From: Lingula anatina
Taxonomy: Eukaryota; Animalia; Brachiopoda
Length of the DNA: 64,000 bases
Direction: 5' to 3'
NCBI GenBank assembly: GCA_051362555.1
Contig: CM120644.1
Span: forward strand, 5,092,954 to 5,156,953
In this document: positions 1-64,000 of the stretch, piece by piece
How the letters are laid out: every line of letters begins with the position of its first letter
Numbering within the stretch: position 1 is the stretch's first letter
Notes under the pieces: generated by a model
What the model was told of the DNA's origin: nothing
The model's input: the letters and a program-made list of their open reading frames with translations, nothing else
Database searches by the model: none
Made by a program: the position numbers and the translations under genes

Positions 1-398
1 CCTTTACCCCAATGTGGCAGAGGGTACATTTACTTCATTGTGACAGAGGGTACATTTACCCCAATGTGGCAGAGGGTACATTTACTTCATTGTGACAGAG
101 GGTACATTTACCCCAATGTGGCAGAGGGTACCTTTACCCCAATGTGGCAGAGGGTACCTTTACCCCAATGTGGCAGAGGGTACTTTGACTCCAATGTGAC
201 AGAGGGCACATTTGCCCCAATGTGGCAGATGGTACCTTTACCCCAATGTGGCAGAGGGTACCTTTACCCCAATGTGGCAGAGGGTACCTTTACCCCAATG
301 TGGCAGAGGGTACCTTTACCCCAATGTGGCAGAGGGTACATTTACTCCAATGTGACAGAGGGCACATTTGCCCCAATGTGGCAGATGGTACCTTTACC
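1..398. repeat. 26-bp minisatellite (unit CCTTTACCCCAATGTGGCAGAGGGTA and variants), runs off the window start
   Basis: About 15 tandem copies read directly; explains the repetitive ORFs 40..459 and 222..437. Confidence 0.95.
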
Positions 399-3300
399 TA
401 CCTCACAGTCTGCAGGGGGGAGGGATCTCTCTTCTGAACATCACCATGTTATGGGATAAATACGCATATTAGGCACAAACTTAGCTTTAGAGTAATCGGT
501 GCACATGTCTGTTGGGCAACCCCTTATTCATAACTATGTTTATTTGTCACGTTAGTTCATATCTTATTTCTTATTTTGCACATGGTATGGCGGTGAACTA
601 CACAACACCATGTCCCTACTAAAATACAGGATACAAAATAGTGATCCCAGTAGAATGTAATACGCCGAATAATGCTTGTGTGTTCAAGGTTAATGTGGCG
701 AGAGGGTGGCAGCGCATTATTAGACATGAATATCAATTAAGGGAAAGAATTTGCGTTTCACCGAAAAACACACCTAAAACCAAATATAGCACTGTCACAT
801 AACATGGTAATGTAGACAGCTAACGCTACACTCGATGTGTTATGTGAACTTACTTCTGCTTGTTTGCAAGACAGTTCCTTTTGACTAACTTCTATCCACA
901 AACTAAGAAGGATCTCGAGGTCGTGCTGAACCCATCACTTTCAAGCATTTATTTAATATTCTTCGCATTTGATCAGTAATCCTTTGATTACAAACATATG
1001 TTAAAATTAAATCTATGGGTTGTTATTTTATGAAGTATTATTACTATATTACAGTACCTGTACCTGTACACCCGGACCAGTTGTGCCTCTGCTTTCAGTC
1101 ACCACGTGTAATAGACTTTACATGTAACAACCTGGTAACATATCTTCTAGTATCAGTGTAGAAGGCTTTACATATAACAACTTGATAATATATCTTGAGG
1201 TAAAGGCTTGATTCGTGTGGAAAGGGGGTGGGACCACAAACATATAAAATAGAAGAACCCATTTTTTACTTGTCACCATAGAGCATATACATCTACATGT
1301 ACAAAGGGCCCAACTTTTTGCAGTTTTTTATCTGACTTGATAATGACAGGACGACTGACAGGGTCAACCAAACAACAAGCGTTTATTTTGATAAAAAGCA
1401 TGCCTTTTAACTTACTCACTGTCCGCCTATTTATAGCCGGAATTCTATTAAGTATATTCAAATGTATTTTCACATATATGCTTCACAACAAAGCATGATA
1501 ACCGTGACTGCAATGTGGAACAGCGTCTATAAACAGCACGTATTATAATATAATGTTTCTAAATGGTATAAATCACCCTTCAATGTCTACATAATTACCC
1601 ATGGTTTATTTACCTGAGGTCAGGCGAACAGGATGCGCTTTTGTGGGGTCAACCATTCAGTAAAAGAAGTAGTTACGAGGGGATGTTGACGGGGAAATCC
1701 CCTTGCTCCCTCTCCCCACCGTGGGACAGGTGGGTGAGACCCCTTATCCCCCCCTCCTCCCCCGGCACCTGCACTCATGATAATAGCTAGTCATCCATTA
1801 CCTAACTCTGCCTGCGGTTCTTTGTGACAGAGTAGAGAAGTGATGTGTCTTGATTTTCCATTTTGATCTGCCGGGGTTGAAATATTCATCTCTGAACATT
1901 GTGTGTAATTATTAATGGCGGTTTCCAAGGCAATACCCGGATACTTGTCAATTCGTTAATATAAAGAACCTCATATGAAGAATATGTCCTACTATGCAAC
2001 CCACATGCGCTACCTTAATTCAGGACAAACAGAAGAAATGATGTCGTACTGGTACTAATATTATTATGATCTTTAAATATTTGATCATTTTCAATAACGC
2101 CGAGGTAGAATAACTGTTGAGGTAGAAGTTCCCCAATGGCAATTTTTCAATGATTTTGTTGGCTTTACCTGATAGACTGTTTGTGTGGCTACATTGATGT
2201 ATTCAAATTGTTATTAGCGAAAATTTTATGCTAAGTGTAAAAACTTTTCTTGCCTCCTGGGTGTGTGTGTGGGTGCTGGGTCCCACACCTACTTATGCGT
2301 GCGCTTGCAAATTGTGTCAGTACCGTATGTACATGTAATATGGCACACAAAGTCTCTACTTTTATTGTGGAAGACCGCTTGGATTTGATTTCAAAAACCA
2401 CCCTTACCCCCCCCCCCACACACACACACACTCCTCCGAACATGGGTTCTTTTTAGAGCGTTTTCTAGCACAACTCAACCGTCAGACCACTGATAGTTGG
2501 CACGAGTGAGGCGCTTGCAGCTTCAAAAAATTTAATTTTAGTTTTGGTGATGGTTAACATAAAAACAGGGCCGGATTTAAATATCTTGCTGCTTTAAGCT
2601 CTCCTAGCACCATGGTTTATTATACAGGAGCAGCTATCTTGTGACAGGCACATTTATGCTCATGAAAATTCCCATTGTTATACACGTGTATTTCTCATAT
2701 ATTCTCTCCTTTTCTACTTTGCTTTTGATCTTTGCTCTCTGTCATCCAAATATCATTTTCCCTTTTTTCTAAAACTTTTTCCTTTACATATAGAAAGATT
2801 TTCATTCTAGCAGCTTGGTTCCGAAGCACGTGTTTAGTCTGCTTACACATAAATCCTACCCTGCATAGCAGTGGCAAATAATTAAACCTTTGAGTAAAAT
2901 TGTTGGTGTTGGATGAAACCGCTAATTGTGTTAGTAGTGAGACCAGTACAACAAACACATCTGGAAAGGACTGGCTTCAAATGAAAACGTATGACGAAAA
3001 TATCAACGTTTGATCACAAGCTGAAATATATATTTCAAAAGTCAATGAAACTCACTGAACGCGAATTCATTGTTGGAACCAAGCACTTTTCACTATAAGA
3101 AACTTACTGCAAGGCCATTGAACATCCGCAACCTCAAAAGTCCTTACAGTATGTAAAGCCAGAAAAGACAAACCAGTGGGATGCAAAGCGCAACATCATT
3201 ATATATAAATATATGTGAAAATTGTTTCATAGATGGGTAACATTTTAATGAACACACTTGAGCGAACATGATGAATGACTTATTGTTTTAAATATAATTA

Positions 3301-3800
3301 TGTGAATTGAAAATGGTGTTCAGGAGATACGCCACTGAAGGTAAGTAAACATAAAGGACAAATGAAAAGTCAGCAATCCCGTAATCTATAGCTTGATGAG
3401 AAAAAAATTGGTGTCAGCCGTGTATCAAAGACCAGACATAAAGTCTGGCTTACTACTGCCGTCAGATGAGCTACTATTGTCTGGCATATAAGCTCGAATA
3501 CAGGAGAGGTGTGTGCAGGTCTTTCATCTTACCCGTCAAAGCAAAACTCGATCACAGATTCAAAACTTCAAACAATTGTTTTCCCGGGCGCCTGCCCTCA
3601 GCTACACTACCGTGCCAGCATTCGCTGTTTCAGCCTCAACTCAAAGCGGCAGGAACCATGTAATATCACCAGAGGGTTTCCAGCACCCACAGATTTCGGG
3701 AGAATTTAACATTGCAGTCACACCTGCCGTTTTCATTGTGCTGAATAACGGAGTTGAAGAAGGAAGAGCACATGTATTCTTGGACTGTAAAATTGCCAAG

Positions 3801-6800
3801 ATGTGTGTAATAATCATTTGCTTCCTGACATTTTCGAGTAAGTACAGTGAATAATATACAGTAAAATGAAGATTGGCTTGTTGATTACTGGTTTATGTAT
3901 ATATATTTTTCATATATACATGTATGTTTATGTATTCAATAGCGCAATACATTTACTAGTACAAAGGTTTTTCTTAGCAGTTGGTCAACAGCATTTGTCT
4001 GAGGTTTTCATCTACCAGGGGAGCTCTAGCTGGAAGGGAGGGGGTCGCAAAAAGGTGTAGTTCTCAAAGGCTCTGTACATGTGTGTGTATATGTTGATTG
4101 TAAAAGATGAATATTCTTATTCTTATCAAGAGCTATGAGAAATTGTAGGGCACTGGTATTACCTCCAATTTTTGTACAGCTCCCTGCTCAGGGAGTAACT
4201 GCGTGATAAGGGTAATTTTTCCTGGAAAATGCCCTTAATTGTACAGATGTAATATTTACAATCCTCCTTACCCGTTTCGCTTTGTTCCGAAAACAAAACG
4301 TGTTCATAAGTCTATATTTGGTTGCGATCATTTTATTTTATTTAATAATTGGTCCACAATGAAATACATGTTTTATAATAAGTTCTAGTTACAATAAGAG
4401 TGTAATTATGTCGAGAGGCAGACGGGCTCGTCGATCAGATATACATGCATTAGGTCGGTACAGAATGTCTGTGTGCTCCTTGATGTTTTAAAATATCAAT
4501 AGGTACGTAAGGGCACCACTTGTTTATCTTCATTGGTTTATTTATGGACTATTCTACACGTGAATTGTTTTACATACTGTCGAATATAAAGTGTATTTTG
4601 TCACATTTCTTACGCCAGTTCTGCTTCCCATATTGTGACCAAATCATCATCCGTAAAATACCAATTGAAAACTTTAGATTATTTTAAAGCCTTGGCGAAG
4701 ACAAATACTAAATTTATATAAAATATAACAAACAACTAATTAACCCTTTTTTTAAACTAGACCAAAATATGTCAATGTCACTTTACTCCAACCGCTGGCA
4801 ATTAGCACATCTTCAGGCAATCTTCAAGTTCTGGCAAACAAAATCAATACCTTTTTTCATAGTGTCAGCCAAGACCTGTCACCTTTACAACCTGATGGAA
4901 ATGCCCAGCAGAGTTGTATAGTACCTGACAAATTTGTTATCTGCACAGCGGATGTAGAAAAATTACTATCCAAAGTAAAGCTTTCTAAAGCTATAGGCCC
5001 AGACCAAATTCCAAATTAGATTCTCAGATACTTTGCAGACTACTTGTCAAAACCACTTTGTGCAATTTTCAATAGCTCAGTAAGGGATGGTTGCATACCA
5101 AAAATTTGGAAATTTGCAGAGATAATACCCATTCCAAAAGTGAATCAGCCAAAGGTAGAGTCAGATCTTAGACCTATATCACTAACACCAGTTCTAAGTA
5201 AAATTTAGGAGTCTTTTGTTACAAAGTGGGTTACAGATGGTCTGCACATTGATAGAGCACAGTCTGGTGGTATTCAAAATAGTTCAACTACTCATGCCTT
5301 AGTTGAATTGACTCATAAATTACTAGGAGGACTTGAACCATCCCCCACAACAAAGTCTTATGCTCAGGTGTTATTTTTAGATTTTGCTAAAGCCTTCGAC
5401 ATGATTGATCACAATATCTTAATGAAAAAATTAGACATTCAAGGGGTACCAGACTTCGTAAGACTTTGGATTTATTCCTTCCTTTGCGAACGGTTGCAAC
5501 GAGTAAAATGCATTAGCTTTAAATCTGATTGGGTTCAGCTAGTGGGGGGAGTGCCTCAGGGCACTAAATTAGGTCCCATTCTTTTCCTTGCAATGATAAA
5601 TGATCTGCAAACTTGTTGTTCAGACATTAAGTTTGTCAATGATACCTCCATTTAAGAAATTTGCAAATTTGGCAAAACACCGCATCTACCACAAGCAATA
5701 GACCAATTGGCTGACTCGGTCAAGCAAAACAAGATAAAACTTAATGTAAAGAAGACTAAATCGATGGACATTAATTTTACCAAGAACTGTAATCTTACAA
5801 TACCAACATTGGAAATAGATGGTGAACCTGTAGAAAAGGTCAAAAAGTTTAAGATACTTGGTGTTATTTTAACCCCAGACCTCAAGTGGGCTGAACACAT
5901 CCAAATCATGTATGCTAAGGCATGTTTAAAGCTCTTTTATCTCAGACAGCTAAAGAGGGCAAAACTGGACATACAAGATTTATTAACTATTTACCAGTCT
6001 GTAATAAGATCAGTTTTAGAATATGCCTGTCCAGTATGGGGACCATGTCTGACTGCTGAGCAATCTGAATGTCTAGAGTCAGTTCAAAAGAGAACCTTAA
6101 GGATTATTTGCCCTGGTCTCAGTTATGATGATGCCTTAAAAGTTTGTAACATTGACACCCTAGACAAACGTAGACATTTGCTGTATCAGAGGCTTTATAC
6201 AAAATTTAAAAATTGTGAAAAGTTAGGACATTTATTGCCTAAAAGAAACACCCGCCCTTTACGAAACAACACCAGATTCTTACAACCAAAAGTGAAGACG
6301 GAACGTTTTAAAAATTCCTTTATTAATTATTGCCTTTTTAACTTGTAGTAATTTATGGATGCCTTTTTAATTTGTAGTGTTTTAAGAATAATTTATTGTT
6401 TTATAATTTAAAGTTTATTGTCAATTTCTTTTAAACATTCTTTGTACAACTTCAAACTTAGGGTTGCAACTTTATCTAATAAATTATTATTATTATAATC
6501 ATTATATAAAATGCGACCTCAATTACCTGATCTTACTGGCTGGCAAGTAGACCCTATACTTAACTTTTCAATCTGTGTTGTATACATATTTGTTTTTGAT
6601 AATCTAAGTTCGATCAGAGCAAAAGCAAAAACGAATTACGTCCATGATATGCTTCACTTAGTTGTCAATGAGTGGTATTTAGAAAAGACAGGGCGCCAAG
6701 AGCTGTCACTTCTTGTAAAAATTACACCTCTTATTTGGAATAGCTGTTCGAGAGCGTGCGCTGAGACTATTATTGACAAAGGTAAAATATAGACTATAGT

Positions 6801-7320
6801 ATTTACTTTGAAACACTATTAATTGACTACGCCTTAGGAGTATTTGCTGACTAATGAAGTTCAAAAAAGAAAATATTCTTTTTTCTTTTTTTTTTTGTAA
6901 ATTGGATCCTACACTACCAATCTCGAAACCCTGAGTCACGTAATGAGGGTCATTGACAGATTATGTGTTTTTATTTGATGCACTAGACATCAAATATTTT
7001 TGTTACACCAGCAGACATACCAGCATCAGACATGGTTAATAGTGATGGAAATCAGACCGCATCCAAAAACGTTTGTCGCGGGATAGTTCATAAGAACCCG
7101 TGTAATGGCAATCACTAATATAAAGATTTATTTCAGCATGAGAAGAGAGTACTAAAATATTAGATCTTCGATCAGAATACGCTAAATGTTCACTTAACAT
7201 AGCAAACAAACTCACATTTCACTCATGTCAGGGTGTCTTCATATACGGATACATGTATATATGGATACATACAGCCATCATATAATATTAGAAAAATAAA
7301 GCTTTGTAAACGACTGCGTT

Positions 7321-7365
<45 letters not shown>

Positions 7366-10300
7366 AAGAGAGAGATGGGGGGTCAGCAAGGTTACATCGT
7401 TCACGCCAATTCAGTTTATTCACCCTAAATGACTTTGTAAGTATACAGCTGTCTTTATTTTCTCCACAACCAGTGGCCAGGGCCCAGGATTCTTGCCCAG
7501 ATAAAGACTCGAAACTAGCACAATGGAGACCGGGAGACATTCCACACACTGATGTCACCATCGCCAATGGCAACCTATATCTGCTGGACCAATCAGCAAC
7601 AGTAAAAAGCATAACAGTTCAGGATGGAGGTGGGTCCACTGGAGCTTGTACGACACGTGCTTTCAACTCCTGACAAGCATTTAAAAAATAATAGTCGAAA
7701 TCGTCGTTTAGAGTTAAATATATGAAATAGTGCATCAAAATATATTCTATTGCCGTCTGATTTGGTATTACTTAACTAATTTATTACTTAACTTATTTAA
7801 CCATAAGCTTTATGCTTTATCAATCTAAACACTAATATATCAAATTTGATAAAAACGAAAGTTTTGTTTTCCGGGTATTGCATTCACACCAGTCCCATCA
7901 GTAATATGCTAGGTTATTGTAAATTATGGGAAAAAATCCATTATATTCGACAATGAACAATCAATTAACGGCCAAGTGAATTATGAAATATTTTACTATC
8001 CCTCCCAGGTAAACTAGTGATCAAAGACGGCGTGGCCCCGATCATCGTGAAAACAAAACACATTCTTATCGAGGACGGTGGAGAGATGCACATTGGAAGT
8101 CCTGGTTGTAGGTAAGGTTTTAATGACTCCACTACTAGAAGTGTCACCCCCTAAATCAGAGTAATCAAAGTAGGCAGATCTTGGGTAGTCACTACTTGTG
8201 ACCAATGAGTATAAAACCGCTGTACCATGCAATTTTATTGTTGGTCTTTTGTGTAATTTGATGTTAATAACATGATAACAGGAGCATATCATTCCACAGT
8301 CATATATCTCCCTCAAAGTATTGGTTCAGTAGGGGTGTCACATCTGTTGTCCAGTGTGTGTATAAATACTATGTGTACCCTGTATTTATATACATCTTTA
8401 CAAATTGCAAGCTTTATATAGCACGAAATGAAGACAATTAAATTCACATTAGAATATGAGGCAATACCTGTAGAACGAAGTGGCTTGAGCCCCCTTTACA
8501 CCTTGGTCGGGGTCCTTTCTGCGTCCCTTAGAGTAAAAAAGTAATACTTTGCGTACCGACAACTGGCCGGTCATTGAGTATTCATTCTGCAACCAAAGCG
8601 ATGCTGGTGCCTCGTTTTTACGACCACAGCGATGCCAGTTTCATGGTCGCACAAAGGACACAGAAAGGACGCCGTTCATTGTTAAGGGGAGTTAACACAC
8701 ACACACACACACACATATATAATGCTTTTTTGGTGGCTTTTGAACAGGTACCAAGGAAAGGTAACCATCATCCTCCAAGGCAAGTCAACTGACTCCGGTG
8801 AGAATCCAGATTTCGGCAGGAAGTTTATTGGTGTCAGTAAAGGTGGTACCTTGGAAATTCACGGCAAGACAAAAACAGCTTGGACCTTTCTGGAAGGGCA
8901 CCTCAAAGGTAAGGGATATGCGTAGGTCACATGTATGAAAATAAAATGACGCACATATAGAGGGTCTGGCATCGTGTGTTTAATAAGCCCGAAAACTTCC
9001 AGAAAATAACAACTCGTTTGAATAAAGGTCTTACTAAATCACAGATACGCACGCTCGGTTTAAATTTTACCTTGGAAAAACTGGTATTGTTTTATATAAT
9101 TTTTTTTTGCACATAACACTTATATCATACGTGATAAGACATTTTATCATTGACGACATTGCGGTAAAAAGCCTTATTTCGCTATACAAAATACTATTGG
9201 TGATAAATGTTACACAGCCTTATACTTTTTAATATCATTAATTTTAAATAGTGACTAATTTGTAGGGCCACTTGAAGAAGGAGCCCAAATTGAAGACTCC
9301 ATGCAGCGCGGGTTAAACGTGCGTGTTATAGATAAGGCCACGGGCAATATCACTGCCCGGGAACGATTTGACACGTACGGCGACGAGGAGGCCTCAAAGC
9401 GACTGATTGATTTCATCACAGAACAGAAAGGTAAGACTCTTTTCATGGTCTTAATTACCATCATGCGCCCTGCTTTATCATGACGTTGGGATCAACCCCC
9501 CTTCCCCATATCCCCTGAGATCTGTCTTTAGTAATTCTCGGCATATCTGTCGCCATTCTATGTCCCATCCAATATGTCCCGTTCGCTTTCTACATTTTTT
9601 CCTCGTTGTCTTCCTATCCTTCTTTTTCCTTCTAACTTTCCGGCTATATAATTTGAATCAAAATAGGGGGCCTATTGGTGGTGCTTTGTTTGTAAAAAAT
9701 AAGATAAAGAGCGAGGATAGATATCTCAAACGGAGAATTTTACATGTAATAGCAGAATTTGCACATTTACCAGACGTGTACAATGTATATTATCTGAACG
9801 TAGATGGAGCCATAATTACAATAGCAGTGTTTGACGAGGCGTCTAAGAGGCTTTACGATGAAGCTGAAACATTGTTGACCAATATGGGAAGCGGAGAGGT
9901 AACAAAGATCGGCTTTCGGTAAGTTTTTTTAGTAAAAAAATGATAATAATAAAAAATAATGCTGAATCTTATTTATTTCTTTTAATCAAAAGATTCCGAG
10001 AGGCCTAGAATAATCGAACGCACTGTGATTATGTGAACACTGATCAGCAGGCCAAATCTGAAATAAGGTTAAAACGAACACGATTTTAACGTTAGGCCAT
10101 CTGGTAGATTGTTTGGTCTGGGTGGTTACTGATGCAACTGTTTATTACGCCAAATACTTCAGAAAACTCTGCAATGCATGTGTAACTTTATACCAAAGTG
10201 TATGGCTACGCATATTTGTATTTGCTTCCAAATTCATGGTTTTAAAAGAGAGATCATTAAAATGATACAGTGAAGTAGGAAGAACGAAAAGCGCTCTGAT

Positions 10301-13300
10301 GGTCCTTTTTTTGTGATGCATTTGTTAACAAGGCTTCGTCCTGGTCACATATATCGTTCCGTCTACCGCTATCCCGTGCATTCCTCCTTTTTTCACAAAC
10401 ACCGACTTACGCTGTCCTTTATAAATAATTATAACATTGCACATGAGGGCAGAACAGGTAGAACAAACTAAACATGATATTGTTTTTGTCAGACAGGTCG
10501 AAAACAACCCGTTGGAGATTTGTGTAGTAGACTAGCCTCTAATAATAATAATTAAAAAAGCAGTTGATATGTTCATAAATGGCTTTTAAGTACATATTTT
10601 TTTGGATAATGTCTTTTTTTTTAAAAAAATTAATTTTTTTTGTATGGTTCTGTTTTGATATTTGGTTTATTCGTTCGGCATTCTGAGAACTTTTGGGCCA
10701 TATAAAATAATTGTTTATATTACATAACCCAAACGCCATAATACTATTTAAATGACGTTTTACTTCACTTAAGGCACCCATGGGCGTTCATTGCTGTTAA
10801 AGGATCTTCGTCAGAAACCGTTGAAGAACGAATAAAATACATAAGTAAGTGCATATTATCATTAATTCTTTCTAAATTACTATATGACGCGAAAAATATT
10901 TTCCATGTTGTTGCCTTGTCTGTTTTGGGAAGTTGGGATTAATTGTATTTTATTTTTCAGACAAAATGAACATATTCAAAATCTCACTGGGTTTTAAACT
11001 GTACGCATGTAAACTAACTCGCCCCATTAATTTATACAGGGCGAAGTTAACAAATTTCGTTGTTCAGACAGATATATTCTTTTAAGACGTTTTGGATTAT
11101 ATTTAAGACACAGAGACAACCCACTACGCCACGGCTGAAAAAGTTTTCGCCAATGACAGGGGTCAATTCCGTGTCTACGTGAAAAGCGGATGGGACGGTG
11201 AGCTGCCTTTATTTTCCGTTCAACATTATGAGTCGATCCTATTCGATACTAAAATGTTACTGCTGATATGCAGTATGTGTTTTATAGTCCTGAATTTCGA
11301 TATTGGATCGTGCTCTGAATACACATATGGGATTGTTATTATCTTATGTATTCCTTTTTCATGTTTTAATTTCTTTTACGCCAACATATTATGCACATGT
11401 ATTAATATTTTGTCCTTCGTACGCTTGGTACATGCCTTCAATGATTTGTTTTCAGTATTTTAATGTCCGTTTAGCTCTCTGATATACATACTGGTGAAAA
11501 CACAGAGTTATGAAAAATATTGATACCAGTAGTAATAAGGCGGTGCATTGTTTGTGTCACACAGGAACAAAAGGATGGGCAAGCTCTGCAATCGAGCTGA
11601 CTGACGTAACAGAAGGATACGTGATCACTCTCGCAGATGACGTCAGCAGTTGGGATGAAGGAGATCGTATAGTAATCAGTAGTACCGATTTTTCCATGTA
11701 TCAGGCGGAAGAATTTCTTATTGGAAAATGTGAAAGTTGTAACCGTAATCAAGTCAATATCATGGGTAAGCTTTTACCTGTTAGTGCGTATAATGACTAT
11801 AATAAAGATGCCATGATTCGGTGCAGCAACTTTACTATTTCATGAGATAATTGTCATGCTCCGGATAAATACTGTTCGTGATCGTCGTCTTTCGTAAAGC
11901 CTAGGTCCCAACCGAACGTATGGGCTGCTACGTGTGCCACAGTGGTCTACGGGCAAAAAATGGGGAAAACGTGGGAGTTCGTGAGTGAGGAGCACGTCCA
12001 TCGTGCGACTTTTGGAGGACGCAAACAGCACGTAGTAACTTTTCGACATGATCAACAGCCGCTATACGTGCGATCTAGCTACGTCCTAGCCGGACGCAAG
12101 GAACCAAAAAAACTGTGCGTCCAAAACGTAGTTGGGACCTGGGCTTTAATGTGAAATTGTAAAAAAACACTCTTAAGAAGAGAGCAATCGTCAAATCTTA
12201 TGCAATATCCAAGATAAATATAGATACGTAATGTTTCTATATTTGGGTTTAAGAGATTGAAACCGTGGTAACCTTAATTATTTTCAGGTCCAGTCAAGTA
12301 TTTTCATTTTGGCGGGTCATCGTACGGCGTGGACATGCGCGCTGAGGTTGGACTCCTCAGCAGAAATATCCTGATTAAGGGAGAAATGGAGCCAAGCTGT
12401 TATGGGGAAAATTTCTGCCAGTTCTTCGACTACGACACATTTGGTGGTCACTTGAGGGTAAATTAAAATTATTCGTTATACCTCGCCTTTTTCGTGATTA
12501 TTAAATTTGTAATTGGGAATATTTCGATCAATGCCGTATCTCCGTCCATGTTACTCAAAGGTAGGCCTACTTGCATCTTACTATAGTCGTGTTTTGATTC
12601 TTAAAATTTATTTTCAATCGGAATGGCTTTTAATTTAAGCGGACTAGTTATATGTCGGACTTGAACATTTTAATGGAGTAGAATCTTGAAGCTAATAAAT
12701 ATAGTAATATTTTACGGGGACTTTCTTGTTTCCAGGTCCTCAAAGGTTTCAAATCAGTCCATCTCTCAGGAATAGAGGTGTTTAATATGGGCCAGCAGAT
12801 TCTTGGCAGGTATCCCATCCATTTCCACATCTGTGGTGACGTCGACGAACTCGGTGGATACACCAATCCTACTTGGGTTAAAGACCTGTCCATCCATCAC
12901 TGCTTCAGTCGCTGTGTCACAATCCATGCTACAAATGGTTTATTGGTACGTAATTCTTTAAGATTATTTATGTTTCACAAGTGGCTGTATTGGGTAAACT
13001 CCTTTGCCCTTAAATTTCAATAAATTAAAAGCATACGAGGTTAAAGGTAAATATTTTCTTATGAAAAAGACGAATGAGCGTAATTACCATCATAGTATTA
13101 CAAGTGAATCTCCTAGGTTCACAGTGTCGTTGGTTATGATACACTGGGACATTGCTTCTTCCTGGAGGACGGCAATGAACAAAGGAATACTCTGGACCAT
13201 AACCTGGGTCTCCTCACCAAACCAGGCACCCTCCTCCCGTCTGATAGGGACACTAACATGTGTGAGAATATGTTGGACAACGTGATCCCAGGATATAAAC

Positions 13301-16300
13301 CTTCATCTGGTGAATGCAAGTAAGCCACTTTTGAGTGTCAGATCTTCCAGGACCGTCTTTCTTTCTTTCTTTCTTTCGATCTCTATCTTTCTGTCTGTTT
13401 CTTTCGGGTCGGTAATGATTTCAGTCACCTCTATATCTCGATATAAAAGTACAGCATGAGTTTAAAACTGCAATAGTAATAAAAAATGGAACCACAAAGA
13501 TCCTTAATTTTTTATTGTTTTCAGCGGGGTCTCCACATTCTGGATAGCTCATCCGAACAACACGTTCACCAACAATGCAGCTGCGGGCTCAGATGTAAGT
13601 GCAACCGAAAACAGTTCCACTGGATTTGGCCACAAATATGTGCTGCCAACCTTAAAGATGTGAATACAGTTTTGTTTAAAGAATGCGACTGTGATGTGAA
13701 ATTTTATTATCTCGTCATAGTGAAATCTGAAATCCATTCCATATAAAAGCACTTGTTTTTTTGTTATTCCCAGAGCACAGCTTACTGGTTTGCGTTCTAC
13801 AGAGAACCAACGGGTCCATCTGCTGGAACCCTCCCCGAACGCCACGGCGAGAGGACGGCAATTAAGAAGTTTTATAACAACAGAGCCCATTCTAATCCCA
13901 GAAGGGTGAGTGATCATTTTTGGCCAGCCTTATTTTACTGGGACAATTGAAATAGTATACAGGGGCGGGTCCAGGTTTTTTTTTAATGGCGGGTGGGGTG
14001 TCCGCGGATGCGAAGCCGAACGATGCGAAGCCGAACGTCCCCCTCCCCCTTGATGTGGGGTCCGTGGCCTGCTGTTCCCGTGACTTCCCGATTGCAGGGC
14101 CAGGTCGTTGCTGTGATGGAATGACATTCGTTATCTGGGACTCGACCTCATGACTTCCCGTTATCATGGCTTTAGATTTTCTTGCAGCCAACGATAGCGC
14201 TGTACTTGACGACCCGCCAACCTAATATACGTTTTACTACTTATAGTAATAAAATGCACTTATAAGAAATCATATCTAGCAAAAAAATACTGCATAAAAC
14301 ATTCTAGCATTTGAACCCGCATACAAGGGTATAGCTGTGTTTAAGACAGCGGAATTACCACGTCGTTGACAATTAGGTCGTACATTGAATGGAAACTTTC
14401 TACCTTGTCACGCAGAGGGCCAGTTTGGTTGTGCATGTTTACATCTGCATTTATTATCGATAACCCGGGTGCAGTACAGAAGTTCACGATGTACACGAGG
14501 CCTTGTTTGAGAAACCGACACGGATAATTTCGTTTTGTGCTGAGATTAAGTTTAATTTCACGTATGACTTTAAAGAGCACAATGGGTGGTTTGGGTTTAA
14601 GCAATCCCCTATAAGAAGAGAGAATCATTCAAAACGTTCAAACGCGTACAAGTAATTGTGACGATGCCAATTTTGAGAAAAACATAATTCTGCAAAGAAG
14701 ATTCTCTTTTTGTCTGCTGAACGCGATATACAAGTGGTAAGACATGGTAAGATCAAGTATTTGAAGGGGGTCAGTGTTTTATACGAATGGCAGGTCTCAG
14801 ATTTGAAGCCCACCCTCAAGCCCCTTGTGGTACGCTGAAGGGCCCCAGAATATTTTGGTTTTTTTCTGAAGAAAAAACGGTGCCATTTGGAACGGTTAAG
14901 AACTATAAATCAGCTAGTTAAAACTCTAATTTTAAGAGGGAAATATTAGTGTGATTTTTTTTAGAAACCGAAGGGGGGGGAGGGGGGGGAGGGCATAAAA
15001 CGGTTAGTTCGGTTCACATCTCTTTATTCCCGATGCATGTTTTTCTAAATGTACATCAAAGCAAATAAAATGGTGAAATCTGACAAACTCAACGAAAGGA
15101 GGAGACACTTGCATCCCTCTCTTACGTGAATGGGACTAGTCAAGCACCTTCTCACAGACATTTGTGTTGTCCATACGACAGACATTTGTTAGCAGTGGTT
15201 GTGCCCTCAATTATCCAGCACGTATTTTTGCCAGAATTCCATTCCCTGTTGTAACGGGCTATATGAACGTGCGTGCCTGTGGAACATGACCTTGACCCTG
15301 GTGCGTGGTACATGACGTAATACTCTTTGTCCAGAATGCCACTTTTTCTGAGGCGATCCCACGCAGTTTTAACTCCAACGCCCTTGACCAAGATGTCTGC
15401 TGCTTGACCTTTCTTATGCTGAAATAATAATAATAATAATAATAATAGAGTCTGGAGTAAGGCCTCGGCGTTGTGCATAAATTTGACAATTGTTATCAAC
15501 CCCTATTTCTTTCCTGACATTTATTTCAACACTATTGCTGAAATGCGGTGGGTAATGCCAAATATGACTTTTTCGAAGGCATCAGTTCCAAATGAAGAAC
15601 ATATGGGACAAAATCATCATAAATATTATACAAATACTAGCACATTTAAGAAGTTTCTGTTGTCGTATTAAGCTAGATACAAGCGATTCCAGTTGTACAA
15701 ATAATGTCTCTTACATAGGGATCAAAACCACTTCGTCTTCCGCTCGTGACGGTCACCGTGGTTTTGAAAAAGTTTGCGATCTCTTGAAGCTTCATCTTAA
15801 GGGCCACGCTGTCCACCTTTTGGTACCCGTATTTTACTGTCCCACTGAGCGGCTCTGCAAGCACAGAATTGTTATACTGTAACAGGTATAGACTTAGGTT
15901 GGGTCCGCGTGGGAGCTATGAGAAAGTCAAAATAATGATGAAAATGAAATGAATAATTCATGCTTCAAATTTAGCAAGAGCTGATCATTGATGCACTGTG
16001 AAACAGTAATGTTTTATAATTGTAACGAAACTTGACCATGACACAATGCATATATGATTTTTAAATGGATACTTTGCTTTTGTAATTGAATATAGAACGT
16101 CCAAAACTAGCTATAATTTCTAAAACTTTTCAACCATGATATTGACTTGATATCAGTGTGGCAATTTTATTCTTGAAAAAAGCATTTTTCAAGAAATAAA
16201 ATCTCCCTTCGTTACTTACTGACGCAACTTGCGTCTTTCTTTAAAGCAACCCATCCACTTCCCGAGCCAGTTCTCCTCAAGGTACTGTGTCGCCAACACC

Positions 16301-18332
16301 GGCCGTCAGAAGTTCGATAGGTGGCAGCAACACACAAACGATTAGTTGCGCATGCGTCGGAACATCTTCCTTCAGACCCTGTTATGAAGTTGTCAATGTC
16401 GCGTCCTTTGACGTAGAATGCATTTGCACGCCGCGTCATCCGACATATTCCTAAAACCAACAAACAGACAAAGCTGATATGTCATTTATATGTTGGGGGA
16501 AAGAATCTAATTTGGTTTTAAAAGAAAGCCTACTGTGCATTTGGTTGATGATTAAGTCTCCGAGAATTCCGAAAACGCACGCTATCGTATGTGTTTAATA
16601 CTGGAATCACGCGTACGGTTATTTGACATGGCATTTTATTTTCGAGAAATAATATTATTTTCGAAATGCAGCGTCTTATAAATGCATGTGCTTGTAGGAG
16701 CGGACTGTAACATTCTCCTGACATCTTGTCCAGCATTTCCTCTCATGAAATTGTCTAGTGCAAGACACGAGACACTTTTATTTACTACAGTTAAAACCAT
16801 TTAAAACATTTATTTAAAACAATTAAAAGAAGTTCTACAAAACATTTTGTCACACAATGAGCATTTGACCGTCAGGAAACAGAATGAAATTTAATTTGGA
16901 AACATTTCCCATACTCTTGAAGGTTGGTAAAAAAAGTTGAAAAAATTACAATTTAAAAAGATTTTTTAGGTTCGAAATTAAGAGTTTTAAAACGGGATTA
17001 TACATCCTTAATTTGTCTGTGGTTTTGGATATAACACGCTTTAATTGGTGTTAAAAGAAATACTGCTGAAATGTCGTGGATAGTTATTAAATTAAAATTA
17101 TTTGATTATCTTTATTTTTCTTTACTTGCTAATAATTAAGGACCTAACGCACATCATATCATTTTGTTCCTCAAACTTAACACTAACAATTCTATTAGCA
17201 TGTTTTCAAAAGTTAATTTTTTACAGTGCAATTCAACAAACCATAAAGTTTATCATATAATGAAATATACTTTACCATTGACATTGACGGCTGCAAGGCC
17301 CAATATCAAAATTGTGACGAAGATTGATCTCATGGCGACAATTCCCTCGGTTTCTGTCAATACCGATGACATGAAAATATTAGTCGAGACAGCGTGTTTT
17401 ATACAAAAATTCGGCCCACGTCTCAATTTAAAGTCACTTAGTGCAATGTAACCGCACATTACGGACAAACACGATAATTTTCTTACGACCTAACCCAAAT
17501 GTGTCATAATCGGGGGTAAAGGATATTAAACATTGTCAGAGTGGTTACAATGACATTAATCTTCTGTTTAAAACAGTGAAATAATTATATATATAGCATA
17601 TACATATAATTATTTATATTTACTGGTAAATGATTTTATGTTTTATACTAATGTTAGGTTAAGAGGTACATGTAAATACACCCCATAAATGCCAACATCC
17701 TCCACATATCCTTCCTCCGAACAAGGGCAATGTATTTTATGGCTGCACTACGGCGATGAAATGGTTATAGACACGGTTAACAACATGAGAGGATGTGTCA
17801 AGATAAAATAAGAAAGTGGGATGTCCTGCCAAAATAGGTTCGTCTGCTGACCATGATATGGGCGCGTTGTGGTGATATTACCATTAAAGACTCTTGGTAG
17901 GTCAAAGACAAAGACGTCCATCAACGTTTGTTTTATTATTTCTAGAACGGTGCTATACATGAAGTTATATTCCGATTATAATGACAAGCAAAGTTCAAAT
18001 TCTATTTCTATTTGAATGATATAAATCAATTTTGGTATATCTGCAAAGGGGTAGTGAAAAACGAGGAGTGACATGAGAATGACTTTAATGTTACCCCGCA
18101 ACGTTGGGGTTCGTTCAAAAAGCCAGTTCCTCGCTAGAACAAACGTCATCTACATGGAAATTCTACATTACAAGCCGCTATATCTCTCGAAACGTGTTTT
18201 TTTAATTTAGAATAATTATTTTACTGTCAGTTAATTTTCTATCCCCAGTTGCGATGAAACAGGCCATGTTAATTCACTGAAGGTTGCAGGATCAATATCA
18301 CTCATGTAATGAAATTACGTTTCGAAGTTTTA

Positions 18333-18363
<31 letters not shown>

Positions 18364-21300
18364 TTATTATTTAAAAAACCGAAGTGGTCTGTGGTCCGTT
18401 TCGAGATTGCACGTCTACGCAGTCAAAAATGATAGCATTTTTAGGACTATACGTAAACAAGTTAAACGGAATAAGACAACAGTATACACGTTAATCAGTG
18501 CCCCAATAACATTAACATCATAAATTCAAATGCCCTGTCCCTCAAGGGCTTATCTCTGACATACAGGGGCACAGTTTGAAATGAAATCCCAGGTCTTTAG
18601 TTAAAAGGAATTATTTTGACGCATGCGTATTGCAGGCCGCACTGATGCTGGATGACGGGGTAAAAATCACACAGTCAACCGAGAGTGACCCGGCCGAATA
18701 TTTGTCAATCCAGGCATCGGCAAGGTAAGGGAAACATAAAGCAACACTGCACCTGCACTCTGACAAATCTGGGAGGAAAAGGCACGTACATGTATATGAT
18801 AAGCACCAATTAAGTTAATCCAATTAACTTATCCCTCCTTCGGGTAACATCCATTGCGTGTGCCCTTCCCAGAGTATCTTTGGTACGCCACTGAAAATGG
18901 CTGTTATTAAAATATGCCAATCAGACCCTTAAGTGTTCCTGCCTTTGTTATCATGAATATTACCTTTCACTTTTAACAGACTTTTATAAAGTGTGCATCT
19001 TCACAAAAGAAATATTTATTTTACATTTGAAAACTCTGTCAGGGGGCTGCTTCTCCAATATTTAGATTTAAGATTATTCACAACTTCTTTAAAAATGGTA
19101 ACATGGTATTTAACTTATTGACTTCAAAGTGAATGGATATACCATTAAAGACCGAAAGATTTTGTCCTGTAATGAAAGGGATCTGGATGTGACGATTACG
19201 TGCAATTGCATGATACTGGCAACTAACCGTGGTTTTACTTTTAACTTTTTAAGTTTCCTTTTCTTTTTTTTTAGACACGCTCCCCACGTGGACGCTGACA
19301 TCGATAAGCCCAGGGCCACCTCGTTAATAGAGCGCTTCACGGCGTTCAAGGCAGCAAACTGGGGGATATGGGCACGTGGTGGTGATATTACCATTAAAGA
19401 CTCTTGGTATGTCAAAGACAAAGACGTCCTTCAACGTTTGTTTTATTATTTCTAGAACGGTCTTATGCATAGTTATCTTCCGATTATAATGGTACTACAT
19501 ACTTAAACTCTGACCGATGCATTTAATGTGTTTACACGTTTAAATATTTGCAAGTAATTGTGTTTATAGAAAAAACCTAGAATTTAAAAAAGTTATGTTT
19601 AGGGGAATATTGAATACATAGAACCGGTGTTACCCGGTATGTATTTCCAAATGTAGAAAAACTTTCAAAATGACATGGTTTTCCAAATGAATTACAGGTT
19701 TGCTGACGTCACGGAAGGTATCATTTTAGCAAGGTAATTACCATTCGATGGAAAATAAAACGACCTATAGAATGCTCACATTATTTTGATTCGTTCCGTC
19801 ACCTGATACATTAGAGTGAAATGGCTCTGTAGTACGAAGGATCGAAGGTGCCTGAAATTTGTTAATAACTTTAAAAATAATCCTGTTTGGAATGCATTCC
19901 GTTTGTATATTGAACTTGCTTTCCTTGGTCCTGGTCTTTGTTACGTATATGTAGTTACTAGATAACGAGTGTAAGCTAACTATAGAAGAGGCAGGTTGTG
20001 ACTGGCATCTTCTTTAAACATATTATCGCTGCACTATTTAATGTAGATAGAACTTAATTTTTGTAAATGACCGCTGTAAAGTAGCAGATTGTCTTCCATG
20101 ATAGCGAGTAAGCTTCCCCTTCATTTGTGCAGGTAAGCCTCGCTCTAGATTTTGACCCACTTAGGTCAGGGTAACACTAACCATTATAACTACATGTAAA
20201 TGATATTCGATCAGTTTTGAGTCTGTTTCTATAATGGGTTTTACCATACAGTGAAGGAAGAACCCCATTTGACCCCGGCAGTCATCAGGAAGTCATAAAT
20301 ACCGTCTTTGTCGGCGAAAGTGAGAACAGAGGAACGAAAAATCTGGGAACAGACAATCCAAACTGGGCAGAAGGCTTTGACGGAAAGATGCGAAATTTTC
20401 CAAACAAAAAGTGAGTCGCTGCATAATAGGCCTAGGCCTATTCCCCTTGGTAAGGCACCTTAATTTGCTCTGGCAAAATAATAAAATCTTATGCCCATGC
20501 AATTTCACCTTGTATGTATGGCGCGAAGAAACCATGACAGGTCAATTACTCTCGTTTTGCGTTTATCACTTATAAGACACTCCTCATTATATGGGCAACG
20601 TGGGTATTCAGATACATTGTACCTATATCGCAATTTCCAGAGTAGAACCCCGGAGGGGCATGGTTGTTTACGACGGTCCCATCTCCGTAGAAAGATGCCA
20701 GTTTAAGCGCTACGTGAGCCAGTACAACAAAGCCACAGCAGCCATTGGGTTCCTCCTCGAAAACAAGTTCCAGATTGCTCCAACAAGCAGGTTCCTTGAG
20801 GCATCGTTTGACGACGTGGTAACTACGGATTCTCAGTTTATCTTCTCGTCTGAAATACCCGTATTAGTGTCTAATGTAGCACATGGTTGTGCTGTATGTC
20901 TAGGATGACATACAGCAGAGGACGTAATATTCTGAAAACAAGGCAATGCAAATTGCAACTCAGCATCAAATATCTGAAGTGGGAAGTTCTATTCGTGTCG
21001 TAAAATCGGTTTATCTGTACCAGCTGTAAATATACGGCGGTAGGTGTGCGTTCGAAGTGGTTTATGCCTTGAAGCAGTATTCCTTGATCACGACCCATTG
21101 TCTGACTTAAATTACTAATAAGTGATATGTTCGTTTTTTTTCAGACTCGCCGTGCATGGCTTCATCGCATCCCAACTGGCTATATTTCCACTAAACCAGA
21201 TGGAGATGGCGACAAAACTCAGATTTTCCACGACGCGGACGGCTCCGTTAGTGGTTATACAGACTCTTACGTCATTCGAGCAGACAACTATCTTCTCCGC

Positions 21301-23238
21301 CATGATGGGTGTGTAGAAAAACCCGAATGGAATTGCGTAGTCTGTAAAGGATCATATTCACAGGTTGGTTGGTGTGAAGAACTCATATTGCTTTTTCTGA
21401 GATTGAAAGCTGTAAAATACATGTTGCGTTATTTACTTAGTGCCAATGACCAAGAACTAACCATTTTCACTCTACGCATTATGATGATAAAACTGTGCAC
21501 GGTATATGGAATAGCATTATGTATACTGCCAGTAAAATGTTTATTTTAAATAAAGAATACTTCAATAATTTCAGTTATTTGAAATAAATGCAGTGAATTA
21601 GAAATACATATACATGCATTTCTGAAGCCGACTTTTGTTTAAATGATAATTTGATGATCTCTGTGTTTTTAGATGTGGGTAATACCGATAAGCGATAACC
21701 TTATAATGAGCATGACTCGTACGGACCACCCAGACAAGCCTCTTGAATTGGAGAATCAATCAGGAGGCACCAGCGCTAGTAAATGGAAAAAATATCAGCC
21801 GTCCATGTTAATAGGACAAACCTACATCATCCACTGGAGCGATACTGCGCCTGAAACCATTTCTCTTCACCTTATGAATTTCAACAGGTGGTCTATATTC
21901 TACTAACTCCATCCAGGATGTTATGTATTCACTTCTGTCTGTCTGTTTGTTTGTCATCAGTCTAATTCAAAACGCCATGGGCGGAATTTGCTGATATTTT
22001 CAGAATAGGTCAGAAATGAGGTAGCATACTTTTTAAACGTGATTAGGGTTAAGTGGTGATCCGTGGTCCCGTTCGACATCCATGAATGGGCCCAAACTCG
22101 AGAATTCTGAAAATAGAGGTTTTCACCATAGAGAGATAGGGCCAATAGCCTTGTTCAATGGAGGTGCTCTTAGCTACCATAATTTATCAGATTACTGAGG
22201 CACGCACCATCCACTGATATATTTTCTAGTTTTCCTGGTAAATTATATATCCCCGATATATGGTGATCAAATATAATACAAACTTCAACTACGTATACGT
22301 GTTCGCAATGTTTTATTTTTTGCTGGTACCATTATCTGACTAAGGTAATAGCGTGAATATCAAAAAGAGGGCTTTAAGTAACCAAGGCATAAACAAATGG
22401 TAATTACCGTGTCGAAAACCATGGCAAAACACCTGAAATTTTAGATTATACAATGCTTACTCGAAAACCACTCAGTGCCTGTAAAGTTTTCATTTACGTT
22501 TCGTTTAATTCCTGTATCCTCATTTTTCCAGGAACGACTATATCATACTTGGACTCTGCTACCCCCTTGGGACAACATTTGCTGAGATCGAATACAGAGC
22601 CAGATGGACAAGCGGCACCCAAAAGATCCTGACAGAAGTCCAGTCGTTGGATAAAGTTAAAAATGGCAATGGTGACGTATATTACTGGGATTCAGAAGTT
22701 GGGTGAGTGTTTGGTATAATGCGCCATACAGTTCATCTAGGCTATTGGAGACTGGGGATGGATCTGAATTTGAAGCCCATTGGTATTAATCTATAGAACA
22801 ATCCATTCATTTATCGAGGGTTGCACTAAATCTGAAGCTCAAATCTATCGTTTACTTCAGCAGAGTTACAATAGTAGCTACAATCCGAAAAAAGTCCTTC
22901 CTAGAGTGATGTCGGAAATAACAAAAGATAGATCAGTACATTACAGTATATATATCATTAGACAGGTGCACGTACACACCAGTACAAGATAAAGAAGTAA
23001 AGGGGGTGTAGAAAGACAAAAAGATACATACATATGTATGTTACGCGTAATATTTATTTCCAGACTATTGTTCCTTAAAATCATTGCGCAATACGACAGG
23101 GAAGGCTGGAACTACTGCTCCAACATGGGATGTGAGGTGGTCACGATCGATGCCACTGTACCAGATGGCGCCACCAGCGTCTGCCCAGGAGCCTATCCCA
23201 AGTACCAAGAAGAGCCTGTCAACATTCCGATTGCCTGA
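3801..23238 (+). CDS. CEMIP: CEMIP/TMEM2 (CEMIP2)-like secreted protein, paralog 1 (signal peptide, G8 domain, GG domain, parallel beta-helix region), ~1085 aa
   Basis: Exons with GT-AG ends and consistent phase: 3801-3837, 7474-7629, 8009-8111, 8748-8908, 9266-9430, 9804-9918, 10774-10844, 11108-11197, 11565-11765, 12288-12457, 12736-12945, 13117-13319, 13525-13594, 13774-13905, 18636-18724, 19275-19406, 19698-19733, 20252-20410, 20641-20818, 21145-21363, 21673-21887, 22532-22702, 23064-23238 (3258 nt). Family motifs: [90 protein letters not shown]-terminus MCVIIICFLTFSMARA-QD. Exon 1 is the least certain. Confidence 0.92.
4797..6496 (+). mobile_element. 5'-truncated non-LTR retrotransposon (CR1/L2-like group) RT pseudogene in intron 1 of CEMIP paralog 1
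   Basis: One frame with RT motifs (KAIGPDQIP, LRPISLT, LDFAKAFD, GVPQGTKLGP, KFVND for YADD, IRSVLEYACPVW). In-frame stops at 5017, 5206 and 5653; ORF ends 6348; 3' end is AATAAA plus an (ATT)n tail. The 5' boundary is approximate. Confidence 0.9.
8130..8356. mobile_element. Small TIR element (MITE), family shared with 40485-40715
   Basis: Ends AGAAGTGTCACCCC ... GGGGTGTCACATCTGTTGTCCAGTG; internal sequence clearly homologous to the 40485-40715 copy. Confidence 0.7.
11895..12148. mobile_element. MITE with ~16-bp terminal inverted repeats
   Basis: TA-AAGCCTAGGTCCCAAC ... GTTGGGACCTGGGCTT-TA; GC-rich island inside an AT-rich intron. Confidence 0.65.
15152..17333 (-). CDS. Nested secreted protein: signal peptide + PAN/apple domain + peptidase M15-like (Zn D-Ala-D-Ala carboxypeptidase/endolysin-type) domain, ~231 aa
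   Basis: Minus-strand exons 17333-17276 (MRSIFVTILILGLAAVNVNG, context GTCGCCATG), 16450-16220 (6-Cys PAN pattern), 15854-15715 (..VTVTSGRRSGFDPY) and 15418-15152 (HKKGQAADI...HVHIARY...stop). All GT-AG, phases 1/1/0, 696 nt with no stop. Motifs: TSGxR, H-x6-D and HxH. Confidence 0.82.
17397..17403 (-). promoter_or_regulatory. Candidate TATA box of the nested PAN-M15 gene
   Basis: TATAAAA on the minus strand ~64 nt upstream of the ATG at 17333. Confidence 0.5.
17855..17983 (+). pseudogene. Duplicated fragment of CEMIP paralog 1 exon 16 3' end plus adjacent intron
   Basis: Near-copy of 19365-19491 (GATATGGGC.CGT..GGTGATATTACCATTAAAGACTCTTGGTA.GTCAAAGACAAAGACGTCC...CGATTATAATG). Confidence 0.85.
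21902..22230 (+). mobile_element. Degenerate Helentron/DINE-like non-autonomous element related to 29813-30046
   Basis: Shares GTTATGT.TTCACT..TGTCTGTCTGTTTGTTTGTCATCA, TTTTCAG.A..GTCAGAA, GTGGTGATCCG and the terminal TTTTCTAGTT. Confidence 0.55.
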
Positions 23239-23392
23239 ACGTGACAGTGACAGGAAACAGTTTGCCAATATATATAATAAGCAGATTGCTAATATATTAA
23301 CTATATATACACAGATTTTAAAACAAAGTTCAAACTGCGGTCTGTTTAACATTCGAATAAACTGTATTGTCAGATTATGTACACGATGCTAA

Positions 23393-23394
<2 letters not shown>

Positions 23395-23430
<36 letters not shown>
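23395..23430. repeat. (TA)n microsatellite
   Basis: Direct reading. Confidence 0.9.
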
Positions 23431-23434
<4 letters not shown>

Positions 23435-23620
23435 CAGATAGCAAGAAACATATTCCGTTTTGGTAGTTCATTGATATCTGGCAACATATATGAACACGAA
23501 TCAAGTAAGTGTTAAATAAATTGTCTAATTTTCTTGTTTTGGATATAATGCACTTTGTAATAAAATGACCATTCTGATCAACCTTCGGATACATGAAGCT
23601 GTATAGTTTTATATTTAATG

Positions 23621-23624
<4 letters not shown>

Positions 23625-23660
<36 letters not shown>
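23625..23660. repeat. (AAT)n microsatellite
   Basis: Direct reading. Confidence 0.9.
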
Positions 23661-23661
<1 letters not shown>

Positions 23662-24079
23662 TTATAGTCTAAAATCCAGCCTAAAAATGTTCAGTAGACT
23701 TAACATGGGTAAAATGAACAGAATAAGATGACTAAAATAAATGAAAATGTAGTTAAAATAATAAGATATCAACTAAAGATGTGAAGTAAAATGTTACACT
23801 TGACACAGTGGCAGACTGCATGCATGGTGCGTGAACTTACTTGCAGGTTAATCAATTAGCGTGAATGTTTACATCAGCTGTCATTTAATAAAATTTATTA
23901 GTTTTTTTTGTGAGCAATTCTGAGTTGAGTATTTCCGTGTCCGCGAGAAACACCAGGTATCAGTTGGGCATAGTGTCGTCTTTGTCAGTCATTTTTATGT
24001 ACAGACACAGATGTGTCTGTACATATAGCCATCATCTGCGTCTGTCGTCGCCGTCGTCGCCGTCGTCGTCGTGCACTCA

Positions 24080-24555
24080 GCGATAACACGATAAGTGGAA
24101 TACCGTTTTACATTTTGTATTCAAATTTACAGAACTGATGAATATTCATAATACGCAGGTCAAGTTCGAAAATCAGCATGATCGGGCCATTTTTAGGGAG
24201 GTTATGCTTTTTTAAAACTTTTTTTAGCATTATTATAACACCGATAACACGATAAGTGAAAAACCTTTTTACTTTTTGGCTTGAAACTTATAAAACTGAT
24301 GAATATTCATAATATGCAGGGCAAGTTCGAAAATCAGCATGATCGGGCCATTTTTAGGGAAGTTATGCTGTTTTTTCACTTTTTTCAGCATATATGCAGC
24401 ACCGATAACACGATAAGTGGAAAACCATTTTACTTTTTGGCTTGAAACTTACAAAACTGATGAATATTTATAATCCGCAGGTCAAGTTCGAAAATCAACA
24501 TGATCGGGCCATTTTTAGGGAAGTTATGCTGTTTTTTCACTTTTTTCATCATATA
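24080..24555. repeat. ~160-bp tandem repeat array (3 copies, resumes after the Tc1 insertion at ~26218)
   Basis: GATAACACGATAAGTG at 24083, 24243 and 24404; CAAGTTCGAAAATCAGCATGATCGGGCC in each unit. Confidence 0.9.
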
Positions 24556-26215
24556 CAGGGTTACCACTTAATATGGAATATTATTTTTGGCGAGTAAATT
24601 TTCTACAAAATATTTTTTTCTCTCTAACTACTTTACATCCAAATCTGAGGTGTCACTCCCTGAGTAGCCAGGTGTGTTACCTAATTACCACACAACTCTC
24701 GAAACAATTGATGCATGCAGTTGCATGTTCTGTGGTCAGAAATGTGAGGGGTGGTCTTTTCGGCAATTTCTGCCCTTGTATAAACACGCATGGGTTTGGT
24801 CAATCTTTGGAGTGTGTTTAGAGAAGCAACAAAGGGATCGCACTGAAACTTGACAGGTACCTTATTGAAGATATGGTTCGACAGCTAAGCAACGCAGCTT
24901 ACTATGGGACTCTTGCTCTCGGAGAAAATGTCCAGAAACGGACAGCCATTGCCAGGTAATTCAACATTTATCAAGAACCGTTTGTAAAGTCCTCCAAAGA
25001 AATGCTGCAACAGGGGCACCTACTCCAATACCTCGACCAGGGTGTCCGCGTATCACACCAAGAAGAAAGGATCGCCTTCTCCTTAGAGGACGCCGTGCTG
25101 GTCGTACAAAGGCAACCAGTGTCCTCAGAAAAGAGAGGCAGAATGTCATTCAAACGCCCGTTTCAAGGTCAATCGTGAACAAGAGATTACTGCAAGCCGT
25201 TTATTTTGCACGAAGGCCGGTAGGGAAACCACTGTTAACAGCAGGTCATATACAGCGACGTCTGCAATGGGCTGGGGACCACGTGCGTTTGCAGCCAAAA
25301 CACTGGAATCACGTCGTTTTCAGTAATGAGGCCACATATGGATCTTTTAGGGTTGATGGTCGAATCCGTGTCCACCGACGTGTACGAGGGACATAAAACG
25401 ATGATTGTGTACTACCTAGGGTGCAAGCAGGGGGTTGTAACGTCTCTGTTTGAGGAGAATTTCATGTCGGTGCCCAGAACCAGTTGGTTTTTCTAAGAGG
25501 CAACCTCAGCCAGGATTCCTACAGAGACATTCTACAGCAAACGATGCTTCGATTGGTAAGAGCCATCTTCAGGAACAACTTTGTGTACCAAGACGACTGC
25601 GCAACCCCACATCGAGGCCGCAGAATCACTGTTTTTCTTCAAAACCAATGGGTTCAGCAAATGCCCTGGCCTGCAAACTCTCCAGATATGAACCCAATTG
25701 AAAATCTTTGGGCAAAAGTAACTCACAGAATTAATAGCTATGGTCATCGGCCGGTAAATAGTGATGAACTGTGACAGGCAAATATCACTGCGTGGAATGA
25801 TATCCCCATCCAAACTCTAAAAAACGTGTTACAGGGTATGTCATGTAGGATGAGGGCGCTGCAAGCGGCTGCTGGATGTCATACCCGCAATTACTGGCTT
25901 TTCATGATTTACTGTAGTGAGTTCTTTGACTGTGTTACATATCACTGTCCGGAGGCTATCATTTACTTTAATATCTTAGCTTAAAGTTAATACTGACATT
26001 AAACTGTTGATATGGTTTTCTGGGGGTGTTCCTTTCTTTTGAATGGCATCTTATGTCAGATTTGATATCATTGACCAAAATATCTCACAACAGAAGACTG
26101 GATGTTTTTATTACTCAGTGGCTTACTTTTTTAATGACTCAAGCCAAAAAAAAAAATTAATCAGTACTCAAAAATAACAATGATCAAAAATATTCCATAT
26201 TAAGTAGCAACCCTG
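24556..26215 (+). mobile_element. Tc1/mariner DNA transposon (DD34E), full length but with a defective transposase
   Basis: TIRs CAGGGTTACCACTTAATATGGAATA / TATTCCATATTAAGTAGCAACCCTG and TA target duplication on both sides. Transposase fragments ~24873-25900 (WNHVVFSNE, YQDDCATPH, WPANSPDMNPIENLW; 34 residues between D and E) with stops and frameshifts. Confidence 0.93.
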
Positions 26216-26769
26216 TATGCAACACTGATAACACAATATAAGAAAAACAGATGGGCCAATTGTCATTATACTCACAGGAGTAGTCAAACTAACTAAAATG
26301 CAGGTTGAGTTCGAAAATCAGCATAATCGGGCCTTTATTTTAGAAGTTATGCTGTTTTTTAACATTTCCTCAGATTCAATTCTTAGGCATGTTAACAGTC
26401 TCATTATTTAACTAATAAGATACTTAAAAGTGTTTGTTTGATATTTCCTGCATCTTTACAACATTGTTAATTGATTATGTAAAAATGATGGTAAACTTGT
26501 TATCGTGTATTGTGTAATATAGTGTCAAAATGGAAATAAACTCATATCATTGCAGTTTGTCAGATTCAATCATCCACTATGTTCAGAATCTCAGAATGGA
26601 GGAAATTGGACATTTAACACTGTTCTATTGATATTTTTCCCATCTCATCAATTTTCTTAGTTGGTCATATAAAAATGGCAACAAACTGTTTATTTTGTTT
26701 TATGTTAAAAAAATGTTAAAAATGGAAATAAACCCATTTCAGAACAGTGCTGTCTTGTTTACATTTTGG

Positions 26770-28500
26770 CATTTTTAAGATGTGACTTTGAAGTTCCATG
26801 AGCCTGCAGACCTTTGCTAGTCACATTTTCTGAATATCCATGATACTAATATTTTATTATTAAAAATTGATGGTTATTATGCTGTTAAACATTATGTAAT
26901 ATTGCATCAAAATTTGAAGAAACCCCTATTTTGGGCTCCCATGATTACCATTTAAGAAAAACCATGTCACTTACTGTTTTCAAACTTACAGGAAAGAAAC
27001 ATAGGGCTAAAATACAGCTTCAGTAGGCAATGCAGTCTGTTTGTTAATTTTTTCTGGCTGTTAAACAGTTTTTTGTGAAAATTTAATTTTTCACATATTG
27101 GCATTTTCAAGGTGTGACTTTGAAGTTCCATGAGCCTGCAGACCTTTGCTAGTCACATTTTCTGAATGTTCATGTTACTAATATTCTATTATTAAAAATT
27201 GATGGTCATTATGCTGTCAAACATTATGTAATATTGCAGCAAAATTTGAAGAAGCCCCTATTTTGGGCACTGCTCCCATGATGACCATTTAAGAAAAACC
27301 ATGTCACTTACTGTTTTCAAACTTACAGGAAAGAAACATGGGGCTAAAATACAGCTTCAGTAGGCAATGCAGTCTGTTTGTTAATTTTTTCTGGCATTTA
27401 AACAGTTTTTTGTGAAAATTTAATTTTTCACATATTGGCATTTTCAAGGTGTGACTTTGAAGTTCCATGAGCCTGCAGACCTTTGCTAGTCACGTTTTCT
27501 GAATGTCCATGTTACTAATATTCCATTATTAAAAATTGCTGGTCATTATGCTGTTAAGCATTATGTAATATTGCATCAAAATTTGAAGAAACCCCTATTT
27601 TGGGCACTGCTCTCATGATGACCATTTAACAAAAATCATGTCAATTACTATTCTCAAACTTACAGGAAAGAAACATGGGTCTAAAATACAGCTTCAGTAG
27701 GCAATGCAGTCTGTTTGTTAATTTTTTCTGGCATTTAAACAGTTTTTTTGTGAAAATTTAATTTTTCACTTATTGGCATTTTCAAGGTGTGACTTTGAAG
27801 TTCCAAGATCCTGAAGACCTTTTCTTGTCACGTTTTCTGAATGTCCATGTTACTAATATTCTATTATTAAAAATTGATGGTCATTATACTGTTAAGCATT
27901 ATGTAATGTTGCATCAAAATAGAAGAAAACACAATTTTTGGTGCTGCTGCCATGAGACCATTATGGGAAAACCGTGTTATGACTATCAAACCTTCAAAAA
28001 AGAAACACAGGACTAAAATGCAGAATGAGTTGGAAAAGCAGTCTAATTGGCTTCTTTTTCTGGAAGTTATACATTTGAGTGAATTATTCATTATCTTTTT
28101 GGCATATTCATTGTGGGACTCGGAGCTCCCATGGACATGAAGCCGAATGGTGATCAAATTTTCTACATGTCCATGCTATTTATTGTCAATAATCAAAAAT
28201 TGGTGATAATTATTCTATAATTTATTATGTAATGTTACATCAAAATTGACAACTATATTTTTGCATTGCTACTGCAAATATTATGAAAAGAAAACTGTGT
28301 TACTTATTATTATTTTTAACTTACAAGTGTGATTTTTAGGATTGACATACAGCTCATATTAGAAAACCAGCTCTATTGGATTATCATTTTTATTAAATTT
28401 ATGCATTTTTTGTGAAATTTTCATTTTTCTCATTCTGGCACTTTCTAATTGTAAACTTGAATTCTGATGGGCCTGAAGCCTTATGCTTTTACTTTCATCA
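26770..28500. repeat. ~335-bp tandem repeat array (about 4 good copies, then degenerate)
   Basis: TGTGACTTTGAAGTTCCA recurs at ~26781, 27113, 27450 and 27788, with decayed copies beyond. Confidence 0.88.
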
Positions 28501-29812
28501 GTGTTACCTGTTGTGCATAATTAAAATTTGATGTTGACTGTGCAGTTAAACATAATGTATTATTGCATCAGAATTGGCAGTCTCCTGTATTTGTGCATTA
28601 TGGTTTTCTGCTTTTCTTAAGGTGTGACTTATGAGTCTGAAGACCTTTGATAGACAAATTTGTGTGGTCAGTCTGTAAATTCCCCTTGGGTATTCACTGG
28701 GCTAATTTCAGTGCTATAAACTCATTTGCCTAATTAAGGGGCCATTAAATGAGATTTAATAAAGCACACTTGTTGATATTTCCCTGTAAACTCCCAAAGG
28801 TTAAGCTCTCTGCTAGATAACATAGTGTCCATAATAAGGAAGCATGGATAGCAGCTTCATTGGAATTATATTTTTGTTGTTTTCTTTTTAATTTTTTCTC
28901 CAACACTGGCATTTTTAAGATGTGATTTTTAACTCCCATTCACCTGAGGCTCTAACATTTTCAGTATTTCCACATAAGCAGTTGTATTGGTATTTATGTC
29001 TTTAAACACGCTGTAATATTATTTTATGCACTGTCATCATTTTTCATATATTGAGACTTTCATCATGTGAATTTTAATTCTCATGGTCCTGACACTGTAA
29101 TCTTATTGAAGGGGTGGATTGAGACCATCTTCTGGGTCTCCTGGAAGACAGTCAGATTTTAAAGTTTATATAAACGGGTTTCTGTTGGAAGACCATCAAA
29201 ATGGAGGATAGATCAACAAAGATACTTTGGTATACTGTCAGAAAATATCTCTGGATCTGCTCCTGTTATTGACCATGTTACCTCTTGTGCAAGATTAAAA
29301 ATCAGTGTTGACTGACTGTGCTATTATAAGCATTTATTATTGCATCAAAATTGACAAAATGACCTATTTTGCATCTTTTTTTTCTGTTTTTTGTCTGTAC
29401 ATTTGACAGCTTTGCTGCCTTGTTTTCCTGTTAGCTCTGTATGGCTTGTAATACATGTACGTAGAGAAACTGTGAGCCTTTCAATCAGTACCGATCAGAT
29501 CATTATCGTTGTCTGCATGGTGTCTGTTGCTTTCTATGGCACGTTTTGGCAAAGGGTCATTTTCATTAAGTTGCACAACTGCAATTTGCCTACTTCTGGG
29601 ACCTCGCAGGATGGGGTTTTCTTGCCTCAATAAATTGACATTATGCCAGAAAAAATAATTAATTTCTATCACGCGTTAATTATGTGTATTTGTTATCTTA
29701 CATTGGTGGTAGTTTGACAAGTAGCAGATATTCCTGCATATTGCCAGTGGTTTTTTTTTATTTATATTTCCTGTACCTTGCAATCATACATCTTTGACAG
29801 AAACAATCGTGT

Positions 29813-30046
29813 TTATTACCTCCGCCAAGGAGGTTATGTTTTCACTCCTGTTTGTCTGTCTGTTTGTTTGTCATCAACATAACTTAATTAATAATTAAGT
29901 TTTGGATCGATTCTAATAAAATTTTCAGGAACTGTCAGAAGTGGGCCAAGGAAGAGGTGATTAGTTGTTGGTGGTGATCCGGATCAATAATAATCAAAAA
30001 TCGCTGCCTTGGCGGAGGTCTGCGCTCTCGGAGTGCTTTTCTAGTT
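29813..30046 (+). mobile_element. Short Helentron/DINE-like non-autonomous element
   Basis: TTATTACCTCCGCCAAGGAGGTTATGTTTT, (TGTC/TGTT)n, inverted CCTTGGCGGAGGT, hairpin GCGCTCTCGGAGTGC, terminal TTTTCTAGTT. Confidence 0.75.
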
Positions 30047-30564
30047 ATCAATACCTTTATTGTTCAAATACAAGGGGATTTTACTGATGCCCACATGTTG
30101 TAGGTCAGGTTACAAGGGCATAGCGTGTCCTTTCCCCTAGGTTTAATATTTTAGATTATTTCAGCAAGTTGCGACCTACATGTATCTGAAATGAAAGTTT
30201 TAATTTTCTTTATATCAATATTTTCCATAAGTCATGTTTTTATAGGTATTCATAAGCCTAATGTATGACTCATACTGGAGTCACAAATACAATCGAACAT
30301 CAAAGCACCTTTTTCGTTTGATAATCAACGTGTTTCTGCTGGCAAACCCTTAATCCTGGTGGGCTACCAGCATATAAGAATTATGAAAGTGTTAATACAA
30401 CGCAAAGGAATTTTCAAATCAAGCTCACTGCTGCTTGGGAGTTCGGGAAAAGCACACGCATACTTCATACGTCCTCATTCCACGGAAGACTGCGTTAAAA
30501 ATCGCTGAGGGTAGCTTCTAAACCGAAGGGATACCTAGAAGAGAAAGCTGCCCAAAAGACCAAA

Positions 30565-33500
30565 ATGCGTAGACTCATCTATTTCCTTATGTTGACAGGT
30601 AAGTACAGTTAATTCAACACTGTTTTGAATATTTTTCCATCAAACTAATTACAAGTCGCAGATGAAGAAGTACCATCTGTCTTGTTCAGACGTTTTATTC
30701 GTGAAAAGGCAGCGACAATGACTGACAGGCTTTTATGCCTTACAACTTTTAAACATTTTGTTTCAGTCTCCACGGATTATCCTGTTAAGATACCTGTTTA
30801 AATAGTTACCCTTTAAAGTCCCCATATGAAAAACAGCAGCACAAAGACATGCTATATTCTCCAGACAAACACTTAAGATATGTAAAGGGTAAAACCTGCT
30901 TTATATAACGAGCACATTTTATTCTTAGATGGAATTGAAGCGATAAAAACATTTACATATATAACTTGGATATTTGTTTGCTTAAACAGCTATGACTGAC
31001 CTGAAATCCAAGTTAATAAATCTCTCCCTCATATACACTGCGAGGGAACAGTTACGACGGAACATGTTTTAGCCTCTGCGCCATGACATGAAGCAAACAA
31101 ACAAGTCTTTAGTGTCCAAATCATATACCTCAAGTGCCGACAAGGCACTCAGCGTTTATTTACATGCAAATCAGGCAGATGACCAAGTGTCACTGCTAGA
31201 GGCAATTACGTACTATACAGCTGTGTTTACTCGTTACAATCGAATGCACTTTACATAATACTGGCGTTATCACTTCTCTTTCTCTTTTTCTTTCTTTCTT
31301 TCTTTTTTTTTTAATAAAAGGATTAAATAATGTGTAATAACGGCAAAATCAATACAAAAACATTAGTGCAGTATGTACAGAGGTGTAACAGTAGAGTGTC
31401 AATGTCATAGGTACATGCAAGTCTCCTCTCCGTCTATAGATTACTGAGTGTCGGATTTATAGGTATAAACTCTTTTAAGACATTATTACAAAACATAATC
31501 AGTAAGATATCTGGGAGTTTGTCATTTTCTCGTAGAACGTCTAAGAGTTTGAGCTGGTTGTTCACATAGATCTGATGGAGTTTCAACTTCACCATTTTCG
31601 TTGCTTTCGTCAACTTGAGGCTGAAATTCATGGAAAGAGTCAAAGTTATTGTAAGGTTCCTTGTCGTTGTCAGCAGTATTTACGTTTTCATAGTCTGACA
31701 AAGATAAGTCCGAATCATCGGAGTTGTCACTACATAAATCGTTGCCTTTTCTCCATTTATAAACGGGTACCTTATAACAGTCTGATTGTTTAACTCTATA
31801 AGACATAGATCGTAGCTGATTTCCTATGAATTTTTGAACATTGCACCAGTGACCGTCGACTTTTACCACCATGTAGCGATCTCGGTCGTCTTGTCGTGAT
31901 GTAAATAAACGATATCTCCTACACTGAGATTGTTATCGTTGGCGCTTTGTTTTAAAGGCGCTTTAAATTGCATACTACTGTCGTGGTTTTTCGCTCTTAT
32001 AGAATGCTGATCAATAATCAGTTTTCTATCTGAAGTGGGAATTTGTTGACAGGTGAATTGATCCCTCTGAAAAAAACCTCCTCGGCGCATTCTAGAATTG
32101 AGCTGAGCAACGCACAGGCTGAGAGTAGTTTGAGAAATAGAATCACGCGAGGGATCTTTGCGCAGAATTTCATCTTGAAGTTCCTGAACTGCTTTTTCCG
32201 CCACTGGATTTTTATTGATGTTTTTGGGACGTCCTATTTCGATGACTAATCTAGACGATCGAAGGGACTCATCTGATACTAATGATTTGAATCCAGGAGC
32301 AGAATCAGTGCGAATGACAGCAAATGGACCGTCAAGTGGTCGCATTTCTGCACACAGTTGAATGAGACCTTCCCGTAAACTATCCTTAGTTTCGTCCTTC
32401 ACAAAACACGCGGTTGTGAAAGAAGTGACCGTTTCTCTTACAATCAGTATATTTTGTGAGTGTCGTTTCATAATATCAGCGGCAAATGATGCTCCAACTA
32501 TAGGTGGGGGTTCTTCTGAAGACTGTTCCTGTTGAAGATGAGGAATTTTTTTCAAGGAAGCACATCGATGGCATGAATGCGATGTCTCGTCGGCTTCTTT
32601 GTCTAAGTTCAACGCGTAAAAGTAGCGTTTTACTACGCTCTTAAGCTGATAACTGGAAGGATGTTCTAGACGGATGTGGAGAGCAGTAATAGGTCCGCTT
32701 AACACCTGTCTGGGAACTACTATAAGATCACGTTCGTTTTCCAAAGGTGATTGACGGCGTACTACTAGAAGACCGTCTTTTGCGATGGTAAGACCCTCAA
32801 TGTGCAGATAACGTTTCACGTTAGACACTCCGTTGTTTTTTACTAGGTCGCGTACCTTGAGATAAGTGGGCCTTAGTTCGACGTAGATCGTAGCATTCTT
32901 GTTGAATTTGAAGCCATGCTTTCCGGTTGGTGAATGGTAGCTGTTTGATCTCGCTAAGAACATCGTTGGTTTTGTAGGTGATAGACAAAGCTGCAAACTT
33001 GACACTTCTGGCTTTGGCATTCTTTTGCGTTTCTACTTGCGAAATCTGTTGGAATATTATCTGAACCTGCCAGGTGTTGCACAGAAACGTGATATCTACT
33101 GGCTAAAGAGAGAAATGTAGACACTCGTGGACTTGCAGAAAACTCTCCTCTGCATAATTTAATATGTGCTTGTACGCAAGGCTTTATGTCAGTTAAAACA
33201 TGCGTTTGGTGACTTGACTGTATAATATATGGAGCGAAGTGTTTGATCGCAGAAACTATAGCTAACGCTTCCAGCTCACACGGTATCCAAGTCACCTGAT
33301 GTTTTCGGAGTTTTGCGCTGAAAAATCCAGATAAACGAAGCTTATCTCCGCGTTTGGCGTACAAAGTTGCAGCAAGACCAGAGTGTCGAGAGGAGGCATC
33401 TGTCACAAGCCAAAGCTCATCGTTGATCCGAGGAATCTTAATAGAACGATGGTTGAGTAGAGATTTCTTTGAATTTTCGAAGGCAACAACATTCTCCTCC

Positions 33501-36500
33501 GTCCATGACAGTTTATCCTGGGACTGTTTTCCGGCAGTCATGCTATCTAGGGGAGCAAGTATCGAAGCACAGCCAGGTTGTACGCGTGCGAATGCTTTAT
33601 AGGCACCAATGAAGGATCTGAGCGCGAAAACTGTCATGGGGCGGTCGCAGTTCGACAATGTAGATATACGGTGAGTGTTGGCAGAGAGAAAACCACTTTT
33701 CCAAGTCCATCCGAGGATTGTTGTTTCCCTTGGACAAATCACGGTTTTGGTCGGAGAAAGACGGAGATCACACTTGCTGAGAGCTCGTAGAACCTGTCGG
33801 AAATTATCCATCAGTTCTTTCACAGTTTCGCCGCCACAGTAAAGATCGTCGGCGATCTTACAAACGACGCCTTTCATTATAAGATCACCAAGGACACGTG
33901 ACATCATCTCTTCTAATGCTGTCTCCGACCCGGGTATTCCCATTGCTGAACGTGTGTAGATCGCCTCTTACTCCCTTGAAAGGAGTAGCAACTCCACAAT
34001 ATTTCATAGAATTCTTATCCAGTGGAATCTGATAAAAGGCACTGGATAAGTCAGTGGTAATAATCTGTTTCCATCCTCCAATGTTACGTAATGTTGAATT
34101 TACGTCAGGTAAAAGAGACGGTTGAGGTTTGCAATATTTTCCAACTTCGTTGAAAGCAGTAACCAAGCGGAACGAACCGTTGCTCTTTTTTACCAGAAAT
34201 GAAGGGTTCAGATATTCGACATTCACACCCACATCTTCCGGTTTTGCGAAGACGCCAACACTCTCCAGAAAATCAAATTTCTCTTGTAGATCGACAAGTT
34301 TGTCTCTGCTATACTGGGGAATCCTGCCCTTCCTCTGGGGCGGTTGAGTAGGACCCATGTTTACCACCGATTTAAAAGGTCCCATAGCACCGTTGTATCC
34401 GGGGATTGACGGGTTGAAAAAATTGTCGTATGACACAAGTAGTGTCTGAAAATCTTGTTTGTCCCCTGATGTCAACAGAGAATCTGGATCCAACTTTACG
34501 GCAGCAGAGTGAAGTACTGGTGACGCAATAGAAATGTTGGAAGGCGAAGTATCCAAAGTGGATGGCTGGAACTCAAGCGATTTTTCACTATCGCTCACTG
34601 GACAGACAAAACCAATGTGAGAGTTGCGTTTCACAATACATGGTAGTCCGGTGTCGTTTGTAAGTCTTATTTTGTCATGAACTGATCTTACGACTTGCGG
34701 ATTTAACCACACAGGCGAAGAATCATTGCCATAGACACATGGTTCAACGGCGAGTTCCTTCTCGCCAATCAAATTATCAGGAATGACAGTTTCAATATAG
34801 TCTCCAGGCCAAAGCGTGGAATTTATTGGTCCCGCGCGAAGTATATGAGACTGAGTACGTTTGATGTTTGCTGTAGATCGAACGTTTTTTCCAGCATCAT
34901 ACGTAATAGAGGAGCCATCTGAAAAAGAAATCAGCTTTCGGGCTGGTCTTAAAGTAATATCGTTCATCTCTAAAAATGGAGTTCCGGCCAAAATTTCGGT
35001 ACTCAACTGGTCTACTACGAGAGCCTCCAGGAAAAACGATCTCTCATTTCGAGTGAGGTGTATACGAGTTTCACCTATAACGTTCAAGGTGGATTTCCCG
35101 TCTGCCTGGCTGGCTGTTTGTGACTTGTTAGGTAAGATGGGCGCTCCTATCTCTATTGCAGTAGTCTGACTTATCAAATTAGACTCGGTACCACAATCGA
35201 GTGTTAAATGAACCGGGTGTTGATTGTGATAAGCATCGAAGCATGGCGAAGGACTAATGCGGACACGTTGAACCTCTGCGCTGGGAATCTCAAAATTTGT
35301 GTTGGTAGACACGTCTGCTACAACAATTTCCTCATCAGAGCATGACTCTTCATTGCACATAACCTGGTGAGTCTTGGTGATGTAAAGTTTATCTTGCTCG
35401 GGTAAAAATTTGCAAGTGCTGAGAAAATGATCGTAGCGTTGTCGACCGGCCTGTTTACAAAGCGGGCAAGAACGTTTTTTTTTTTGCATTGAAAATAGGA
35501 CCGTGCTCCTTCACGGGAGAGAAAATTTTGGGGTTTTGCTTTGTAATTGCTCTCGTGGCACGAATTTCCTCGTGAGAATTCAATTGATCCAATAATGAAT
35601 CTAAAGCTTGAGATATTTCAGGTTTGATTGAAGCGAGAGTTCGAGATCGTAACTCCGTTCCGTATCGCTCTTTCACTAGCAAGGGCAAATCTTTATGAAT
35701 TAACTTCAACCAGGTGAGTATGACAAAGTTTTCTAAAGAAGGCGAAATTTCTTCGTCGTCTGTCATAACCTCGTTGTGATGAGTAATACCACCATCGGCG
35801 GTGAGCAAATTGTCTTCTACAAACGCCATTATAAACGCTGATATAAATCCTCCGGCCTCTCGTCGGGTTCAAGTTTTATTTGCGCAAAGTCTAGAAAGTG
35901 AGCGCCGGTTGATTGAAAACCAAAGTGTAACCGAATAGACTGCCAAACAGAATTCAGACTGGTAGAGCTTTTCACAATTGATCCACGTGAAATTACTGGA
36001 CAAAAGTTGGCTATTTGATTTAGCATAGACTCTAATTGGGTTACCTTTTGTTGTGCTGTGCGTCGTTGTCTCTCAGAAATGGTACCGTCGTCGTCGACAA
36101 ATCCACGTAGAGGATTTTGTTTGGTTTTCTTCAACCATGTCACACTACTTGACAAAAAGTGCGAAAATGTTGCATCTTGTGAGAGCAGAAACTCGAGATT
36201 TTGCTTCTACTTCTCGAAGCTTAAGGATCCTATTGTCTCCGTTTTTGTAAGCACCCATTGCTTTGGTGCTCTAAGTGAACGTGTACTTGTACTAGCCATT
36301 TTCAAATGTATCTCTGACGTACGTAGTTACGAACTATTAAAAATACCGCTGCCACCACGCCATGACATGAAGCAAACAAACACGTCTTTAGTGTCCAAAT
36401 CATATACCTCAAGTGCCGACAAGGCAATCAGCGTTTATTTACATGCAAATCAGGCAGATGACCAAGTGTCACTGCTAGAGGCAATTACGTACTATACAGC

Positions 36501-39500
36501 TGTGTTTACTCGTTACAATCGAATGCACTTTACATAATACTAGCGCTGAAAACTGCGCACTTGCACTTACAGATTTCATAAAGATTTCATAAAAATCTCT
36601 TGACCTGAGTTGAGCTGACAAACGAAATTTGAATGATATAATTTGTTCATGCTCTTTAATGTCAAGTGACGTGAATATGTGGCTTTTACTGAACATGGGG
36701 TTAGTTTATGCACATAACTGAGATTTCTTTTTATCGGAATTGTTCAACCTATCTATGCGCACAACTTTTCCAATTTCTGCATAATTACCGACATCTCCTT
36801 GAAGCATGGATAAGGTACTGGAAAGCTTGAGTCCAACAAACTGCCTCACACATCCTTCCTTTTATATTAGTGAAACATTTACGCTGAATGTCCTTTGCTC
36901 TTGCCTCTGCGCTTTTCTGTCTTTATATAGATGTTGTAACATATTGTAAACCAATATATTTTACACTCTATTCATTATCGCGTGTTGATTTGTAGGTGTG
37001 ATTAGTGATAGACCAAGTTATGTGAAGAATGTGAGATAAAAGACGCAGGCTGTATTGCCTCTGAAATCAAATTGTTCGTAGAAATATTACAAAATAATCG
37101 CATCCTGGGGAAAAGCAACCTTCAGATAAATAGCCATGGTTCTGTTAACCGCAGCTATCTCCTTAACTCAAAATCCCTACTTTCATTACTTATATTTACA
37201 TGTAAATTTGATGAAATATTAACACAACGACTAAAATTATGAGTGTACTAAGGGTTTGTGTCTTAGAGTAAGTAATAAAGGAAAATAGATTTAAAACAAC
37301 AAAAATTGCTTTATCAAACACTATCCCTTATTTATAAATGTAAGGCTTCATATGTTTCTCAAAAAGCAGCCCCAAGTTATGTGCAGTACTTAAATCAGTA
37401 GGTAAATTATTCCATATCTTTGGCTCATATAAAGTAAAAGTTTTAACTGCAGCACGCGATCGGCATAGAAATCAGTGGAAATGTCACTCAGATAATTTTG
37501 GATAATTGTTGTTGCGATTTTAGACTGCATAAGTCATTGTCATCATGGTTATTATTCTTATTAGTATTATTTATTCATTTTTAATATTATAATAGTTGTC
37601 CCCGCCTTCTCTTAAGCTACCAGCATCAACAGCTAGAGTCAGGAAAAAAGGGGCCTTTGAATGAAGAGGCCTCTAAATTTAGTTTTTATTTGATACATTA
37701 GACATCAGACAGACATGCCGCCGCCTGAGCTGCCAGCATCAGGGATCTGATCAACGAGACAAAATTCAGACTGAATCCTAATACAGATTGTGTCGCGGCT
37801 GATAGCTCTTATTACATGTGATCCTCCACTGGCATCATCTAAAAATCATAGACACGTTCTTTGCATAAAATCCTATGGCGATTTAACTTAATTTGGTGCA
37901 TTTTAGATTGAAAAGTAGAAGGATGGAAATGACAAACAGTCTGTCGAAAAGGTCCGTTATTATTTCCCTAAGTCCCACCCAGAGGTCCAAGGTGTTTTAA
38001 TCGTTATATATGTCATCTGTTTTAATTACCTGTTTAATCATGTACAGTACCATACACTGGGATGTCCTAAGACTAAAGATGTTGTAAGCATCTAGCAGTT
38101 AAAATTCTCGAGACAGATGTCGTTATATTCCCTCCTGCTATTTGCCAGTGGCAAGAAATTTCACCAAGAAGCCAGGTAGAAAGTAACGCCGTTTCTAATC
38201 TCATTCCTATTGAATCCCTGGACGCACATGCAAATTAGGCTAGGGTCCTTTTGTCTGCAAATAATATATTCGAGCTTACTTCACTTACCGTGGCCGGTGC
38301 CCGAACGCAACATTAGTAGCGATGAGGTCGTGTCTATTTATTTTACCTGTACGTTGGTTGATTAATTCGTGGCTCGAATTCTAAATTTGGGTATCCGTGC
38401 TAACAAATCTGAGGTTCGGGTTGGCAAACGCCTACTCCGATTATAAGGCCTTAATATTCGTAACTGTATTATTTATCAGATGATAGGTTTAGCCGAGGCT
38501 TTTATGGGGTAATGCTGGCCAACCGAATATCGACGTATTTTGACTCGAACACTGGATTTACGTTGGAGTTGCAAACAATATCATTTTTTCGTATATTGGC
38601 GTAAACAAAACAGGTTTTACTATTAAGCCTCAGCAAACCGTTCATAAGACTGATTATTTTTATACCCCGTTCTAGTGACCAGGGCCGATAATTCTTGCCC
38701 AGATAAGGACTCGCAACTAGTACAGTGGAGACCGGGAGACAGTCCAAACACTGACGTCACCATCGCCAATGGCAACCTATATCTGCTGGACCAATCAACA
38801 ACAGTAAAAAGCATAACGGTTCAAGATGGAGGTAGGTCCACTGCAGCTTGTACAACACGTGTTTTCAGATGCGGGGATATTTATCGATCGATTATTGCCA
38901 TTATGGGTTGAATATATGAAAAAAAAACGTGCGCTTTATTTTGTGTCTCATTTAATTTCAGTTGATTTTATTATAAACAGATATACATAAATAATTTAAT
39001 CAAAGTCGAAGATAGTTCTGTCTGGAGGATATTATTTCATACTTGTGTCATTGACAGTTTTTTTTCTGGTTTTTCTGAATGGCAGAAAACAAGCACCATA
39101 GCCGAAACTACTAAGAAATAAACGTGAACTTTTGACAACTTTTACTCTCTCTTCTAGGAAAACTTGTTTTCAAAGATGGCGTGGCCCCGATTGTCGTGAA
39201 AACAAAACACATTCTTATAGAAGATGGCGGAGAGATGCACATTGGAAGTCCTGATTGCAGGTAAGGTTTAACATTGAACTGCTATAAATGATTTTTGCAG
39301 ACATTGCAATCGTAAGGTTTAGACATGTACTACACATAATACAGCATGCAAATAGAACATATAGAACACATCAGAATACACAGACGAAAGCCTGCACGAG
39401 ATGGCTAACACAAAGTCTATATTTAGGCTTTTTGTTTGACAATTTTAAGATACAAGGGGAAGGTAACCATCATCCTCCAAGGTAAGTCAACCGACTTTGG

Positions 39501-42500
39501 AGAGGTACCAGAATTTGGCAGGAAGTTTATTGGTGTCAGTAAAGGTGGTACCTTGGAAATTCACGGTAAGACGAAGACTGCTTGGACCTTTCTGGAAGGG
39601 CACCTCACAGGTAAGGGGTTAGTTGTAACACCAAGACTGTTAAATTTAAGACTACCCTAATGCTATGCATCAGCTTCTTTTTCTTTCTGTTTTCTCTTAC
39701 TTTTATTGGTCCATTTTCGTTGTCTAAGATTTTTTTCTTGGTATATTTTACAATGTTGAATGACGTAACGATGTATTTCATGTAGCTATGAAACTATAAT
39801 AACAATTAAGAATACCAGTTGTTTAAGAACAATAGATAAAGATCCGATTGGAAATCAATTTTGAGAGATAACAATGCGTATATAACGCAGAAAAGCAAGG
39901 CCCTACGGATTGTTACAATAATAAGATATGATATAACGGAGCATCTCCAATTCATCAACACGACAGTGTCCTCAATCTGAAATAACTCGTATATTAAAGG
40001 GTCACTGGCGGAAGGAGAATACAAAGATTCTGACATGTCGCGAGGGTTAAACGTGCGTGTCATAGACCAGGAGACAGGCACCATCACAGCCCGCGAGGCG
40101 TTTGACACGCGCTTTGATACCACGGCCTCGGATAGATTCACTGAATTCATCACGGAGCAGAAAGGTGACTCACTTATTTATAAAATTGATTGCAAACTAT
40201 GACCAAACTACATAATCTATAGTAAAGGTCACCTTTGAATTTTACGTTTCCATATTTATTTTCTTACTCTTCAAATACATCTTAATTTGGAGCTGTAATT
40301 ACATCATAATTCATAACATCTTAAACTGATCTCGATGAAACATACATATAGATGGAGCCATAATAGCCATATCAGCCAATGACAAGGCCTTCGTGAAACT
40401 TTACTCGGCTGGCAAGACTCTGTTGGCCAATATGGGGAGCACTGACATTAATAGCGTTGGCTCTTGGTGAGTGCTAAGTACACACACTGGACAATAGAAG
40501 TGTCACCCCTTGAATCAGAGTAATCAAAGTTTTTAACCTGAAGAGGCGGAATATAAGCAATATCAGCATACCGATACAATTGAATTGTTCAGTCAGAACC
40601 GTTTCTTTTGCGAAATTTGATGTTAATAAAATGATACCAGGAGCATATCATTCCACAGTCATTTATTTCCCCCAAAGTATTGGTTCAGTAGGGGTGACAC
40701 TTCTTTTGTCCAGTGTATGTAAATGTTTTAATTGAAATAAAGTCAATGTCATTTAAATGCCTTTAAAAAGTTTTTATTCAACATAAGGGTCCATTGATGA
40801 GAAAGTTGATTGGGTAATCTACAGTTCTGCTGTAAATATTTTTGAAAATATGTTGATATGAAAAGTGTTAACCAGTCTGTTGGTTTAGCCATACATCCGT
40901 TTTCTAGGCATGTGACGTGTCTCCCGCTCCTTATATATAAATTGACATTAACCTTCATGTGCACATGTACACCTTTTTAAATCTTTCAGTGGGCCATATG
41001 TGGGGTGAACTTTATGCATCCATGCGATCGATACCACAAGTAATAAGTATGTACGAGAAAGGTCACATCGACAGTGGAAAATACATGCTGGGGTTGGGTC
41101 TGGGTGGGGTGGGGGGGGGGGGGGGGGCGAGTGTGCGCCAATACCTTCTGCTCCTTAATTACCATCCCTCCACTGACAACTAACGTAACAAAACCAAATG
41201 TTTCCCCATACCTACAAACTGTTAGACAATTATCTGCGTCTGTTGTTACAGCATGCAAGGCAATGTAATTTAAACTCCCCAATTAAAAATAAAACTGGGG
41301 TCCCTGGCACAGACCAAAAGCTCATGGATAGGGTCAGTTGTGTATACAGTATTATTGACATGTTTAATTTTTTATGTTAAGGGACCCCTGGGCGTTCATT
41401 ACTGTTAAAGGCTCACCTTCGGAGACTGTCGAAGAAACAGTGGAATACATTAGTAAGTGAATCTTGCATATTTTGATTTCTTTAATCTTATCACTCACTG
41501 CTAGAACATTTTAGACGTATAATCGTCGCACCCCACAACTTAATTGTTACACAGTAAAAATGATCAAATTAATCTGTATGAAATGTTTAAATATTTTATT
41601 TCAATTATTTATGTTCTTTTCTGTGCCACTCAGTTTTGACACAAAACACAAATTCAAATAACCCTCGGGTTTTCATAACTATGCTTTGTCTTATCACGTT
41701 CAATTATGTCCATCCTTCATCGTTTTAATTAAAATTTAGTAGTGTAGAGCTTTTTTATATTTTCATTTGTAGTTTTTATCCTTATGGATTTTAATGCATT
41801 TCAGCTAAAAAAACAACTCACTACGCCACTACTGAAAAGATGTTCACAAATTCTATGGGTCGGTTCCGTGTCTACGTGAAAAGTGGATATGACGGTCAGT
41901 GTCATCTGTATGCACCTGATTATAGACCCCATTTACATACCTACATGTATAGCACACATCATTAGATCCGCACCCATGCTTTTGAGTTTATAACACTGTT
42001 TAAATTTTTATGCCCGTGTGATAAACCTACTAAATGTAGTACAATTAGAAATGCCTTTTTTTCCTGTTTTCTAACTCTTTTTTCAACTGAAGAATTTATC
42101 AATATTGATCTAAACCAACTGTATTAATTCATTAAACATTCAATATTTTGTAAAATGTCAAAATTAAAATTTTAAACTATATAAAGAAAACCATCATTCC
42201 ATTCACACAGGAACAGAAGGGAAGGCAAGTGGTGCAATCGAGCTGACCGACGAAACAGATGGTCGCGTGATCACGCTCGCAGATGACGTCAGCAGTTGGG
42301 AAGAGGGAGATCGTATAGTAATCAGTAGTACCGATTATTCCATGTATCAGGCGGAAGAATTTCTGATTGGAAATTGTGAAGTTTGTAATAGTAATCAAGT
42401 CAATATCATGGGTAAGAATTTATTTAACTATCTAATCACTTAATTTATTAAGATAATTAAAAATATCATTTATAGAACTATTAGGATCATTATTATCCAG

Positions 42501-42916
42501 CTTTAAATGGAGATTCACGGCACATGATGATGTTATCATGAAGATCGCATGATGGCATTCCCATGTTAAGAAAGTAATCACTGAAATTAAGCATTCGATT
42601 ACGTAAGTGTGTGTGACAATTAAAGTTCATTGATCGACACTCACAGCGGATTTATAGAGCGCTAAACAACATTAAAAATGTTCATGTGTCATATTGAGTA
42701 CGAATGTATCTCTGTGTGCCTTTGTCTAAAACGGCCTCAGATGGATTTCTGTGTGAAAAATGTTTGTACTATTACGTTTTATGGTCGTAATGTAGATAGA
42801 TTTTGACAAACCCAGAGGTAAATCCCAATTCTTACATACGCGGTATTGTTCAATCGGATAAATAAAACGCATCTGCTTTAGAATAGTTTTATACTGGATA
42901 GAAAGATACCATGATC

Positions 42917-42956
<40 letters not shown>

Positions 42957-44209
42957 TCCTTCCAGGTCCAGTCAAGTACCTTCATTTTGGCGGGTCATCG
43001 TACGGCGTGGACATGCGTGCTGAGGTTGGACTCCTCAGCAGAAATATCCTGATTAAGGGAGAAATGGAAGCAAGCTGTTATGGAGACAATTTCTGCCAGT
43101 TCTTTGATTTTGACACTTTTGGCGGGCATTTGAAGGTAACGTATACTACATTTATTACTCAGGTAACATCGTATGGTTCCAAATTGCCCTCCGATTTTAC
43201 TGTGGCATTACAAATACTAATACTTTTAGAAAATGTTTTTAATCTGAGATTTAGATATAGAAAATATAGAAAATGATAATGCTACAACAATTTGTACCGA
43301 TGATCATATGTTTGTTTAAAAATGAATGTCCCTAAAACTGACTCGCTAATAGCTAGATTATAAGAAAAATGGATTGAAAACATCTTGCTTTTTCCAAAAA
43401 AAAAAAAAAAAAAAAAAAATCTCTCAAAGCCCAAGTGGAGTGCACTTGGTGCATTCATCAGACAAAATAACTTAGCATGGAACAATGAATATCTGGGAGT
43501 AAATCGGACATTTTTTTAATTTAATGAAGTTTAAATTTTCCCAGGTCGTCAAAGGTTTCAAATCAGTCCATCTGTCAGGAATAGAAGTGTTTAATATGGG
43601 TCAGCAGATCCTTGGAAGTTATCCAATCCATTTCCACATCTGTGGTGACGTCGACGAACTCGGTGGATACACCAATCCTACTTGGGTTAAAGACCTGTCC
43701 ATCCATCACTGCTTCAGTCGTTGTGTCACCATCCATGCTACAAATGGATTGTTGGTGGGTATTGTCTTTTGTACTTAAGGAAACGGCGCTAAAACAACTG
43801 TGCTTTAACATGTGTGATTGTGCACTTTGAAATTTCAATTATTATCATTCGATTTATACTAATTATGCGGATTACTAATCTCCACTTATTGACATATTTT
43901 GTATCTTAGGTTCAAAATGTCGTCGGATACGATACACTTGGTCATTGCTTTTTCCTGGAGGACGGTAATGAACAAAGGAATACTCTGGACCATAACTTGG
44001 GTCTCCTCACCAAACCAGGCACCCTCCTCCCGTCTGATAGGGACAGCGACATGTGTAAAGCTATAGTGGACAGAGTTATCCCGGGGTATACACCTTCAGT
44101 TGATGCCTGCAAGTAAGTGCTGGTACACGCATCAGGGCGCTCTTTCACCTATGTGTCTCCACAACCCTCCCTACATCCCTGTCTTCCCCTACATCTCTCT
44201 TCCTCTCCA

Positions 44210-44243
<34 letters not shown>

Positions 44244-47200
44244 TGGTGATTAAGAACCAGATGTCATGTGGTACATTGACGTCATAGTAGAAATTCTGTT
44301 GTCATATTGCAGTGGAGTTAGCACATTCTGGCTTACCCACCCGAACAATACCCTCACCAACAATGCAGCCGGTGGCTCTGAGGTATGTGTAACTGAAAAC
44401 ATATCAACGGTAGATACTTGACAACATCTTAATTTTCATTATAGAAATTTACAAGAAATTTAGAAATCTTTATAAACTTCAAAATAATTTTACATATGAC
44501 GTAGTAAAAGCGAAAACTATGTTTTACTTGCCAACAGACGTCTCTCCACAAAAATTAATAAAAAAAGTGAAAGATTAATTAAATTTTCACATGCCGTCCA
44601 TTTTTTATCATGCCACATTCATATTTATATCACAGCTTGACATATCCACACGGGCGTTCAATATTATAATTAAACCCCTCATTTTCCATCAGAAAAGACA
44701 CAGTGGAAAGAGGCGTCGTTAAGGGCGAATAAATGGAAAAAAGAATTCATAAGTTTATGACGATGCAATACCAGTTTCCTTTTTATCCACCTATGCAAAC
44801 CGTGGCAACACCTTCCAATGCAGACATATAAATCAGAAAAGATTTCTTCAGCTGTTTTATAAGGATAAAGTCATTTTTCTTCAATCCCTGATAAAGATGC
44901 TCTGATAGACAATGAAATGTTGGAGGTAAACATTATTAGGATCCAGCTGTTAATTGAAGAAAACATTTTTCTTGGACATATAAATAACTTTCCAGGGTGT
45001 ATGCTACTGGTTTATATTCCCAGAAGAACCCACCGGTCCCTCTGTAGGCACCCTACCCCCGGGTCACAGCCCCCACAGTCCCGTCAAGAAGTTCTACAAC
45101 AACAGGGCGCACTCTAGCGTGAAAAGGGTGAGTATTATATATATTGGCTTGCGATAATAATACCTGTTTTGTAACTCAGTGGAACTATCTGTGCTTCGAT
45201 CAGGGCAATAGTCACTCTTTTATCATAACGTGCCACTAGCTCTGTTAGATTTAACTTAATTGTAGCCTAGATTTTTCAGTTTTAATATCATTTTTGTAAA
45301 AGTGGTAGCCATCTGTGTTTTGCAGTATTCCTTGTTGTTGTCCAAGGGACTGAAACTAACGCCATCTACCGAAGATGATCCTGCGGAATATTTATCCCTG
45401 ACGGGCAACCGGTAAAGGCATTTGTTTTGTCTCTGACATTCTTATTCCAATGCGGAAAAATAATACTGTTACAGATGTACTAACCTGCAGTACGATGACG
45501 CTAAGAAAGTAAGTCGTGACTCTTTTGGCGTTAGATTAACAATTTTAGACTGCTAGTTGAATATCGACCGAGCAGAAACCTGCGTAAATTTTTAGCCCAG
45601 TGGCGTATCATAAAATGTTATTTTTTTAGTATTTTACAAAACATCGTTATGGTAAATGAATGAAAATTAATAACAAATAAATGGACTCAGTCACTGAAAT
45701 ATTTTTATTATACCAACGATATTGATTGTTAGTTATAACAATTAAAATTGTTCTGAAATCTATTTAGCCAATAATCCAACTTTCCTTTATCCGGTATCAG
45801 TTTTCAGTAATCTAATTAGGCCCCCAAACGTCAAGACTTATTGTGAAGTCTTACCTGTACATGTAGGTCCCAGCATCTAGGACGCAAAGTGTAAACCGCC
45901 CTAAGCTCCCTTTACATACATATAAAGGGGTTTCTTTTCCATTCCAGACACGCTCCCCACGTGGACGCTGACCTTGAAAAGCCAAGGTCACCATCAGTGA
46001 TAGAACGGTACACGGTGTTTAAGACCAAAAGTAGGGGTATATGGGGGCGTGGCGGAGATATTTATGTCAAAAACTCAAGGTATTTCATTCGGAGCGTTTT
46101 AGTTCCTTTCAATAGTTTTTGCCCATTGATATACTAAGCTTAATTGAAGAAAAAGTAAATTAACTGTGCTTCAATAGTTTGTGACTTTCCGTTTTGATTT
46201 AGTTAGAAACGTGAGCTGCACGTGTATAATCTGCACATATATACTGTGGAGCTGATACATGTATTATCAGTGGCGTTGATATCAGCGTACCTTTTTCAAA
46301 ATTAGATTAATGGCACACAATTGAAGCAATCTATACTCCATACTGGCATGTTCTTTCAGGTTTGCAGATCTATTGAATGCTATAACTTTCGCGAGGTAAG
46401 CAGCCGATAGTATCTCTATCTATCAGAATATGTTTTTTTAAACAAATTTTTACAATTTTCTTACAGTTTACAAATTAAGCATTTCGTTTGATAAAAAAAG
46501 TAAAGTTAAGAGAAAACAGTAAATGGTATTATTAAAACTTTTGTAAAGATTTCTCCTTTCCTCCAATGTTAAAGTTGACTTTGCGTCTCAGCCTTTTGTT
46601 GATAAATATTTGACCTATACCCGATCTCACATGGTCGTGGCCAGAACACACTGAAAGTGTTGACTATCACTTCCAGTTCAGGCAGAACACCATACGACCC
46701 AGGTAGTCATCAGGAGGTCATAGACAGTATCTTTGTCGGTGAAAGTGAAAACAGAGGAACCCAAATGCAGAATGATAACGCCCAGTATTGGGCGGCCGGC
46801 TTTGACGGAAAGATGCGAAGTTTTCCGAATGACCCGTAAGTGAAATATGGTGGTTAAAATTTCTTTTTTTTCATTGTTTGGTTTTGATTGAGCGTCTGTG
46901 AGTGCGTTGTTATCCTCGTGAGTGTTAAATATACTGCCAAAATAACAAAGCTGTCGCACAATGCGAAACATTACTTTAATGGAAAAAGCTGAAATATGCA
47001 AAATTTGGAACTTTTGAAAATTGTGGTACACAATGCACAATCGATGATTACTGGCGAAACGCGAGCGCGCGCTGTGGGCACGCCTTTTCTGGCGTGGACT
47101 GACGTATGTGTGACACACTTCCGTCGTTCGATCGATTATGTCCGTAGGTTGTGAGAGCGTGCATGGAAAGGCACTTGCTCCTTCATTGCCTGCGCCGTGC

Positions 47201-49196
47201 GTCTTATATCATATATAGTAAGAAACAGACAATAAAGAACTCAGAAAGAGCACTGTGTTCTCATCTGGTATAATATATGTATTTGAGCTATGGCATTTTT
47301 GCCTATTCATTGATTTTTTTTATTATTTTATCTTTTAATTTTGTGATATGAAAAAGCTAAGCGTATTAACGATTAATTCTGCTTTACAGAATAGAACCAA
47401 TGAGGGCCATTGTTTTATATGACGGACCTGTCTCCGTGGAAAGATGTCAGTTTAAGCGCTGTGTCAGTCAACATAACGACGCCACGGTGGCCATTGGGTT
47501 TCTACATAAAAATAAATGGCAGTTTTCAACAACCACGAGGGTTAAAGAGGCTTCCTTTGACGACGTGGTACGCACTGATTCACTGTTGATTAATAACTAC
47601 CCAAATTTCATAAGAACTTAGAATATAACAGATTTACAATTCGAAAGAGAATTTTCTGAGGATTATGCCCGACGTCGCTCTGACAAAAAAAGTCAGTAGT
47701 TGAGTACGTAAAACAGGAGTGCCAGCCAGCATCACCTGTTTAGTATATTATTAGCATTGGATAAGGTTAAAAAAGAAAGGGACTAGCTACTTAAAATTTG
47801 GGGAAATATATGAAACATGGATCCGCAGCCTCACAGAAGGAACGGTACATCTTTATCGTTGGTTTGATTTTCAATCCAAGGCTCTTACTTGTCCAAGGAC
47901 AGGTGGCAAACGATGGTAAAAGTGGTGTCCTACAGTCACTTTAAACAAGGCGAGGGGCGATAACGTTAGAGCTCACATCTGTTGCCTGTACACGGCATCA
48001 AACACTCGTGTTTTTTCATAAGTTGTAAAAAGACAATTATAAAACAAAAATAATAATTGCACCACAGTGACTCTACGTCTTATAAGGTTATTAACACAGA
48101 ATAATCATTGCGATATGAAGAGGTGGGGGAGTTATTGGGGTATTGAATGTAGGTAATTGGGTAGAACCGAGGACCATGTAATAGTCATACACTAATTGTA
48201 TTCTCCGAGGACATAACGGACTTAACTACACATTTAGTATGCACTAACGCAGATTTTCTTTTCAGACGCGCCGCGTTTGGTTTGGGAAGATTCCAGTCGG
48301 GAATCACGCCGACGACCCAGTGAAAGATGGCGACAAAACTCAGATTTTCCACGACGAGGACGGCTCCGTTAGTGGTTATGCAGGCGCGTACGTCGTTCGA
48401 GCAGACAACTACCTTCTCCGCCATGATGGGTGTGTAGAAAAACCGGAATGGAATAACGCTGCAATCTGCAAAGGAACTTATGCGCAAGTGAGTCATTTAG
48501 TTCTTGGCCAACTAATATCTTTAGTTAGACTAGCAGAATCAACAAATCACAACGACGTAGGTTTGTCCAATTAAAATTGATCTATCACAGTTATATTAGA
48601 AACCATATTGATGTTTTTACAACGTCGTAGGTCAATTCTTAAACATAAAAAAGATTATTCACGGTTACACCAGACTGGCAGAAAGTCAAGCAAACTTGAG
48701 CCTTCAATTTAGAACATTACGGCACGCGTTTATCGCATATACCTAGTGAACTGTAATGATAATCTAAATTTGGGTTTCCCCGTTGACATTTTTATTATGA
48801 AATATCGGTGGATAAACAAAAACAGTTAATGTGAACAAACTTTCATTCAGAGATCTTCTTTGTGTTTGGATTAAAGATAAGATAAAGTGTCCACGCATAT
48901 TCCTTTTTTCAGCTGTATGTCATCACAGAGAAGGGGGATTTGGTAATGAGTACTACTCGCACAGACCACCCCGACAAACCCCTCGAACTAGAGAGCCCCA
49001 CTGGTGACCAGTACCAGCCGTCCATGCTACTGGGCCGTTCCTATATCATTCATTGGGACAACACCACACCCGACGATATAGAGCTACACCCCATTAATTT
49101 CAACAGGTAAATTCTTTTTTTTCTTCTTATTTTGATTATTATCTCCGTTTTTTCTATGCCCCTTTTTCAAGGAGTTTATACTAGCAACGATGGAAT

Positions 49197-49243
<47 letters not shown>

Positions 49244-49611
49244 AGCCATATTGAACCGATATCCATACATTAAACTGTACAAATATACATATGCTATCTT
49301 CTAGATACGACTACATTATGGTTGGACTCTGTTACCCTATTGGAACGACATTCAACATCCAATACGAGATTGAAGATACAAACCAGGGCAAGAGAACTCT
49401 AACAGAAGTCAACTCGCTGGCTGAAGTTCAAAATGGAGACGGTGGCCAGTATTTCATCGATAAAGAAGTTGGGTAAGGACTTTGATGTTCAAATGCCTAT
49501 AGATAAGAATTTCTACGAAACAAATAACAGATTTTATAAAAATCGCAACCATCGCAGTCTTATTCAAAACCTCATATTGAACTCAGCCAGCCTATAATCG
49601 TGTGTGTGTGT

Positions 49612-49643
<32 letters not shown>

Positions 49644-49877
49644 ACATTTGAACTCCAAATCTAAATATTTTCACACTGTTACGTTAATGCACATTTCAGA
49701 TTGCTATTTCTGAAAATCATTACTGCATACGACAGAGAGGGCTGGAATTACTGCTCTACACAAGGCTGTGAGTACATATCCATCTTGGCCACCATGCCAA
49801 GTGGCGCTACCAGTGTCTGTCCAGGACAGGCCTATCCTAAGTATCAAGAAGAACTTATCAACGTTCCAATCGGCTGA
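30565..49877 (+). CDS. CEMIP: CEMIP/TMEM2 (CEMIP2)-like secreted protein, paralog 2, ~1077 aa
   Basis: Exons 30565-30598, 38676-38831, 39158-39260, 39450-39610, 40000-40164, 40352-40466, 41382-41452, 41805-41894, 42211-42411, 42966-43135, 43545-43754, 43910-44112, 44313-44382, 44996-45127, 45326-45411, 45948-46079, 46360-46395, 46677-46835, 47390-47567, 48266-48487, 48913-49106, 49305-49472, 49700-49877 (3234 nt). Same exon phases and mostly the same lengths as paralog 1. N-terminus [17 protein letters not shown]. Confidence 0.92.
31079..31266 (-). repeat. 3' LTR of the Gypsy element
   Basis: Matches 36358-36545 with 3 differences found by eye; preceded on the minus strand by a purine tract (~31274-31312). 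Confidence 0.9.
36345..36357 (-). promoter_or_regulatory. Primer-binding site (tRNA-Leu-like)
   Basis: TGGTGGCAGCGGT immediately after the 5' LTR; complementary to the ...ACCGCUGCCACCA 3' end of eukaryotic tRNA-Leu (assignment from recall). Confidence 0.7.
36358..36545 (-). repeat. 5' LTR of the Gypsy element
   Basis: Direct repeat of 31079-31266, adjacent to the PBS. Confidence 0.9.
40485..40715. mobile_element. Tc1-like MITE
   Basis: TIRs CACTGGACAATAGAAGTGTCACCCC / GGGGTGACACTTCTTTTGTCCAGTG; homologous to 8130-8356. Confidence 0.75.
49202..49238. repeat. (GA)n microsatellite
   Basis: Direct reading; another lies at ~49616-49643. Confidence 0.9.
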
Positions 49878-50387
49878 TTTTCGAATATGCTGTACTAAAC
49901 AGCGTAACGTACCACCTTATCGTGACATTGCCATGATGGTACTAATATAGAGAATAAATAGTTATTTATATGCAAAGCGAATGGTATTACGACATTATGA
50001 TTCTGCTTTGCATGAAAATAAACCCTCGTTTCACCTTTGTTCTGTTGTTTGTGTAATATGATAAAGATATATGGGCTTCGGCGAATTTCTTTGGCATTAA
50101 AATCATAACAACAAAATAAGTGCATGGCGCGAAGTCTCTACCCTTATTTAGGTTCGCAACAATCTACCATTTATTTTAGTATGCAACATTAAGTAAAAAA
50201 TCTCTCGTTTTGTCTGTAGCAATGTTTGTTTCTATGTCAAATCTTACATGCATTCCTCCATAGCGCTTTAGTCAAATTTAAATATTTTAAATTCACAAGC
50301 GACTTATTTTCTTCAAGACAAGTTAAGTTACATTATATAGGAACAAAGTATTATTTTAATTATAGATTCGTACATTTCTCTTATTCT

Positions 50388-51323
50388 TTATTGGTCCACA
50401 GAGCCATAGAAAAGGACAGATTGGTTGCCTTTCTTGTCGAAATAAAAGTGATAACAGCCAAATGTAAACTCTTCCAAGCTAATAATGCCATCTGTATTGC
50501 GATCAGTGTCGTTTATGGGTACCTCCGGTGGCAAGGCGTTCCGAAATATTGTTAAAAAATTGAAATATTCATCAGAAGACATTTCATTGTTGCAGTCAGA
50601 ATCAAATATGTGGAACCAATCAGTACAGTATTCCAATTCTGCAACATTCAACGTGCTGTTACGAATGTCAATTTGGTACACCTCAATCAACTTATCGAAA
50701 TTTAGTTCATGCTGAAAGCTTGTTGTGTGGTCAGTAAACCAAACCGTCCAAACCCAACTCATCAATCCAAACACTGCCTTAGTCCTCCACGAGGAAAGCA
50801 CGCGAGGGCTTCTCTCCGCTGTCAAATCAACATATTCCTCCTTGACAACCGTCCCATCGCCATTGACGTCCAGCATTCTCAGCCAAGCATTCGCCTTCAT
50901 TTTCCAAATGGCATCTATCTGATCTTGGAATTGTTAAGCAGTTTAGAAAAAGTTAGAAGAGATTATTAAGGTGTGAATTGTTACTTAAATAATTTCAACA
51001 TTACGACAATTAAGTTATCACAGATATTTAAATGTGTATTCCCTAATGCTGATTCTTACCTACAAGAACAAGAATAATAAATTAGAATATGAAGAGTAGA
51101 CATAAAGGAGGGCAATTCACAGTTGACAATGTTTGGAATTTTTATTCCCTGTGTAGTCCTGCATGAGTCAATGTTTCTCTTTCGTTTTGTTCGAAAAAAA
51201 AAAAAAAAAAAAAAAAAAGAATATAAGAAAGTCGTAACTAACCTCTCGACCAACAGATCTGATACTACTAGTGTGACTGGAGGCAAAAAGAACAAAGATT
51301 AACAGGGGAATGAGAAGATCCAT
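50388..51323 (-). CDS. Secreted SCP-like EF-hand calcium-binding protein, copy A (~203 aa; possibly splice-defective)
   Basis: Exon 51323-51243 (MDLLIPLLIFVLFASSHTSSIRSVGRE, donor GTTAGT) plus exon ~50918-50388. EF loops DVNGDGTVVKEE, DSDCNNEMSSDE and DRNTDGIISLEE. Confidence 0.8.
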
Positions 51324-52324
51324 GATAACACTTCAAATATCATAGTTAAGATACCTAGGCATATATGTTTCAAATTAAATGATACATTTTGGGGAAATTA
51401 TGTGCACCTGTATGTCTCAAGTTAATAAATGATTCAATCTGGAGAATCATGATATCTATTATGAAAGGAACAAATACCGAATAACCCCACAATAATTGTT
51501 AAGCGACATACTGTTTTGTTCTACTTTTTTGTACGTGCTTATTTTTAATAAGCATACATGTAGATAGTTAAAGTAATCACGGCAGCCTTTTATATACATG
51601 TGTATTATACAAAATCGGTGATTTCCTAAAATAACACAATACTCACTTTGTCTCAGCCGTTCCAGATCGAGGAACTAACTCTTAATAAAGAGAATTAGAT
51701 GACACCAGATCGCGTGGTCTTAGAACCAAATCCTGGAATGATGCAAGCAAATGTATCTGTTCTTACGGTTTTAAATTCAGTGTTCTAGAGTGAAAATTGA
51801 GATAAAGATCGATTTCTAAGGTGTTTTAGTTTTTACTGATAGGGATTTTCCATCTAATGTATATTTGTGTCTTTGACATTCTTTGATGTAGTCTAATATA
51901 CAGTATTACAGTAAATATACAGAATAATGATCGCAGTTAACATAATTAAATATAAATAAAAAAACGACAATAACTCAATGTTTGTTTCACAATTAGAAAC
52001 GAATAATTTCATCTTTAGAAACACGAAACATGGAAAAATATTAATTTACATATGAGAACTTTTATTTCAGATAAGCTACACTGCTGAAATAATAAAAAAG
52101 GTCTACTGCAATCCGATGAAAAGGTCACGTTCTTTTTATCGTGTAAGCTGATGTAGAACATGGGACCCTTTTCATAAATGTCCTTATATGTGAACAATGA
52201 GAACATTGATGAAAGACACTAACATGATGAATCTACCAATACTGTGGAAAAATATTCATTTGCAGGGATATTCACTTCTGCTACCTGCCAAAAAGTCACC
52301 AATTTTAGATCACAATTACCTATA

Positions 52325-52569
52325 CAGGGGAATATCCAGGATTATTTGAAGGGGGTCCGCGGATGCGAAGAAGACCCCCCTCCTTTGGCGTGGGGTACGG
52401 GGCTCGCTGAATGGCCCCGAAAAATTTTGCTAATTTAAAGGGTGAAAGGTGCCATTTGGTACGGTTTAAAACTATGATCCAGCTGGTCAAAATTCTTATA
52501 TCAAGAAATCGAAGGGGGGGGGGGGGGGGGGGTAAGGACTCCCCTGATCCCCCTCTATATCCGCCACTG
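52325..52569. mobile_element. GC-rich interspersed repeat/MITE (copies at ~55615-55860 and ~58905-59147; related pieces at ~13960-14070 and ~14840-14995)
   Basis: CAGGGGAATATCCAGG...GTCCGCGGATGCGAAG...GGTGCCATTTGG...(G)n...TATATCCGCCACTG; absent from the homologous intergenic DNA near 62300. Confidence 0.7.
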
Positions 52570-53485
52570 CTATGTAACACGAGCAAGAATGTTTTTCTTC
52601 TTTTTTTTTTCATTTTTGATATGATTTTAAGTTTTTCAGGCAGGATCCCCTACATTGAGTTTCCTGAAGCAGAAACTAATATTGTGCAATTTTGTGTACC
52701 TGAATATACCTTGTACAAGTAATGCATAGAATCTGTCTGCCGAAAGTAATTCGTATCAGTGAACTGACTCTGTGTGTTCGGGATTTTTACCTAATGTTTT
52801 GTGCTATATAACGAGACACAACTTGGTGTCTTATAGCATCTAAGCATCTTTTGGGTACTGAATTTTATTCAAGTTCAAAAGAAATATTTGGTTACATGTA
52901 CACACAAGTGACAAAAATAATGGGTTTATATTTCATATTCTGTTTACCGTGTAATCTGTTATAGAACATGAGGGCTTTTCAAATGTCCTTGTATGTGAAC
53001 AACGAGGACACTGATTAAAACACAACACAATCTGTATCTACATATGGTGTGGGAACACAAGCTGGACGAAATTCAAAATAAAAACAATAATATTGCAGAA
53101 ATATATTTTTGTTACCTGATCACAATTACATAATTTACTGAAGCAAGAATGGACATTTTTCCAGTTCTGATATAATTTCAATTTCGCCAGGCGCCTTCAA
53201 CAATCACCCCTTCAATCTGCAGCAGACACCAAAGTTGTGCAATTTTATGTACATAGATCAATAGTATGTAGAAAGTGTCTTGCGATAGCAAATAATATCA
53301 ATAAAGTGTCCAGTTACTAAACTGACAATGTTCTCATGATTTCACCATATGTTTTGTGCTTTATAACAAGAAACGGTGGAGCCTAAAAGCATTTTGGTAT
53401 CATTTTTTATTCAAGTCAAAGAAGATAATCTGATTACATGAACACACAAAGTAAGAATAATAAACACGTCCATATCTCTTAACGT

Positions 53486-54586
53486 CTAATGATTTTCAGA
53501 TCCATAGAAAAAGATTGACTGGTTGCCTCTCTGGTCGAAAAAATTATGATAACAACCAAATAAGAACTCTTCCAAGCTAATGGTGCCATCTTTATCCCGG
53601 TCAGTGTCGTTCATAGGTACTTCAGCTGGCAAGGTGTTACGGAATATTGTTAACAAGTTGAAATACTCATCAGCGGACATTTCATTGTCACAGTTAGCAT
53701 CAAGGGTGTTGAACCATTCGGTCCAGTAATCAAACATTATGGCTTTCAGCGTTTTATTATGAAGGTCAATTTGGAATGCCTGAAACCACATTGTTATATT
53801 AATTCCATCTTCCAGATTTAAGTTTGTACCAAGAATAACAGACTCCCAATCCAAGTTCATTAATCCAAATATGGCCTTAGCCCTCCACGAGGGAAGCACT
53901 CGAGCCCCCCTTTCCGCTATCAAATCAACGAATTCCTTTTTATTAACCATCCCATCCATGTTGACGTCCAGCATTGTGAACCAAGCTTTCACTTTCATTT
54001 TCCACATTGCGGACGGTTCTTCCTGGAATAGCTTTGTACTTTAATAATTTGTCAGGGTCAAAAATATAACAGTAATGGTAAAATATTTTAAAATACAGAC
54101 TCAGTTACTCCTCTACACAGTGCGACTTACTGTCTTCTAATTCATCAAACATGTATTTTATGTGTTAGGGGAGTTTTTCCAATTGTGTTGGATTTTTATG
54201 GATTATGCGGATTCTAGTCACCAATATATACATGCATATAAGTTTTGTTGGAAGGGAAGGACACAAAAGATTCATCATTACGACAATTAAGTTATCACAG
54301 ATATTTAAATGTGTATTCCCTAATGCTGATTCTTACCCACAAGAACAAGAATAATAAATTAGAATATGAAGAGTAGACATATAGGAGGGCAATTCACAGT
54401 TGACAATGTTTGGAATTTTTATTAACTGTGTAGTCCTGCATGAGTCAATGTTTCTCTTTCGTTTTGTTCGAAAAAAAAAAAGAATATAAGAAAGTCGTAA
54501 CTAACCTCTCGACCAACAGACCTGATACTACTAGTGTGACTGGAGGCAAAAAGAACAAAGATTAACAGGGGAATGAGAAGATCCAT
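53486..54586 (-). CDS. Secreted SCP-like EF-hand protein, copy B1 (chimeric: A-type signal exon + B-type body), ~205 aa
   Basis: Exons 54586-54506 and 54022-53486 (acceptor TATTCCAG, phase 0). EF loops DVNMDGMVNKKE, DANCDNEMSADE and DRDKDGTISLEE. Confidence 0.87.
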
Positions 54587-56775
54587 GATAACACTTCTAA
54601 TCTGAAATAAATATCATAGTTAAGATACCTAGGCATATATGTTTCAAATTAAATGATACATTTTGGGGAAATTATGTGCACCTGTATGTCTTAAGTTAAT
54701 AAATGATTCAATCTGGAGAATCATGATATCTATTATGAAAGGAACAAATATCGAATTACCCCACAATAATTGTTAAGCGACATACTGTTTTGTTATACTT
54801 TTTTGTACCTGCTTATTTTTAATAAGCATACATGTAGATAGTTAAAGTAATCACGGCAGCCTTTTATATACATGTGTATTATGCAAAATCGGTGATTTCC
54901 TAAAATAACACAATACTCACTTTGTCTCAGCCATTCCAGCCTTCACGCAGATCGAGGAACTAACTCTTAATAAAGAGAATTAGATGACACCAGATCACGT
55001 GGTCTTAGAACCAAATCCTGGAAAGATGCAAGCAAATGTATCTGTTCTTACGGTTTTAAATTCAGTATTCTAGAGTGAAAATTGAGATTAAGATCGATTT
55101 CTAAGGTGTTTTAGTTTTTACTGATAGGGCTTTTCCATCTAATGTATATTTGTGTCTTTGACATTCTTTGATGTAGTTTAATATACAGTATTACAGTAAA
55201 TATACAGAATAATGATCGCAGTTAACATAATTAAATATAAATAAAAAAACGACAATAACTCAATGTTTGTTTCACAATTAGAAACGAATAATTTCATCTT
55301 TAGAAACACGAAACATGGAAAAATATTTATTTACATATGAGAACTTTTATTTCAGATAAGCTACACTGCTGAAATAATAATCCGATGCAATCCGATGAAA
55401 AGGTCACGTTTTACCTTTGTTCTTTTTATCGTGTAAGCTGATGTAGAACATGGGACCCTTTTCATAAATGTCCTTATATGTGAACAATGAGAACATTGAT
55501 GAAAGACACTAACATGATGAATCTACCAATACTGTGGAAAAATATTCATTTGCAGGGATATTCACTTCTGCTACCTGCCAAAAAGTCACCAATTTTAGAT
55601 CACAATTACCTATACAGGGGAATATCCAGGATTATTTGAAGGGGGTCCGCGGATGCGAAGAAGACCCCCCCTCCTTTGGCGTGGGGTACGGGGCTCGCTG
55701 AATGGCCCGAAAAATTTTGTTAATTTAAAGGGTGAAAGGTGCCATTTGGTACGGTTTAAAACTATGATCCAGCTGGTCAAAATTCTTATATCAAGAAATC
55801 GAAGGGGGGGGGGGGGGGGGGGGTAAGGACTCCCCTGATCCCCCTCTATATCCGCCACTGCTATGTAACACGAGCAAGAATGTTTTTCTTCTTTTTTTTT
55901 CATTTTTGATATGATTTTAAGTTTTTCAGGCAGGATCCCCTCCATTGAGTTTCCTGAAGCAGAAACTAATATTGTGCAATTTTGTGTACCTGAATATACC
56001 TTGTACAAGTAATGCATAGAATCTGTCTGCCGAAAGTAATTCGTATCAGTGAACTGACTCTGTGTTTTCGGGATTTTTACCTAATGTTTTGTGCTATATA
56101 ACGAGACACAACTTGGTGTCTTATAGCATCTAAGCATCTTTTGGGTACTGAATTTTATTCAAGTTCAAAAGAAATATTTGGTTACATGTACACACAAGTG
56201 ACAAAAATAATGGGTTTATATTTCATATTCTGTTTACCGTGTAATCTGTTATAGAACATGAGGGCTTTTCAAATGTCCTTGTATGTGAACAACGAGGACA
56301 CTGATTAAAACACGACGCAATCTGTATCTACATATGGTGTGGGAACACAAGCTGGACGAAATTCAAAATAAAAACAATAATATTGCAGAAATATATTTTT
56401 GTTACCTGATCACAATTACATAATTTACTGAAGCAAGAATGGACATTTTTCCAGTTCTGATATAATTTCAATTTCGCCAGGCGCCTTCAACAATCACCCC
56501 TTCAATCTGCAGCAGACACCAAAGTTGTGCAATTTTATGTACATAGATCAATAGTATGTAGAAAGTGTCTTGCGATAGCAAATAATATCAATAAAGTGTC
56601 CAGTTACTAAACTGACAATGTTCTCATGATTTCACCATATGTTTTGTGCTTTATAACAAGAAACGGTGGAGCCTAAAAGCATTTTGGTATCATTTTTTAT
56701 TCAAGTCAAAGAAGATAATCTGATTACATGAACACACAAAGTAAGAATAATAAACACGTCCATATCTCTTAACGT

Positions 56776-57876
56776 CTAATGATTTTCAGATCCATAGAAA
56801 AAGATTGACTGGTTGCCTCTCTGGTCGAAAAAATTATGATAACAACCAAATAAGAACTCTTCCAAGCTAATGGTGCCATCTTTATCCCGGTCAGTGTCGT
56901 TCATAGGTACTTCAGCTGGCAAGGTGTTACGGAATATTGTTAACAAGTTGAAATACTCATCAGCGGACATTTCATTGTCACAGTTAGCATCAAGGGTGTT
57001 GAACCATTCGGTCCAGTAATCAAACATTATGGCTTTCAGCGTTTTATTATGAAGGTCAATTTGGAATGCCTGAAACCACATTGTTATATTAATTCCATCT
57101 TCCAGATTTAAGTTTGTACCAAGAATAACAGACTCCCAATCCAAGTTCATTAATCCAAATATGGCCTTAGCCCTCCACGAGGGAAGCACTCGAGCCCCCC
57201 TTTCCGCTATCAAATCAACGAATTCCTTTTTATTAACCATCCCATCCATGTTGACGTCCAGCATTGTGAACCAAGCTTTCACTTTCATTTTCCACATTGC
57301 GGACGGTTCTTCCTGGAATAGCTTTGTACTTTAATAATTTGTCAGGGTCAAAAATATAACAGTAATGGTAAAATATTTTAAAATACAGACTCAGTTACTC
57401 CTCTACACAGTGCGACTTACTGTCTTCTAATTCATCAAACATGTATTTTATGTGTTAGGGGAGTTTTTCCAATTGTGTTGGATTTTTATGGATTATGCGG
57501 ATTCTAGTCACCAATATATACATGCATATAAGTTTTGTTGGAAGGGAAGGACACAAAAGATTCATCATTACGACAATTAAGTTATCACAGATATTTAAAT
57601 GTGTATTCCCTAATGCTGATTCTTACCCACAAGAACAAGAATAATAAATTAGAATATGAAGAGTAGACATATAGGAGGGCAATTCACAGTTGACAATGTT
57701 TGGAATTTTTATTAACTGTGTAGTCCTGCATGAGTCAATGTTTCTCTTTCGTTTTGTTCGAAAAAAAAAAAGAATATAAGAAAGTCGTAACTAACCTCTC
57801 GACCAACAGACCTGATACTACTAGTGTGACTGGAGGCAAAAAGAACAAAGATTAACAGGGGAATGAGAAGATCCAT
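56776..57876 (-). CDS. Secreted SCP-like EF-hand protein, copy B2 (same protein as B1)
   Basis: Exons 57876-57796 and 57312-56776. Confidence 0.85.
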
Positions 57877-60065
57877 GATAACACTTCTAATCTGAAATAA
57901 ATATCATAGTTAAGATACCTAGGCATATATGTTTCAAATTAAATGATACATTTTGGGGAAATTATGTGCACCTGTATGTCTTAAGTTAATAAATGATTCA
58001 ATCTGGAGAATCATGATATCTATTATGAAAGGAACAAATATCGAATTACCCCACAATAATTGTTAAGCGACATACTGTTTTGTTATACTTTTTTGTACCT
58101 GCTTATTTTTAATAAGCATACATGTAGATAGTTAAAGTAATCACGGCAGCCTTTTATATACATGTGTATTATGCAAAATCGGTGATTTCCTAAAATAACA
58201 CAATACTCACTTTGTCTCAGCCATTCCAGCCTTCACGCAGATCGAGGAACTAACTCTTAATAAAGAGAATTAGATGACACCAGATCACGTGGTCTTAGAA
58301 CCAAATCCTGGAAAGATGCAAGCAAATGTATCTGTTCTTACGGTTTTAAATTCAGTATTCTAGAGTGAAAATTGAGATTAAGATCGATTTCTAAGGTGTT
58401 TTAGTTTTTACTGATAGGGCTTTTCCATCTAATGTATATTTGTGTCTTTGACATTCTTTGATGTAGTTTAATATACAGTATTACAGTAAATATACAGAAT
58501 AATGATCGCAGTTAACATAATTAAATATAAATAAAAAAACGACAATAACTCAATGTTTGTTTCACAATTAGAAACGAATAATTTCATCTTTAGAAACACG
58601 AAACATGGAAAAATATTTATTTACATATGAGAACTTTTATTTCAGATAAGCTACACTGCTGAAATAATAATCCGATGCAATCCGATGAAAAGGTCACGTT
58701 TTACCTTTGTTCTTTTTATCGTGTAAGCTGATGTAGAACATGGGACCCTTTTCATAAATGTCCTTATATGTGAACAATGAGAACATTGATGAAAGACACT
58801 AACATGATGAATCTACCAATACTGTGGAAAAATATTCATTTGCAGGGATATTCACTTCTGCTACCTGCCAAAAAGTCACCAATTTTAGATCACAATTACC
58901 TATACAGGGGAATATCCAGGATTATTTGAAGGGGGTCCGCGGATGCGAAGAAGACCCCCCCTCCTTTGGCGTGGGGTACGGGGCTCGCTGAATGGCCCGA
59001 AAAATTTTGTTAATTTAAAGGGTGAAAGGTGCCATTTGGTACGGTTTAAAACTATGATCCAGCTGGTCAAAATTCTTATATCAAGAAATCGAAGGGGGGG
59101 GGGGGGGGGGTAAGGACTCCCCTGATCCCCCTCTATATCCGCCACTGCTATGTAACACGAGCAAGAATGTTTTTCTTCTTTTTTTTTCATTTTTGATATG
59201 ATTTTAAGTTTTTCAGGCAGGATCCCCTCCATTGAGTTTCCTGAAGCAGAAACTAATATTGTGCAATTTTGTGTACCTGAATATACCTTGTACAAGTAAT
59301 GCATAGAATCTGTCTGCCGAAAGTAATTCGTATCAGTGAACTGACTCTGTGTTTTCGGGATTTTTACCTAATGTTTTGTGCTATATAACGAGACACAACT
59401 TGGTGTCTTATAGCATCTAAGCATCTTTTGGGTACTGAATTTTATTCAAGTTCAAAAGAAATATTTGGTTACATGTACACACAAGTGACAAAAATAATGG
59501 GTTTAAATTTCATATTCTGTTTACCGTGTACTCTGTTATAGAACATGAGGGCTTTTCAAATGTCCTTGTATGTGAACAACGAGGACACTGATTAAAACAC
59601 GACGCAATCTGTATCTACATATGGTGTGGGAACACAAGCTGGACGAAATTCAAAATAAAAACAATAATATTGCAGAAATATATTTTTGTTACCTGATCAC
59701 AATTACATAATTTACTGAAGCAAGAATGGACATTTTTCCAGTTCTGATATAATTTCAATTTCGCCAGGCACCTTCAACAATCACCCCTTCAACATGTTGC
59801 AGCAGACACCAAAGTTGTGCAATTTTATGTACATAGATCAATAGTATGTAGAAAGTGTCTTGCGATAGCAAATAATATCAATAAAGTGTCCAGTTACTAA
59901 ACTGACAATGTTCTCATGATTTCACCATATGTTTTGTGCTTTATAACAAAAAACGGTGGAGCCTAAAAGCATTTTGGTATCATTTTTCATTCAAGTCAAA
60001 GAAGATAATCTGATTACATGAACACACAAAGTAAGAATAATAAACACGTCCATATCTCTTAACGT

Positions 60066-60947
60066 CTAATGATTTTCAGATCCATAGAAAAAGATTGACT
60101 GGTTGCCTCTCTGGTCGAAAAAATTATGATAACAACCAAATAAGAACTCTTCCAAGCTAATGGTGCCATCTTTATCCCGGTCAGTGTCGTTCATAGGTAC
60201 TTCAGCTGGCAAGGTGTTACGGAATATTGTTAACAAGTTGAAATACTCATCAGCGGACATTTCATTGTCACAGTTAGCATCAAGGGTGTTGAACCATTCG
60301 GTCCAGTAATCAAACATTATGCCTTTCAGCGTTTTATTATGAAGGTCAATTTGGAATGCCTGAAACCACATTGTTATATTAATTCCATCCTCCAGATTTA
60401 AGTTTGTACCAAGAATAACAGACTCCCAATCCAAGTTCATTAATCCAAATATGGCCTTAGTCCTCCACGAGGGAAGCACTCGAGCCCCCCTTTCCGCTAT
60501 CAAATCAACGAATTCCTTTTTATTAACCATCCCATCCATGTTGACGTCCAGCATTGTGAACCAAGCTTTCACTTTCATTTTCCACATTGCGGACGGTTCT
60601 TCCTGGAATAGCTTTGTACTTTAATAATTTGTCAGGGTCAAAAATATAACAGTAATGGTAAAATATTTTAAAATACAGACTCAGTTACTCCTCTACACAG
60701 TGCGACTTACTGTCTTCTAATTCATCAAACATGTATTTTATGTGTTAGGGGAGTTTTTCCAATTGTGTTGGATTTTTAAGGATTATGCGGATTCTAGTCA
60801 CCAATATATACATGCATATAAGTTTTGTTGGAAGGGAAGGACACAAAAGAAAGTCGTAACTATAACCTCTTCACCGTAAGAACTGACAACAGCGGCTTCA
60901 CAGGAGGCAAAGAGAACAATGGGTAACAGAAAGTTGAGCAGATACAT
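60066..60947 (-). CDS. Secreted SCP-like EF-hand protein, copy B3 (own signal exon), ~205 aa
   Basis: Exons 60947-60867 (MYLLNFLLPIVLFASCEAAVVSSYGEE; weak donor GTTATA, in-frame alternative 6 nt further) and 60602-60066. Two amino-acid differences from the B1/B2 body. Confidence 0.87.
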
Positions 60948-63648
60948 GATAACACTTCGTGTCTGAAATAAATATCATAGATAAGATACTTATGAATATA
61001 TGTTTCAAGCTAATACATGCTTCATTTTAGAGAATCTTGATATCTATACATAAAGGAACAAATACCAAATTACCCCAAAAATGTGAGTTAATCGACAAAC
61101 TGTTTCATTAAAAAATTTTACTCTTTTACCTTTTTTCATGAGCCTAGCTATATAGAAAACTTAAGTCATCATCACAGTCTTTTCTGTGTATTATACGAAA
61201 ACAGTCGTTTTTTTAAATAAAGCAATACTCACTCTGTCTCAGCTCAAAAGGCCAAATTATTAAATGTAATTCTGTCTCAGCTGTTCCTGCCTTCACACAG
61301 ATGGTGATCAATGTTTAAATTAGGAAAATTAGGGGACATCAGATCACGTGGCCTTGTACGCAAATACGGGTATTATGCAAGCAAAGATGTCTCGTTTTAC
61401 GATTTCATATTCAGTTTTCGTGTTGTGTGTTCCAGATCATGGGAGCTTTTCATAAAATTCGTTGTACATGATCAATGAGGACACTGATCAAAATACCCCA
61501 GGATTAATATGTCAACGATAGTGGAAAAATTATATATTTACAGAGGTATTTACATAGGTTTATATTTCTACGTGTCAAAAAAAAGCACATTTTTGATTAA
61601 AATTAAATAATTAGCGAGATTTCTGATATAAACTTCAAGAAAAATACCCCTCCTGTGGGTACCTGAAGCAGACTCCAACACTGGGATTTTTTTCATTTTA
61701 TTTATTTTTAATTGGTAGGGATTTTCCACCAAAGGTATGATTTTCGATTTTAATTTCTGTATGTAGCTTGTTTATAAGCGTTTGGTATTCTTCTCGTGTC
61801 GTGATCCTAATTACCAATATTACAGTAAGCATACAGAGTAATGATTGAAGTATAAGCGTACATAATAAAATGTAAATAAAAATGACAGTGAATGTTTGTT
61901 TCACAATCAGATACGACTAACACAAAACTTTTTTCATAGCTATGTATATTGTGACAATTTAAAAAAAAAGACTAATTTTTCATATTTCGAAACATGACAT
62001 ATGGAAAATTTTGATATAAAGATGATAGCAACTTTCATTTCAGATAAGTAACATTGCTGAAATAATTGAAAAATATCTATTTCAGCCCGCTGTTTGGGAC
62101 ATGTCCTACTTTTGTTCTGTTTACCGTGTAATCTGATGTAGAACATGGGTCCCTTTTCATAAATTTCCTTGTATGTGAACAATGAGAACATTACTCAAAA
62201 ACACTAACGCAGTGGGTCTACCAATGATGTGGGAACACTGCAGGGATATTCTCTTCTGCTACCTCACCTGCTAAGTCACCAATGGTGGATCTCAATTACC
62301 TATATAACACGAGCAAGAATGGTTTTCTTCTTTTCTCATTTCTGATATAATTTCAGGTTCTTCAGGCCGGACGCCCCTTCACCGATTTCCCTGAAGCAGA
62401 CACAAACATTGCAATAATGCGTAGAATCTGTCTGGCGAAAGTAAGTCATATCAGTAAACTGACTGTGTTTTCGTGATTTCACGTTGTTTTATGCTGTATA
62501 ACGAGACATTGTGGATTCTTACAGCATCTTTTGGCTACTGTATTTTATTCAAGGACACAAACATTTTTGGTTCCGCATAAGTGACATAAATAATATGCTT
62601 ATTTCGTATATTCAGGAAAATGCCAAATTCATTTTAAAAGTCACGTCTAACCCGTATTCTGTTTACCGTGTAATGTGGTGTATAACATGAGGGCATTTTA
62701 TAAATTTCCTTGTATGTGAACAATGAGGGCACTAATTAAAAACACGACGCAATATATCAACATATGTTGTAAGAACGCAAGCTGGAGGAAATTCAAAATA
62801 AAAACAATAATATTGCAGGAATATATTTCTGTTACCTGATCACAATCACATAATTAACTCAAGCAAAAATGGATTTTTTTTTCATTTCTGGTATAATTTC
62901 AGTTTCGTCAGACGTTTCCTGCCGCAGACCCCTAAGTTCACTTTATATACCTGAATATGTAGAATGTGTTTGGCGATAGGAAATCACATCAGTAAAGTAT
63001 CCACGCAGGAAACTAACAATATTTCCATGATTTCACGTTATTTTTGTGCTATATAAAAAGAAACAGTGGAGCCTTAATGCATCTTTTTGGTATGTATGTA
63101 ACCTTATAGAGAACATAAGGGCTTTTCATTAAATTCCTTGAATGTAAACAATAAAGAGACTGGTTGAACCGGTGTATCTACCAATGATGCAAAATCAAAA
63201 GATAAAGGAAATACAAATGAATCACTAATATGTAGGAATGGAATATACATTTCTGCTACCTGCCAGTTTAAAAATTACAATAATATGTACATTATCAACA
63301 CAAGCAAGAATGTATTTTTTATTTTATTTCTGATAAATTTTCAATTTCTTCAGGCATTCTTCATTTCCGTGAGGTACCTGAAGCAGAAAGCAACGCCGTA
63401 CACTTTTATGTACATGTATATATTAATAATATGTAGAATGTCTGGCAATAGTATATAATATCAGTGTCCAGTTAGTAAACTGACAATGTTCTCATGATGC
63501 CACGTTATGTTTTGTGCTTTATAACAAGAAACAGGGGAGCCTTAAAGCATTCTGGTATCATAATTGATTCAAGTTAAAGAAGAAAATCTAATTATACGAA
63601 CACACGAAGTAGAAGATTAATAAACCCTTGCATGTCTCTTAACGTCTA

Positions 63649-64000
63649 TTAATCTGCAGATCCATACAAAAAGATTGACTTGTTGCCATGCTGATCAAAA
63701 TAATAATTAGTACAACCAAATAAGAACTCTTCCGAGCTAATGATGCCATCTTTATCTCGGTCAGTGTCGTTCATGGGTACTTCCGGCGGCAAGGTGTTCC
63801 GATGGGTTGTTAAAAAGTTGAAATACTCATCAGCGGACATTTCATTGTCGCAGTTAGCATCAAAGACGTTGAACCAGTCAGTACAGATACCAAACAGTTT
63901 GGCATGCAGCGTTTTATTGTGCAGGTCTGTTTGGAATATCTGAAGCCACACTCTAAGGTCCATTCCATGCGCCACGTTTAATTTGGTAGCAAGAAACCAA
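63649..64000 (-). CDS. SCP-like EF-hand protein, copy C (5' part outside the window)
   Basis: C-terminal half homologous to A/B: DANCDNEMSADE, DRDKDGIISSEE, ending FLYGSAD*. Confidence 0.87.
   Translation of the reverse strand, partial: WFLATKLNVAHGMDLRVWLQIFQTDLHNKTLHAKLFGICTDWFNVFDANCDNEMSADEYFNFLTTHRNTLPPEVPMNDTDRDKDGIISSEEFLFGCTNYYFDQHGNKSIFLYGSAD

Follow-up and report, generated by a model that had tools for sequence, protein, structure and literature searches.

The window that we have analyzed, a 64-kb stretch of the Lingula anatina genome, contains a CEMIP/TMEM2-like gene on the plus strand, which matches the CEMIP beta-helix with an E value of 5.5e-30. One of its introns (13906..18635, 4730 nt, GT..AG) includes a second gene, with four exons in antisense orientation: The nesting claimed in the original prediction is thus found. 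The host intron junction (13906/18635) is placed by its GT/AG ends and the open frame, not by reads, and should be taken as predicted. A tandem CEMIP-like paralogue on the same strand has a homologous intron of 198 nt (45128..45325), without a nested gene. No terminal repeats flank the nested gene in the window, except for AT microsatellites. No tRNA gene is present anywhere in the 64-kb window, which therefore lacks the tRNA/attP signature described for the rusticalin-like genes of Ciona.

The nested gene is the copy of LOC106170540 in the window. All four minus-strand exons have AG/GT ends, as expected for GT-AG introns. When joined, they give 696 nt with a single open frame of 231 amino acids and one stop at its end: The four ORF pieces do splice in frame, as had been proposed. 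Exon 1 (17276..17333) contains the ATG and a predicted signal peptide (residues 1–19), and ends in phase 1. Exon 2 (16220..16450) codes for a predicted PAN/apple domain with six cysteines and has a phase-1 intron on either side, which makes it a symmetrical cassette. Exon 3 (15715..15854) codes for the first half of an M15-like domain, with S134-G135-x-R137 (R137 codon at 15735–15733). Three acceptors would preserve its open frame (15854, 15836, and 15782); RNA reads use 15854. Exon 4 (15152..15418) codes for H144 (15418–15416), D151 (15397–15395), the subfamily residue H181 (15307–15305), H193 (15271–15269), H195 (15265–15263), four cysteines, and the stop. Intron 3 (15419..15714, phase 0) abuts the codon of H144, the predicted first zinc-ligand histidine; the motif is split by an intron, as the original prediction had noticed. 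A candidate polyadenylation signal, AATAAA, is found on the same strand about 120 nt past the stop (15023..15028), and RNA read depth declines nearby, between 15172 and 14991.

The RefSeq protein of this locus, XP_013405884, has an identical splice. It matches 228 of our 231 residues (3 differ) and has 13 additional residues at its N-terminus, since the model starts 13 codons upstream, at 17372. Lingula copies of the gene have been counted among database proteins.

Eight RNA-seq runs (four, plus four more), chosen by species label, have been compared with the locus. The intron-1 joint is found in 23 reads of run X7 and 14 of run X8, and the intron-2 joint in 6, 9, and 19 reads of runs X7, X8, and X9. 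A transcript joining 15715 to 15418 had been predicted, and loose read ends at 15715–15718 do match the start of exon 4 (17/17, 8/9, and 20/24 letters, three reads each). The intron-3 joint itself is absent from the joint listing; the read mapping skips an ATT repeat at 15414–15454. The exons have little or no signal in four of the eight runs. Most reads are only 90–95% identical to the window; their source must be divergent individuals or close paralogues, and not provably this allele. All three junctions are backed by RNA reads of close variants. None of the 35 read differences listed alters a motif residue, and where they fall in the codons of S134 and H195 they leave the amino acid unchanged. 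An apparent stop among these differences is an artefact: Two changes in one codon had been scored separately.

Hydropathy reaches a peak of 2.96 at residues 4–14, with no hydrophobic window further on, which suggests that the protein is secreted. The mature protein has a pI of 9.8. The six cysteines of the PAN/apple domain that had been noticed are all present in exon 2 and its first codon (22, 49, 53, 59, 71, and 95). The domain matches PAN_4 (E 7e-6, 26.4 bits against a cut-off of 27) and PAN_1 (E 6e-4), narrowly missing the Pfam curated cut-off in each case, and paralogue P0009 clears the PAN_1 cut-off with 52 bits. This part of the structure model has low confidence, and no PAN fold appears among the fold matches listed, which the catalytic domain filled.

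The zinc and catalytic motif which the original prediction had recognized is complete: SGxR, H144-x6-D151, and H193-x-H195. The last two elements define the zinc site of clan MD/LAS (H-x6-D and H-x-H, according to the available text of PMC6027127). The arginine of SGxR, upstream of the first histidine, has a transition-state role (available text of PMC11667670). G135, R137, H144, and D151 are kept in all 71 aligned rows, H195 in 69, H193 in 67, and H181 in 66. A match to the M15 profile had also been expected, and here the result is mixed. Peptidase_M15_3 (PF08291) is matched by 33 of the 42 aligned family members, and many relatives pass its cut-off. On the other hand, the Lingula domains remain below it: The best of five has an E value of 0.0021, and the P0001 domain has 14.1 bits, under the gathering cut-off of 23.2. 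Exons 3 and 4 taken singly have no Pfam match, and NCBIfam gives none. PHROG 894, an endolysin family, is matched with an E value of 8e-6. Sequence searches of the PDB give only chance matches (best E 0.11 for P0001, 1 for A2, and 0.08 for P0009).

A single-sequence fold had a pLDDT of 37 and was left out of the fold searches. A later model has a pLDDT above 85 across every ten-residue block of the catalytic domain. Its best solved match is 1LBU, a Zn DD-peptidase (Z 7.5, rmsd 3.5, 101 aligned), and its best seven among 48,161 chains all have the Hedgehog/DD-peptidase fold, with middling Z. The best viral structures matched are phage M15A-type peptidases (E 4.6e-6), and those in the Atlas are M15_2/M15_3 proteins (TM 0.65–0.68). 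The catalytic domain, as modelled, has the Hedgehog/DD-peptidase (clan MD/LAS) fold, which agrees with the M15/LAS type proposed.

A profile search of 1.84 billion proteins gives 64 matches at E<=1e-3. Two of them, P0032 and P0047, are repeat artefacts. Among the 62 matches scanned, 45 have Peptidase_M15_3, 16 have PG_binding_1 and/or LysM, and 3 have SH3_3: the annelid member and two metagenome members. Bacterial-type M15_3 proteins are found with E values down to 4e-12. Word-based homologue searches detect Lingula proteins only. Searches of phages and plasmids (tblastn) give only non-significant matches, many of them annotated as M15 (best E 0.07), scans of viral contigs give no relative, and a metagenome scan with P0019 gives no locus. 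The bacterial-type rows have an organism title at only two loci, one relative is located in a gene-dense Acidobacteria MAG, and, among 201 genomes from a single phylum, the subfamily was found in only one. These comparisons support bacterial-type M15_3 proteins, rather than Hedgehog, as the closest non-animal relatives on sequence grounds, in line with the original prediction.

Four proteins were left out before tree building: the two repeat artefacts, a partial sequence (P0002), and a fused model (P0007). The first careful tree dropped 27 of the 71 rows (long branches, near-duplicates, and distant outgroups). The second dropped 36 of the 71 and added L009. None of the trees includes Hedgehog sequences. 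A Cys-rich clade of predicted secreted proteins is supported in both careful trees (96/92 and 99/99). Besides the Lingula forms (PAN, 2xPAN, Cys-repeat, and the PAN-less P0008, which has no front module), it takes in SH3b-type forms of a chiton and an annelid, as well as metagenome proteins. LOC106163617 is a PAN-less Lingula paralogue. The acquisition is therefore not special to the Lingula gene, since chiton, annelid, and metagenome proteins have it in common. A bacterial sister group is supported (97/90) in the first careful tree, but unresolved in the second. In a quick tree rooted on four distant M15 proteins, the clade lies inside the bacterial-type rows. The long-branched row P0066 adjoins the Lingula group in that tree.

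We suggest that a bacterial M15_3-like lytic domain would have been transferred once, long ago, near the lophotrochozoan base, to a eukaryote from which brachiopods, chitons, and annelids, at least, are descended. Disulfides and introns may have been gained afterwards, and the front module would then have been swapped at the phase-1 intron: SH3b, rusticalin-type Cys repeats, PAN, 2xPAN, or none. Several independent transfers, or a far older eukaryotic gene lost from most lineages, are a somewhat unlikely alternative, which concerns timing and not function. In its favour, long-branched metagenome proteins fall within the same clade, as sisters of the Lingula PAN forms in the first careful tree (96/90), and M15_3 fusions are also found in Trichoplax and fungi (available part of the PMC7379824 supplement). 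Nevertheless, the AU test does not reject a clade made up of animals alone (p 0.19), and relative L009 has two intron positions in common with the Lingula gene, which are thus shared by both animal-type subgroups. One aligns with the phase-1 acceptor of exon 3, and the other matches intron 3 in position and phase (phase 0, before the zinc histidine). Together with the single clade in both careful trees, these introns argue against independent transfers. The acquisition is not recent.

Our main reading, to which we give a probability of about two in three, is that the gene codes for a secreted zinc peptidase of probable bacterial ancestry, which cuts peptide bonds in bacterial peptidoglycan, with PAN as a likely binding arm. 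By comparison with clan MD enzymes, H144, D151, and H195 would hold Zn2+, R137 would stabilize the transition state, and H193, the first histidine of HxH, would activate water, possibly together with the subfamily-specific H181. Hydrolysis of peptidoglycan peptides is suggested by the domain partners of the relatives. As for the bond cut, we can only guess: An endopeptidase acting on stem or cross-link peptides is our preference, since wall-binding and muralytic domains are fusion partners of many bacterial-type relatives. The likely role would be to kill or digest bacteria in a filter feeder.

A domain of bacterial descent might also have lost the wall polymer as its target. It could trim soluble muropeptides or D-amino-acid peptides, damping immune sensing, bind peptidoglycan for recognition, or cut host matrix. 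The front modules are freely variable, with none in P0008, PAN is to our knowledge not a known peptidoglycan binder, and a disulfide-rich C-terminal extension near the catalytic domain is particular to the Cys-rich clade. Shh works as a ligand despite having the same zinc motif (available text of PMC6027127). Even so, the brachiopod, chiton, annelid, and metagenome members have lost none of the catalytic and zinc residues, and the SH3_3 domain of the annelid and two metagenome members is wall-binding. We consider such a change of target unlikely.

Vertical descent from an animal Hedge domain (Hedgehog/Hedgling), with a role in signalling or matrix processing, is very improbable. As expected for such an origin, this is an animal gene with introns and a signal peptide. 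The Hedgehog N domains (ShhN/IhhN/DhhN) have the same H-x6-D and H-x-H zinc motif (PMC6027127, available text), and they match the model with Z 7.0–7.4, at a lower rmsd than 1LBU; all these Z values are below 8. Hedgehog and M15A are tied in the model comparison, at the fold level only. The family profile gives E 0.14 against Shh and 1.4 against 1LBU, neither of them significant. Sequence families do separate them: HH_signal (PF01085) is not listed at E<=10 for P0001–P0003 or the five Lingula domains, it is listed for none of the 42 aligned members (33 of which have M15_3), and neither HH_signal nor M15_4 is among the 20 families listed for them at E<=10. HH_signal is also absent from the families listed for the profile matches (for five of the proteins, the first five families). 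In addition, SGxR is invariant in our family, while Shh has TEGWD, and this sets it apart from the Hedgehog N-terminal domain and bacHh (Roelink 2018; PMC6027127, available text). Only 36 residues follow HxH, with no Hint/Hog or cadherin region. Bacterial contamination or a chance joining of ORF pieces is practically negligible: Only the weak direct Pfam score favours it. The gene has spliceosomal introns, reads that span its splices, an agreeing RefSeq model, and paralogues on four scaffolds, other or the same, and it is nested within an animal gene.

The main weapons of animals against peptidoglycan are generally taken to be lysozymes and amidases. If brachiopods, chitons, and annelids have a conserved, spliced family of zinc peptidases that cut stem peptides, invertebrate immunity or bacterivory would gain an enzyme class. 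The family supplies small, probably soluble proteins for direct assay, and it illustrates the domestication of an acquired bacterial domain, which has come to have a signal peptide, disulfides, introns common to its members, and front modules that can be exchanged. A full catalytic set on a Hedgehog fold in an animal is also a natural comparison for whether the zinc site of Hedgehog is catalytic. A broader proposal is tentative, a possibility that we would not favour: an ancient unrecognized eukaryotic family with a three-histidine active-site variant (H181, H193, and H195), forming a modular lophotrochozoan antibacterial system whose aiming domain (SH3b, defensin-like repeats, PAN, or 2xPAN) is exon-shuffled at one phase-1 intron. 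If true, animals would have another class of wall-lytic enzyme, the second next to lysozymes and amidases, with the first PAN used as a cell-wall-targeting arm, and the bacterial subfamily from which it came may stand near the Hedgehog root.

The combination of a eukaryotic module and an acquired M15 domain in animals is already a published concept, as in the rusticalin and rusticalin-like proteins (Daugavet et al. 2019, PMC6339383, and PMC7379824, in the parts available). The original prediction knew of no described family with this architecture. This overstates its uniqueness, although we have found no report of a PAN+M15 architecture or of a Lingula M15 protein in the open-licence literature; the PAN-tipped form and the wider family appear to be undescribed. 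According to the available text of PMC6339383, rusticalin(-like) proteins are also secreted animal proteins, of about 230–270 aa, with a eukaryote-type N-terminal module and an acquired Hedgehog/DD-peptidase-fold domain with conserved introns inside, and their antibacterial role is likewise only a proposal. They differ in their front, with two beta-defensin-like Cys repeats instead of a single PAN, in their M15_4/Ply500-like domain instead of an M15_3-like one with HxH, and in their hosts: tunicates, amphioxus, coral, and Trichoplax, as opposed to brachiopod, chiton, and annelid. In the fold search with the Lingula model, Ply500 has Z 4.9 compared with 7.5 for 1LBU.

The available part of the supplement of Daugavet et al. 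2020 (PMC7379824) includes three Lingula "lysozyme 1-like" proteins with Hedgehog_sig/DD-Pept_Zn-bd_sf. One row, A0A1S3KGF4 (P0011), is a Cys-repeat form from the same clade as the PAN gene. These rows were detected through their Cys repeats; we have not found the PAN, PAN-less, or SH3b forms, the bacterial sister subfamily, or the clade in that part. The main text does not mention Lingula.

The Streptomyces Zn D-Ala-D-Ala carboxypeptidase (1LBU, M15A), Peptidase_M15_3, and the MepK-type PF05951 share the fold, SGxR, H-x6-D, and HxH with the Lingula protein. Identity is about 20%, they have a PG-binding domain in place of PAN, the Lingula score is below the Pfam cut-off, and the Lingula protein adds the near-invariant H181 and a disulfide-rich tail. 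The bacterial L,D-endopeptidase VldE (PMC11667670, available text) has the LAS fold (Z 6.5, 23% identity), the arginine, and H/D/H; nothing in our data points to a multi-zinc state of the Lingula protein. VldE also has an additional histidine upstream of HxH, proposed as a base in VldE: It lies 3 residues before HxH, compared with 12 in the Lingula protein.

The nested gene lies on the minus strand and has four exons (17333-17276, 16450-16220, 15854-15715 and 15418-15152), all with canonical splice ends. Joined, they give a single frame of 231 amino acids, with introns 1, 2 and 3 in phases 1, 1 and 0. In the hydropathy profile, strong hydrophobicity is confined to residues 1-19 and none appears later, so a soluble, secreted product is predicted; the mature protein is basic (pI 9.8). 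The exon-4 query found one match in 24 candidates, Lingula anatina LOC106170540, whose RefSeq model has identical splices and differs at 3 of the 231 residues; this identifies the window as DNA of a brachiopod.

Eight of nine available RNA runs were aligned to the window, with 6-30% of the reads of each run. Three of them (X7, X8 and X9) have reads over all four exons and near zero across the introns. The joints of introns 1 and 2 are listed in the reads. For intron 3, loose read ends at 15715-15718 match the start of exon 4 at 17/17, 8/9 and 20/24 letters, in agreement with the transcript joining 15715 to 15418 which the original prediction called for. In X4, all first mates over exons 3-4 are on the plus strand; in most stranded libraries, this indicates minus-strand RNA. 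X1, X2 and X6 have no reads on these exons, and X5 has a trace. Most reads are 90-95% identical to the nested gene, so what they prove is that a member of the family is expressed and spliced, not that this very allele is. The open frame, the shared RefSeq splices and the spliced reads confirm a real spliced gene.

Direct library matches of the catalytic domain are weak: a PHROG endolysin (E 8e-6) and Peptidase_M15_3, weakly matched by all five Lingula domains (best E 0.0021). The Atlas's own model, compared with structure clusters, matches M15_2/M15_3 (TM 0.65-0.68). An AlphaFold2 model of the Lingula protein P0001 (42-row alignment) has ten-residue pLDDT means of 86-98 over residues 111-244, and of about 34-54 in the PAN part. 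Among 48,161 solved chains its top match is 1LBU (Z 7.5, rmsd 3.5, 101 aligned); others are ShhN (Z 7.1), fly Hh (6.9), VldE (6.5), T5 endolysin (5.5) and Ply500 (4.9). Hedgehog domains reach Z 7.4-7.0 in a second structure comparison. Since 1LBU and Hedgehog have nearly equal scores, the fold settles the superfamily and not the branch: The M15-like fold first proposed stands as a Hedgehog/DD-peptidase fold, but the fold alone gives no choice between M15 and Hedgehog.

The motif is well conserved. G135, R137, H144 and D151 are present in all 71 aligned domains, H195 in 69, H193 in 67 and an extra histidine, H181, in 66. Judged by the strand order and the Shh sequence, H181 would lie on the strand where Shh carries E177. 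The SGxR of the family is replaced by TEGWD in Shh. According to PMC6027127, H-x6-D and H-x-H define the zinc site of DD-peptidases; an upstream arginine is described as the presumed transition-state stabiliser in M15 enzymes (PMC11667670).

When the five Lingula domains are combined into a profile and compared with 1.84 billion proteins, 64 match at E<=1e-3. M15_3 is found in 45 of the 62 relatives scanned, PG_binding_1 and/or LysM in 16, and some add lysozyme, SLT or GH46 domains; among the families listed, HH_signal is found in none of the 62. Sequence says more about the branch than fold does: most of the relatives scanned carry M15_3, and HH_signal is not among the families listed for any of them. 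One bacterial-type member is a LysM+PG-binding+M15 protein in a gene-dense Acidobacteria MAG. Of 201 genomes from this phylum, one contains the subfamily, so no donor can be named.

Two bacterial-type relatives, P0018 and P0025, combine LysM, a lysozyme-like/SLT domain (SLT E 9e-4 in P0025), PG_binding_1 and M15 in one chain; the lysozyme-like/SLT domain is presumably goose-lysozyme-like. A MAG titled Clostridia (L005:693-3393) shows synteny with the Acidobacteria locus L004, its label may be wrong. In the subfamily alignment, the bacterial consensus at the first histidine (slH..grAaD) is similar to Shh SLHYEGRAVD, and the best solved match of the alignment profile is Shh, at a non-significant level. 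The bacterial subfamily may be worth including in Hedgehog-origin trees.

Frame, splicing, domain order, motif and (as a model) fold are directly established for the nested gene. The protein would be secreted and would bind zinc through H144, D151 and H195; R137 and H193, perhaps with H181, would hydrolyse a peptidoglycan peptide bond. The PAN domain would act as an anchor on a glycan or protein surface. The catalytic domain is probably of bacterial origin, and a role in defence or feeding may be suggested. We give this wall-cutting activity a probability of roughly two in three. The M15 domain might instead have a derived, non-lytic use, which we consider rather unlikely. Descent from a Hedge domain is very improbable: The nested-gene protein differs from Hedgehog in both profile and architecture.

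Rusticalin-like proteins are described as secreted animal proteins with Cys repeats and a horizontally acquired Ply500-like domain, their antibacterial role being proposed only (PMC6339383). As far as described there, the nested gene resembles them in its working, without two of their defining features. M15 fusions are reported in fungi, Trichoplax and chordates (PMC7379824), in a paper whose supplement gives three Lingula proteins a Hedgehog/DD-peptidase superfamily label, including A0A1S3KGF4 (P0011, a Cys-repeat sister form). Acquired M15 is also reported in Dictyostelium (bioRxiv 2026.03.01.708701). In the open-licence literature we have found neither a PAN+M15 protein nor a description of the Cys-rich clade. 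The concept has precedent; the architecture, the subfamily and the modular family appear to be new.

Lingula contains at least seven related database genes, plus a Cys-repeat "lysozyme 1" (XP_013421539). They are LOC106170540, LOC106170530 (partial), LOC106179404/5/7 (PAN+M15), LOC106179412 (2xPAN+M15) and LOC106163617 (signal peptide+M15, without PAN). Phase-1 introns lie on both sides of the PAN exon, as read in the nested gene alone, and the PAN-less paralogue can be aligned from the exon-3 boundary onward. Together with the 2xPAN paralogue, this fits PAN being a shuffled exon cassette.

The next matches are in a chiton, Liolophura sinensis (58-Mb contig), in an annelid, Owenia fusiformis (SH3_3+M15, on a 35.8-Mb contig), and among metagenome proteins; organism names cover ten matches. 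The nested gene is real and well supported, and its family is wider than at first assumed. A careful 44-row tree unites the Cys-rich forms in one clade (96/92), whose sister group is the LysM/PG-binding proteins (97/90). A 36-row tree also has this clade (99/99), its sister group without resolution. A quick 71-row tree, rooted with four distant M15 proteins, places it within the bacterial-type rows; the AU test does not reject a clade of animals only (p 0.19).

A long-branched metagenome group (P0013, P0015-P0017, P0019, P0021-P0023, P0027) has the motif HxPGxRxCxxxEHxH, with signal-peptide-like ends in several members and SH3_3 in one.

An SH3b-type gene with introns, L009, adjoins a collagen-repeat frame. 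With splice sites predicted from sequence, two of its introns correspond to introns of the nested gene: one, in phase 1, falls at the aligned codon of intron 2, and the other, in phase 0, immediately precedes the first zinc histidine, like intron 3. Chance would seldom produce two such matches in roughly 400 possible positions, so they point to a single intron-bearing ancestor of both subgroups.

The nested gene is flanked on both sides by plus-strand exons of a gene of the CEMIP/TMEM2 type, with a CEMIP beta-helix match at E 5.5e-30. The sole frame-keeping GT-AG join with good consensus is 13905 to 18636, a predicted host intron of 4730 nt. The equivalent intron in the tandem CEMIP-like paralogue has 198 nt and no nested gene; after the tandem duplication, therefore, one paralogue either gained the nested copy or lost it. 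No sign of a functional link with the host is seen. The two tandem genes (hyaluronidase-like), at 7200-21550 and 38600-48570 on the plus strand, have an exon identity of 70-90%, and X2 contains abundant reads from related copies. Upstream of the nested gene, the 4730-nt host intron contains a 129-nt duplicate (92%) of a host exon end (17855-17983 vs 19365-19491), which may mark the rearrangement that enlarged this intron.

About five single-exon EF-hand genes, which we take to be sarcoplasmic calcium-binding-like, are found in tandem at 50388-64000 on the minus strand, with three 3.3-kb units 97-98% identical. A Gypsy-like LTR retroelement (31079-36545) has its pol spread over several frames and 188-nt terminal repeats, 98% identical (31079-31266, 36358-36545). 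Inspection by eye detected a fragmentary non-LTR reverse transcriptase and a fragmentary Tc1-like transposase at 5209-6348 and 24869-25774.
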